In this document: in pieces, positions 1 to 50,294 of the stretch | How positions within the stretch are numbered: the stretch's first letter is position 1 | Layout of the letters: each line of letters opens with the position of its first letter | Virus record (IMG/VR): IMGVR_UViG_3300022927_002093 | Span: 1-50,294 of that record | Reading direction: 5' to 3' (one strand) | Source: a virus | Taxonomy: Duplodnaviria; Caudoviricetes | DNA: 50,294 nt | Translations under genes and position numbers: made by a program | Notes under the pieces: generated by a model | What the model was told of the DNA's origin: nothing | The model's database searches: none | Seen by the model: only the letters and a program-made list of their open reading frames with translations

Positions 1-100
1 AACCTTCACTCATTTCATACTCGTCACTCTCGGGCGAAGCATTAGTAACATGCGAATACTCTAGGTCTTCCCTCAATATTTTACGGATAAGTTCCCTCAT
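1..100 (-). CDS. N-terminal part of a hypothetical protein (runs off window), MRELIRKILREDLEYSHV...
   Basis: Manually translated from ATG at 100; TATTTAT motifs upstream at 110-116 and 121-127. Confidence 0.7.
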   Translation of the reverse strand, partial: MRELIRKILREDLEYSHVTNASPESDEYEMSEG

Positions 101-126
101 AATATATCAATAAATACCTTATAAAT

Positions 127-156
127 AAAAAAACCTCAGTCGATTAAGACTGAGGT
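127..156 (-). terminator. Intrinsic terminator downstream of the large ncRNA
   Basis: Perfect 9-bp stem ACCTCAGTC/GACTGAGGT (133-156) with 6-nt loop, followed by a U-tract on the minus strand. Confidence 0.85.
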
Positions 157-187
157 ATAAATGTTTTATATATAGGGTAGGGAATTA

Positions 188-945
188 AAGGACGCTGAGA
201 CTACACGTTTGAATAACCTGTCTTTTGTGGGATTATAATTAGTTTGTTCCCCACTTGTCCACCTCATTGACAGAGGTATCAGGTCAGTGTCGGTTGGTAT
301 CGCCCAACCACTCGTTTCGTTGATAACTACTCAACCACTACTCCAATCTCTTAAGACTTGCGGTCTCACAAAGGGTCGGCCAACCCACGAGTTGTTTCAC
401 AATCGACATCCTTAGACTTGCGGTCTGAAGGAAAACTTCGTTGACAAAAGTCCGAAGTATTAGACACCTTTCGTCATCAACGCCCGAAGACTCTTGCTTT
501 TTTAATCATTGAATTAAAAGTTAGCAAATGTGGATTTATGAAAGATGTGCTTCGGGAGAAGGTCCGTACCTTTTGAGTACAGAATGCTTCACACCTCTCT
601 GTTAGCCTGCAAGCTAACGGTCAGTCAGGACTACGGTAGGTTCCAAGCTTTCACTTGTCCCTGAGGAAACCCTTTAGACTGGTACCCAGCTCTACAACTC
701 ATAGCAGTGAGTGTCGAACCGTCACCTGTATCTTCTCCTGTTGATGTCTCCATCTCACACCCGAATTTCCACATATTCAAGTGAACCCTAACCCCTCAGC
801 AGTTGCCCTTGAGGTACGGGTCGTAGATACTTTGTTTAGTTGTCAGTCATACGACTGCGAACTTCCAAGGATTGCTAAATCCAATTCTGTCCCTTTAGTC
901 CTGTTGCCAGGGTTATCTAACGACGCTAAACCGCCGATGACTAAT
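188..945 (-). ncRNA. Large structured ncRNA, GOLLD-like (boundaries approximate)
   Basis: GC-richer island with no credible ORF. Many hairpins with GNRA/UUCG-type loops on the minus strand (CUG-GCAA-CAG, AGAC-CGCAAG-UCU twice, CUUCGG, CGAAAG). Segments GAGGUGUGAAGCAUUCUGUACUCAAAAGGUAC and 3' GUAGUCUCAG resemble GOLLD as I recall it. Has its own promoters and terminator. Confidence 0.75.
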
Positions 946-1020
946 AAATCTTTGTGTAATTTAAAAAAGGGGGTTAGTCTTTTAACTAAAACTCGAACCA
1001 AAGATTGTTCGTCATTACTA

Positions 1021-1031
1021 TTTCAAAGAAC
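1021..1031 (-). promoter_or_regulatory. boxA-like antitermination element GTTCTTTGAAA
   Basis: Resembles rrn boxA; lies immediately after the predicted transcription start of the ncRNA. Confidence 0.55.
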
Positions 1032-1037
1032 TTTTGA

Positions 1038-1070
1038 CAAAGATAAGAAACTTTTTTCTTATTCTCCAAA
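1038..1070 (-). promoter_or_regulatory. Bacteroidota sigmaA-type promoter (proximal) for the ncRNA
   Basis: TTTG-N21-TATCTTTG. Confidence 0.8.
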
Positions 1071-1131
1071 TATTTTTCCTTTTTTTTTAGGAGGTAATAT
1101 ATAAATACTACTATTTCCTACAAAAGTCTTA

Positions 1132-1162
1132 CAAAGATATAAAAAATATTCTTTGTGTCAAG
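1132..1162 (-). promoter_or_regulatory. Bacteroidota sigmaA-type promoter (distal) for the ncRNA
   Basis: CTTG-N19-TATCTTTG; TATTTAT motif at 1101-1107 lies between the two promoters. Confidence 0.65.
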
Positions 1163-1174
1163 CAAAAACTAAAT

Positions 1175-1393
1175 TTAATTTTTGATTCGGTAATCGTCGA
1201 AGTTATTCATCAACGTTTCCAAACGACCTTTAGCTGATTCCATTTGTTCGATTAGTTTATCCATCTCTTCAATAATATTAGGGTGTTCTCCGATACCTGC
1301 AGGATTATTAAAGTATATCTCAAGTGTTGCTCGACTCTCTTCTATAATTGCTTCATATTTTTTGACTAACGCATTAAAAATTATTGACTTCAT
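1175..1393 (-). CDS. Small hypothetical phage protein (GIGEHP motif)
   Basis: 72 aa ORF; motif familiar from large phages. Confidence 0.75.
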   Translation of the reverse strand: MKSIIFNALVKKYEAIIEESRATLEIYFNNPAGIGEHPNIIEEMDKLIEQMESAKGRLETLMNNFDDYRIKN

Positions 1394-1423
1394 ATTATTC
1401 TGTATTTACAAATATTTATTGTT

Positions 1424-1780
1424 ATGAAAGTAATCATAGGAGATAACATTTTTAAAGTCAAACTTTGCACTACACAAAATTCTATCGCAGAGGGTATGAT
1501 GGGTAAAAGATTTAATAAAGAATTTAATGGTATGTTATTTCTTATGCCTGAGACAGGTCAACAAAGTTTTTGGACATACAACTGTGTTATTCCTTTAGAT
1601 ATTATTATGATTAATAATGGTGTTGTCGACACAATTAATTCAAACTGTTTACCCTGTGATAATAAAGAAAAATGTAAATCTTATACAGGTATGGGTAGTG
1701 AAGTGTTAGAACTCTATGGAGGAACCTGTAATGAGTTGGGCATAAAAAAAGGAGACAATGTCTCCTTTTCAATGTATTAA
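1424..1780 (+). CDS. DUF192 family protein
   Basis: GMM..GMLF..SFWTYN..IPLDII..VLEL..G pattern. Confidence 0.85.
   Translation: MKVIIGDNIFKVKLCTTQNSIAEGMMGKRFNKEFNGMLFLMPETGQQSFWTYNCVIPLDIIMINNGVVDTINSNCLPCDNKEKCKSYTGMGSEVLELYGGTCNELGIKKGDNVSFSMY
1745..1770. terminator. Probable bidirectional terminator between convergent genes
   Basis: AAAAGGAGACA-A-TGTCTCCTTTT inverted repeat flanked by A/T tracts, inside the DUF192 3' end. Confidence 0.55.
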
Positions 1781-1785
1781 TTAAC

Positions 1786-3765
1786 TTATCGTATACCAAG
1801 TATTTTTCCTACACCTGCAGCAACGTTATCTAAATTAACTGTACCACTTATTGAGGGTAATGAAGGTAAACCTGAAATCCCAATACCACCTCCCCAATCA
1901 TAATTTAAATCAACATGTGGTGTTGGGTCAATAAAATTACCATTTTTTTTCATACCGAAATGTAAGTGAGGCCCATCCGTATGACCCTTATGTGGGTCAT
2001 TGTCGCCCCCACCACTTAGTCCTATTGGTTGTCCAGCAACAACTGGCATATTTGGTACTACAAAAAATCGTTTTACGTGACAATATATAGTTTTAAGACC
2101 ATTATCATGTTCAATAGTAATTGTACCTCCACAATTATCTCTCTTGTCACTAGCAACTTTTACTTTACCATTAAGTGGACATCTTATAACAGTTCCTGAA
2201 GGTGTAGCGAAGTCTATACCGTTATGTGTTCTACTACCACCACCTCTCGAAGCACCCCATTCTCCTCCTCCAGGTGTTATACGTGTTGGTCCAATAGGTG
2301 ATGGAATTGTAGGTATACTTTGTTCAGTAATAACGTTTTCGTTAGTTAGTGCTTTTTTTTTACTCTGATTGATTTTTTCTTTGAGTAATTCAACAAATCT
2401 TCTTTGTATCATCTTAACAAACTTGACGTATGGCGTATCTCCTTCTTTTTTCCTATAACTTTTCTTACCTGAAGGTGGTCTTTTACTTCTACCGAAGTAA
2501 TTTAATGCTGAAATATTTGTAATACATTTATGTCCACCTGAATTAGCTTGAATCATCTCCCAAGCTGGTACACCTAATTTATCTAATATCGCCCACTCTG
2601 AATCACTTAACTCATTTGATGGTGTATTCATAATATCTTTAAGTCTGTCCATATATTGTTCACCTCCATCTATTGAACGTACTTTATCACCATAGAAAGC
2701 TTCTAAGTCAGCATTTGTAAATCCGACTGATTCTTGGTCAAAACTTTTACCTGATTCTGATATCCATTTAATCGTTGATAAAGGAATGATTTTGTCTTTT
2801 AATTGTGGTTCCCATTTAGCTAATACTTCTTGAGCAATCTCACCTAAGTTGACTCCCTTAAGTTCTCTCTCACCTTTAAATGGATTACAACTAGCTTGTA
2901 CTAAACCCATAGGCCACGCAATAACTAAGAAATCAGCATCAGGATTATTTTTAAATGGTGTGTATCTATCATACGAACCTGGTTTAAACATAGAACCTCC
3001 TCCGTATTGTACAATTATACCATCATCCACATAAACTTTATCACTTTCTTTTTGTTTTTGAACATATCCTTTTTGATTCAAAGCCATTTCTTCAGGACTT
3101 GCATAACCCTCTTGTTGTGCTATCTTATTTATGTTTTGAAATATGTTTAATAGTGATGGTGTGGAATTCATAACCAACTTCTCTAAGAATCCTGGTTTGT
3201 TTTTATAAGCTAACAACAATTTATTTGTCGCTAATCCTAAAGCCATTTTATTTTGCTGTAATCCTTTATCTTTTTGTAATTTAAAAATAAAGTTCATAAT
3301 GTCTTGAGGTTTAAGACCAAATCGAGCGAAATCCGCTGAATCCACTGTTGATATTAATGTAATATCATCTGATGGGAATATGTCTGATGGTGACATAATA
3401 TCAGAAAGGGTGGCTACATTTGAACGAGAGGGTCTAAATGATGTTGATGTGTCTCCCTCAACACCTGTTTGACTATCGTGGTGGTCAGTGTGTACAACAA
3501 ACATGGGTTTACCGTGGGCGAAATCAACCAACACCGGCATTGTGTCACCTTGAGCATCTTGTTTCTTAACCGCGAACTCTTTATCACCGTACTGAATAAT
3601 TTCAGAGTCAACTACCTTGATACCATTATTTTCCAAATAGTTTTTCATAGCTAATGCAGTAGTTACACCATCTAAATCTTGGTGAAAATAAATCTTGGCT
3701 TTCTTATATCTGTCGGCTAAGTCCTTTATATTTCTTAGTCCTGTCTCGTTAAGTACTTTTTTCAT
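1786..3765 (-). CDS. DHH phosphoesterase-like protein fused to a C-terminal M23 peptidase
   Basis: HQDLDG, VDF, TDHH and GGH DHH/DHHA1-type motifs; M23 motifs HNGID and GPHLHF. Confidence 0.8.
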   Translation of the reverse strand: MKKVLNETGLRNIKDLADRYKKAKIYFHQDLDGVTTALAMKNYLENNGIKVVDSEIIQYGDKEFAVKKQDAQGDTMPVLVDFAHGKPMFVVHTDHHDSQTGVEGDTSTSFRPSRSNVATLSDIMSPSDIFPSDDITLISTVDSADFARFGLKPQDIMNFIFKLQKDKGLQQNKMALGLATNKLLLAYKNKPGFLEKLVMNSTPSLLNIFQNINKIAQQEGYASPEEMALNQKGYVQKQKESDKVYVDDGIIVQYGGGSMFKPGSYDRYTPFKNNPDADFLVIAWPMGLVQASCNPFKGERELKGVNLGEIAQEVLAKWEPQLKDKIIPLSTIKWISESGKSFDQESVGFTNADLEAFYGDKVRSIDGGEQYMDRLKDIMNTPSNELSDSEWAILDKLGVPAWEMIQANSGGHKCITNISALNYFGRSKRPPSGKKSYRKKEGDTPYVKFVKMIQRRFVELLKEKINQSKKKALTNENVITEQSIPTIPSPIGPTRITPGGGEWGASRGGGSRTHNGIDFATPSGTVIRCPLNGKVKVASDKRDNCGGTITIEHDNGLKTIYCHVKRFFVVPNMPVVAGQPIGLSGGGDNDPHKGHTDGPHLHFGMKKNGNFIDPTPHVDLNYDWGGGIGISGLPSLPSISGTVNLDNVAAGVGKILGIR

Positions 3766-4076
3766 GCTCCTATGCTTCCAATGTTTAAATCACCATCTAA
3801 TGTGAATGACGCAACTTTTAAATCTGGGTTTTCTTCAAATCTAAATGTATATTTAGTTCCGTATCCACCTCGACATACTTCACTTAATTTTTCACCCCCT
3901 AATTCGATTAACCAATTTAGTTTGTTTTTATCTTTTACAACGTCTTCAATACCTTCTACTTGATTTATTGGTATACAATTACTTTTTTGTTCGTTTAAAT
4001 ATTGTCTTTTTGTTGCGTTCTCGTGAAGATTTAATATTCTATCTTTTTCAGAGTCATCAATTCTAAATTGTCTCAT
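3762..4076 (-). CDS. Hypothetical protein with EKDRILNLH...YLNEQ leader
   Basis: 104 aa ORF, ATGA-coupled to next gene; TATTTAT at 4094-4100. Confidence 0.75.
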   Translation of the reverse strand: MRQFRIDDSEKDRILNLHENATKRQYLNEQKSNCIPINQVEGIEDVVKDKNKLNWLIELGGEKLSEVCRGGYGTKYTFRFEENPDLKVASFTLDGDLNIGSIGA

Positions 4077-4109
4077 GGTAATATACTTTTAATATAAATA
4101 CTTCATAAA

Positions 4110-4140
4110 GAAAAAAACCCCTGTCATAAGGAGTTTTTTA
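4110..4140 (-). terminator. Intrinsic terminator after pckA
   Basis: AACUCCU-UAUGAC-AGGGGUU followed by a U-tract. Confidence 0.6.
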
Positions 4141-5596
4141 TCATGGTAAAAAATTTATCTTGTCTTTCGTCATTAGGTTTTTCGAATACTTCATTCATAT
4201 CATATTCTCCAATACGTTTTGGTATTTTAAGTTCATGGTATTCTATGTACTCTTCTTCATATTTTCTATCTATAACTCCGTTAATAACTCCACGAGTTTG
4301 TGATAATGAAAATCTATTGTAATGTTTATCAAAACCTGTGTTAATTAACCATACTTTTACGTTTGGATTGTTCTCTAACTTATCTTTAAACATATCACTA
4401 TAGTCAGATACCTTTCTTGGTAGGAATGGGTCTCCAAAACATGGTGAAAAGGTCGTTGTTGGTTCATCTACACCAACTTCGGTACCCGCAACCTTAGATG
4501 TATACCCTAATTCGAAATACTTTACAGCCTGTTCTGTACTTAATAAAGAAATAGGTGGTAATACACCAAATGCGTCAAAAGATAAAAAGAATATATTTTC
4601 AACTTCTATACCTCGACCTGTCATAGTAACTTTAACATCTCTTGTAATTTGGTCTAACGGATATGATACTCTAATATTTTCTGTTATCGTACTATCTGTA
4701 AAATCAGGGTTACCTTTTTCATCGACTATTATATTTTCTAATAATGATGTGTTTTGTCTGGTAAATTTACTATGAATAGCGTCCCATATTATCGGTTCTT
4801 TATATTCATCTAAATCAATTAATTTAGCGTAGCATCCACCTTCAAAATTAAATATATAATTATCATACCATCCATGTTCATCATCACCAATAAAGAATTT
4901 CAATGGGTCAGATGATAATGTGGTTTTACCTGTTCCCGAAAGACCGAAAAATAAATTAACTCCTCTACCATCTTTTGTGTTAGCATTTGCCGAACAATGC
5001 ATCGGTAAAACTCCTCTATCTATTAAAAGAGTATTCATAACAGTAAAAACACTTTTCTTTATTTCACCTGTGTAACTCGTTCCTGCTATTAAAATTTTTC
5101 TATCGTCAAAATCTACAATGACAAAGTTTTCATTTTTAACATCCTCAGGTTTATTTTTACTAACAAAATTAGGACAGTGAACTATTTCCCACTCAGTAAA
5201 TGTCCTTGAAAAGGTGGTTACAAAAGACGATGGGTCTATCAACATATTATTGAAGAATATTATTGCCCAGGGCTCTGTAGATGTAATATTAAATGAGGCG
5301 CTATGCTCATAATTGTATCCAACTACTTTTCTACTTCTAAATGTCTTTTCATTCTCAAGATACCCTTTTAACTCATCTTTGAGTAAAGTGTAACTTTCTC
5401 TTTTTACTTTTTTATTTATAACTCTTTCAAAGTCGATTGTTTTATTGGCATATTCCCCTTCAGAAAAATATCTGTCTTTAGGTGACCTACCCGTAAATTT
5501 ACCTGTATTAAAATACAATAAACCTTCTTTGGTGGTTTTCATTCCTCTTTCCTTCGCAAGGGTCATTAATTGCTCAGTAGTTTCGTAATAAACCAT
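4124..5596 (-). CDS. pckA: Phosphoenolpyruvate carboxykinase (ATP)
   Basis: TGRSPKD, MHCSAN, FFGLSGTGKTTLS, IGDDEHGW, NFEGGCYAK motifs. Confidence 0.95.
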   Translation of the reverse strand: MVYYETTEQLMTLAKERGMKTTKEGLLYFNTGKFTGRSPKDRYFSEGEYANKTIDFERVINKKVKRESYTLLKDELKGYLENEKTFRSRKVVGYNYEHSASFNITSTEPWAIIFFNNMLIDPSSFVTTFSRTFTEWEIVHCPNFVSKNKPEDVKNENFVIVDFDDRKILIAGTSYTGEIKKSVFTVMNTLLIDRGVLPMHCSANANTKDGRGVNLFFGLSGTGKTTLSSDPLKFFIGDDEHGWYDNYIFNFEGGCYAKLIDLDEYKEPIIWDAIHSKFTRQNTSLLENIIVDEKGNPDFTDSTITENIRVSYPLDQITRDVKVTMTGRGIEVENIFFLSFDAFGVLPPISLLSTEQAVKYFELGYTSKVAGTEVGVDEPTTTFSPCFGDPFLPRKVSDYSDMFKDKLENNPNVKVWLINTGFDKHYNRFSLSQTRGVINGVIDRKYEEEYIEYHELKIPKRIGEYDMNEVFEKPNDERQDKFFTMIKNSL

Positions 5597-5601
5597 TTTT
5601 T

Positions 5602-6471
5602 TTAATTTGTTAATTCATCAACCTGTATTTTAAGTTGTTGTTGTTCCAACTGATAATCTTTAATTCTTTGTTTAGCAACTTCACAATAGTTTTTTGAGAT
5701 ATCAATTCCTATCCATTTTCTACCTAACATTTCGGCAGCTAAACAAGTTGTACCTGACCCATTGAATGGGTCGAGTATTATGTCTTCTTTATATGAAAGT
5801 ATTTTAATCGCTCTGTACGGTATATCTAAAGAGAATGTCGCCTTTGTTTTTTGTTTGGTATCGGCAAAGTAATTCCACTGTCCAAAAACTAATGACATAA
5901 AATCTTTCTTGTCTTTATCTTCGTAAACAAGTTTCTTTCTCATCCCACCTTTTTTAGTGTCTTCCACCATTTGGTACTCCCCTTTCCATTGTGGTGTTCC
6001 TTTCACTTTCTTTTTATGTAACTTTTTATAGGCTAATATTACACACTCCTTAGGATTATAAATATATGGTGAAGACGGACTCATCCAACTTCCCCAAGCA
6101 GTTGTCTTACTTCTGTGTGGTGAACTCTCTTCAAGGTCTACAATACCAAAGAAACCAAATCCAATTTCTTTCATAATCATCCACATCTCAGCGGAAAAAT
6201 ATATTCTACCACCTTTATCCTGACGATTAATTTCGTATGGAATATTAATAGCAATTCTACCGTCATCTTTCAATACACGATATGCCTGTGACATCCATTC
6301 TTTCGCAAATACCTTATACTCTTCAAAGTATTTATCATCATCCCAACTATCGTATTCGATTCCAACACCATATGGTGGAGATGTAACAATTAAATCAATC
6401 GTCCCTTCCTCCATCTTCTCCATCTTCTCGATAGAGTCTGAGGTATAAATCGTGTTTGTTTTTGTGTTCAT
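5602..6471 (-). CDS. Site-specific DNA methyltransferase (N4-C/N6-A, beta class)
   Basis: TSPPY near the N-terminus and DPFNGSGTT near the C-terminus. Confidence 0.92.
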   Translation of the reverse strand: MNTKTNTIYTSDSIEKMEKMEEGTIDLIVTSPPYGVGIEYDSWDDDKYFEEYKVFAKEWMSQAYRVLKDDGRIAINIPYEINRQDKGGRIYFSAEMWMIMKEIGFGFFGIVDLEESSPHRSKTTAWGSWMSPSSPYIYNPKECVILAYKKLHKKKVKGTPQWKGEYQMVEDTKKGGMRKKLVYEDKDKKDFMSLVFGQWNYFADTKQKTKATFSLDIPYRAIKILSYKEDIILDPFNGSGTTCLAAEMLGRKWIGIDISKNYCEVAKQRIKDYQLEQQQLKIQVDELTN

Positions 6472-6688
6472 GTTTTATATTTTCTATTCTTCTATTTAAG
6501 TACCATAAAGCCTTTTCTAAGTCTTGTAAAGGTGGGTTGTCATCTTTTTTTCCACTACGTCCAATGTATTTTAAAACATTAAATAGGTACGCATCTTTAT
6601 CAATTCCCCATGCTTCAGCGACTTTAACAACCTCATAAGGATTGTCTTCACCTCCGTAGTGAGAAGGATGATTCACATGTTCTTTCAT
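6395..6688 (-). CDS. DUF3310-like phage protein
   Basis: VNHPSHY...NVLKYIGR.GKK...DLEKALWYL. Confidence 0.85.
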   Translation of the reverse strand: MKEHVNHPSHYGGEDNPYEVVKVAEAWGIDKDAYLFNVLKYIGRSGKKDDNPPLQDLEKALWYLNRRIENIKHEHKNKHDLYLRLYREDGEDGGRDD

Positions 6689-6849
6689 TTTTCTAATAAA
6701 TTTTTTATTTCTTCTTCAATTAAAACTGCCTGACTATAATATTCATCAGACTTTTTTCTATCAATACTTCCGTACTTATAAGATAATTCAAATAATTTAT
6801 CCCTTTTTTTATTTAGTCTTTTTAATTTTATATTTTTAAAAATACTCAT
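6685..6849 (-). CDS. Small protein (54 aa), Lacal_2735-like; absent from ORF track
   Basis: Manual translation MSIFKNIKLKRLNKKRDKLFELSYKYGSIDRKKSDEYYSQAVLIEEEIKNLLEK; ATGA overlap with next gene. Confidence 0.6.
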   Translation of the reverse strand: MSIFKNIKLKRLNKKRDKLFELSYKYGSIDRKKSDEYYSQAVLIEEEIKNLLEK

Positions 6850-6850
6850 A

Positions 6851-7072
6851 TTATTTAGTTTCGTATTTTTTTCTTTTATTTTCCTTCCTCAACTTTCTCT
6901 TTTTCTTATCTGACATAGCGTCAGTTTCAGTATTTAAATCATTAACAGGTTTTTTATTTTTACCTTCTTTCCAAAGGTTTTTAGGGCAGTATTCCCATCC
7001 GAACTTAACAAGGTGTATGGCCTCTTTATCTGAGACTCTCTTTATCTCACTATTTCTCTTAATTGTTTTCAT
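6851..7072 (-). CDS. Small basic hypothetical protein
   Basis: 73 aa ORF in a tightly packed run. Confidence 0.7.
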   Translation of the reverse strand: MKTIKRNSEIKRVSDKEAIHLVKFGWEYCPKNLWKEGKNKKPVNDLNTETDAMSDKKKRKLRKENKRKKYETK

Positions 7073-7250
7073 AATGTTTAAGATTTTCTTTTATTTCATT
7101 TATTGGTTTTTTGTCTGTGAACATTTTGTAGAACTCGTGTGACCAGTCATCACCAAAAATTAGTGCGTCTGAGTTGAACAAGTTTTCCATATAATTGTCC
7201 TCAGTAATTTCAATTATTTCTTTCGTTATAAATCGTTTATTGAAACCCAT
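7059..7250 (-). CDS. Hypothetical protein
   Basis: 63 aa ORF overlapping its neighbours. Confidence 0.65.
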   Translation of the reverse strand: MGFNKRFITKEIIEITEDNYMENLFNSDALIFGDDWSHEFYKMFTDKKPINEIKENLKHYENN

Positions 7251-7639
7251 TTTAAATCTGAATTAAGTTTTACTGATACTATGTGTTCTTTATCCCATTC
7301 GTTTGGTGAAATTAAAGATAAGAACTTTTCTTTGTTATTTCCATAGTATAAATGATATATGTTACCAACAACAGGTTCAAAGGAATATGTTGAGTTGTAT
7401 ATCACATCGTTTAGGTTTACTTCATCAACTAATTTATTGTACTTTTCTACGATTTGTTCAAATTCTGATTTGAATATTTTCTGTAGTTTGTTTGCACCTT
7501 GTTGCTTAAACAAGTCAATATCGTCAATCTCAATCTTTGGTCCTGATATACTTGAAGCGTAAGGTAAGATGTTTGCGTGAAACTTCTCGTTCTCCTCATC
7601 CCACACAATGTGGTCGGGATATCTACTTTTCTTTGACAT
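7226..7639 (-). CDS. DUF2452-like protein
   Basis: LPY...FEPVVGNIYHLY...FLSLISPNEW. Confidence 0.8.
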   Translation of the reverse strand: MSKKSRYPDHIVWDEENEKFHANILPYASSISGPKIEIDDIDLFKQQGANKLQKIFKSEFEQIVEKYNKLVDEVNLNDVIYNSTYSFEPVVGNIYHLYYGNNKEKFLSLISPNEWDKEHIVSVKLNSDLKWVSINDL

Positions 7640-8339
7640 TTATTTCTTTCAAATTATCTAACTTGATAGTCTGTGTAATGTAATTAATTACTTTTCTCTT
7701 TATAATTGAGAGTAAGCAACCCTCTAATGGAAATTCACTGTCAAACTTCGCCTCAAAAACTAATGAACGTTTAGTAAGTTTCTTTTTTATTTCTTCACCT
7801 CTTTCAATTAAAGTGAATACACATTTTCTTTCATCATACTTGGGATGTATCTTTCTTATGTTGAATTTATATAAAAACTTTTCACCTTTATAATCAAACC
7901 TTAGATAACCCTTTGTTGAATTTTTTTTCGTGAATTTGAAATCTTTATTCGTGTTTTGTATTAAAACTGATTCAAATACAATAGACCATATAGATTTGGC
8001 GATTAAAAAGTAGTCTTTCAGTCTGTCGTTAGCGTCTTTAGATATTTTAATTATCTCTTTTAATTCTTTAGACTCAAATCCTGAAAGTTCTTTATAAACA
8101 ATATTAGCTAATAGTATTTCATCATCAACATCTTCAGGTTCATTTTTTAAGTGAATTCTTTTTAATTTACCTGAAATAGAGTTCAAGTTAGCTAAATGTA
8201 ATGTTAATTCTTGGAATGTCGGGTATAAATGAAAGGTGTCTAACTCCTTATTTATTTTAGAAATATAGTCTAATAAAACATATTCTTTATGTTCCATATC
8301 TATAGGTTCTTGTAAAATCCAATCTAAAGGTAATTTCAT
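7623..8339 (-). CDS. Hypothetical protein
   Basis: 238 aa ORF; N-terminus LDW..PIDMEHKEYVLLDY. Confidence 0.75.
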   Translation of the reverse strand: MKLPLDWILQEPIDMEHKEYVLLDYISKINKELDTFHLYPTFQELTLHLANLNSISGKLKRIHLKNEPEDVDDEILLANIVYKELSGFESKELKEIIKISKDANDRLKDYFLIAKSIWSIVFESVLIQNTNKDFKFTKKNSTKGYLRFDYKGEKFLYKFNIRKIHPKYDERKCVFTLIERGEEIKKKLTKRSLVFEAKFDSEFPLEGCLLSIIKRKVINYITQTIKLDNLKEINVKEK

Positions 8340-8386
8340 AATTAAATATTATACCTTAAGAATAAAAAAAACTTTTAGATAATCAA

Positions 8387-10018
8387 TTAGTCCACACGGA
8401 AAACATAGTATTCAACACCGTCAATTCTAATGTCATATTCTACACCGTCATAATGTGATATATTATGACCAACACCATCCATATCTACAGCATCTTCAAT
8501 AACACCTTCTTTGTCTATAAAACTTTCTAAATCTAAGTCATATTCATGAATATAATTTTGTGGATTTCTACGAACATCATCTAAATAATAACTAACTTTT
8601 TCTTCTATCATTTCTTCTGTGGGTTCTCCCTCAGGGTTTTCTACTATCTCGTCTCTCTCTTCTTCCAACTCTTCTATTTTGTCATAAACCTCACCCCTTT
8701 CATCACTACTATATGGGTGTGAGTCTGTGTCTCTAGTCTTTCTATAAAGTTCTTCTATCTCTTGGTCTAACTCCTCATATCTTTTCTTTTGTTCATCCGA
8801 TAAAGGTAAATCTTCTGACTCGAAAACATCTTCCCATTCATCTCTTATATAATCATCATACCAAGATTCAAAATATCTCACAACCTCATCAACATCTAAA
8901 TGATTCATTAAGAAATCATCATTAAATGATTCTCTCAATCCCATATCATCAACTAATTCTGTAACTCTCATTTTAGCTAATCCATAAACATCATCCCATT
9001 CACCTACAATATATTCACTGTCAGTTTCATTCTCTCCCATCCATTTAAACGCCATAATTTCACCAGGATAAAATGATTCTGTTTCTGGTATTAAATTATA
9101 TACATCCTCATCTTCACCAATTTCATTTACTAACCACTCATTTCTTAATCCACTCATTACTGCATTGGCCTTTCTTCCTGTATCATCTAACTCATTGACT
9201 TCGGGATTCCATGCGTCTCTTTCTCTAATATCATCCATCTGTCTTAACAACCTTTCTCTCCTTATTCTCTCGTCTCTTTCTGCTCGTCTTTGTAATTCTT
9301 GTTTCGCTTTAATTTCGTCCTTAAATAGTTCAATATCATCAGCATATTTTGTTGACATATATCTTTGTATCACATTATTAATCTTATCAAATTCAGGTGT
9401 TCCTAAAATCCATCCTACTTTAAATGAATTATCAGGTGCATCATAGAAAATTTGTTTTCCGTCATATTTTTGTAACATAGCGACTTTATAGAACCTACTA
9501 CCTGATTTAGCTTTTTTATCTAAAAAATAAAATAATTTACCATCTCTATTGTAAGACATAAAGTGTGCATCGCTACTCTTAGCTGCGGTACACCATTTAC
9601 TACCCGCACCATAGTAACAACTAGCCTCATGTGTCTTTGGTATTATGACGGTGAACCTATCGTCTTCATATACGACATCTGCTCCCTCAATCTGTTTTAC
9701 GTCTCTCCTTACTTTGTTTTCGTGTTTTTCAATAGCATCTACAATATCCTTTAAAGACTCATATTGGTTAATATCTTTTATTTCTAAGTTTTTTTGAAAC
9801 TTTATAAATTTTTCAATTGCGATTTTGGCTTTAATTAAATCATCATTTAACGATTTTGGTGAAATAACTTTACCTAAAAAGTTTAAGAACTTCTGGTTGG
9901 ATGCGAGTTCTCTTGACAATAGAAATATTTTTTTAACATCTTCATCACTAAACTTATCTCTATATTTTGATAAGAATTCATCTTTCCTACCCTCTAACAA
10001 AACTTTACTAAGATTCAT
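8387..10018 (-). CDS. Phage protein with ASCYYG..SKWCT domain and long acidic C-terminus
   Basis: 543 aa; shares a domain with 19611..20942; TATTTAT at 10036-10042. Confidence 0.8.
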   Translation of the reverse strand: MNLSKVLLEGRKDEFLSKYRDKFSDEDVKKIFLLSRELASNQKFLNFLGKVISPKSLNDDLIKAKIAIEKFIKFQKNLEIKDINQYESLKDIVDAIEKHENKVRRDVKQIEGADVVYEDDRFTVIIPKTHEASCYYGAGSKWCTAAKSSDAHFMSYNRDGKLFYFLDKKAKSGSRFYKVAMLQKYDGKQIFYDAPDNSFKVGWILGTPEFDKINNVIQRYMSTKYADDIELFKDEIKAKQELQRRAERDERIRRERLLRQMDDIRERDAWNPEVNELDDTGRKANAVMSGLRNEWLVNEIGEDEDVYNLIPETESFYPGEIMAFKWMGENETDSEYIVGEWDDVYGLAKMRVTELVDDMGLRESFNDDFLMNHLDVDEVVRYFESWYDDYIRDEWEDVFESEDLPLSDEQKKRYEELDQEIEELYRKTRDTDSHPYSSDERGEVYDKIEELEEERDEIVENPEGEPTEEMIEEKVSYYLDDVRRNPQNYIHEYDLDLESFIDKEGVIEDAVDMDGVGHNISHYDGVEYDIRIDGVEYYVFRVD

Positions 10019-10118
10019 ATTGTTCTACTTTTATGATAAATATTAAAGATTATAGAAATAATCTACTCGTGGACTATTTATATAATGAATAATAAACCTA
10101 TCTAAAAAAATATCAATC

Positions 10119-10250
10119 ATGGGATGTGGATGTAAAAAGAAGGCTCAGCAAGCTCAACAAGCGGCTCAGACTCAATCACAAACAAATACTCAAGCAGTAC
10201 AAGAAGCCGTAACCAAAACTGTTGAGAAATACTACAAGAAAAAACAGTAA
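10119..10250 (+). CDS. 43 aa MGCGCKKK microprotein; absent from ORF track
   Basis: Manual translation; TATTTAT at 10075-10081, A-rich leader, terminator downstream. Confidence 0.7.
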   Translation: MGCGCKKKAQQAQQAAQTQSQTNTQAVQEAVTKTVEKYYKKKQ

Positions 10251-10275
10251 TACTTATTTTTTTAAGTTATCCAAT

Positions 10276-10302
10276 AAAAGAGTCTTTTAAGACTCTTTTT
10301 TT
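10276..10302 (+). terminator. Intrinsic terminator
   Basis: AAAAGAGTCTT-TT-AAGACTCTTTT followed by a T-tract. Confidence 0.75.
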
Positions 10303-10348
10303 GTTTATTGTATATTTTTTTACACCTATAATTTAAAAAAATATTAAT

Positions 10349-11176
10349 ATGGAAAGTGAGTTATATGGTACAAATTTGTGTAATCTTTTAGTAAACGAAA
10401 TAATAAAAGAGTTTAATATTATTGATAAAGGTCATATTAGTAATTTAGTTCTATGTGATTTATCTCAATTCATTGTTTTAAGAGGTGATACGACTATTCA
10501 AAATCCTTTAAATTACTCTAAACTATTTAAAACTTTTTTAGATGAGCTATGTGAGGTAGATAAGAATTTCAATGTTATAGATTTAATTACATACAATTCA
10601 AAACCTGATAATGAACTTATAGATATTAATATCTCATTCAATCAGGATTTAACGAGTCTTCCTATAATTGATGTGTTCCCTTTAATCGGGTATTATGAAT
10701 TTAAACATAATAACTCAGTAATAAAACACAGTAACTATAAAATTTATGACCGTTTAGTGGAAATACCTGAGTTTAAGGATTACCACGGAATATTAACTAA
10801 ATCATATAAACCTAGTTTTTCTGATGATTATTTTGGTAGAAATCTAATGAGTTCTAAATCATATGTGTTATATCTAAAATACATTGCATATAATTTATTC
10901 GAAAAACAAATTTGTAAGGATATTAATTTTAATCTTTTTTATAGTGGCGATATAAATAATTTGAATTGGGAAACCATGTCTTTTGAAATTAAAAGTGAAA
11001 GTAATATAGCTAATATTGAATGGATTAAATCTTTGATATTAGACTTATTTGATTTTAATTATTCTCACGTAAAAAAACACTTATCTTTAGAGGATTATGA
11101 TTTTAACATGGAAATCCTTTCTAAAGATAAGTGTTGGATGAAAAGAGATAAAACTTCAGAAATGATATTATTCTGA
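10349..11176 (+). CDS. Degenerate S-adenosylmethionine synthetase (MetK)-like protein
   Basis: LCNLLVNEII, FIVLRGDTT, YLKYIAYNL and LFDFNYSHVKKHLSL parallel MetK structural segments in order; catalytic motifs absent. Confidence 0.5.
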   Translation: MESELYGTNLCNLLVNEIIKEFNIIDKGHISNLVLCDLSQFIVLRGDTTIQNPLNYSKLFKTFLDELCEVDKNFNVIDLITYNSKPDNELIDINISFNQDLTSLPIIDVFPLIGYYEFKHNNSVIKHSNYKIYDRLVEIPEFKDYHGILTKSYKPSFSDDYFGRNLMSSKSYVLYLKYIAYNLFEKQICKDINFNLFYSGDINNLNWETMSFEIKSESNIANIEWIKSLILDLFDFNYSHVKKHLSLEDYDFNMEILSKDKCWMKRDKTSEMILF

Positions 11177-11455
11177 TAAAAACCCTTTGATTTTTTTTGC
11201 AGCTTCTTCAACAGTATTAAACTGTTCGTCAGGTACGTTTAGAATTATATCGTGTTTTCCATCATCTTTAGTTTCTACCAAAGTAAACGCCGGTAAAAAC
11301 TCACTACCTGTGGCTTCAACAAATTGTTTATACTCCTCCTCGTGGTCATCAATATTCCTTATGTCAACATCAATATCTTCCTCATATATAATCTTTTTTA
11401 AATTATCACAATGAGGACATCCGTTCATGGTATATAGAATAGCAAACTTCATCAC
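11168..11455 (-). CDS. Glutaredoxin-like protein
   Basis: LYTMNGCPHC. Confidence 0.85.
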   Translation of the reverse strand: MMKFAILYTMNGCPHCDNLKKIIYEEDIDVDIRNIDDHEEEYKQFVEATGSEFLPAFTLVETKDDGKHDIILNVPDEQFNTVEEAAKKIKGFLSE

Positions 11456-11769
11456 AATACTTCTTTTACCATATCAAGTAACTGTGCTTCAGTTATTACT
11501 CCTATTTTATTTGTTACATTTTCACCCCCATTAAAACCTTTAATTGCCGGTATTGAACGTACCCCTAAACTAACAGCCATTTCCTTGTTTTGTTCTATGT
11601 CAAATTTATATACGTTAACTTCACTACCTTCTTCTTTGAGTTGTTTAGCGACCTTTTCCACTATCGGGCCAATCATCCTACATGGTCCACACCAATCCGC
11701 GTACAAGTCTACTATAAACTTTTCTCCGCTGTCAATTTTTTGTTGTAATTCTTCAGTTGTTAATTTCAT
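11452..11769 (-). CDS. trxA: Thioredoxin
   Basis: WCGPC, GVRSIP. Confidence 0.92.
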   Translation of the reverse strand: MKLTTEELQQKIDSGEKFIVDLYADWCGPCRMIGPIVEKVAKQLKEEGSEVNVYKFDIEQNKEMAVSLGVRSIPAIKGFNGGENVTNKIGVITEAQLLDMVKEVL

Positions 11770-12116
11770 GATATTGTTTTATATTTCTTAAATTTATTTA
11801 AGTAAAATATTATACTGTCTGTTGAGTCTTCTTTAGACAAACAGAATAATTTATATATATTTTCATCTATTTTTTTTACGAAATAAAAAAGTATTTTATT
11901 ATCAAATTCTATTAATCCGTTATTATAAATAGTGGTTAGTCCATTGTAGTATTTATTGGACCATATTATTTTATTTGTTTTAAGTATTGATTGTAATAAT
12001 TCTACGGTGTAAAAGTCCGTCTCAAGTATAGATGGTTTAAAACCGATAATGTCCTCCGACAATTTTAATACATCGTCGGGGACACTATCGTAAACTTTAT
12101 TGTTTTCTGTATTCAA
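11766..12116 (-). CDS. Hypothetical protein
   Basis: 116 aa ORF (TTG start) with 4-nt overlaps on both sides. Confidence 0.65.
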   Translation of the reverse strand: MNTENNKVYDSVPDDVLKLSEDIIGFKPSILETDFYTVELLQSILKTNKIIWSNKYYNGLTTIYNNGLIEFDNKILFYFVKKIDENIYKLFCLSKEDSTDSIIFYLNKFKKYKTIS

Positions 12117-13195
12117 CCTAACGAAAGTTCTTCTTCAACTTCATGTGATTGCACTTCATTGTTCTTAGCTAAATCAATAGTATCACTAATCACTTTAGTT
12201 ATTTTATATGGGTCTCCGTTAGACGCTGGTCTTCTATCTTCTAAGTACCCTTTCCACGTTTTAGAGGTCTCAAGAGGGACTCTAATTGAAGCTCCCCTAT
12301 CTGATACACCCCAACTGAATTTAGTGATGTTTTGGGTCTCATGTAGACCCGTTAATCTTAGTTCGTTATTAGAACCATAGTTTTCTATATGTTCTAAGTG
12401 ACGAGTCTCAAAAGCTTCAAAAATATTTTCATAATATTCTTTGTCACCATCTTCTCTCATTCTAACATCTGAAAAATTACAGTGTAGACCTGAACCATTC
12501 CAATCACCTAATACTGGTTTTGGATGGAATTCAATATGATAATCATATTCTTCAGACATTTGTTGTAGAATATATCTTGATATCCACAAATCATCACCTG
12601 CTTTAATCTTACCTTTACTGAAAACTTGGTATTCCCATTGTCCTAGCATCACCTCAGCATTAGTACCGGTAACTTCAATACCAGCCATTAAACAATTTTC
12701 CAAATGTGAGTCAACAAAGTTTCTTCCACTAACTTGTGATTTACCAACACCACAATAATATTTACCTTGTGGTTCAGGGAATCCGTCTTTAGGGAATCCA
12801 ACTGGTTTACCGTCCTTCATAAGTGTGTATTCTTGTTCAAAACCAAACCATAGATTTTCATCTTCATTAGTAATTAAACCTCTAGTATTACTTTCGTGTG
12901 GTGTTCCATCTGCATTCATGACTTCACACATTACCAAGTAACTATCCAACATACCTTTGTTTAACGGATTGGGGTATATTGATACCGGTTTGAGTACACA
13001 GTCGGAAAAGTGTCCTTTAGCTTGTTGTGTTGATGAGCCGTCAAATGACCATTCTGGGCAATCTATTAAACCAACTCCATGTACTTTTTTCCCATTTACT
13101 TCATGGGTTGGTGAGTTAATAATTTTTACCTTACTTCTAAGGTTTGGTTCGGGTTCATATCCATCTAACCAAATATACTCTAATTTAATTCTCAT
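12113..13195 (-). CDS. glnII: Glutamine synthetase type II
   Basis: EYIWLDG, WSFDGSST, WFGFEQEY, GQWEYQ, DWNGSGLH, RLTGLHET, EDRRPASN. Confidence 0.93.
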   Translation of the reverse strand: MRIKLEYIWLDGYEPEPNLRSKVKIINSPTHEVNGKKVHGVGLIDCPEWSFDGSSTQQAKGHFSDCVLKPVSIYPNPLNKGMLDSYLVMCEVMNADGTPHESNTRGLITNEDENLWFGFEQEYTLMKDGKPVGFPKDGFPEPQGKYYCGVGKSQVSGRNFVDSHLENCLMAGIEVTGTNAEVMLGQWEYQVFSKGKIKAGDDLWISRYILQQMSEEYDYHIEFHPKPVLGDWNGSGLHCNFSDVRMREDGDKEYYENIFEAFETRHLEHIENYGSNNELRLTGLHETQNITKFSWGVSDRGASIRVPLETSKTWKGYLEDRRPASNGDPYKITKVISDTIDLAKNNEVQSHEVEEELSLG

Positions 13196-13241
13196 GTTTT
13201 TTTTTAAAAAAAATATTAATATTAAGTGAGTAAGTCAACTT

Positions 13242-13781
13242 TTAATTGTTACAATATTTCTTACCTCCTTTAATATATATTGTACCATAAGGTAAACTTT
13301 CAATATTTATTAACTCCCTACCATTCATATCATATATTTTACTGTTTGAGGTTTCGTACAGATTGTTAATTTCTTCGATACTAACAGTCTCGTTAACTTC
13401 ATTTAACTCGATACCGTCCCAAACCATATTTACACAACTAACAGGACAGGTATGGAACAAAATATTTGGGTAATCAGCATAGATTAATGTATAGTGACAA
13501 ATATTAAAGATTTCATTTTTATTTACATTAAAAATAACACTATCATTTGGGTAAGTGAAACATGTGTCAGTATTATTATAGGGTCCATTGTTAATATTAA
13601 AAACGAATGTTGTTGTATCTGTTGCATTTTCCATATTTACAGTATTATAACCTTTTAAAACTAATTGGTTATCCATAATTTCATACGTGGTGGATACTTG
13701 GCTACACCAAAAAGATACTTGTGAAAATGTTTTGGGTGTAACTACTAATAATAGTAGAAGTGTTAAAATGTTGTTTTTCAA
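13242..13781 (-). CDS. Secreted protein with T9SS C-terminal-domain-like tail
   Basis: Signal peptide ending FSQ; C-terminus IYDMNGREL...GTIYIKGGKKY. Confidence 0.6.
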   Translation of the reverse strand: MKNNILTLLLLLVVTPKTFSQVSFWCSQVSTTYEIMDNQLVLKGYNTVNMENATDTTTFVFNINNGPYNNTDTCFTYPNDSVIFNVNKNEIFNICHYTLIYADYPNILFHTCPVSCVNMVWDGIELNEVNETVSIEEINNLYETSNSKIYDMNGRELINIESLPYGTIYIKGGKKYCNN

Positions 13782-13806
13782 TGTATTAATTTTTTCATAA
13801 TTTCTA

Positions 13807-13846
13807 CAAATATAAAAAAAGGGATTCGAAAAAACGAATCCCTTTC
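13807..13846 (-). terminator. Terminator after the TonB receptor, overlapping a TATATTTG promoter element
   Basis: AAAGGGATTCG-N6-CGAATCCCTTT plus U-tract, immediately followed by TATATTTG (13807-13814). Confidence 0.8.
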
Positions 13847-13868
13847 TTACTTTTTTTATATAATTAAC

Positions 13869-16646
13869 TTAGAATGTGTACTTTAAAGTCGCATTCCATG
13901 TTCTTCCAAATCCGAACCAAACAAAGTTACGTGAGTCAACACCGTTCCATGTGTACTCAGTATTTTCATCTGTGTGAATGTTTGTGTTAGACTCTGCAAT
14001 GTATGTTGTGTTCAACAAGTTATTACAGTTAACTCTGAATGTTGCATTGTTACCCAACAAATCGAATCTTGTTGTAAGACCTAAGTCTGCCAATCCGTAT
14101 GATGGTAACTTCAACGCTCCTAGGTTATCTTCAGACAAGAATGATGAACTGTTGATTGAGTAGTCCGCATAAAGACCATCAACATATCTATATCCCAAGT
14201 CTACATTTACACCTTTAGTTACACGGTAATCCAAACCTAAGTTTGCAGTTACCTGAGCAGCGTCACCAACTTTAGCACCCTCAGTATAGAGAGTGAACTG
14301 TTGTCCTTCAACAGGGTTGTTTTGGTCATCAAATACCTCCGCTTCGAAGTTATCTGTGTATCTCCAATCACCCAATGAAACCATACCTGTAACGGTGAGG
14401 TCTGAAGTTGGTCTGTACTTAGTTTCGAGTTCAAGACCTCTGTGTACTACGTTAATACCACTGAACTGTGCTGTACCATCAACAGTTGTTGAATCGTTTA
14501 CAACAACAGGTACACCTCTTGATATGAATCTGTTACCCCAATTTGTGTTGTATGCATTAACATTAACCGTCAAGTCATCTGTTGTATATCCGTAACCCAA
14601 CTCCAAAGACATGATTTCTTCGTTCTCAAGGTCTTCATTGATATTGTTTGCATATCCTGGGAATACCGCATCGAATAATGGTTGACGTGAGATTAAACCT
14701 GCGTTTGCGAACACGTTTGACTTCTCGTCGATGTTGTAGTTAGCACCACCTTTAACGTATCCACCCATTAGGTTAGATGTTTCAGAAATTGAATTACCTG
14801 GTTGGTCGAAGTAATCTTCTCTTGAATAAGCTTGGTTTGAAACTCCAGCTTGAAGAACTGCAGTTAATTGGTCATTGTCGTTATATTCAACAAGACCGTT
14901 AACTCCTACCCATCCGACATTACCTACGTTGTAGTAGTCAATCTTAGGACCTGTTAGTCCTGTGTTGTTGAATGGACTTGCTTCGATAGTAGTTTCTACA
15001 ATCTGTCCCCCGTTAGAATTTCTATTACCACCTGAGTAGTATGCATCAAAACCCATAAGGTTGTTCAACGCTCTGTAGTGATATCCCTTATACTTACGAA
15101 GGTCTAAACCAACAGATGCTGTCCACTTATCTTTATTGTAAGTTAAGTTAGAAATCGCACCAACCCAGTTGTGTGAGTTCATAGATGCTCTACGAATCAT
15201 ACCACCACCTGTGTAAATAGTTCCTGATGTGTCTGCGTCAATACCCCATTGGTTTGAACCGATGAGAGCACCTTCGTAGTTTCCGTTTACACTACCATCG
15301 TGTGGTGTTGCACCTGCTTGGTTATCATCAACAACTGCGTCGAAGTTAACAGTACCATCAGAGTTACGGAATTGGGTCAAACTATCCTCATACATGAATG
15401 AGTATAAGTCTTGTTGGTAAGGGTGGACATCATAGTTTCTACCACGAGGACCTGTTCCTCCACCACGACCTGCAGAACCGTAGACAGATGTATTCAATGT
15501 TAAGTTTTCATTGATATCCCAATCCCAGTTGAAAGTTGCGAGTGGTTTGTTGTAGAAGTTTCTTCTCATAGAGAATTCTTCACCGTCCAATGTACCTCCG
15601 TTAGAGTTCCATGTAACATCGAGTTCACCATCGTCAAGTACCTGACCTCCGTCACCGAAGTAGTCGTAGTCACGAATAGAAAGCCATACGTCTCTTTGGT
15701 GGTGCCATTGTCCTGCACCCATAACAGACAAGTTCAACGCGTGTTTGGAATCATCAGGTGCATATCCAACAGCACCGAAGTAGTTCCATCCCTCACCACT
15801 TGTGTTATCAATGTAACCGTTACCGGCCCACTTACTCAACAAGAATGAAGACGCCCATCCGTTTTCATTTTTACCTGTGTTATAGTTAACAGTTGTTTTG
15901 TTGTATCCATTGTTACCAATAGTCTCAGATACAGAACCTCCTTGTTCTTTTTCTGCCGCCTTAGTAGAAATAGAAACGGTACCACCAACAGATGGAACCG
16001 CCAAACGTGAAGAACCCAAACCTCTTTGGATTTGAATACCTGAAGCAACGTCAGTAAGACCTTGCCAATTGGACCAGTAAACCCATCCATTCTCCATATC
16101 GTTAACGGGTTGACCGTTGATAAGGAAAGATGTGTTACGTTGGTCAAAACCTCTTAGAGAGAGTCTGGAGTCTCCGTAACCACCGCCCTGTTTTGTAGCA
16201 TAGACACCAGGTGTTCTATTCATAATTTCAGGGAATTCTTGGTTACCTGTCTTCAATGCAATCTCAGCAGGTCCAATAGTTGATACCGCAACAGGTGTTT
16301 CCCTCACTTTCGCAAAGTCAACAACGTTAACGATAACCGCAGCTTCGTCAAGACCAAGTGCTGTCGTAGTCATTGATATGGTTCCCATATCATTTTGTGC
16401 AGGTATAGTTAGTGTTTCGTAACCCAAGAAACTAACAACAACGTTACCTGTAGCCTCTTCGTCAAGAGTAAATTCGCCTGATACGTTAGTTGATGTTCCT
16501 CGTGTGTTACCTTCAAGATAGACACTAGCCCCAATAAGCTCATTGCCTGTCTTTGAATCCACGACTTTACCTGTAATTTGAGCTGATAGTGTCAATGTTG
16601 ATACCATCATCGCTCCGAAAATAAACAATCGATTAATTAATTTCAT
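13869..16646 (-). CDS. TonB-dependent receptor (Bacteroidota type, with carboxypeptidase-regulatory-like N-terminal domain)
   Basis: Signal peptide, ITGKVVD..LIGASV, plug LRGFDQRN..LINGQPVND, C-terminal GRTWNATLKYTF. Confidence 0.93.
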   Translation of the reverse strand: MKLINRLFIFGAMMVSTLTLSAQITGKVVDSKTGNELIGASVYLEGNTRGTSTNVSGEFTLDEEATGNVVVSFLGYETLTIPAQNDMGTISMTTTALGLDEAAVIVNVVDFAKVRETPVAVSTIGPAEIALKTGNQEFPEIMNRTPGVYATKQGGGYGDSRLSLRGFDQRNTSFLINGQPVNDMENGWVYWSNWQGLTDVASGIQIQRGLGSSRLAVPSVGGTVSISTKAAEKEQGGSVSETIGNNGYNKTTVNYNTGKNENGWASSFLLSKWAGNGYIDNTSGEGWNYFGAVGYAPDDSKHALNLSVMGAGQWHHQRDVWLSIRDYDYFGDGGQVLDDGELDVTWNSNGGTLDGEEFSMRRNFYNKPLATFNWDWDINENLTLNTSVYGSAGRGGGTGPRGRNYDVHPYQQDLYSFMYEDSLTQFRNSDGTVNFDAVVDDNQAGATPHDGSVNGNYEGALIGSNQWGIDADTSGTIYTGGGMIRRASMNSHNWVGAISNLTYNKDKWTASVGLDLRKYKGYHYRALNNLMGFDAYYSGGNRNSNGGQIVETTIEASPFNNTGLTGPKIDYYNVGNVGWVGVNGLVEYNDNDQLTAVLQAGVSNQAYSREDYFDQPGNSISETSNLMGGYVKGGANYNIDEKSNVFANAGLISRQPLFDAVFPGYANNINEDLENEEIMSLELGYGYTTDDLTVNVNAYNTNWGNRFISRGVPVVVNDSTTVDGTAQFSGINVVHRGLELETKYRPTSDLTVTGMVSLGDWRYTDNFEAEVFDDQNNPVEGQQFTLYTEGAKVGDAAQVTANLGLDYRVTKGVNVDLGYRYVDGLYADYSINSSSFLSEDNLGALKLPSYGLADLGLTTRFDLLGNNATFRVNCNNLLNTTYIAESNTNIHTDENTEYTWNGVDSRNFVWFGFGRTWNATLKYTF

Positions 16647-16685
16647 TTAGTTTTTTTTTAAGTGTTTATTGGTTGTTTATATAAT

Positions 16686-16716
16686 AAAAAACCACCCCCA
16701 CTCTGAGGATGGTCTA
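16686..16716 (-). terminator. Intrinsic terminator
   Basis: ACCAUCCUCA-GAG-UGGGGGUGGU (G-U pairs) plus U-tract. Confidence 0.7.
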
Positions 16717-16725
16717 GTATTCCAT

Positions 16726-17322
16726 TTATGTAGTGGTTTCGGTTTTAGTCTCCGTAAATACGAAGGGGTTTCCGTCACCGTTATTAATATGAGTATATCC
16801 TACTTCTATAACTCCATCTTGTGTTTGGCCAACTTCATCATAGAGGTTCATCATAGCATCTTCATACTCATCTTCATTTTCCATTTCATCCTCATCGGGA
16901 TATTCAAAGTCACTATCCTCATCCATGAAGATTTGATTTTTATAAACTAAGATACCACCAACAGGGTCATAACCTTCATCTTCAAATCTGTTCTCAACCG
17001 CAACTTCGGGGTCAAGTTCTACAAGTAGATTGTAAAGGTGCATTGTGAATTCTTTAACTGGGTACCATGCAGATGTTACTTTAATTTCGTTATCATCTAT
17101 GGTGTGTTCAAAATAGGCCCATTTTGACCCTATGTTTTCTCCAGCCCATGAATTCATTGTTCCACCACCTTCGCCAAGTTCTGGTGTTTTGTAGAATGTT
17201 TTAGCGAAACCGCCGGTGTCGGCGTAATCTAACTCTTCAAGAGTCTGAATATACTCATTCATACGCTCTTGTACTTTTTCATTTCCAACAACTCTAATGT
17301 TGTTACTTACGTGATTTGCCAT
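16726..17322 (-). CDS. DUF1281/YubB ferredoxin-like domain protein
   Basis: MANHVSN, ENIGSKW, TSAWYP, FEDEG. Confidence 0.65.
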   Translation of the reverse strand: MANHVSNNIRVVGNEKVQERMNEYIQTLEELDYADTGGFAKTFYKTPELGEGGGTMNSWAGENIGSKWAYFEHTIDDNEIKVTSAWYPVKEFTMHLYNLLVELDPEVAVENRFEDEGYDPVGGILVYKNQIFMDEDSDFEYPDEDEMENEDEYEDAMMNLYDEVGQTQDGVIEVGYTHINNGDGNPFVFTETKTETTT

Positions 17323-17393
17323 GTTTGTAATTTTAAACTCACTAAGAATAATTAAACTTAACGATAAGAAAAGTCTTAGTGTGTAATTTTTTA

Positions 17394-17525
17394 TTATCGA
17401 CCTTGTCCTCGATAACCTTTTTTATAATTTCTAGAATTTTTGTTTTTTGAAGTTTTTGTCTTAGCGTGTACACCAGGACGATTTACTTTGTTTTTCTCCT
17501 CGTAAGAGCCAGCCATTTTTGCCAT
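17394..17525 (-). CDS. 43 aa basic microprotein ending YRGQGR; absent from ORF track
   Basis: Manual translation MAKMAGSYEEKNKVNRPGVHAKTKTSKNKNSRNYKKGYRGQGR; promoter upstream. Confidence 0.75.
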   Translation of the reverse strand: MAKMAGSYEEKNKVNRPGVHAKTKTSKNKNSRNYKKGYRGQGR

Positions 17526-17553
17526 TTTTTTTATTTTAAAAAGTTTTACAACA

Positions 17554-17585
17554 CAAATATATAATAAAATTTTCTAAAAATCAAA
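17554..17585 (-). promoter_or_regulatory. Bacteroidota sigmaA-type promoter
   Basis: TTTG-N20-TATATTTG. Confidence 0.75.
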
Positions 17586-19281
17586 ATGGTAAATCAAAAT
17601 CTTCAACAATATTTTCGTAGGCGTTAAAAGATTCATTCCAATCAGGTGTCATTCTTTTAATAATACCCTCTTCATCTTGTTCGAATATAGCCCTTCTTTT
17701 AATAAATTTTCCGTTATTAAATTCTTTCCATAGTTTTGTGAGTTCAAATATACCTTCCTTATATAATTTGATAACTCGATTGTCAAGTATTTTCATGAGT
17801 GATTCATCCCATTCGTCTGTTGATTGATTGTATTTTTTTCTGTTCTGTACTCTTTCTAACCCCATTGGTGTAATCATATACTCTATAGTAATTCTGTCCG
17901 TTCCATACTTACTGTTTCTCCTTAGGGATATAATTATATTTTGCGGTTTTTCAATATATGTTCTAACACAATTAGATTGTATTTTAGACTCTTCATTATA
18001 TTGACTCGAATTAGTTAATAGTGTAGGGTAAAACTCAGACCCGTCATACATTATAACTTCGGATATTTTATTCTCAAATTCTTTTCCATTAAACCTACTA
18101 ACTTTACCGTCTCTATAATTTTCTAATATTTCAGTTATTCTGTAGTGTTCTTCATTAAACTCATCTCTATTAGTAAATTTCATTTTTACCTCTTCTCCAA
18201 ACTTCTTAAGTTTAGATATTGTTATGAGGTGGTCCATTATCATAGTCCATATTATCTCAGAATCACTATTTATTAGATTTACTATTCTTTTCTTATCTAA
18301 GTTACTTAATGGGAAAACCTTTTTCTTACTAAATGCATCATGATTATAATATCTATGATATAAAAAATTATTTTCATCTTTAAAAAACGACTTACGAATC
18401 TTACTAAAATAATCAACCCCCATATTATGATAAACATCAACTAATGTTTTAAAATCAATATGTGTAGTTTGATTTAAAATGTCTCTTACTCTCCTTCCTT
18501 TTAAATCTGCTATTGACATAAAATAATTAACAACATTACCATGTTTAATTAATTTTGATTTAGGTGTGGGTATAACTGTATATTGAATGATTGAGTCGGG
18601 ATATGATATGTTATTATCTTTTAAATACATTTTATACATTTCTCCTTCTAAATAATTTGAATTATAATTTAAAAGGATATTATTCTTAGAGTAGATACAA
18701 TATGCGTATTGTTTTAACGCATCCATAGCAACTTCATCACCCTTTGTCATTTGATTATAAGATGTCGATACCATCGATTGCCAATCCTGTGTCTGGGATA
18801 TTATATGATTTACGTTTCTCCTTATGGCTAACTTAATCTCAGTTAAAAATGGTAAGTGGAATGTATTACAACGTACTTTCTTTTTCTTTATCTTTTTACG
18901 ACTAGACTCAATAGTTCCGTGATAAAAATTCTTTGTTTTATAATTGTACGTAACATATCTATGTGTTTTCATAACTGAGAAGTATTGTCTCCCCACTTTT
19001 CTTTTTCTAACTACAAATGAGTACCTAATACTTATTTTATTACCATCCTCAACTATTTTTATTTCACATGTAGTAATAATTAAACCTTTTGATTTATCAC
19101 CATAATAAACTTTGACTTGGTCATCAGGTATTATTTCTGTTCGGTCTTGGTAAAACTTACCGTTTTCGGTTTTTTCCATAGACTTCCATATATTACCTCC
19201 TTGCATAGGGCAAAAATCCTTATAGTTTTCCAAATTGTTACTTTGGAACTTTCTATGAAATATTACGTTATTATCTTTCAT
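17581..19281 (-). CDS. PcfJ-like domain protein
   Basis: EESKIQSNCVRTY...IISLR...RITIEY...VQNR..N; ends DFDLPF. Confidence 0.7.
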   Translation of the reverse strand: MKDNNVIFHRKFQSNNLENYKDFCPMQGGNIWKSMEKTENGKFYQDRTEIIPDDQVKVYYGDKSKGLIITTCEIKIVEDGNKISIRYSFVVRKRKVGRQYFSVMKTHRYVTYNYKTKNFYHGTIESSRKKIKKKKVRCNTFHLPFLTEIKLAIRRNVNHIISQTQDWQSMVSTSYNQMTKGDEVAMDALKQYAYCIYSKNNILLNYNSNYLEGEMYKMYLKDNNISYPDSIIQYTVIPTPKSKLIKHGNVVNYFMSIADLKGRRVRDILNQTTHIDFKTLVDVYHNMGVDYFSKIRKSFFKDENNFLYHRYYNHDAFSKKKVFPLSNLDKKRIVNLINSDSEIIWTMIMDHLITISKLKKFGEEVKMKFTNRDEFNEEHYRITEILENYRDGKVSRFNGKEFENKISEVIMYDGSEFYPTLLTNSSQYNEESKIQSNCVRTYIEKPQNIIISLRRNSKYGTDRITIEYMITPMGLERVQNRKKYNQSTDEWDESLMKILDNRVIKLYKEGIFELTKLWKEFNNGKFIKRRAIFEQDEEGIIKRMTPDWNESFNAYENIVEDFDLPF

Positions 19282-19559
19282 TAATTAAGGTATATCGTTC
19301 CGAACTTAGTATTAGATATTGGTGCATAAGTTTCTATTGTCTTTCTCTCCTCCATATTCATTTCAACTAAGATTTCCAACATTTGTTTTTGTGTTAGTTG
19401 TACATCTTCACCTTTTTCATAGTTTTCTGTAGCAACTCTTTCCATCTCAATAAAAAACTTTTCAGGTTCAGAGTCACCGATTAATGATACTAACTCATTT
19501 GGGTTCTCATCAAAAAATGTTTTTATCTGAGATATATAAATCTGCACATCTATATTCAT
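19281..19559 (-). CDS. Hypothetical protein
   Basis: 92 aa; TAATG overlap with next gene. Confidence 0.75.
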   Translation of the reverse strand: MNIDVQIYISQIKTFFDENPNELVSLIGDSEPEKFFIEMERVATENYEKGEDVQLTQKQMLEILVEMNMEERKTIETYAPISNTKFGTIYLN

Positions 19560-19577
19560 AAAAAAATTCTATAAAAG

Positions 19578-19604
19578 AAAAATAACCACTTTCGTGGTTA
19601 TTTT
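19578..19604. terminator. Terminator hairpin
   Basis: AAAATAACCAC-TTTC-GTGGTTATTTT (GAAA loop on the minus strand). Confidence 0.7.
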
Positions 19605-19610
19605 CAAGTT

Positions 19611-20942
19611 TTATCTGAAGATATGTAATCCCTTTTTATTTTCAATTTCATCAGGGATTTTAACGTTTGGACTATTCTTTAAGTTAATCACTTGGAGGTT
19701 ATTCAATTTTGAAACCTCTTCAGGTAGACTTGTTAGATTTGGATTGTTAGGGAGTGATAAGAATACCAAATCCTTAAGTTCACCAATCTCTTTAGGTAGT
19801 TTGTTTAGAATACCTTCCAAGTGAAGAGCATTTAGGTTTTTAAATCTACCTACTGATTTTGGTAGCTCTACTGCCATGTCACTCGTATCAGGGTCATTTC
19901 TATATCTGTTACTTGACTTAACAAAATCAAGCCTTTCCAAATTATCAGGTAAACTTTCGAAGAACTCATCAAAACCGTAAAGAGCAATGAATTTAGAAGC
20001 TGAATCTCTCGGATATTCGACCGAAACTGAAGTTCCCTCAGTACCTGTTAAACCTTTCATGAACTCAGGTTTGAATACCTCTTTAAGTTCAGGATTTTCA
20101 TTTAAGAAATTAATAAGATTAATCTGACGGTCATCAGGGTCCATATACTGATTACTTGGGAAATGAAACTGATATCTCAGTGCTGGTAGTCCTGTTTTTT
20201 CACCTGTTTTTATGTTATCATCTCTAAATGACTTAGCTTCGTTAGGGATTAATACATATAACGGACCGTCTTTGATGTAATGCCTGAACATGTTACCTCC
20301 AGGTGATGAAGTACACCAACTACTTTCACCTTTACTAGAATATAAATGGTGTCCCCCATAAAAACACGCGGCGTCTTGACCTAACTTTCCTTGGTCTTCA
20401 ATTTTTACAACAGTCCAATCAGAACCTCTGAAAATAACTTCTCCACCAGGGTGTTCGTATGTTGTAGCCGCCGCTTTTTTCTCTTCTTTACTTGCTTTTG
20501 TCTTATCCAAACTAAAGTCCATAGTAATATCAATAAGACTCTCGATATTATGTTTATTAATATCTCTCTTGTCCTGTTCAATTTGACCTTTAAACCTATC
20601 AAACTTTTTAAGTGCCTCAGTAGACTTATACAAATCCTCAAAGAATAGTCTTTGAAGTTCTGTCATCTCATCTTTAAATTGTGGAGTACCGTAATCTGCC
20701 TCAGGTTCCAACCTCAAGAACTGTTTAATCAACCACGGACTATATGTACCTGCCTTCTTAATTTTATCACCATCTCTACGAGTAGTGGGGTCACCCAAAA
20801 TAATTGTATCCAATTGTTCAGGCTTCATTCTAGCAGGTTTTACCTTATCACCTTTCTTCTTTGGTTGGGTGTAGGTCTTTTTCAGGATTTCGTAACGACC
20901 CTGTTCAATAATGAGTCCTTTAAGTAGTCCACTAAATTTCAT
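19611..20942 (-). CDS. Phage protein with AACFYG...SWCT domain and C-terminal leucine-rich repeats (start revised from 20957)
   Basis: LPKEIGELKDLVFLSL, LTSLPEEVSKLNNLQVINL repeats; TATTTAT at 20958-20964 favours the MKFSGLL start. Confidence 0.8.
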   Translation of the reverse strand: MKFSGLLKGLIIEQGRYEILKKTYTQPKKKGDKVKPARMKPEQLDTIILGDPTTRRDGDKIKKAGTYSPWLIKQFLRLEPEADYGTPQFKDEMTELQRLFFEDLYKSTEALKKFDRFKGQIEQDKRDINKHNIESLIDITMDFSLDKTKASKEEKKAAATTYEHPGGEVIFRGSDWTVVKIEDQGKLGQDAACFYGGHHLYSSKGESSWCTSSPGGNMFRHYIKDGPLYVLIPNEAKSFRDDNIKTGEKTGLPALRYQFHFPSNQYMDPDDRQINLINFLNENPELKEVFKPEFMKGLTGTEGTSVSVEYPRDSASKFIALYGFDEFFESLPDNLERLDFVKSSNRYRNDPDTSDMAVELPKSVGRFKNLNALHLEGILNKLPKEIGELKDLVFLSLPNNPNLTSLPEEVSKLNNLQVINLKNSPNVKIPDEIENKKGLHIFR

Positions 20943-20982
20943 CTTTTTCTTTTTCATATAAATATGTTCTAAGTGTAAAAGA

Positions 20983-21828
20983 TTACAGATTGTAGTTCAA
21001 AATAAGTAATTCAGTTCCCTTGTTTTGTTTCTTACCTTTACTAGCAGCTGCGGCTTTTACGAATTGTTTCTCTTCCCAAAGATACTGCTTTTTTGGAAAC
21101 CATTCACTTAAAAGTTCAAATTCGTAATATGAAAGTGAAAATTTTCCTTTCATATTTATTAGTGCGTTCGCTAATCTCTCGTGGTCGTTTCTATCGAAAT
21201 CGTGATTGGAGTAGTAGTTCTCAGTTTTCCAATATGGTGGGTCCAAATAAAAGTAGGTGTTGTCACCATCATATTTGTTGATGAGTTCCTCAAAGTCCAT
21301 ATTCTCAACTACATTAATTTTGTCGAACTTGGTTATCCACTTATCGTTCTTCAGCTTATCCCTAAACGTTAGATACTTCGACTTATATTTTCCCTTTAAA
21401 TCGATGTAGTTAGATGTCTCAGGTTTACTACCACTGAAAACCTGTGTGAGAATATATGCGTACTTAGCGGCAACATCATAGTCAGGGTAGTTGATTTTGA
21501 AGTCATCTGCAAATATCTCAGATTGAAACTCTTTGAATAGGTCTTTGTACTCTGTAGGTGTGTTCTCCACCCCTCGTTGTTGACAGGGAATAGACTCAAT
21601 AGATTTAAGAAGTTCTGACGGGTTCTGTACACACATAAAGAGATTGTAGTTCAACGGATTAAAGTCGTTGTATACAATATTCTTAAGGTTTGGGTACTCA
21701 TCCAAATCCATGTTATAGTAACACCAAAACATACCTCCGAATGGTTCGACATATGTTTCCATGTCTTTTGGGTAATATGGTACAATCCATTTACCTATTT
21801 TACTTTTTCCTCCGATGTAACTAAGCAT
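20983..21828 (-). CDS. Dam/D12-class DNA adenine methyltransferase (start revised from 21867)
   Basis: YIGGK, YVEPFGG, VYND, FYLDPPY; a promoter overlaps the longer start. Confidence 0.9.
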   Translation of the reverse strand: MLSYIGGKSKIGKWIVPYYPKDMETYVEPFGGMFWCYYNMDLDEYPNLKNIVYNDFNPLNYNLFMCVQNPSELLKSIESIPCQQRGVENTPTEYKDLFKEFQSEIFADDFKINYPDYDVAAKYAYILTQVFSGSKPETSNYIDLKGKYKSKYLTFRDKLKNDKWITKFDKINVVENMDFEELINKYDGDNTYFYLDPPYWKTENYYSNHDFDRNDHERLANALINMKGKFSLSYYEFELLSEWFPKKQYLWEEKQFVKAAAASKGKKQNKGTELLILNYNL

Positions 21829-21844
21829 ACTTTTCGATTTACTA

Positions 21845-21875
21845 CAAATATAGTAAAGAAAAATCAAAAAGCAAA
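21845..21875 (-). promoter_or_regulatory. Bacteroidota sigmaA-type promoter
   Basis: TTTG-N19-TATATTTG. Confidence 0.75.
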
Positions 21876-24320
21876 TTAAAATTCATACTTTAGGTTAAAC
21901 GATAGTCCAACACCAGTTCTAAAACTGTTTGTGATAACTTTACCAATATCAGAGTCTTGCTCTAAAACATATTCAGTATTAAATATATTGTTCAACCTAA
22001 TTGATGATATGAGATTATCTTTTCTATAATTGTATACAATGTTCATAAAGTGTTGTTGTCTTTGGTATATATCTCCTAATCCGAAGACTCCGACTGAATT
22101 TAATTTCTTACCTACAAAATTGTAAGTCAATCCTAAGTTACTATTATCTTTGACATCATAAAAGATATCGAAATTAGATAGTATGGGTGAAGACCCTTGT
22201 AAAGGTCTGTTTAAATTTGTAACAACAACAGAACTAGGTCCTTCATCATTAATAGTTATATTTGACCATAGTATTGATAAATTATAATCAAAATTAAACT
22301 TATTTATCTTCTTCCTAAAATCAATCTCACCGCCAAATACTGTTGATGATTTACTGTTCTGATATGTCTCAAGTCTACCGCTAGCTGTTGCTACATTTAC
22401 ACGTTCGATAGGGTTTAAAATAATTTTATTGTATAGGTTGAATGATATTAGTTCTCCTATTTTCGGGTAAACTTCATATGATACGTCTGTATTGTAAATC
22501 TGTGTGTTTATAAGATTAGGATTACCCTGTATTTTACTACCCGCAAATACTTCAGTGTATATAAATGGTGTCAATTCTCTAAATCTTGGTCTAACAGTGG
22601 TAATAGAATTATTAAACCTTAACTGATTTGTCTCATTTAATTTATACTTCACATTAAGGTATGGAAGTAATTCAATATTGTTTAAAATATGATTTCTAGT
22701 TAATGAAGGTATTAGTTGGTCTTGATAAGTTAATGTTTGATAAACGTATTCTGTTCTTAACCCAGTACCAACGTTTAGTTTATCACTAACATACTCCCCT
22801 TTGATAAACCCACCATTAACAAACGTACTACCCTTAACATAAGATGAAGGATTATTTACAATGTATTGTATAACATTATCATCAGTGAAATAATTGTATG
22901 GATTTGTTGGGTCTATATTTTCATATTGCTCATTAACCATTGAAAAGTCGTAATATTCTTGTTCGTAGTCGAAAGTATTATCCATTAACATAAAAGAGTA
23001 TCCTCCAAATAATCTTATCTTATCAATATCCTTACTTAACGATGCAGTAAAGTTGTATCTATTTTCATGGTTTGTATTCGAGAATATATGATTGTCTAAT
23101 CTGTCAATATTATTTAGTGTGTAGTCCCCGTCATATAGATAAACAAACTGTTCTCTCTGATTCTCACCACTTCTTACTATAGAAACTCCTCCGATTAAAT
23201 CTAAATCAAATGATTCACCATAGTAGTTAAATTCTATTTGGTCAACTAAGAGATTGTGTATTGTTGGTGTTCTTCTAGTTGTATATAACTCCGTTTCATA
23301 ATCAAAGTGATTACCAACTGTAGTTCTATCTGATAAATTGTTTTGAGATATTAAGAATGTGGTATTACATAACCTAAAGTTCTCGTCTTCATATGATACA
23401 ACACCAACACCAGTTTTCGTTATTGTTGTTTGGTCATCGTTAAAATTGTAGTCTAAGATGTAGTTACCTTGTTTATTAACTAAACTTATATTACCGTAAG
23501 TATACTGATTGTTTATTCCGCTACCGACTGAAACAAGATACCCTATCTTATTTTTTCTACCACCCATAATAAATGATAGACGACTTATAGGTCTGTTAGT
23601 TTGACTGTTAAAGGTGTAACCGAAAGAAACTTTGGTTAATTCTTTAACGTCTGAACTTCCGATATCTATCTGTGCACCTCCTAAATTACTCCACTGTTCA
23701 GATGAATAAGTCTTTTTTACTTTTATATTATCTAACAAAGCTGTAGGTAATAGAGATAGGTCTATGTTTTTCCTATCTGCGTTATTAGAAGGTAATGGTA
23801 ACCCGTTGAGTGTAACCTGATTATACCTATCATCAAGTCCCCTGATGTTTAGTCTATTATTGTCAAAGGTTACTCCTCCAACCTTTTTTAACCCGTCTTG
23901 TGCATTTGATATTCCTTTTTTATTTAATTCCTTAGACCCCACAGAAGATTCAACTTCCATACCCTCTTTCTTATCTAAAATTAATATCGTCTCATTGTTT
24001 CTACTCACTCTTGTTACAACTTCAGCAACATCTATAACTTCAGTTTTATAACTCATAGTAACATTTAACTCACCACCTTCACTAACTAATATAATATTGT
24101 CATAACCAATAAATGAGAACATTACACTATCCATGTTATTTACTAAGTCAAGTTTATATTCACCATCAAAATCTGTAGTTGTACCTACAGTCTCTCCTTT
24201 TAACGTTACCGCAACAAAAGGTAACGGACTATTATTTTCATCCGTTACCTTTCCAAAAACTGTTTGTCCTTTTAAACCACCACCGATTAAAAGAAACAAA
24301 ATAAATAATAAACTTCTCAT
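21876..24320 (-). CDS. TonB-dependent receptor
   Basis: Signal peptide, GTTTDFDGEY, IRGLDDRYN, RPRFRELTPF, GNPNL, RPLQGSSP, terminal YEF; ATGA-coupled start at 24320. Confidence 0.92.
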   Translation of the reverse strand: MRSLLFILFLLIGGGLKGQTVFGKVTDENNSPLPFVAVTLKGETVGTTTDFDGEYKLDLVNNMDSVMFSFIGYDNIILVSEGGELNVTMSYKTEVIDVAEVVTRVSRNNETILILDKKEGMEVESSVGSKELNKKGISNAQDGLKKVGGVTFDNNRLNIRGLDDRYNQVTLNGLPLPSNNADRKNIDLSLLPTALLDNIKVKKTYSSEQWSNLGGAQIDIGSSDVKELTKVSFGYTFNSQTNRPISRLSFIMGGRKNKIGYLVSVGSGINNQYTYGNISLVNKQGNYILDYNFNDDQTTITKTGVGVVSYEDENFRLCNTTFLISQNNLSDRTTVGNHFDYETELYTTRRTPTIHNLLVDQIEFNYYGESFDLDLIGGVSIVRSGENQREQFVYLYDGDYTLNNIDRLDNHIFSNTNHENRYNFTASLSKDIDKIRLFGGYSFMLMDNTFDYEQEYYDFSMVNEQYENIDPTNPYNYFTDDNVIQYIVNNPSSYVKGSTFVNGGFIKGEYVSDKLNVGTGLRTEYVYQTLTYQDQLIPSLTRNHILNNIELLPYLNVKYKLNETNQLRFNNSITTVRPRFRELTPFIYTEVFAGSKIQGNPNLINTQIYNTDVSYEVYPKIGELISFNLYNKIILNPIERVNVATASGRLETYQNSKSSTVFGGEIDFRKKINKFNFDYNLSILWSNITINDEGPSSVVVTNLNRPLQGSSPILSNFDIFYDVKDNSNLGLTYNFVGKKLNSVGVFGLGDIYQRQQHFMNIVYNYRKDNLISSIRLNNIFNTEYVLEQDSDIGKVITNSFRTGVGLSFNLKYEF

Positions 24321-25465
24321 TGTCTTACCCATCCCTCAGTCCAGTAATCACCTGAACCGATAGTGTTATCGATATAAAACCATTCATCCACTACAGTGTC
24401 GGTTAACCCGATAAATGAATCACAATCTTTATAGTCAGTTCCGTTACCTTCAACTAATGAATTAGCAACAAATAACTCACCGTTTTCTACGTTTTGTAAG
24501 GTAACCTCATCAGAGACTCTTATACCATATTTTGGGAAACCAGTAACGTATGTATTAAATATTTTACCTTTAGTCCCCTCTCTTAGTCTCATACCTGTAT
24601 TTAATCCATCACCGTCATCTACACCAATCAAAGTTAGATTAGATAGAGTTGGGTTTGAGTATGGTTCTAATAGATTGTCATCTCCGTTATTGTCAGCCTC
24701 AATACCTCTATCACCACCATCAGGACCTTGTTGTACCAACCAGTACTGTCCCTTACCTCTCCAACCATGAGTCCAATCGAAAGAGTCGTCTTGATTATGT
24801 GTTGATACCGCGTATCTAACATTTACAGTACCACCAAAGAATTCGATACCATCATCAGAACCTTTATATGCTTGTATATATTCTATGATAGTACCATTAC
24901 CAACACCATTAAATGAAAATCCATTTAATTCATTATCAGTACCGAGTACTTTACCCGCATATTCAACTCTAACATAACGTAAGATTCCTGAGTCATCGTT
25001 ATCATTATCACCACCGTAGATACCGGTACCTCCTTCTCCTTCAGCATTGAATCCTGTGTTTATTGTAGCATACCCATTTACGATTATACCTCCCCAATCC
25101 CCGTATGTTGGATTATCGGTTAGTGGTGTAAAAATTATTGGGTTTGTACTTTCTCCTTGTATAAACATCTCTCCACCTTGTTTAATGGAAAGGAAGGTGG
25201 TAACTTCTGTGTCCGCGTAAACGGTACCCCCTTCATTGATTGATAATCTCGCATTTTCGTCAACAAAAACTCCACCTGAAAGTAACCATTTTTCATTTAA
25301 ATCTAAACTAAGGTTCTCATTAATAATACCTTCAAGTTTCTTGTAATCTTCTCCGTTAACGTTAACGTCAGTTATGACATAAGTCTGTGTGTTTGGTTCA
25401 ACGGGCTCCGGTCTACATGAAAATAAAATTGTAGATAGGATAATTGGTGTAAGTAGTTTTTTCAT
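24317..25465 (-). CDS. Lipoprotein with probable beta-helix, partner of the TonB receptor
   Basis: Lipobox LFSC; WGGIIVNG, YGGDNDNDDSGILRYVRVEYAG, DDGIEFFGG, DDSFDW. Confidence 0.85.
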   Translation of the reverse strand: MKKLLTPIILSTILFSCRPEPVEPNTQTYVITDVNVNGEDYKKLEGIINENLSLDLNEKWLLSGGVFVDENARLSINEGGTVYADTEVTTFLSIKQGGEMFIQGESTNPIIFTPLTDNPTYGDWGGIIVNGYATINTGFNAEGEGGTGIYGGDNDNDDSGILRYVRVEYAGKVLGTDNELNGFSFNGVGNGTIIEYIQAYKGSDDGIEFFGGTVNVRYAVSTHNQDDSFDWTHGWRGKGQYWLVQQGPDGGDRGIEADNNGDDNLLEPYSNPTLSNLTLIGVDDGDGLNTGMRLREGTKGKIFNTYVTGFPKYGIRVSDEVTLQNVENGELFVANSLVEGNGTDYKDCDSFIGLTDTVVDEWFYIDNTIGSGDYWTEGWVRQ

Positions 25466-25606
25466 TTCTATTAAATCTATTCATATATAGTTTTACGGAA
25501 ATTAAACTGTTGTGAAACACCAATAATTAACATACAGGTAGCATGAATTTACTTATGTTAAAAAAGTGTTATATTTATTTTATAATAAACCATTAAAACA
25601 ACCATT

Positions 25607-25753
25607 ATGAAATATATTTTTACAATGTTAGGTATTGCGTTATTATTGACTGGTTGTTCTAATTTAGAATCCACTACAAGTCTTAGTGGTCAATCTAAAC
25701 AAATTACTGTTTTTACCTCAGATGGTATCGTTTATGTTAACGATGGGTTCTGA
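25607..25753 (+). CDS. 48 aa lipoprotein; absent from ORF track
   Basis: MKYIFTMLGIALLLTGC lipobox; TATTTAT at 25572-25578. Confidence 0.7.
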   Translation: MKYIFTMLGIALLLTGCSNLESTTSLSGQSKQITVFTSDGIVYVNDGF

Positions 25754-25924
25754 TTACTTATAACAATTTTTATAAGGTCTACATGACGCTTTTTGAGAGA
25801 ACCCCATGTTTTTACATGGGGTTTTTTCACAATAAGATTTACTCATCTTACGAGTTCTCTTACTATTACTTTGTTCTTTCTCCTCTAAGTAGGATTTAAT
25901 AACACGTTTAATAATACTATTCAT
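25754..25924 (-). CDS. 56 aa four-cysteine microprotein (GFSQKASC motif); absent from ORF track
   Basis: MNSIIKRVIKSYLEE...YCEKTPCKNMGFSQKASCRPYKNCYK; TATTTAT at 25931-25937. Confidence 0.7.
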   Translation of the reverse strand: MNSIIKRVIKSYLEEKEQSNSKRTRKMSKSYCEKTPCKNMGFSQKASCRPYKNCYK

Positions 25925-25939
25925 CAAAATATAAATATA

Positions 25940-26086
25940 ATGGAAGAAAAAAAAGAAGAGTGTGAATCATGTAAAAGAGGGTTTGACCCAGGTCAAAAAA
26001 CTATGATAGGTTTATCAATATACTTACTAATAACCGCAATATATGGTAACGTAAAACTTATACAATATATAATAAGTTTATTTTAA
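25940..26086 (+). CDS. 48 aa CxxC plus transmembrane microprotein; absent from ORF track
   Basis: [14 protein letters not shown]...[14 protein letters not shown]. Confidence 0.55.
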
Positions 26087-27034
26087 AATATCTAAAATTT
26101 CTTTTTTAGTATTGTCATCTATATCTGCATTGATGACATTTATTTTTATATAAAAGTCACCAACATAATTCGGCGACTTATATCCTTTACCTCTTAACCT
26201 AAGAGGTTTTATTAACTCTGTATTTAATGGTATTCTAAGATTTAAATCTCCGTCAGGGTGTGGTAATAAAATTGGTTTATTTAATAACAAATCCGATAAA
26301 GTTACTTTTTTAGTGTAAATCAAATCATTATTAATTTTTTCAAACCCATCTTCATTAATTACCTCCACTTGTAAAATTAAATCCCCATAACCTATATTGG
26401 GTGTATAATCACCTTTACCTTTAATTCTAAGGTGGTCTCCATTATTAATGTTTTTAGGTATATCAACTCCAATCTGTTCTATATTTTGCTTTACTCCAAT
26501 TCCGCCACAATTAAAACACGGGTCAATCATTATATGTCCAGTACCGTTACATTTCACACAAGGGGTATCTATAACTTGTGTGAAAAAAGATGAACCGATT
26601 TTTTGTCTAATATTTCCACTACCTTTACATGTCTGACAAAGATTTTTTTTACCCCCACTACCCGCACAGGTATTACAAGTTGTATTATTTTGAAACGTTA
26701 CGGGTTTGTTTACACCAAAATACGATTCTAAAGGTGTTACTTGTATTTTTATAACTTTATTTTTTGCCTCTGGTTTTCTTCTTTGTTGATTAAATCCGTT
26801 GAATATGTCCTCGAACGGGTTACCTCTATTTCCGAAAGGGTTAGGGTTGTCATATTGTTGTCTTTTTTTATCGTCACTTAAGACATCATAAGCTTCAGCA
26901 ATTTGTTTAAACCTCTCTCCACCTTCAGGATTAACATCAGGATGAAACTTTTTTGATAAACTCCTATAAGCCTTCTTAATCTCATCTTTTGTTGATTTTT
27001 TATCAACCCCTAATATCTTATAGTAGTCTTTCAT
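26078..27034 (-). CDS. dnaJ: DnaJ chaperone
   Basis: J-domain HPD, four CxxCxGxG motifs, C-terminal GDL motifs. Confidence 0.93.
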
Positions 27035-27037
27035 ATT

Positions 27038-27688
27038 ATGGAAAATTATATAATCGTTTTATTTAAGAATAAGAAAAAGAAAAAAATTATCAAAGGTTAT
27101 GTCACCGAGAAAAATGCCAATTTAAAATTTGATTCTTTGGTAAAGTCTAATGACGTTCCTTTTGAAATTGTTTTTGAGAACTCTGAGAAGTCCGTTTATG
27201 AAATAGCATTACTTAGTCGTAATGACGATTACCAAGTACCTTTATTTAAAATGGATGAGGTGGGTCGTAACAACTCAGTTTTTATTTCTGGTGAATCGGA
27301 TTATATAATTAAACGTATCGAGAATTATAAGTTAGAAGAGTTAATATATGATTGGCAAACTGAAAGTAGAATAACTTTTAATGAGTTATTAACTACGTAC
27401 CTCCCTAAAAAAAATGTTAAGGTAGTTTCTAAATTACATAACAAAGTGGTAATTCAATGTGATGAGGATTTTAAATTATTTAGTCTTAAAAACGAAGAAG
27501 ACTCAGAACGTTTGATTCAAACGCTTGAGTCTTTCTTTTTTAAACTGAGCCGTACCGATTGTTTATTTGTGAGAGATGAAAGTACAGTAAATAGAAAATG
27601 GATGTATAATATTTTAGAAAAAAGTGGTTTTAATCGTAAAAAGCTTTATCGACAAAAGACTACTTTTTCAAAACGAACTTATAACTAA
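27038..27688 (+). CDS. Hypothetical protein
   Basis: 216 aa ORF starting 3 nt from the divergent dnaJ start. Confidence 0.7.
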
Positions 27689-27893
27689 CCCTACCAAAAT
27701 TAATAAAAAACTTATCTGATTTCCAATCAATTTCTCTAAAATTTCTCAATACATTATCATATTTATTTTTCTCTAACTTAACCCTAACTTCGATAACCTC
27801 GTCACCAAAAAAATCTTCGTTAGATTCTATTTGTTCTGCAACTTCAGCGAGTAGTTTTAATTTATCCCTAAAGTCTTCTTTATTCTCTCCCAT
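27660..27893 (-). CDS. Hypothetical protein
   Basis: 77 aa ORF. Confidence 0.65.
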   Translation of the reverse strand: MGENKEDFRDKLKLLAEVAEQIESNEDFFGDEVIEVRVKLEKNKYDNVLRNFREIDWKSDKFFINFGRVSYKFVLKK

Positions 27894-28054
27894 ATTGAGT
27901 ATTCTATTTCAGTATGAATTGTGTTGTTTATTTCTAAATTATTAGAGTTTAGAATTTCTGAGATTATATCTTCTTTATGTTGTTTGAGATTCTTCAGATT
28001 TTTCCTCTTCTCTAACTTCAACTTCTCCATTTCCCTCAGTACTCCCTTGTCCAT
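27857..28054 (-). CDS. Hypothetical protein
   Basis: 65 aa ORF. Confidence 0.6.
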   Translation of the reverse strand: MDKGVLREMEKLKLEKRKNLKNLKQHKEDIISEILNSNNLEINNTIHTEIEYSIWERIKKTLGIN

Positions 28055-28454
28055 TTTCTTCGGGTTTTGATGTGATTAATGAGAATTCATCTAAATCAAA
28101 TTTAAGACCTTTTAAACTATCTAATTTTTGTTTTTCAAAAATGTTTTTTAATTCTTGGACTTTATCCTTAAATAGTTTTTCTTTTTCTTCTCTCTCTAAA
28201 TTTGTTTTTATGATTGTATTAACTACATTCTCGACTTTATCTATAGATTGTTCATCAAAATTAGTGACAAATGAAATAATAATTTTATCAGGTTCCTGAG
28301 TATTATCATTTTTTATAACCTCAACATCTTTTGTTTGTTGTTTGGTAATGGACCAGTACTTTGAAAATTCCATGTCAAAACTAACATACTCTTTTATCAC
28401 TCGTACTGACTTAAGGTATTTTCCAGTTGACTCTATAAAATCAAAATACTTCAT
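27975..28454 (-). CDS. Hypothetical protein
   Basis: 159 aa ORF. Confidence 0.75.
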   Translation of the reverse strand: MKYFDFIESTGKYLKSVRVIKEYVSFDMEFSKYWSITKQQTKDVEVIKNDNTQEPDKIIISFVTNFDEQSIDKVENVVNTIIKTNLEREEKEKLFKDKVQELKNIFEKQKLDSLKGLKFDLDEFSLITSKPEENGQGSTEGNGEVEVREEEKSEESQTT

Positions 28455-28648
28455 GTAACACTATTAATGATTAAAGTTGTTATGAAAGAAATACACAATC
28501 CATAATATAACAAAGAGATTCTTTCTAACTCAAATGGTTTTGGTGGTGTAGATAGTAGAGCTCGAATAAATTTAATTAATAAATTTATTATAGACAGTGA
28601 CGCAAACACTGCAATAAAAGTTACTATATGGTTTGTTAGTTCAATCAC
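28451..28648 (-). CDS. Small two-TM membrane protein
   Basis: Two hydrophobic segments; GTG start. Confidence 0.65.
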   Translation of the reverse strand: MIELTNHIVTFIAVFASLSIINLLIKFIRALLSTPPKPFELERISLLYYGLCISFITTLIINSVT

Positions 28649-28650
28649 AA

Positions 28651-28824
28651 TTATCCTTTATTTCTTTCTTCTAAGATTTCTTTTCTTAATTCTTGTAGAA
28701 GATTTTTAAGTTCTTGAGCCTGTTTTCTAGCTCTTGTACCTGCTGATTTATTTCCTCCGTAGAATTTTCCTGTGTCAACAGACAAGGTCTCAACCAATGT
28801 CTTAATTTGTTCTAATGTTTCCAT
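28651..28824 (-). CDS. Histone H1-like (Hc1 family) protein, 57 aa; absent from ORF track
   Basis: KFYGGNKSAGTRARKQAQELK matches the Hc1 GNKAAGTRARK core. Confidence 0.8.
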   Translation of the reverse strand: METLEQIKTLVETLSVDTGKFYGGNKSAGTRARKQAQELKNLLQELRKEILEERNKG

Positions 28825-28900
28825 TTTTATAAATTTTTGTTTTATTTATTTTTTAAAAAACTAATTTTTTTACCTTTATAGTAAATAGATAACAACTTTT

Positions 28901-29386
28901 TTATATTTGTAAAGACCTCTCAAGTGTTTTGTAAACATCAGTAAACATTTCTAAATCTGATTTACTAGTAGGTCTTTTTCTATTAAAAAGTTGCTTCATA
29001 AAATCGTCTAACGCTTCACGCATTAATTCGTCCTCTTGATTATAAAATACTTCAAAAAAGAATTCTTTAAAGTATTCATAATCATCTTCTGAAAATTTGA
29101 ATGTTATATTTTCTTTTTTAAAGTTATCTATTGTTTTCTCCCAGCACCATTTATAATGTTTTACTTTATCTTCTTCAGTCATCCCAATTCTTGTCTCGTT
29201 GGAGTCGTGGTGACTGTCACCTAAATAAGTACTTCTTATCAAATAATAAAATGAAAAACAATAATCTTTAAATAAATAAGTTAGCTCTGGAATTATGTTG
29301 TGAGTCATATTCCATACTTGTACGTCTTCTTGTTTCATGGGTTCTGAAAGCCATTTAAAGAATTGGTCCGGGTTATATCTATTCAT
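28901..29386 (-). CDS. Hypothetical protein
   Basis: 161 aa ORF. Confidence 0.75.
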   Translation of the reverse strand: MNRYNPDQFFKWLSEPMKQEDVQVWNMTHNIIPELTYLFKDYCFSFYYLIRSTYLGDSHHDSNETRIGMTEEDKVKHYKWCWEKTIDNFKKENITFKFSEDDYEYFKEFFFEVFYNQEDELMREALDDFMKQLFNRKRPTSKSDLEMFTDVYKTLERSLQI

Positions 29387-29431
29387 AATAGAATTATAAC
29401 ACGGACCAATAAAAAATGAATGATATTTAAA

Positions 29432-31384
29432 TTATTGTGTTTTGTAATTGTGAGAAATGAGATTTTTCATTCTTTCTAAATCTTCATTAATTTTGTTTTG
29501 TTTTTTATCCTCTTTTGATTCACCTAAGTCCATAATATCTTTATGTGTTTTATCACCCGCTAAATCATAGACCGGTTGTGGTGCCTTCTCATACGACTGA
29601 TTCTTAAGTTTGTTAAGGATATCCAACTTTCTTCTTTTATTAACTTTTTCATTAGCGTCTGTGGCAACCGCGTTAGCGTATTCCTGACTGTTACCTGTTT
29701 CTGAAGAACCCATAATATTTTTTTCTAACCATTCTTCATCAGGTTTAATTTGGTCATAAGCTAAATTTTCCATTCCACCGGAACGTGACACATTATCAAT
29801 AAACTCTTCAACACTATCAGATGGTGTATATGCCATTTTTTCCATTTTCTTTAACTCACCGTTACCTTTTGGGAAATCAGTAGGACTCTCATTGAACTCA
29901 CCTTCAGAACCATCTTTTAAGTAATCTTTAAACTTCTTCATAAGTTCTTTGTGATACTCTTTAGTTTCTTTCTCTGAAGTCTTCATTGCCTTATTTTGTG
30001 ATGTTACTCCTTGAATCTTCCCTCCACCTGATATCTTTTGTTCTTCAATAATCTTTTCAATAAGGTCAATCATCTCCTCCTCACTTAATTGTATAGATTC
30101 TTTTACTGATTTGTCACATTCACAAGATTCTTTATCTTCATCAGACCAACCTTCTACGGTTTTTCCGTCAAACCCTTCAATTTCAGCACCATTACCACCT
30201 TTACACCCTGCTTTACATCTTGCGCCAGTAAATGCGTTTTGTTCATCTATTTCCTCTTCTCCCATTTCCTTACGTTGTTTAGCGATGTCGGAATATACTC
30301 CAATAACCTCAGATTTTCTTCCGTCAAATTCATCTCTTTCCTCTTTTCTTCTTTTAGCTATTTCATAATACTCTTCCATTTCATCTATTTCACCTGAAAC
30401 GGCTTCAGTAATTTTTTTGGCTTTCTTAGTGACTTCCTCGGATAGTACTTTATCTACTATTCCATCAATCATATTTTCAATTTCTTTATTCATATCGGTA
30501 CTTTTATAATAAATATTAGTGTTTTCTAAAATAACACCTTTTATGTAATCTTCATTTAATTTATGTCTTTTTGAAATATTTTTTATAGCCTCATTGACTA
30601 AATTATTTTCGAAGAATTCAAGTGCTTTAATATCTCCCTGGTTACAATAAGGGAATTTTTTACACTTATCTTTTATCTTAACAAAAGTACTACCTGGTCC
30701 TCCTAATTTAGGGAATTTAGGGTCTTTTACTGACCTTAACTTACTATAGACACTCTTTGGTGTGTCAATCTGTAATGGGTCTTTCCTACCCCCTCCTATA
30801 GGTGCATCATACGCACCTACCGATGCTGATGTTGTTGCTTCTTTTGCCTCTATTTTTTCTAATTTATCGTAGTAATCTAAATCTTCATAGATGTGGTCCA
30901 ATGCAATTTCTAAAGCTATTGACATTTCTGAAGTATGTTCCTTTTCTATATTAACACCATCACTAACTTTATTAATTAACTTATCTATAGTAGTGTCGTG
31001 GTGTTTGGCTAAATCTTTTAAGGTCATTCCATCTGCCAATCCTCCTGGTATTTCATCTTCATTTACAGGACCTCCTTTAGGTTTTGTAAGTTTAGTTTCT
31101 GTATCTGGTTGAAAAAGGTTATTTTTCTTTACTTCACCAAAAAGTGGTGCCGAGTATGCTCCTGATGAACCCGCACCTGTCGCTTCTGTAGACTCTCCGT
31201 TTTCTAACTCTTCAAAAAATTCGTCATACTCTTCTTCACTTACCTCTCGTTGCATTTTTGTTATACTAGTCAACATATTACTTATGTCTTTACTATCACC
31301 CAAACCTCTACTAGAAAACTGACCAAGTTCTTTAGTTCCAGCATCTTTCATTGCCTTCTGCATCATATCTTTAATATTATTCAT
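29432..31384 (-). CDS. Acidic multi-motif protein with DUF5661-like segment, putative virion/head protein (start revised from 31432)
   Basis: GVNIEKEHT..IALDHIYEDLDYYDKL; repeated EATxxxSxGAYxAP; TAATG coupling at 31384. Confidence 0.7.
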   Translation of the reverse strand: MNNIKDMMQKAMKDAGTKELGQFSSRGLGDSKDISNMLTSITKMQREVSEEEYDEFFEELENGESTEATGAGSSGAYSAPLFGEVKKNNLFQPDTETKLTKPKGGPVNEDEIPGGLADGMTLKDLAKHHDTTIDKLINKVSDGVNIEKEHTSEMSIALEIALDHIYEDLDYYDKLEKIEAKEATTSASVGAYDAPIGGGRKDPLQIDTPKSVYSKLRSVKDPKFPKLGGPGSTFVKIKDKCKKFPYCNQGDIKALEFFENNLVNEAIKNISKRHKLNEDYIKGVILENTNIYYKSTDMNKEIENMIDGIVDKVLSEEVTKKAKKITEAVSGEIDEMEEYYEIAKRRKEERDEFDGRKSEVIGVYSDIAKQRKEMGEEEIDEQNAFTGARCKAGCKGGNGAEIEGFDGKTVEGWSDEDKESCECDKSVKESIQLSEEEMIDLIEKIIEEQKISGGGKIQGVTSQNKAMKTSEKETKEYHKELMKKFKDYLKDGSEGEFNESPTDFPKGNGELKKMEKMAYTPSDSVEEFIDNVSRSGGMENLAYDQIKPDEEWLEKNIMGSSETGNSQEYANAVATDANEKVNKRRKLDILNKLKNQSYEKAPQPVYDLAGDKTHKDIMDLGESKEDKKQNKINEDLERMKNLISHNYKTQ

Positions 31385-31632
31385 TATTTGACATTTTTTA
31401 GTGATGGTTCCCAAAAACTTCTTCTGGTCCACATAATTTTATAGAATTCTTTCATAACTTTAGTAACAATCTCATTAACATCTTTTTGGATTTTACCTCT
31501 CCTAATTTCGTCTCTAATTTTATCAGTTATTTTATTTTCAAACTGTCTTAAGGTATTTGAATCCAAAAAGTTTCTAACTTCGTTTCTAACGATAGTCTCA
31601 ATTTGTTGTATGTCGGAATTACTTAAAGCCAT
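31384..31632 (-). CDS. Hypothetical protein
   Basis: 82 aa; TATTTAT at 31641-31647. Confidence 0.75.
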   Translation of the reverse strand: MALSNSDIQQIETIVRNEVRNFLDSNTLRQFENKITDKIRDEIRRGKIQKDVNEIVTKVMKEFYKIMWTRRSFWEPSLKNVK

Positions 31633-31647
31633 TTTTAATTATAAATA

Positions 31648-32262
31648 TCACTCACTCATTATTTTCCAATGCACACTACCACCTAATGAAAAATTATTAT
31701 TATTATCAGTACCAATACCAACTAAAAATAAGTTACCTTTTTTTGTTCTCATAGAACCTTCGAGACCCATCCAAGTATATTTATTCATTGTTGTTCTAAC
31801 TCCAAGACCTGCGTAAAATTCTCTTTCGTTAACTTTTTCGATTAAATTTACTGTCTTTATTGGTATTTCTATATCAATTTTAGGTTTACGATATATAATC
31901 TCGTTTTTGTAGATAGTATCTTCTAAAGTTAAAAATCCTATAGTATCTATTTTAATTGTATCTATATAGACATATTTTTCTAAGTAATTTTGAATAATAG
32001 ACAGTGAGTCTACCTCAATTAATTTTTCTATCTTAATAGTATCCTTTACTACTTTAGTTCTCCATTTAGGTACAATAGTTTCTTTCGTTACTGTAACTGT
32101 GTCTGTCTGTATAATAGTTTCAACTATTTTTTTAGGTTCTATGTTAATGGTTTCAACTTGCTCACCACTACATTTATTAAGTAATATTATAATAATTACT
32201 AGTATTGTAATTATAGTACTTTTAACTCTTTCTATTAAAGATTTTTTACTGTTAGATTTCAT
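31648..32262 (-). CDS. Membrane-anchored protein, possible lysis accessory (spanin-like)
   Basis: N-terminal TM, DTV/DTI repeats, beta-rich C-terminus; near the amidase gene. Confidence 0.5.
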   Translation of the reverse strand: MKSNSKKSLIERVKSTIITILVIIIILLNKCSGEQVETINIEPKKIVETIIQTDTVTVTKETIVPKWRTKVVKDTIKIEKLIEVDSLSIIQNYLEKYVYIDTIKIDTIGFLTLEDTIYKNEIIYRKPKIDIEIPIKTVNLIEKVNEREFYAGLGVRTTMNKYTWMGLEGSMRTKKGNLFLVGIGTDNNNNFSLGGSVHWKIMSE

Positions 32263-32833
32263 CTACCGGATTAGTTTTCTTCCTTTGAGCGAGAACCTTA
32301 GCCCACTTGGATTTAAACTTATCGTAAAAGGAAGTTAGTTTGTTTATTAATCCCACTAAATCCTCATCTAATTGTATCATATCCCCGTTGAGGTATACCC
32401 CGTTTTTTTCTCCTATAGAAAAATAAAATTCAACGTCCTCATCTATAACTCTACCTGACCAATCAACATTTTCAGGGTATAAATTTAAAACTCCGAAATC
32501 TGATAAATCTGAAACTTCATTTACAAAATCATCCATTGTCTCCTGAAATGACATTTTTTCATCTGTGGATAATTCTAAATCTGTCTTGTCTTTACCATGT
32601 AGCGTAATAACCCCACCTGAAACTCTATAAGATTTACTCTTATCTTCTTGTGGTTCTGTATCCAATTCTATTTCTTCCTCAGTATCCGCAGCTAAATTAT
32701 CTGGTTTAATATCCATTTCTTTTATTAAACCTTTTTCAATTAATGTTTTTCTAGATTCATTTACTTCATTAGTATGAAGCATATTTCTACTATTCTTTAG
32801 TAGTTTTTTTATTTCGTCGTATTGGTTACTCAT
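32252..32833 (-). CDS. Hypothetical protein
   Basis: 193 aa; TATTTAT at 32848-32854. Confidence 0.75.
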   Translation of the reverse strand: MSNQYDEIKKLLKNSRNMLHTNEVNESRKTLIEKGLIKEMDIKPDNLAADTEEEIELDTEPQEDKSKSYRVSGGVITLHGKDKTDLELSTDEKMSFQETMDDFVNEVSDLSDFGVLNLYPENVDWSGRVIDEDVEFYFSIGEKNGVYLNGDMIQLDEDLVGLINKLTSFYDKFKSKWAKVLAQRKKTNPVDEI

Positions 32834-33422
32834 GGTTTTCTTTTTCTATAAATATATCGAAATCAAAAGCAGGATTTAAATCTGTATAATCTGTATCACA
32901 ATTACTTCTTGTGATAATACCGTTATATTTTTCAACTTTTTCTACTTTTACATTATGACCCAAACTATTTTTTGGTATGTCGTATTCTTCACAAATTAAA
33001 TCAATAAGTTCTATTAAACTTTTATTTTGCTCTTTTGTATATGGTTGCCAAAAATGATGACCCCTCCACTTTCTTTCATACACCTCTCCGTTGAACTCGT
33101 TACCAATCCAATTTACATAGTTGTTTTTTAGTGGATTTTTCCTTAGCCATCCCAAATTTTCTAACACAATTATAACAGAATTTTTATTGTGGTATGTTGT
33201 GTCTAAATAATCACCATATGTATTAGCTGGTATTATATTGTATATTTTACCATCTCTGTCTATTATAAAATGTGGTAATTTCTTATTTTCTCCATTGTAC
33301 CTATACTTCAATGATGACATATAGTCAATTATATTTCTAGATGTGTGTGAAAGTACAATTTGTTTTTTTCGTTTAAACCTACCTGTAGGTTTAAATCCAC
33401 CAATAGTATTAATTAGAGTCAT
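32826..33422 (-). CDS. N-acetylmuramoyl-L-alanine amidase-like (Amidase_2) protein
   Basis: QIVLSHT, HFIIDRDGKIY, LENLG, YTKEQ..SL..LI..IC..YDIP, DLNPAF. Confidence 0.75.
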   Translation of the reverse strand: MTLINTIGGFKPTGRFKRKKQIVLSHTSRNIIDYMSSLKYRYNGENKKLPHFIIDRDGKIYNIIPANTYGDYLDTTYHNKNSVIIVLENLGWLRKNPLKNNYVNWIGNEFNGEVYERKWRGHHFWQPYTKEQNKSLIELIDLICEEYDIPKNSLGHNVKVEKVEKYNGIITRSNCDTDYTDLNPAFDFDIFIEKENHE

Positions 33423-34539
33423 CTCTTTTTTTGTAGACTAATCTTTTATTGTTTTTTTGTTGTTCTATAATAACAGGTTCTATAATATCTGTATCATCGA
33501 CAATTGGTTCTTCCTCTTCTTCTACTATTTCCTCTTCTTCTTCTACTATTTCCTCTTCTTTAGTCTCGTATATTGTTATATCACCATCGACAGTTTCAAC
33601 TTCAAATTTCAATGATGAAATAACTTCTTCATCTCTTATTAATTTTTCTTTTGGTTCCCTGATTTCTTCTTCAACTACATTAATGATAGTTTTTTCCTCT
33701 TCAAAGTCATCACTTTTTTTATTTTTTGAATTTAAACTAAACATAAAGTTAGCCGCAATCACTAAAGAAATTGCTAATGGGTCAAACACAAAAATTATTA
33801 GTAGGAGTAAATAATTTATAATCTCATCCATTGGTTTTCCTGTTAATCCACTGATGTATTTTAAGGGTCCGAGTTCACTTCCAACTTCACTACTAGTACT
33901 TACTTCCACAATTTCAGTCTCGTACTCAAATAACTTTTCATTAAGTACATCAACTTTATTATTAATTTCTGTTTGTCTTTCTATTGCTTGGTCTAATTGT
34001 TTTTCTAACGCCTTTCTATTTGATGAAGAAGTAGTTGTTATAATCTCACCTGTTTCCCTATCCCGATACTGTATTTTATTATTAGAAAGTCCTTCTCTTA
34101 AATCAGCAACTGCTGTATTGATTGAGGATTTTTCCTCGTTATAAATTTCTAACTGTCCTTTTACGTTATCTCTTTTTGTTTCAATTAAAGCAATCTGTGA
34201 ATCTACACTACCCGCTAAGGACGCGGTTTCTTGGTATGCCGCAGATAAAAATCCGTATATACCCATAGATGTTATAAATACAAGTACTATTGCCGCGGTT
34301 GTTAGATAAAATTTAAGTATTTTATTTAACTGTTCCCAGTATTGATATAATAGAGATGCTATAACAAGTTTAGCTATCTCTAATGATGATGCCATAATTA
34401 ATACTTCAAAACTAGCACCTGCGAACAATTTACTCAATCCAGTAACTGAGTAAAATGCCGCAGATAAACTAACTGATAGTGCGGAAAGCGCAACTATAAA
34501 AGGAAATATAAGTTTTTTTAATTCACTAAAAAATTTCAT
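33409..34539 (-). CDS. Multi-TM coiled-coil membrane protein with acidic tail
   Basis: Three N-terminal TMs, coiled coil, ELGPLKY..IIFVFDPLAI. Confidence 0.8.
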   Translation of the reverse strand: MKFFSELKKLIFPFIVALSALSVSLSAAFYSVTGLSKLFAGASFEVLIMASSLEIAKLVIASLLYQYWEQLNKILKFYLTTAAIVLVFITSMGIYGFLSAAYQETASLAGSVDSQIALIETKRDNVKGQLEIYNEEKSSINTAVADLREGLSNNKIQYRDRETGEIITTTSSSNRKALEKQLDQAIERQTEINNKVDVLNEKLFEYETEIVEVSTSSEVGSELGPLKYISGLTGKPMDEIINYLLLLIIFVFDPLAISLVIAANFMFSLNSKNKKSDDFEEEKTIINVVEEEIREPKEKLIRDEEVISSLKFEVETVDGDITIYETKEEEIVEEEEEIVEEEEEPIVDDTDIIEPVIIEQQKNNKRLVYKKRDDSN

Positions 34540-34575
34540 TTAATTATTTTTGATACCTATAAATAGCTAAGGATA

Positions 34576-35388
34576 TCATAAATAATCAAAAAGTGAACCG
34601 CTCTCATTTCTAAGCTTCCTTAAAGCTTTTTCTTTAATTTGTCTTACACGTTCTTTAGTTAAACCAAAATCATTACCGATTTCTTCAAGAGTTTTTGGTG
34701 TTCCTGACATACCATAATAATCTTTTACAATTATTTTTTCTCTATCATCTAAAGTAGACATGATAGCCGACAATCTACCACTAAGAGCATCACCATTATT
34801 AAATTTAGCGTCGGGTCGTTCTGAATTTTCATTTTCAATAAGGTCAATTAGTGTATCACCCTCATCGTTAATGTGATTATCTAAACCTGTGGTCTTAGGT
34901 AATGATGTAAATCTATTACTCAATTCACCACCGGTTTTTTGAATTTCTTTTTTAGCTTTGTGTAAGTCTTGAACAACGTTAACCGGAAGTCGAATTGTCC
35001 TTGAGTTTTCGTTGAGAGATTGTAGAATTGACTGTTTAATCCACCACACAGCATATGAAATGAATCGTAGGTTCTTTGACCAATCAAAGTTTTTAATTGC
35101 CTTCATGAGTCCATAATTACCTTCAGCGATTAAGTCACTTAAGTCCAAACCTTGGTTCTGATACTGTTTAGCAACAGTAATAACAAATCGTAAGTTACCT
35201 TCTAACAGTTCTTGGTAAACTTCTTCTTTCTGTCTTTCTGTGCAGTTATCAGATAAGATTATTTTAGCGAGTTCTTTTTCTCTCGCAGGGGTCATAACCT
35301 TAATTTTACGGATATCTCTAAGATACATTTGTATCTCGTCTTGATTAATAGGATTTGTAGACATTAAATTAATTTTTTGAGTATTCAT
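34576..35388 (-). CDS. RNA polymerase sigma-70 factor (RpoD/SigA-like, Bacteroidota type)
   Basis: NLRFVITVAKQY, DLIAEGNYGL, FISYAVWWIKQSI, LTKERVRQIKEKALRKL. Confidence 0.93.
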   Translation of the reverse strand: MNTQKINLMSTNPINQDEIQMYLRDIRKIKVMTPAREKELAKIILSDNCTERQKEEVYQELLEGNLRFVITVAKQYQNQGLDLSDLIAEGNYGLMKAIKNFDWSKNLRFISYAVWWIKQSILQSLNENSRTIRLPVNVVQDLHKAKKEIQKTGGELSNRFTSLPKTTGLDNHINDEGDTLIDLIENENSERPDAKFNNGDALSGRLSAIMSTLDDREKIIVKDYYGMSGTPKTLEEIGNDFGLTKERVRQIKEKALRKLRNESGSLFDYL

Positions 35389-35962
35389 CTAGTATTTGCT
35401 TTTCAAAGTTGGTTAATGAATCGAATCCATTATCTTGTATTTTATCAAGTATGTCATCGATTGTTGGTTTTTGTTTTGGGTCTTTATTAGAAACTTTTAA
35501 CATGATGTTTTCAAACATCTTATCCATATCTTCCTCAGACAACATGTCTTCAGGCATTAATGAAGAGGCGATGTTAAATATAAATTTGTCTAATATATTA
35601 ACATCAGGCTTTTCTTTATTTTCTTTATCTTCAAAGTTATGATTTTCTTCATTTAAATCAAAAAGATTTAACTTCATTTCGGGTGGCATAAAAGCATACA
35701 TAGCGTTAGGTACTTCCATTAAAAAGTATTGGTCTACTGCCTTTTCCAACACAATATGAATATTGTCTCTTAGTTGATAAAAGTTATATTCACTTTGGAA
35801 ATTCATGACCACTCCATAGTCTCCGTAGTTGTACTTTACGTATGTGTCAGGGTCAGTAAATGTTGATATTTGGATAGCTATTAATTCTACTATTTTATCT
35901 TTATCTTTATAATTTCCATATATAAAAATCATATATTGTTTAGGTTCTTGTTTTTGTACCAT
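35369..35962 (-). CDS. Hypothetical protein with C-terminal DUF6576-like motif
   Basis: IDDILDKIQDNGFDSLTNFEKQIL. Confidence 0.7.
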   Translation of the reverse strand: MVQKQEPKQYMIFIYGNYKDKDKIVELIAIQISTFTDPDTYVKYNYGDYGVVMNFQSEYNFYQLRDNIHIVLEKAVDQYFLMEVPNAMYAFMPPEMKLNLFDLNEENHNFEDKENKEKPDVNILDKFIFNIASSLMPEDMLSEEDMDKMFENIMLKVSNKDPKQKPTIDDILDKIQDNGFDSLTNFEKQILDEYSKN

Positions 35963-36005
35963 AGGTATGTTGTCTTATATCAATATTTATCGTAAAGTTA
36001 GTTTT

Positions 36006-36398
36006 TTAAAGTTCAACTTCAAAACGATTTTTCATCCTTTCTACTGATGAGGATGGAACATTATGAACATTATCTCCATTATGTCGATTTTCAACGACCA
36101 AACTATGTACCATATATCCGTTGTCTTCAGCCATTTTTAAATAAGGACTCATCTCCCATTTTTGAGTAAACGTATTAGAAACAACAATTTTACTCACTTC
36201 TTCACTCATCCACTCACTAACCATTTCCTGACACCATTTGTGTGCATCTGGCAACATAGAAGGGTCAAAAATATATTCATCATCTACTGTAAAGTACATG
36301 TCGGCTTCAATATTATAACCGTTAGGGTTAATCGATTCTGCAATGGTGCTCTTACCACTACCAGGGAGTCCTCGAAGGAGAAACAATTTTTTATCCAT
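36006..36398 (-). CDS. P-loop kinase (AAA_33, polynucleotide-kinase-like)
   Basis: LLRGLPGSGKST, EADMYF, VSNTFT, HNVP. Confidence 0.88.
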   Translation of the reverse strand: MDKKLFLLRGLPGSGKSTIAESINPNGYNIEADMYFTVDDEYIFDPSMLPDAHKWCQEMVSEWMSEEVSKIVVSNTFTQKWEMSPYLKMAEDNGYMVHSLVVENRHNGDNVHNVPSSSVERMKNRFEVEL

Positions 36399-36509
36399 TT
36401 TCTTTTTTAATTTTAGAAAGTTTATTTACCCTTTCTTGTTTTTTTTTCTTTTCATATTCTTCACGACTTTTCCAATCTCGGTCCATTCTAATATATACCT
36501 TATTATCCA

Positions 36510-36812
36510 TCATGCAAATTTTACTTCAGTATTAACACTGTGTACGACTTTCTTAACACTATCTTCATTAATCATACTAATGATTCTCTGAGTAAATTGA
36601 CTTTTAGTCTCTTCGTACTCATTCTCAACAGGAAGGTAAGACCCACCATAACGATAACCAATCTGAAGATTAGATAAAGACAACGGTGTTCCTGTACTCG
36701 ACCAACCTGAATAGTATCTATACTCAATAGAACCTTCATTAAGGTAACAAATGAGTGTGGACTTATTTCCCATTGAACATTGAAGGTGGAGGTGACAAAT
36801 TTTCTCTGACAT
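36510..36812 (-). CDS. Hypothetical protein
   Basis: 100 aa ORF with its own promoter. Confidence 0.65.
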   Translation of the reverse strand: MSEKICHLHLQCSMGNKSTLICYLNEGSIEYRYYSGWSSTGTPLSLSNLQIGYRYGGSYLPVENEYEETKSQFTQRIISMINEDSVKKVVHSVNTEVKFA

Positions 36813-36831
36813 TTTTATTTCGTTTGTTTTA

Positions 36832-36863
36832 CAAATATAGGTATAAAGTTTTAACTCACCAAA
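36832..36863 (-). promoter_or_regulatory. Bacteroidota sigmaA-type promoter
   Basis: TTTG-N20-TATATTTG. Confidence 0.75.
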
Positions 36864-37783
36864 AAGGTGTCACTAATTGAGCGATTTTCTGTTAAACAGT
36901 GCAAAGTTGTTGCGAATAGTTCATTAGTCTCTATCACTTTTATCTTACCATTATTTTTAGTTTCATCTATAGGTATAGTGTCGGTGACTATCAACTCGTC
37001 CAAATCACTATTCTCAATCCTTTCATAAGCGGGTCCACTCATAACTGCATGAGTACACATAGCCCTAACTGTTCTCGCTCCGTTACTTTTCATCAAAGCG
37101 GCTGCGGTTGTAAGAGTTCCTGCAGTGTCACAAATATCATCTACAATAATAACATCTTTACCATATACGCTACCTATTACTTTCATATCTTCAATTTGGT
37201 TGGCAACCTTTCTTTGTTTATAACAAATTGCCATGTCTACACCCAAGATTTTTGAGTATGTGTTTGCTCTCTTAGTTCCACCAGTATCAGGAGTCGCAAT
37301 ACATAGGTTAGTATTATCCATTTTTTGTAGATATGGTACGAACAATGTATTGGCATATAAATGGTCTACAGGAACTTCAAAAAACCCTTGTATCTGGTCC
37401 GCGTGTAGGTCCATAGTAACTACTCTGTCAATACCAGCGGCAGTTAATAGGTTTGCAACAAGTTTTGCACCAATAGGTACTCTCGGTTGGTCTTTTCGGT
37501 CTTGTCTCGCATATCCAAAGTATGGTATAACTGCGATAATTCTTTTTGCACTTGCCCTTTTAGCGGCATCAACCAATAACAACAATTCCATAAGGTTATC
37601 TGTCGGTGGAAAGGTAGATTGTACTATCGCAACTTCATCACCTCTAATTGTCTCTTCAATACTAACTGAGAATTCACCATCACTAAATCTGTGAGTCTTA
37701 ACAGGAACCAATTTTGCTCCAAATGAATCTGCAACTTTTTTCGCGTACTCTTTTGAGGCTGAGCCGGCCATAATTTTCAACAT
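36851..37783 (-). CDS. prs: Ribose-phosphate pyrophosphokinase
   Basis: FSDGE, PYFGYARQDRK, DLHADQIQGFF, VDDICDTAGT. Confidence 0.96.
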   Translation of the reverse strand: MLKIMAGSASKEYAKKVADSFGAKLVPVKTHRFSDGEFSVSIEETIRGDEVAIVQSTFPPTDNLMELLLLVDAAKRASAKRIIAVIPYFGYARQDRKDQPRVPIGAKLVANLLTAAGIDRVVTMDLHADQIQGFFEVPVDHLYANTLFVPYLQKMDNTNLCIATPDTGGTKRANTYSKILGVDMAICYKQRKVANQIEDMKVIGSVYGKDVIIVDDICDTAGTLTTAAALMKSNGARTVRAMCTHAVMSGPAYERIENSDLDELIVTDTIPIDETKNNGKIKVIETNELFATTLHCLTENRSISDTFLVS

Positions 37784-37786
37784 TTT

Positions 37787-38332
37787 TTAAACTCTTTTTG
37801 AATATCCAACTACTTGATAAAAATCTTTTTTTCCTTCGGTGTACTCTTTCACAAGTTCCAAAAGGTTTCGAAACATAAATGCTCCTTTTGTTTGCTTTTC
37901 ACATTTACTAAACAACTCAATAAATGTGGTTAGTGTATCTATACTATAGTAACCACTATTAGATAGTCTACCGTGTTTTTCTTTAAGGTATTTGTTAACG
38001 TATTCTAATGTGTAACTATTTCTCTCTTCGATAGTATTAAACGGTTGTATTGCATCGTACATACCAATCATGTCGTAGATGTAGTTTTTTACCTCTTCCT
38101 TTTGTGTTTCACATTTAACCAAAAGGTCGACTATCCAGTGAGTATGGGAAGGCGTCCGAAGACGCCCTCCATCCTCTTTATATTTAACGATGAAATCTAA
38201 TTCAGGGTTTTCACCACGAAAACCTTGGTATATTCCAACGAGAGTTTTCTCATCTGTTTGATAGTATTTGAGTGGTGGGTAATAATCATCCGTACCTCTC
38301 TTCTTATATGTTAATGATTCAACAATATCCAT
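37787..38332 (-). CDS. Hypothetical protein (start revised from 38362)
   Basis: TGATG coupling at 38332; RLRTPSHTHWIVDLL motif. Confidence 0.7.
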   Translation of the reverse strand: MDIVESLTYKKRGTDDYYPPLKYYQTDEKTLVGIYQGFRGENPELDFIVKYKEDGGRLRTPSHTHWIVDLLVKCETQKEEVKNYIYDMIGMYDAIQPFNTIEERNSYTLEYVNKYLKEKHGRLSNSGYYSIDTLTTFIELFSKCEKQTKGAFMFRNLLELVKEYTEGKKDFYQVVGYSKRV

Positions 38333-38793
38333 CAGAAATTGCCATTTGCAACTTGAAAACATTGTAGGTTGTTATCCCTCCACATATTTACAACTTTATC
38401 CCTGTCATCGAACACACAAAGAATATCATCTTTCTTATCACCAGGGAAAAGACTATCCAACCAATGTTGCTTCAACTCATCATCTGGCATATACATCCAA
38501 TCCTTACTGGTGGGTCTCATTTTGATAACATCGTAAGGAACATCAAACTTATCCAACCATCTTTTAGTTTCACTTTTAGTTCCCTTAGAACGTCCTGAAA
38601 AGATTACGATACGGTTCTTTTGACTCAACATCTGAGCCATTTGAATCACAACTTCATTGGGTGTATCAAACCAAATGTTCTCAGGGGTGAAGAAAATGTC
38701 CCAATCAATCTTACCATTCTCTTTGGTGGACATCTCTCTCCGTTTGGTGATGTCTGCCAAAGTTCCGTCCAAATCAAAAATAACTGTTTTCAT
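38332..38793 (-). CDS. HAD-family phosphatase, polynucleotide 3'-phosphatase-like
   Basis: FDLDGTLA, FSGR, KMRP, FDDR. Confidence 0.88.
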   Translation of the reverse strand: MKTVIFDLDGTLADITKRREMSTKENGKIDWDIFFTPENIWFDTPNEVVIQMAQMLSQKNRIVIFSGRSKGTKSETKRWLDKFDVPYDVIKMRPTSKDWMYMPDDELKQHWLDSLFPGDKKDDILCVFDDRDKVVNMWRDNNLQCFQVANGNF

Positions 38794-38797
38794 AAGA

Positions 38798-38828
38798 CAA
38801 ATATAAGGTAAAATTTCTATTAATCAAA
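38798..38828 (-). promoter_or_regulatory. Bacteroidota sigmaA-type promoter, probably giving a leaderless mRNA
   Basis: TTTG-N19-TATATTTG-tctt-ATG. Confidence 0.7.
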
Positions 38829-38942
38829 ATAATTTTCTTCAATCCAATCCGCCATATCATCTTCACCCATGTCTCTCATCATTGTGTATACACCATCCGC
38901 GTCTGAGACCGCAATCAACATTTTAATCATTTCTTCGTTCAT
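38820..38942 (-). CDS. 40 aa acidic microprotein; absent from ORF track
   Basis: MNEEMIKMLIAVSDADGVYTMMRDMGEDDMADWIEENYFD fills the gap between genes. Confidence 0.55.
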   Translation of the reverse strand: MNEEMIKMLIAVSDADGVYTMMRDMGEDDMADWIEENYFD

Positions 38943-38953
38943 AAAAAAAGTAG

Positions 38954-39787
38954 TTACAAGTCTAATTTAGATTGTATTTGTGATAACCTTTTACTTTCAA
39001 TAATACAATATTCTTCTGACAATTCAGACCCTATATAATTACGATTACTTAATATTGACATTTTAGAAGTTGTTCCAGAGCCCATGAATGGGTCATAAAT
39101 CAATTCACCTTCATTAGTCCAACTCTCAATGTGGCGCTTCGCCAATTCTTCGGGAAAAATTGCGGGGTGTTCAAATGCAACATCGTCTTTACTTGTGTTT
39201 CCCCAACCAACATAAAAATCCCAAATATTATAGTCAGGAACCATTTCTTTGACATAATAATCGTTCTCATTAAAATCCCCATCTTTATTACGTGAAAATT
39301 TCTTTTTTCTATAAGTTCTTTTGTCTTCACATTTATTACTTCTTTCTCTTAGTGATATATTTGTAGTTTTAGGTGACCCTTTTGATAAAACAAACATATA
39401 TTCAAACATTTGTTGATATCTTTTACCAGCATTAGGCATTGGGTTTAGTTTCCGATAAATCATCGTGTCGTGCATCCTGAATCCAACTTCTTTAAAAAAT
39501 AAAGCTTGTCTAAATGAATTAAGTGTCTCGGAGCCTTTGTGTGTTGCGTCATTAATTACCCACACGACTACACCACCTTTTTTAGTAACCCTAAACAATT
39601 CTTTTGCAATTTCTTCAAAAGGAAATGAGTATCCATTAAATTCATCACTTAAGCCTTTTATTTTTTTATTGTAATTTCTTATATCATCATAAGGTGGTGA
39701 CGTTACTGTACAATCTATAAAATTATCAGGCATTTTACTCATCGTTTCTAGACAACTCTCATTATATGTTTTATTTACTTCAATCAT
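38954..39787 (-). CDS. Site-specific DNA methyltransferase (N4-C/N6-A, beta class)
   Basis: TSPPY, HPAIFP, DPFMGSGTT. Confidence 0.93.
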   Translation of the reverse strand: MIEVNKTYNESCLETMSKMPDNFIDCTVTSPPYDDIRNYNKKIKGLSDEFNGYSFPFEEIAKELFRVTKKGGVVVWVINDATHKGSETLNSFRQALFFKEVGFRMHDTMIYRKLNPMPNAGKRYQQMFEYMFVLSKGSPKTTNISLRERSNKCEDKRTYRKKKFSRNKDGDFNENDYYVKEMVPDYNIWDFYVGWGNTSKDDVAFEHPAIFPEELAKRHIESWTNEGELIYDPFMGSGTTSKMSILSNRNYIGSELSEEYCIIESKRLSQIQSKLDL

Positions 39788-40359
39788 GAATTTATTTTTT
39801 CAATACATTTATTATAAATTTCATCAAAATCACTCTTAATCCAAATTTGAAAATATATGTCTACCCCCACTTTCACATTTTGTCTATTAGGAAAGTAAAA
39901 TTCAGAACTTAAAGGTATTGAGTTTATTAATCTTAGGTTCTGAATTTTATCCCCGCAGTAAAATTTACCTTTATACTCAAAGTACTGTGGAAGTATAAAT
40001 GCAACTACATCTGAAAATTTAGATGCATGATTTATAAACTTAACAGCTAAATCTCCTCTGTGTCCAAATGGTGGACCACCAACTGTTATATACTTACCAT
40101 TTTCGGGTTCCCATTCTAAGAAGTTAGATTCAATAATCTCTTCGTTCCTTGGTTCGATATCAACACCTATTCTCCTACCTACCGGTAGTTTTTTTAAGAA
40201 CGCACCGTCACCTGCTGATGGTTCAATATATGTATATTCTTCTTCTATTAAATTAAACTCACTTATCCTATTATTAAGTTCATTTAAACAGATATCAACC
40301 ATACTATCATAAGCAAAGTATTGGTCTCTTTTTTCATAATGTAGTATTTCCTTATTCAT
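39784..40359 (-). CDS. SAM-dependent DNA methyltransferase-like protein (start revised from 40389)
   Basis: DQYF, IEPSAGDG, VDIEP, GGPPFG, AFILP. Confidence 0.8.
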   Translation of the reverse strand: MNKEILHYEKRDQYFAYDSMVDICLNELNNRISEFNLIEEEYTYIEPSAGDGAFLKKLPVGRRIGVDIEPRNEEIIESNFLEWEPENGKYITVGGPPFGHRGDLAVKFINHASKFSDVVAFILPQYFEYKGKFYCGDKIQNLRLINSIPLSSEFYFPNRQNVKVGVDIYFQIWIKSDFDEIYNKCIEKINS

Positions 40360-40795
40360 AAAATAAAACCTCCACCCCACTTTCTTCAAACATCACTCGT
40401 GACCTAGCAGCATGTGCGTCCCAATGTTCACGGTTACGAGTGGTGTCTTGTTTCTTACAGTAGATTCTTTTAATCCCTGCGTTTATAATCCCCCTACAAC
40501 AATCAGAACACGGAACTCCACAGGTTAGGTACATAGTACAATCTTTAGTAGACACTCCTATACGCGCAGCATTTAGTATTGCGTTCATCTCGGCATGGAC
40601 AATCCAATAATACTTTTCAGGTCTTACCTGTCTTTCATCCACCTCATCATTAATACCACGAGGAAATGAGTTATATCCTGTGGATACAATCTCATTGTCC
40701 TGTCCAACTATTACAGCACCTATCTGAGTACGTTTATCTTTGGATTTAAGTTTTACTGTCTCAGCAATATTCAAAAAGTATTCAGTCCAATTCAT
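40352..40795 (-). CDS. dCMP deaminase
   Basis: GYNSFPRG, HAEMNA, PCSDC. Confidence 0.92.
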   Translation of the reverse strand: MNWTEYFLNIAETVKLKSKDKRTQIGAVIVGQDNEIVSTGYNSFPRGINDEVDERQVRPEKYYWIVHAEMNAILNAARIGVSTKDCTMYLTCGVPCSDCCRGIINAGIKRIYCKKQDTTRNREHWDAHAARSRVMFEESGVEVLFYE

Positions 40796-43167
40796 TGTAT
40801 GACTTTTGAAATATTTTTATTCTTTTCTATCTTAACTATTGTGTCAGACCATTGCCCTACCATAGGGTTGTGAGTTATAACAAATATTTTTTCGAAATAT
40901 GATTTAATCTTGTGGAAAAACTCTGATACCATCTCAAGATTATCATTTGATATCTTACCAAATACCTCATCGAATACTACTACGTTTGGTTTTGGTAGTG
41001 AACATACTTTGGATAGTACCGCTCTTAACGCAAGTGATGCTATCGTTTTTTCATAACCACTACCACTACTCATCAACTTTTCAATCTGTGTATTATTATC
41101 AACCATCCAAAACTCAACCTCATCTTTTTCAGATATACGAACTTCTAATTTAAACTCCGCAGAATCCATAAGGAGTCTTTGTAATTCAGAATTTATAACA
41201 GGTGTCATACTTCTCATTATCATTTTAGATATACCTTTCTTTCCAAACAGCTCTAAGTATATCTTATATATTCTAAGTTTTTCCTCCTCCTCTTTAATCC
41301 TTTGTATGAACTCGTTAAGTTCTTTAATCTTATCCTTATATTTTTCTATGTTATTATTTGAAGTTGTAATATCTGAATTAATTATTTCCTTTTCATTTGT
41401 TAATTCGTCTAATCTCATGTCGGCTTTTAGAAGTATTTCATCAATCTTATTATTTTCTTTGACTTTAACTTCCTGTTCTCTAAATCTACTGAGAGTGTCT
41501 ATAACCCCTTTCTTTTTTAATTCAAAGGATTCAATTTGTATTTCATACTTTTCCTTTATTAGTTTGTTTTTTTCGTACTCATCAAATTGATTCTTAAGGT
41601 CGACAAAACTTTCTTCTTGTATAGTATATTCCTTAACCTGTTTAGTTATTTTATTTAAACTACCTTTCAACTCCACCAATTCTTTTTTTCTCTTATCAGA
41701 ATATTCAGATTGAGCTAAGGTAATACCGCAGTATTGACATTTAATCCCACCTTCAAATTCTTTTAACTCTCCTTCAATATCTGTAATCTTTGAATTTGTG
41801 GTCCCTAAGTTAATTTCTGATATCAACAATAGTTCTTTTACACTATCGTGTTTATCTTCTTCATACCCTTTTGGTGGTTCTGTTGTGTTAAGTTCGTTAA
41901 TTTCTTTTTGGGTGTTTGTTATCTTTGACTCATAATCTTTTATCTCTAAGTCTAAGTCGTTTGGATTTACTCTGAGTAAGTCTTTATCTATACCCGTGTG
42001 TTTCTTTTGAATCCACTCGTCACGATATTTTTGTCCTTTGTCAATCCTTTCATTAACGTCTTTGATTTGTTCGTTATATCTTTTAATATTACTTTCTTCG
42101 TCAGATATACTTTCTTTGTTACCCTCAATATCTGATTTTAAATTTTCAACGTTATATAGGTTGGAGGTCATTCTTTTAGTAAAGTTCGACACAATCTCTT
42201 TCGCCGCCTCTTCTTTAAGTTTAAGACTATCCAAACCTAAGAATCTAGATAGTACTTGTCCTCTTGATGTGGGTTTAGAATCGATGAGTTCCTCTAAATT
42301 ACTTGCGGTGGTAAGGATAGTCATAAGGAAATCATTCATCTCACCTATGGACCTCTTAATAAACTCTTCGGTTTCTCTTCTTTGTTCACCAGTAAAATTC
42401 ACCAAAGAACCATCAGATAATTTTTTAAAAAAATCTAATTTGGTACTTACCGTAAAACCGTCTCCACTTCGTTTAGGTTTTCTTATTACTTCACGAACTA
42501 ATATATAGTTTTCACCGTCTATTGTAATATCACCCTTAACACTAACCTTATTCTTATCTCTAAACCTGTTGAATACTTCTTCAGCCTTACTTGTTTTGGT
42601 TGTGGTATTAAAAAATAAAAAAAGTAAAAGGTCAACTGTCAATACTGTCTTACCTCCAAAGTTTGGTGGGTTTGACTCGATAGCTGTAATACCTTTCACT
42701 TTATTAAAATCCAAAACCTGATTATCACCAAAGGATAAAAAGTTAGAAAACTCAATTTTATTAATGTACCATTTTTTGAATGGTGTTATATCTGACTTTT
42801 CAGCACTTACTTTATTTTCAACAATACCATCAAACTCAAGTATATCTTTTTCGTCATCAGATAATTCGTGAACCTTTAGGTATTTTGTAATTAAATCCTT
42901 TTGGAAGTTCTCGTCGAGAATGTTCATAGATACATCAACCGATTGTATTTCGTCGTCAGACGATTTCACTTTAGTAACTACATTAACATTTTTTGAGCCG
43001 TATTTTTTCTCAAAATAAGAACGAACCCTCTTTATTCTTTCTTGTGTGAAATTATCAGGTGTATCTTCCCACACCACTTGTATGTATGGGTTTTTAAGTT
43101 CTTCTAACTTTAAGTTGTGGTTCATATTAACGTAATCAAAATCTTTCGGTTGATTAAAAAGGTCCAT
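40792..43167 (-). CDS. SbcC/Rad50/gp46-like ATPase with N-terminal extension
   Basis: FSNFLSFG, NFGGKT Walker A, CQYC hook, SGYE signature, VFDE, ITH. Confidence 0.9.
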   Translation of the reverse strand: MDLFNQPKDFDYVNMNHNLKLEELKNPYIQVVWEDTPDNFTQERIKRVRSYFEKKYGSKNVNVVTKVKSSDDEIQSVDVSMNILDENFQKDLITKYLKVHELSDDEKDILEFDGIVENKVSAEKSDITPFKKWYINKIEFSNFLSFGDNQVLDFNKVKGITAIESNPPNFGGKTVLTVDLLLFLFFNTTTKTSKAEEVFNRFRDKNKVSVKGDITIDGENYILVREVIRKPKRSGDGFTVSTKLDFFKKLSDGSLVNFTGEQRRETEEFIKRSIGEMNDFLMTILTTASNLEELIDSKPTSRGQVLSRFLGLDSLKLKEEAAKEIVSNFTKRMTSNLYNVENLKSDIEGNKESISDEESNIKRYNEQIKDVNERIDKGQKYRDEWIQKKHTGIDKDLLRVNPNDLDLEIKDYESKITNTQKEINELNTTEPPKGYEEDKHDSVKELLLISEINLGTTNSKITDIEGELKEFEGGIKCQYCGITLAQSEYSDKRKKELVELKGSLNKITKQVKEYTIQEESFVDLKNQFDEYEKNKLIKEKYEIQIESFELKKKGVIDTLSRFREQEVKVKENNKIDEILLKADMRLDELTNEKEIINSDITTSNNNIEKYKDKIKELNEFIQRIKEEEEKLRIYKIYLELFGKKGISKMIMRSMTPVINSELQRLLMDSAEFKLEVRISEKDEVEFWMVDNNTQIEKLMSSGSGYEKTIASLALRAVLSKVCSLPKPNVVVFDEVFGKISNDNLEMVSEFFHKIKSYFEKIFVITHNPMVGQWSDTIVKIEKNKNISKVIQ

Positions 43168-43373
43168 TACAAACTTATGTTCATAGACTCTGAAGTATCT
43201 ATTTCTTGATTTTCAGTTTCTCCTGAAGGAGCTCTCATTTCTTCAAGTTTCTTCATCATTTCTTCTTCCCACATTTTCTGCATCTGTGTTCTTTGATTTT
43301 GAATGTTTTGATTTCTAGCTTGGACTCTCTTACGGTGAGCTTTCTCACCTCCTCTTTTTCTTGATTTAGGCAT
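43167..43373 (-). CDS. Small basic hypothetical protein
   Basis: 68 aa; TAATG coupling. Confidence 0.7.
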   Translation of the reverse strand: MPKSRKRGGEKAHRKRVQARNQNIQNQRTQMQKMWEEEMMKKLEEMRAPSGETENQEIDTSESMNISL

Positions 43374-43397
43374 GATATTTATATTTAAATTATTATT

Positions 43398-43616
43398 ATG
43401 AAAAAATTTATTAAAACTTTTTTAGACAATTTTTGGGTAAAGTTATTATTTTCTATTTCTATTATTGTCTCTTCAATCCCTTCAATAATACAAGATTTTA
43501 CTGAACCTGTCAACAATGGTTATACCCATTATGGTTTATTTATTGTAGGTATAATGTATTTATTAGAAAGTTTATTATGGATACTAGACATTTGGAACAC
43601 CTCAGAAAAAGATTGA
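43398..43616 (+). CDS. Small two-TM membrane protein
   Basis: 72 aa with two hydrophobic segments. Confidence 0.7.
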   Translation: MKKFIKTFLDNFWVKLLFSISIIVSSIPSIIQDFTEPVNNGYTHYGLFIVGIMYLLESLLWILDIWNTSEKD

Positions 43617-43972
43617 ATACATTTGAAGAAGATATATTTTCGAATAAGGATATTGATACTTCAGAATTTTTTAAGTTAAAGAAGGAGTTAATCGATAATA
43701 GGTCCGATTGTAAAGACTTACTAGAGCTTTTCGATATTTTAGAATCTACATTAGAAAAAATTCAATCTGATAGGATGAACAAACGTCTTAATATTTTGAC
43801 TATATGGTCGACTTTGTTTCTTCCCCTATCTTTTTTTACCGGTCTTTTTGGTATGAATTTCAATGATATACCGTTACTTCAAAATCATTATGGTTTTTGG
43901 TTTTTTGTTGTTATCAGTGTAATAACCGTGGGCTGGTTGTGGGTTTATTTTAAACGTAATAAGTGGTTTTAA
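43577..43972 (+). CDS. Truncated CorA-family Mg2+ channel (stalk plus TM1-GMN-TM2 only)
   Basis: RMNKRLNILTIWSTLFLPLSFFTGLFGMNFNDIP...YFKRNKWF. Confidence 0.85.
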   Translation: MDTRHLEHLRKRLNTFEEDIFSNKDIDTSEFFKLKKELIDNRSDCKDLLELFDILESTLEKIQSDRMNKRLNILTIWSTLFLPLSFFTGLFGMNFNDIPLLQNHYGFWFFVVISVITVGWLWVYFKRNKWF

Positions 43973-44304
43973 GGTCTGTTCTCCTCAAACCATTCAACTA
44001 TTGCGTTAATAGCCCATACACTTCCTGAAGCTAACATACCGTCGAAAAATAACCCAAATGCGGGATGTACACCCCAAAACCATGTTGTAGGTGAGAAAAA
44101 CAAACTCATAAAGAATCCCACCCAAGTCGATGTACACATCATACATGCTATTAACCCTGATAAGAATTTAAATAGTGGTGTTATCAAAAATATTTTAGTA
44201 TCTACCATACTATGTATAGAGTTACGTAATCCTTCAAATATGGAGCCGTATACTAAAATATTACTCATTCCATAAGCAGCTAATATCCAAATTAAAAATT
44301 CCAT
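43969..44304 (-). CDS. Membrane protein with CxxC..W motif (DUF1360-like)
   Basis: LIACMMCTSTWVG. Confidence 0.65.
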   Translation of the reverse strand: MEFLIWILAAYGMSNILVYGSIFEGLRNSIHSMVDTKIFLITPLFKFLSGLIACMMCTSTWVGFFMSLFFSPTTWFWGVHPAFGLFFDGMLASGSVWAINAIVEWFEENRP

Positions 44305-45203
44305 TATCTATATAAATTGTCGTTTATATTTGATGACCTCATATATTGTGCTTTAGTCGGTCCTTTTACTTTCTGTAATTCTACAACATTTTTTTCCAAT
44401 TGTAAAATGTTATCGTCTTTTTTTATTATGTCTTCTCTAAGTTGTTTAATGGTGTCCTGAAGTTTTTTCTGCTTATCTTTATTCTCCACTTCTCTAATAA
44501 CCTCAACTTCTTTTATTACTTCTTTAATAACTTCAATGGGTTTTTCTACTTCCTTTATAATCTCTTTGATGACTTCGATAGGTTTTTCAACCTCCTTAAT
44601 GACTTCTACTTCAATCTCTTTTATTACCTCTTTCTCAACTATCTCAGGTGGAGTATTTTCGAGTGTCTCTATTTTTTTTATTAGTTCTTTAATTTTACTA
44701 TCATCTGTAATATAAACTTCCTTTTCAACTATCTTTTCTATAGGTACTTCTTTTACAACCTCTTTAATAACAATCTTATCTATAGGTATTTCTTTTGTCA
44801 CTTCAACTATTTTTTCAATCTCTTTCTCGACAATAACTTCTTTAATAACCTCAGTGGGTATTTCTTTAATAACTTCCACAGGGACTTCCTTAATAACCTC
44901 CTTAATTATTTCCACTGGTTTTTCTACTATAACTTCTTTGGTAACTTCTACTTCAACCTCTCTCACCACTTCTTTTATTACTTCTACAGGAATTTCTTTT
45001 ATTACCTCCTTTATCACTTCTTTTTCTATTACAGTTTGCCCGTCAATAGTTAATAAACCATATTTTTCTATTTGATATCCTTTATTAAAGCATTCTTTGA
45101 CGAATTCTTCAACATCTGTAAACTCGTTTAATTTACAAAATACTTCAATATCTTTTATTTCGTTTGGGTCAAGTTTAAACATTAACAAGTTTCTCTTTTC
45201 CAT
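44304..45203 (-). CDS. Protein with long EVIKE/VEKP repeat tract (alveolin/articulin-like) and C-terminal coiled coil
   Basis: About 180 aa of E/V/I/K/P repeats. Confidence 0.8.
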   Translation of the reverse strand: MEKRNLLMFKLDPNEIKDIEVFCKLNEFTDVEEFVKECFNKGYQIEKYGLLTIDGQTVIEKEVIKEVIKEIPVEVIKEVVREVEVEVTKEVIVEKPVEIIKEVIKEVPVEVIKEIPTEVIKEVIVEKEIEKIVEVTKEIPIDKIVIKEVVKEVPIEKIVEKEVYITDDSKIKELIKKIETLENTPPEIVEKEVIKEIEVEVIKEVEKPIEVIKEIIKEVEKPIEVIKEVIKEVEVIREVENKDKQKKLQDTIKQLREDIIKKDDNILQLEKNVVELQKVKGPTKAQYMRSSNINDNLYR

Positions 45204-45954
45204 TTTCTAAATCCTCTATGGAATTTATTTTAAAGTTTAGGAATGGTCTTGGGTTGGATAGGTCAAAAGTTTCGTATTTATTTTTATCTACGTAGTATAT
45301 ACCGTACCCATGTCTATTCACACTCTCACCAAAGTTTTGTTGTATGGTAGAGCCAATCATATACGCTTTCTTTTTACCAGGAATACTGAATGTCTGTCTT
45401 TTATGTATGTCACCACATAATACTAAGTCACACCCTTTGAATCTATCTGTGTCAAACCCATCTTCAAATTTGTATCCAATATCAGTTGTAAGACCTTGTA
45501 TAGGTCCATGGAATAAACCAATTTTAAGATTATCTGACTTATCTATTTGAGGTCTAATATTGTGATTAACTAATGAATAAACAACCCAATCAATATTCTC
45601 GTCAGTATATACACCTCCATCTTTATAATATACTATCATATTATTTTCTAAAGAATCTATAATAGGTGACAATGCATCTACCCTATTTAAATTACTTTCC
45701 AAAAAATCATGATTACCAATAATTAAAACTGTCTTACATATCTTAGAACATTCAGTAAGAATCCACACAACAAAATTAATTAACTCAGGTGTCATCTGAT
45801 TTTTAGAATGTACTAAATCACCTGTAAAAACAATTCTATCAGGTTCTTGTTTTTTCCATTCCTTTAACGCATTAGTCATAATTTCACGATATAAATCGTG
45901 GTCTTTAAATAACCTTACGTGAAGGTCTGAAAAATGTATAATCTTATTAATCAT
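45175..45954 (-). CDS. SbcD/Mre11/gp47-like metallophosphoesterase nuclease
   Basis: SDLH, TGDLVH, GNHD, FHG, GDIH, QQNFGE. Confidence 0.88.
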   Translation of the reverse strand: MINKIIHFSDLHVRLFKDHDLYREIMTNALKEWKKQEPDRIVFTGDLVHSKNQMTPELINFVVWILTECSKICKTVLIIGNHDFLESNLNRVDALSPIIDSLENNMIVYYKDGGVYTDENIDWVVYSLVNHNIRPQIDKSDNLKIGLFHGPIQGLTTDIGYKFEDGFDTDRFKGCDLVLCGDIHKRQTFSIPGKKKAYMIGSTIQQNFGESVNRHGYGIYYVDKNKYETFDLSNPRPFLNFKINSIEDLENGKEKLVNV

Positions 45955-46868
45955 AGACAACTCAAGTATCTTTCACCTCTATCACACAGAAATGTAACAA
46001 CACACCCGTCTGGTTTATTCTCTTCCACCCATCTTTCTGCGGCAAGAATATTAGCACCTGCAGAAATACCGACAAAAATACCAATTTCTCTCGCAAGTCT
46101 ACGAGCCCTTTCTTTAGCCTCTTCAGTACTAACCGTGAGTACTTCACTAACTTTATCCATATCCACAAGAAACTTAGACCCGTCTCCGATTCCTTGTATA
46201 CCGTGAAGTCCTGGTTCACCTCCACTCATAACAGGTGATTCTTCAGGTTCTACAGCAATCATTTTAATCATAGGGTATTTCGTGTCCAAAGTTTCTTTAC
46301 AACCCATCAAAGTACCTCCAGTACCTGTACCAGTAACTACTGCTTGAAGAAATGTGTCGGGTTCATCAAAGTAGTCGATAATTTCACGTGCAGTTCCTTC
46401 AGCGTGTGCTTTAATATTAATAGGATTGTCAAATTGATTACAGTTAAACCAACCATTTTTTTCTGATAACTCATCTCTAAGTTTAATCGCACCATCGAAG
46501 TCACCCTCACCAACTTCAATAAGTTCCGCACCATATAGTCTTAACATTTGTTTTCTTTCTTCAGACATGTTTGAAGGCATGACAATTTTACAATTATATC
46601 CTCTTTCTGCTGCTAACCAAGCAAAGGATATACCCATATTACCTGAAGTAGCTTCAATAATGGTATCACCTTTTTTTAACTGAGATGTTAATTCCGCATG
46701 GTTTAAAATATAACTAGCGGGACGGTCTTTGATTGAACCTGTAGGATTAAAAATTTCAGCCTTAGCGTAAATTTTATCACTAATCTTAATCATTGGGGTG
46801 TTCCCAATCATTCTTGATAGTTTAAGTGTTTCTTCTATCTCGTGATACTGTATTGTCGCCCTTATCAT
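45951..46868 (-). CDS. cysK: Cysteine synthase (PLP-dependent, CysK/CysM family)
   Basis: IGNTP, NPTGSIKDR, EATSGNMG, GTGGT, HGIQGIG, DRGERYLS. Confidence 0.9.
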   Translation of the reverse strand: MIRATIQYHEIEETLKLSRMIGNTPMIKISDKIYAKAEIFNPTGSIKDRPASYILNHAELTSQLKKGDTIIEATSGNMGISFAWLAAERGYNCKIVMPSNMSEERKQMLRLYGAELIEVGEGDFDGAIKLRDELSEKNGWFNCNQFDNPINIKAHAEGTAREIIDYFDEPDTFLQAVVTGTGTGGTLMGCKETLDTKYPMIKMIAVEPEESPVMSGGEPGLHGIQGIGDGSKFLVDMDKVSEVLTVSTEEAKERARRLAREIGIFVGISAGANILAAERWVEENKPDGCVVTFLCDRGERYLSCL

Positions 46869-47095
46869 AATTGAAATTCTTTGTTAATGTTTCCACATTC
46901 GGTACATTTATATGTTTCCATTGGGACATATTGGTCTTCGGGTGTTCCGACTATTAATTTACTAATTTTTTTTATAACAGTCACCTTATCAAAAAAAATA
47001 TTTTCACAATTTTCACATTCTATGTTTGGTGAGTCAGCCACATTAACTTTTATCTGTTGTCCACCTTGTCCTAAATTTGATAAATCCATATTCAT
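46865..47095 (-). CDS. Small zinc-ribbon protein
   Basis: CENC...CTECG. Confidence 0.75.
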   Translation of the reverse strand: MNMDLSNLGQGGQQIKVNVADSPNIECENCENIFFDKVTVIKKISKLIVGTPEDQYVPMETYKCTECGNINKEFQL

Positions 47096-47853
47096 AATTC
47101 TTCTAACATTAATTTTATTTCAGCCTCCAAGTCTTTACACTTGTATACCTTGTAATTTTTATTTTTTTCATTAATCCAAATAAGATAACAATTACCTATT
47201 TTTAGATTAGTGTTTTTTTCAATAATATGTTTATATAATGACAACTGAAGAGAATAGGTATTAATTTCACATACATCTAAGTGTGAGATTGGTTCATTAA
47301 ACCTTTGGCCATAATTATTTTTTATGTTAATAGCTTTGTTTGTCTTATAGTCCCACACTTCCAACATACCTGATTTTTTATTGTAGAATAAACAGTCAAC
47401 CATACCACCTAAACCGTAGTCCTCATCACCAACTACCAATTCCATTTTAACAGGAACTAAATTAATTCTTGAATCTTCATAAAAGTTTTTAAATATAGTT
47501 TGACATTTATCAAATTTATCTTTTATTATGTCGTGACCAAACTGTTTTACTGCGACAGACGGGTCATATGGAAATTCTTTATTATTCCACCAATTTTCAG
47601 CATAATCATGTATTGCCGACCCTTTAACCGTTGAGGTGTCTCTCTTAAGGTCCCAATCTGCTATAACATCTTCAACTTTTAACCCTCTTTTAGATGCGTA
47701 TTCTTCAGCTATCCTTTGTGTTTCAAACTTTGGTTTAAACATACCGATGAATCTTGTTGCACTCATAAGTTCTCTATCTCCGATGAAATACTTATGAGGA
47801 CCATCATAGTATTTCACATGATTAAACTTACTTAATTCTAATATTGTTTCCAT
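47092..47853 (-). CDS. PD-(D/E)XK exonuclease (start revised from 47874)
   Basis: GSAIH, GMVD, WDYKT, YSLQLSLY. Confidence 0.85.
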   Translation of the reverse strand: METILELSKFNHVKYYDGPHKYFIGDRELMSATRFIGMFKPKFETQRIAEEYASKRGLKVEDVIADWDLKRDTSTVKGSAIHDYAENWWNNKEFPYDPSVAVKQFGHDIIKDKFDKCQTIFKNFYEDSRINLVPVKMELVVGDEDYGLGGMVDCLFYNKKSGMLEVWDYKTNKAINIKNNYGQRFNEPISHLDVCEINTYSLQLSLYKHIIEKNTNLKIGNCYLIWINEKNKNYKVYKCKDLEAEIKLMLEEL

Positions 47854-47857
47854 ACTC

Positions 47858-48658
47858 TTACCAATTTTTTTCAATGTAATTTACAATAGAATCATAATCA
47901 TTATATCCTATAATTTTTGAGCCTGATAACATACTCATCCAAGAACCGGTTTTCCATACCCCCCTCTTTGCCGCACGACAATTAGGACACGTATAAATTA
48001 GAGTTTCACCTCCAAAATATGCGGGTATTACCGCTTCACCCGCGCTTGATATGTGTTTATCTGAATTAGCTAATAACATAAACTGTAGTTGATTATAACT
48101 CAAGTCTTTGTTCTCTTCTAATAGTTGTGTTATTGAGACAACTCCATGTTTTTTTATAATTTCTTCATCCTTAATGTCTACCACTGTTTGATTCGGGTCT
48201 TCAACGTATGTGTTTGTAGATTTGTTTGGTGGTCTAATATAAACTACCGTGTACCTATCTTTTAATGTTTTTATTATATTATCCAACGATTCATAGTTAA
48301 AATAATTATATATACCTGAATCGAACCATTCTAGTGAATTTTTGTTATTTATTGTAACAATAGGTTTATCAAAAATAAATCTATCGTTCTTATATTTTTC
48401 TTTTAATGGTGGTGGTAACCAAGAATCAGAAGTGAATGCAGGTGGTTTAATATCATAACAACTATATGGATTACGTATAAAACTAGGTGGGTCATGTACA
48501 ATGTTTTGTTCAGTATGATTTTCAGAGAAATAAAACACATCTCTCATACCAATTCTAGTATCTGTTGACTCTAATTTATTTTTTTTATGAAGGTAGTATG
48601 CTTTTGGTAAGAAATACCATAGTATATATCCGAATTCACTATACGCTTTTATTTTCAT
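47858..48658 (-). CDS. Hypothetical protein, possibly glycosyltransferase-like
   Basis: 266 aa; EFGY start, weak GT-B-like pattern only. Confidence 0.5.
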   Translation of the reverse strand: MKIKAYSEFGYILWYFLPKAYYLHKKNKLESTDTRIGMRDVFYFSENHTEQNIVHDPPSFIRNPYSCYDIKPPAFTSDSWLPPPLKEKYKNDRFIFDKPIVTINNKNSLEWFDSGIYNYFNYESLDNIIKTLKDRYTVVYIRPPNKSTNTYVEDPNQTVVDIKDEEIIKKHGVVSITQLLEENKDLSYNQLQFMLLANSDKHISSAGEAVIPAYFGGETLIYTCPNCRAAKRGVWKTGSWMSMLSGSKIIGYNDYDSIVNYIEKNW

Positions 48659-49584
48659 TTTTCTAAGTTTTTAAATGAATTATCAGGTATTACTCCTCTC
48701 AAATCTCCGAGGTCTTTACCTTCAGGTAGTTTTACAATTTTAACCCTACCATATAATTTACCCCCTGATAATTTATAGTAAAGTTTTTTAGCATCATCCC
48801 ATGCATCATCATCTAAACATATTATTATATCTTTTTTAGCCCTTTCATATAAACTTTGCCATAAATTATCATTTAAAAACTTACCGAGTAGTGGTATTGA
48901 GTTTGGAACAAAGAACCCATCAAACACCCCTTCAACTATCCATATATCTTCTTCCCAATTTATTCTACTCTCGTTGAAGATGAGAAACTCTTTGTCCGCT
49001 TCGGGGTTTTTATATTTCATCTTAGTGTTTGGGTTCCAACTTCTAGATACGAAATAATTAAGTTCTCCATCCATATTATAAGAAGGTACTATGATTCTTC
49101 CTGCGTAGTCCCCTTCATACGCAAAACCAATATCATAATTGTCAATTATCTCTTTGGTGATTCCTCTACCTTTAAGGTAGTTTAATGCTCTTCGTTTTTC
49201 CGGAAAGATGTCACTTATATCCTCAAACCTATTATACTCTTTAGGTAATGTGAGTTTTTTATATTTTTTACCCTCTCGAATAAATTCATCGGGTCTTATT
49301 AAATCATAGTATTGTTTATCTTTCTTACCACCATATCTTTCTATCAACCAACCTAAGTGTCCTTTGGTGTTGTGTGTTTCTGCGCAAGCCCAACATTTAA
49401 AAACATGGTCACCATAGTTTACCTCTAAGTTACCTTTACCGTCTCCTTTAGATAATCCTTTAATATCATGGGAGCAGACCGGACAATCAAACGATATTTG
49501 ATTTTTATATCCGTTATGCATATGGTAATCACCAAACATACCAGTAAGCATGTCAATAATTAAACTTTCGTCGGTGTGTTCCAT
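48655..49584 (-). CDS. DNA primase (zinc finger plus TOPRIM)
   Basis: CPVC..CWAC, YLKGRGI, KYKNP, IVEGVFD, CLDDDA, KDLGD. Confidence 0.9.
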   Translation of the reverse strand: MEHTDESLIIDMLTGMFGDYHMHNGYKNQISFDCPVCSHDIKGLSKGDGKGNLEVNYGDHVFKCWACAETHNTKGHLGWLIERYGGKKDKQYYDLIRPDEFIREGKKYKKLTLPKEYNRFEDISDIFPEKRRALNYLKGRGITKEIIDNYDIGFAYEGDYAGRIIVPSYNMDGELNYFVSRSWNPNTKMKYKNPEADKEFLIFNESRINWEEDIWIVEGVFDGFFVPNSIPLLGKFLNDNLWQSLYERAKKDIIICLDDDAWDDAKKLYYKLSGGKLYGRVKIVKLPEGKDLGDLRGVIPDNSFKNLEK

Positions 49585-49619
49585 ATTTTAAATATAAAAA
49601 AATATAGGAACTTAATCAA

Positions 49620-50222
49620 TTACCAAAGACCTTCTTTTTTCATATACCCCAAAACACATGTGTAAGCATCTGCTTGGTCGAAACATTCTTTTTTGAGTGT
49701 GTTATTTCTTGTATATAACCAAACTATTTGTGGTTCTGTTTTAGAAACTTGTTTCCATATCAATTCTTTTTTATCTATGGTTTTTGGTAATCCTCCGAAT
49801 AAAACTTTTTTACCTTTATTATTTTCTTTAACCAATTCAGGCCAAGCAAATTTTCTTGAGTTATAAGTTGATATATATTTAGGAATAATTCCAAGTACTT
49901 TGTAGATTGAACGTGATATCATTGAGTTGTATCTTAATAGTGTTCCAACTGTCCATACATTATTAGAGTTAAGTAATGGTTCTTCAATTATTACTTTTGT
50001 AATACCTAAATCTTTATAGGTGTTTAGTTTTTCTTCGAATGCATCGACTTTAAACATTAACTCTTCTATTTTATCCTCACGCTTAGGTTTAATTACGGGT
50101 GAAAAGTGAGTCAATTCTAAAAGATTTTGACTGTGAAGGTCGAAGAGTGCCCAACCGATTGTTTTAGTAGAGATATCTAACCCTAATACTTTAGGGGAAT
50201 TTTTAAGATTTTCTTTTGACAT
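49620..50222 (-). CDS. RuvC-like Holliday junction resolvase
   Basis: LGLDISTKTIGW, IIEEP, DQADA. Confidence 0.8.
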   Translation of the reverse strand: MSKENLKNSPKVLGLDISTKTIGWALFDLHSQNLLELTHFSPVIKPKREDKIEELMFKVDAFEEKLNTYKDLGITKVIIEEPLLNSNNVWTVGTLLRYNSMISRSIYKVLGIIPKYISTYNSRKFAWPELVKENNKGKKVLFGGLPKTIDKKELIWKQVSKTEPQIVWLYTRNNTLKKECFDQADAYTCVLGYMKKEGLW

Positions 50223-50227
50223 TGTTT

Positions 50228-50294
50228 TTAGAAATCAATCTTTATGCTATATTGTTGTACTCCGAGTCTTTGTTCGGGTGATTGTACTTTAGAT
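50228..50294 (-). CDS. C-terminal end of an upstream gene (...SKVQSPEQRLGVQQYSIKIDF)
   Basis: Open frame from the window edge to TAA at 50228. Confidence 0.6.
   Translation of the reverse strand, partial: SKVQSPEQRLGVQQYSIKIDF

Follow-up and report, generated by a model that had tools for sequence, protein, structure and literature searches.

The window, meaning the whole stretch of 50,294 nucleotides of viral DNA analysed here (IMG/VR record IMGVR_UViG_3300022927_002093), carries genes for a primase, SbcCD, a sigma factor and methyltransferases according to PHROGs matches, and no virion genes were found in it. Host-type metabolic genes for PEP carboxykinase, glutamine synthetase, PRPP synthetase and a PALP enzyme lie at 4124-5596, 12113-13195, 36851-37783 and 45951-46868. 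CarboxypepD-like and TonB plug domains, of the SusC-like outer-membrane transporter type, occur in two large proteins encoded at 13869-16646 and 21876-24332 on the minus strand. Near the beginning of the window, a long noncoding RNA is encoded on the minus strand between the following features.

1786-3765, minus strand: DHH-like protein fused to an M23 peptidase domain, found in 40 of 44 homolog loci
1424-1780, plus strand: DUF192 gene, found in 42 of 44 homolog loci
1175-1393, minus strand: 72-aa ORF matching no family above the cut-off, near GOLLD in 26 of 44 homolog loci
1161-1132, minus strand: predicted distal promoter of Bacteroidota type (TTG at 1161-1159, TATCTTTG at 1139-1132)
1069-1038, minus strand: predicted proximal promoter (TTG at 1069-1067, TATCTTTG at 1045-1038), with a start near 1033
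1031-1021, minus strand: boxA-like motif GTTCTTTGAAA, its single occurrence in the window
937-1015, minus strand: extra leader, in which 1015-999 would pair with 954-937 and enclose a small hairpin and a CCCCCUUUUUU tract (about 974-963)
126-156, minus strand: intrinsic terminator with a 9-bp stem and a U tract, found in 45 of 45 homologs

The DNA likely belongs to a large phage infecting Bacteroidota. A Bacteroidota-phage context had been proposed in the first-pass annotation, and it is backed by the TAnnTTTG promoters, by Shine-Dalgarno-like sequences before only 2 of the 45 ORFs and by relatives that encode bS21; this support is indirect and the host is a prediction only. Five long related phage contigs that carry GOLLD (1.05 Mb) were used for genome-wide checks. 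The sigma factor of the window is found at 68-84% identity in four of the five, and four of the five encode bS21. The sigma-factor search indicated no host, and no close relative in culture came out of the primase search. The bS21-encoding Bacteroidetes phages described in PMC9723584 have genomes of 293-331 kb and a G+C content of 31.0-33.7%. The related contigs resemble them in reaching 297 kb with bS21 and tRNAs, and the G+C of the window (32%) falls in this range. Unlike those phages, the window DNA is best represented in salt-marsh runs, and the likeness does not amount to placement in the five named clades. The main text of PMC9723584 does not mention GOLLD.

The first-pass annotation described 188-945 as a GC-richer island of about 760 nt, and this was confirmed. 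The G+C fraction of 188-945 is 0.455 versus 0.323 in the window, a value reached by 0 of 486 other 758-nt stretches. The minus strand also folds better than its shuffles, with a z of -3.4 for 188-945 (30 shuffles) and -2.5 for 938-190 (20 shuffles). The description of a minus strand packed with hairpins closed by GNRA or UUCG loops is borne out more weakly than stated. The minus strand has four GNRA-capped hairpins of at least four pairs, a number that 22 of 2000 shuffles attain, and the plus strand has one. No hairpin is capped by UUCG; the UUCG at 488-485 is located inside a 7-bp long-range helix, and the other one is within a stem.

Comparison with Rfam, proposed as a check of the GOLLD label, returned GOLLD (RF02032) as the sole match in the whole window. 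The match extends over 599-192 on the minus strand with 305.3 bits and an E value of 1.5e-86, and covers model positions 1-416 of 416; the gathering cut-off is 150 bits, and the Rfam model spans the 3' domain only. Homologous loci also score on RF02032, with 304.9 bits for L012 and L013 and 306.9 bits for L015 and L020. ROOL, group I and II introns and RNase P gave no match at gathering score in the window. The core is 746 nt long in the window (937-192) and 724-761 nt across 45 homologs, with the variable but structured 5' domain and the total of about 700-830 nt that characterize GOLLD. It is phage-encoded, as GOLLD RNAs are in phages and prophages, and its homologs lie in IMG/VR contigs of up to 297 kb. 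The RNA is, with near certainty, a full-length member of the GOLLD family. The GOLLD family, its link to phages and its cage structures have already been published. Of the two options first offered, a GOLLD member or a new relative, the former stands and a new class of relative is dropped, and the extent of 188-945 proved to contain the core and to leave the 5' leader, promoters and terminator outside. An identity as another kind of RNA (group I or II intron, RNase P or ROOL) or as a repeat island without function is extremely improbable. Such RNAs share the large size and the GNRA loops, and nothing else was found in favour of this explanation; the only Rfam match is GOLLD, covariation is strong, and the element lies between genes and has a promoter and a terminator of its own.

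Homologs were collected with a 17-letter pattern from the 5' part, which gave 92 IMG/VR loci, of which 85 were homologous and 7 without homology were dropped. Patterns from the 3' domain were unproductive, giving 10 loci without GOLLD, 2 loci (one of them real, L020), none, and 5 loci; L018 and L019 showed no homology and were dropped. Exclusion of partial loci left 77 full-length entries including the window, some of which are the same contig twice, and merging of identical cores reduced them to 45 distinct homologs. These are 68-88% identical to the window and form 25 clusters at 95%. The only match among cultured phages was one of 57 nt, to 15 mycobacteriophage records. Two motifs of the clade were not found in the readable supplements of PMC12286853, in which gapped alignments may hide matches.

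Covariation among these 45 phage homologs, the other check proposed at the outset, is strong. The consensus fold has 199 pairs, 83 of which show double-sided change. In the 5' domain, 99.4% of the cells of 84 pairs are paired and 39 pairs show double-sided change, and 0 of 500 shuffles are as high. Controls in which the 5' domain structure was slid along the alignment gave 30-41% paired; this control is lenient because the structure was derived from the same alignment, and more weight falls on the double-sided changes. Five tertiary contacts, either named from env-38 or visible in the alignment, are paired in 98.9% of cells, with 7 of 19 pairs covarying. Together, the Rfam match and the covariation demonstrate a GOLLD secondary structure for the core, which is organized as follows.

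About 937-600, minus strand: GOLLD 5' domain (equivalents of P1-P12), supported by covariation and outside the Rfam model
907-904 and 750-747, minus strand: GNRA loops of the 5' domain, from the loop tables
808 and 802, minus strand: G808-C802 contact (B2), from the tertiary pair test
707-702 with 612-607, minus strand: kissing loops L10-L12, from the tertiary pair test
599-192, minus strand: GOLLD 3' domain, the part matched by RF02032
499-539, minus strand: variable A/U-rich linker of 41 nt (36-65 nt across the 45 homologs)
414-426, minus strand: first copy of a 13-mer, forming helix P20 and loop L20, the B7 donor in env-38, from the Rfam alignment
377-382, minus strand: loop L21a UGGCCG, which forms the self-kissing bridge B8 in env-38, from the loop table
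354-366, minus strand: second copy of the 13-mer, forming helix P21b and loop L21b (self-kissing bridge B9), with the B6 receptor pairs at its base

The 13-mer had been noted as an exact duplication, and both copies of AGACCGCAAGUCU are indeed present on the minus strand (366-354 and 426-414), with no further copy in the window; a repeat of at least 13 nt arises in 4 of 1000 shuffles. The exact duplication is kept in only 6 of 45 homologs. The copies are separate helices with a common loop. In contigs of three RNA runs, P20 carries compensatory changes from A-U to G-C and from G-C to A-U, and the P21b stem covaries among the homologs.

A proposed pairing of AGUCAU (942-937) with AUGACU (850-845) did not survive the covariation test. 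The letters are complementary, yet all six pairs form in just 2 of the 45 homologs, and 37.7% of cells pair versus 40.7% in shuffles, with 482 of 500 shuffles pairing as well. The partner of GACUG (848-844) is CAGUC (857-853), where three of five pairs covary, and the partner of GUCAU (941-937) is AUGAC (1015-1011) in the leader.

The closest structural reference is env-38 GOLLD, an 833-nt RNA that forms a 14-mer cage (PMC12286853) and whose structure is listed in PMC12990946 as PDB 9MEE. Helix and bridge names were mapped by eye on the env-38 sequence and the bridge table (supplement 1 of PMC12286853). By this mapping, the window RNA resembles env-38, also of phage origin, in having the 5' helices in the same order and the loops of B1, B2, B3, B4 and B6-B10. 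The loops are strongly conserved. L2 and L8 are GNRA loops in 45 of 45 homologs, and an A-run is kept in L14 and AA in L24. L20 is GCAA and L21b is CGCAA in every homolog. The GC within L20, L21a and L21b is invariant (45/45); in L21a the GGCC palindrome is found in 38 homologs and AGCU in one, the same GGCC/AGCU switch that is described for L21a in PMC12286853. At the base of P21b, columns 724/740 (U-A) and 725/739 (G-U) correspond to U669-A682 and G670-U681 of env-38.

The pairs that would hold the structure together also change in concert. The B2 and B4 pairs covary; for B2, G808-C802 becomes C-G in 3 of 45 homologs, a single event common to three close relatives. At the L10-L12 kissing pair, 24 homologs have C-G and 21 have U-A; the contact of the window itself contains one U-U mismatch, a pair that 8 of 45 homologs break. 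The L22 and L27 pseudoknots, shared with env-38, also covary, with columns 779/792 being A-U in 24 and C-G in 21 homologs and columns 837/897 being U-A in 27 and C-G in 18, so that both are paired in all 45.

The main structural difference from env-38, besides the shorter length, is in P11. In the window clade, a single hairpin of about 45-60 nt makes up P11 (columns 384-444), whereas residues 287-393 of env-38 form three branches over 107 nt (by eye). The three-branch P11 with the L11b-L11c bridge B5, characteristic of the env-38 type, was not seen in this by-eye mapping, and bridge B5 looks absent because P11 is reduced to one hairpin. Other GOLLDs with a short, reduced 5' domain still multimerize, as judged from their descriptions: the Streptococcus agalactiae RNA has 700 nt and is a 12-mer, and the env-46 RNA has 744 nt and is listed as a 6-mer in CASP16 (PMC12990946, PMC12248019). 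The S. agalactiae RNA is described as having no P21b, while the window clade keeps this helix. The RNA is thus predicted with good confidence to self-assemble into a hollow RNA-only cage, whose subunits would join through loop contacts equivalent to bridges B1-B4 and B6-B10 of env-38. A cage is likely and its size is not predictable, given 12-mers and listed 6-mers among the GOLLDs whose 5' domain is shorter; the reduction of the P11 branches likewise makes the subunit number unpredictable.

The core very probably belongs to a stand-alone transcription unit of its own, spanning about 1161-126 on the minus strand. Unlike env-38, the window GOLLD has its own promoters, boxA-like motif, leader helix and terminator. 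The two promoter sites fit the Bacteroidota sigma-A consensus, TTG with TAnnTTTG at -12 to -5 (PMC9723704), and the predicted start at about 1033 is derived from this box position; the standard sigma-70 scan does not cover Bacteroidota promoters. TAnnTTTG occurs 77 times on the two strands of the window. Its position is conserved at this locus, since two promoter sites within 300 nt of the core are found in 39 of 45 homologs, and TAnnTTTG precedes the boxA-like motif or its variant by 5-66 nt in 45 of 45. Initiation by the host sigma-A polymerase at both tandem promoters is likely, judging from the conserved motifs. At the other end of the unit, the stem of the terminator covaries. A 107-aa ORF at 781-1104 on the plus strand, antisense to the leader and the 5' domain, has no Pfam match and is probably a shadow frame.

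Metatranscriptome RNA runs were found using the GOLLD stretch. Six of them contain 56-65% of the words of 130-1100, and their contigs cover 178-1004, several without difference from the window, which attests presence in RNA libraries only; the contigs carry no strand, end or level information. RNA contigs are nearly absent over 1051-12000, versus 30 of 30 bins filled by the DNA run X5, a weak hint at most for contigs that cannot rank genes.

Between the boxA-like motif and P1, the leader measures 80-95 nt, and its column identity is 0.58 versus 0.86 in the core. A leader helix that abuts P1 with no spacer is supported by covariation. Among 32 distinct leaders, the leader's own partner strand ranks first in 19 and within the top two in 27, and the predicted helix has a mean energy of -16.4 kcal/mol with its own partner versus -7.8 kcal/mol with foreign partners. 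In the proposed mechanism, this helix would close directly 5' of P1 and then be trimmed, standing in for the upstream tRNA of tRNA-linked GOLLDs; the trimming is given an even chance. The nearby DHH-like nuclease could bear on how the RNA is processed.

The leader may instead be retained as an extra variable 5' module of a mature RNA of about 840 nt, stacking on P1 or protecting the 5' end, which is a real possibility at somewhat below an even chance. RNA contigs enter the leader and extend to 983 and 1004, the helix adjoins P1 directly, and 1033-192 comes near env-38 (833 nt) in length. These points are set against the far lower conservation of the leader, the swapping of the leader at 938 between variants that are otherwise 98% identical, and the start of env-38 itself, whose 5' end is equivalent to window position 937 and to P1 (by eye), with no counterpart of the leader in the env-38 construct. 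RNA contigs of runs X15 and X20, close to the window core, diverge from the window exactly at 938, which suggests modular exchange of the leader between close variants.

A pyrimidine tract (CCCCUUU or UCCUUUCC; 974-963, alignment columns 78-90) is kept in the otherwise variable leaders, often right after the small hairpin. It may loosely resemble the 3' end of 16S rRNA. Pairing of CCCCUUU with AAAGGG (895-890) is energetically possible and was rejected, there being no consistent best partner and no clear covariation.

Of the 45 homologs, 39 carry the boxA-like motif GTTCTTTGAAA unchanged, one has a change of the last base, and five have the GTTCTTAC variant. In L064, L034, L071, L042 and L068, GTTCTTACAC/ATT replaces it in the same place, a natural variant for binding tests. 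The gamma-proteobacterial boxA consensus is GYTCTTTAANA (bioRxiv 10.1101/091223), from which the motif differs at one position, with G at position 8; this consensus is limited to gamma-proteobacteria. BoxA acts in antitermination and in rRNA folding (PMC10250234, bioRxiv 10.1101/091223). As in bacterial rrn leaders, which have the order boxB-boxA-boxC and involve NusB, NusE, NusA, NusG, SuhB and S4, tandem promoters in the window are followed by the boxA-like motif, and the motif is identical to one before 16S rRNA in Bacteroidota genomes. Unlike an rrn leader, the window motif precedes a phage RNA, and no boxB hairpin, boxC or leader-trailer helix was found in the window.

The combined pattern of promoter and motif was searched in 5 of 64 parts of GTDB, which gave 120 loci. 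A 16S 5' motif is located 75-176 nt downstream in 17 of these, 15 of which are titled Bacteroidota. A further 60 GTDB loci were scanned with Rfam, and a stable RNA lies directly downstream in 12: 23S rRNA in five, tmRNA in two, 6S-like RNA in two and tRNA in three. Four of the five 23S cases are 16S-23S spacers of non-Bacteroidota. Most other cellular matches have no known RNA downstream, and some end at a contig edge. Among 80 GTDB loci with full flanks, 10 have 16S rRNA downstream; 11 loci are cut within 130 nt. Similar sequence follows promoter and boxA within four groups of loci from Bacteroidota or Ignavibacteria (L141/L207/L170, L143/L164, L178/L220 and L212/L223); their scanned members have no Rfam hit and may represent uncatalogued stable RNAs.

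In the five long related contigs, promoter and boxA together gave 10 matches versus 2 for the reversed control. Five of the 10 are GOLLD, present by selection, and the remaining five precede tmRNA (four) or a tRNA cluster (one); the tRNA clusters of contigs G001-G004 have no such match. The motif thus marks stable RNA genes in the related phages. The tmRNA genes lie at L243:1528-1917, L245:1539-1928, L247:1111-1494 and L251:1539-1928 (78-97 bits, four of the five related contigs) and start 5-6 nt after the boxA-like motif. NusB is encoded in none of the five contigs.

On this analogy with host rRNA genes, the motif may recruit host NusB and S10, sustaining transcription and aiding the folding of a long untranslated RNA, and such Nus recruitment is slightly favoured. 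In the window, the motif lies about 2 nt past the predicted start and for this reason could instead serve as an element of the promoter or of processing. That the 11-mer is not a Nus-binding boxA and acts instead as the start sequence of strong promoters or as a nuclease processing signal of stable RNA genes is considered rather unlikely. Such an element would suit the short spacings: many homologs have the motif 5-6 nt past the -7 box, and mature tmRNA begins 5-6 nt beyond the motif. The occurrence of the motif before host tRNA, tmRNA and 6S-like genes, where antitermination has no established need, would also suit it. In contrast, the motif stands anywhere from 5 to 66 nt away from the -7 box, a poor fit to a fixed promoter element, and the same letters are present in 16S-23S spacers, the known second position of boxA (PMC10250234). 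No report of NusB binding in Bacteroidota was found in the literature, and no paper linking GOLLD to boxA or to an rRNA-type leader was found in the literature covered, which does not include the 2009 discovery paper. If Nus recruitment is true, the phage would use host rRNA machinery for a non-ribosomal structural RNA. Taken together, the sequence of events from promoters through Nus recruitment, leader helix and core folding to cage assembly is judged reasonably probable.

GOLLD commonly, though not universally, adjoins or contains a tRNA, and env-38 follows a Met-tRNA; the window GOLLD has no tRNA upstream. ARAGORN found no tRNA in the window, including the linker at 499-539, as the first-pass annotation had stated, and the same holds generally for the clade loci scanned: no tRNA lies within about 3 kb of GOLLD in 60 homolog loci (of the 85 homologous loci) or in L011-L020. 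The five long contigs all encode tRNAs, at least about 33 kb away from GOLLD. The tRNA-storage idea described in PMC12990946 is inapplicable here because the linker is short and holds no tRNA, and tRNA storage cannot be the only role of GOLLD because this clade has no neighbouring or embedded tRNA. The clade thereby removes the tRNA confounder from the question of GOLLD function.

The cage might bind or shelter ribosomal or other stable-RNA material during infection, which is the weakest step of the mechanism and a doubtful one, and a role of GOLLD in phage control of host translation is similarly tentative. This role is favoured on two grounds, namely that bS21, tmRNA and tRNAs occur in these phages under the same signal and that GOLLD is reported to pull down ribosomes, as cited in bioRxiv 10.1101/2024.12.08.627333; the only link of GOLLD to bS21 or ribosomes in this analysis is their co-presence in genomes. 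The same preprint describes the cage structure and GOLLD expression that rises at lysis. Nearly as likely as the translation role, and improbable in itself, is a cage that serves as a decoy or store, absorbing host RNA-cutting defence enzymes or storing nucleotides and metal ions, with no link to translation. The stable-RNA style of the expression signals, the increase of GOLLD during lysis (bioRxiv 10.1101/2024.12.08.627333) and a short linker that rules out tRNA storage would fit such a role. However, a decoy has no obvious need for the conserved multi-bridge architecture, and no defence-related gene travels with GOLLD, its conserved neighbours being DUF192, the DHH-like/M23 protein and the 72-aa ORF. 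The broader proposal, which extends the translation role, is that large bS21-encoding Bacteroidota phages make GOLLD as their hosts make rRNA, with NusB and S10 acting at boxA, the leader helix cut to free P1 where no tRNA is present, a cage size unlike that of env-38, and GOLLD forming one takeover kit with bS21, tmRNA and tRNAs; it is speculative and on balance unlikely.

The locus is a compact natural cassette of promoters, boxA-like motif, leader helix, core and terminator that is expressible in laboratory strains of Flavobacterium or Bacteroides. The 45 homologs provide independent covariation for two inter-subunit contacts known from cryo-EM (B2 and B4), and with the reduced P11 one could test how the content of the 5' domain sets cage size. 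Separately, six unrelated viral contigs (L001, L002, L003, L005, L006 and L010) contain a tRNA to which ARAGORN assigns a four-letter anticodon (gaaa), with an Rfam score of 58.5 bits.
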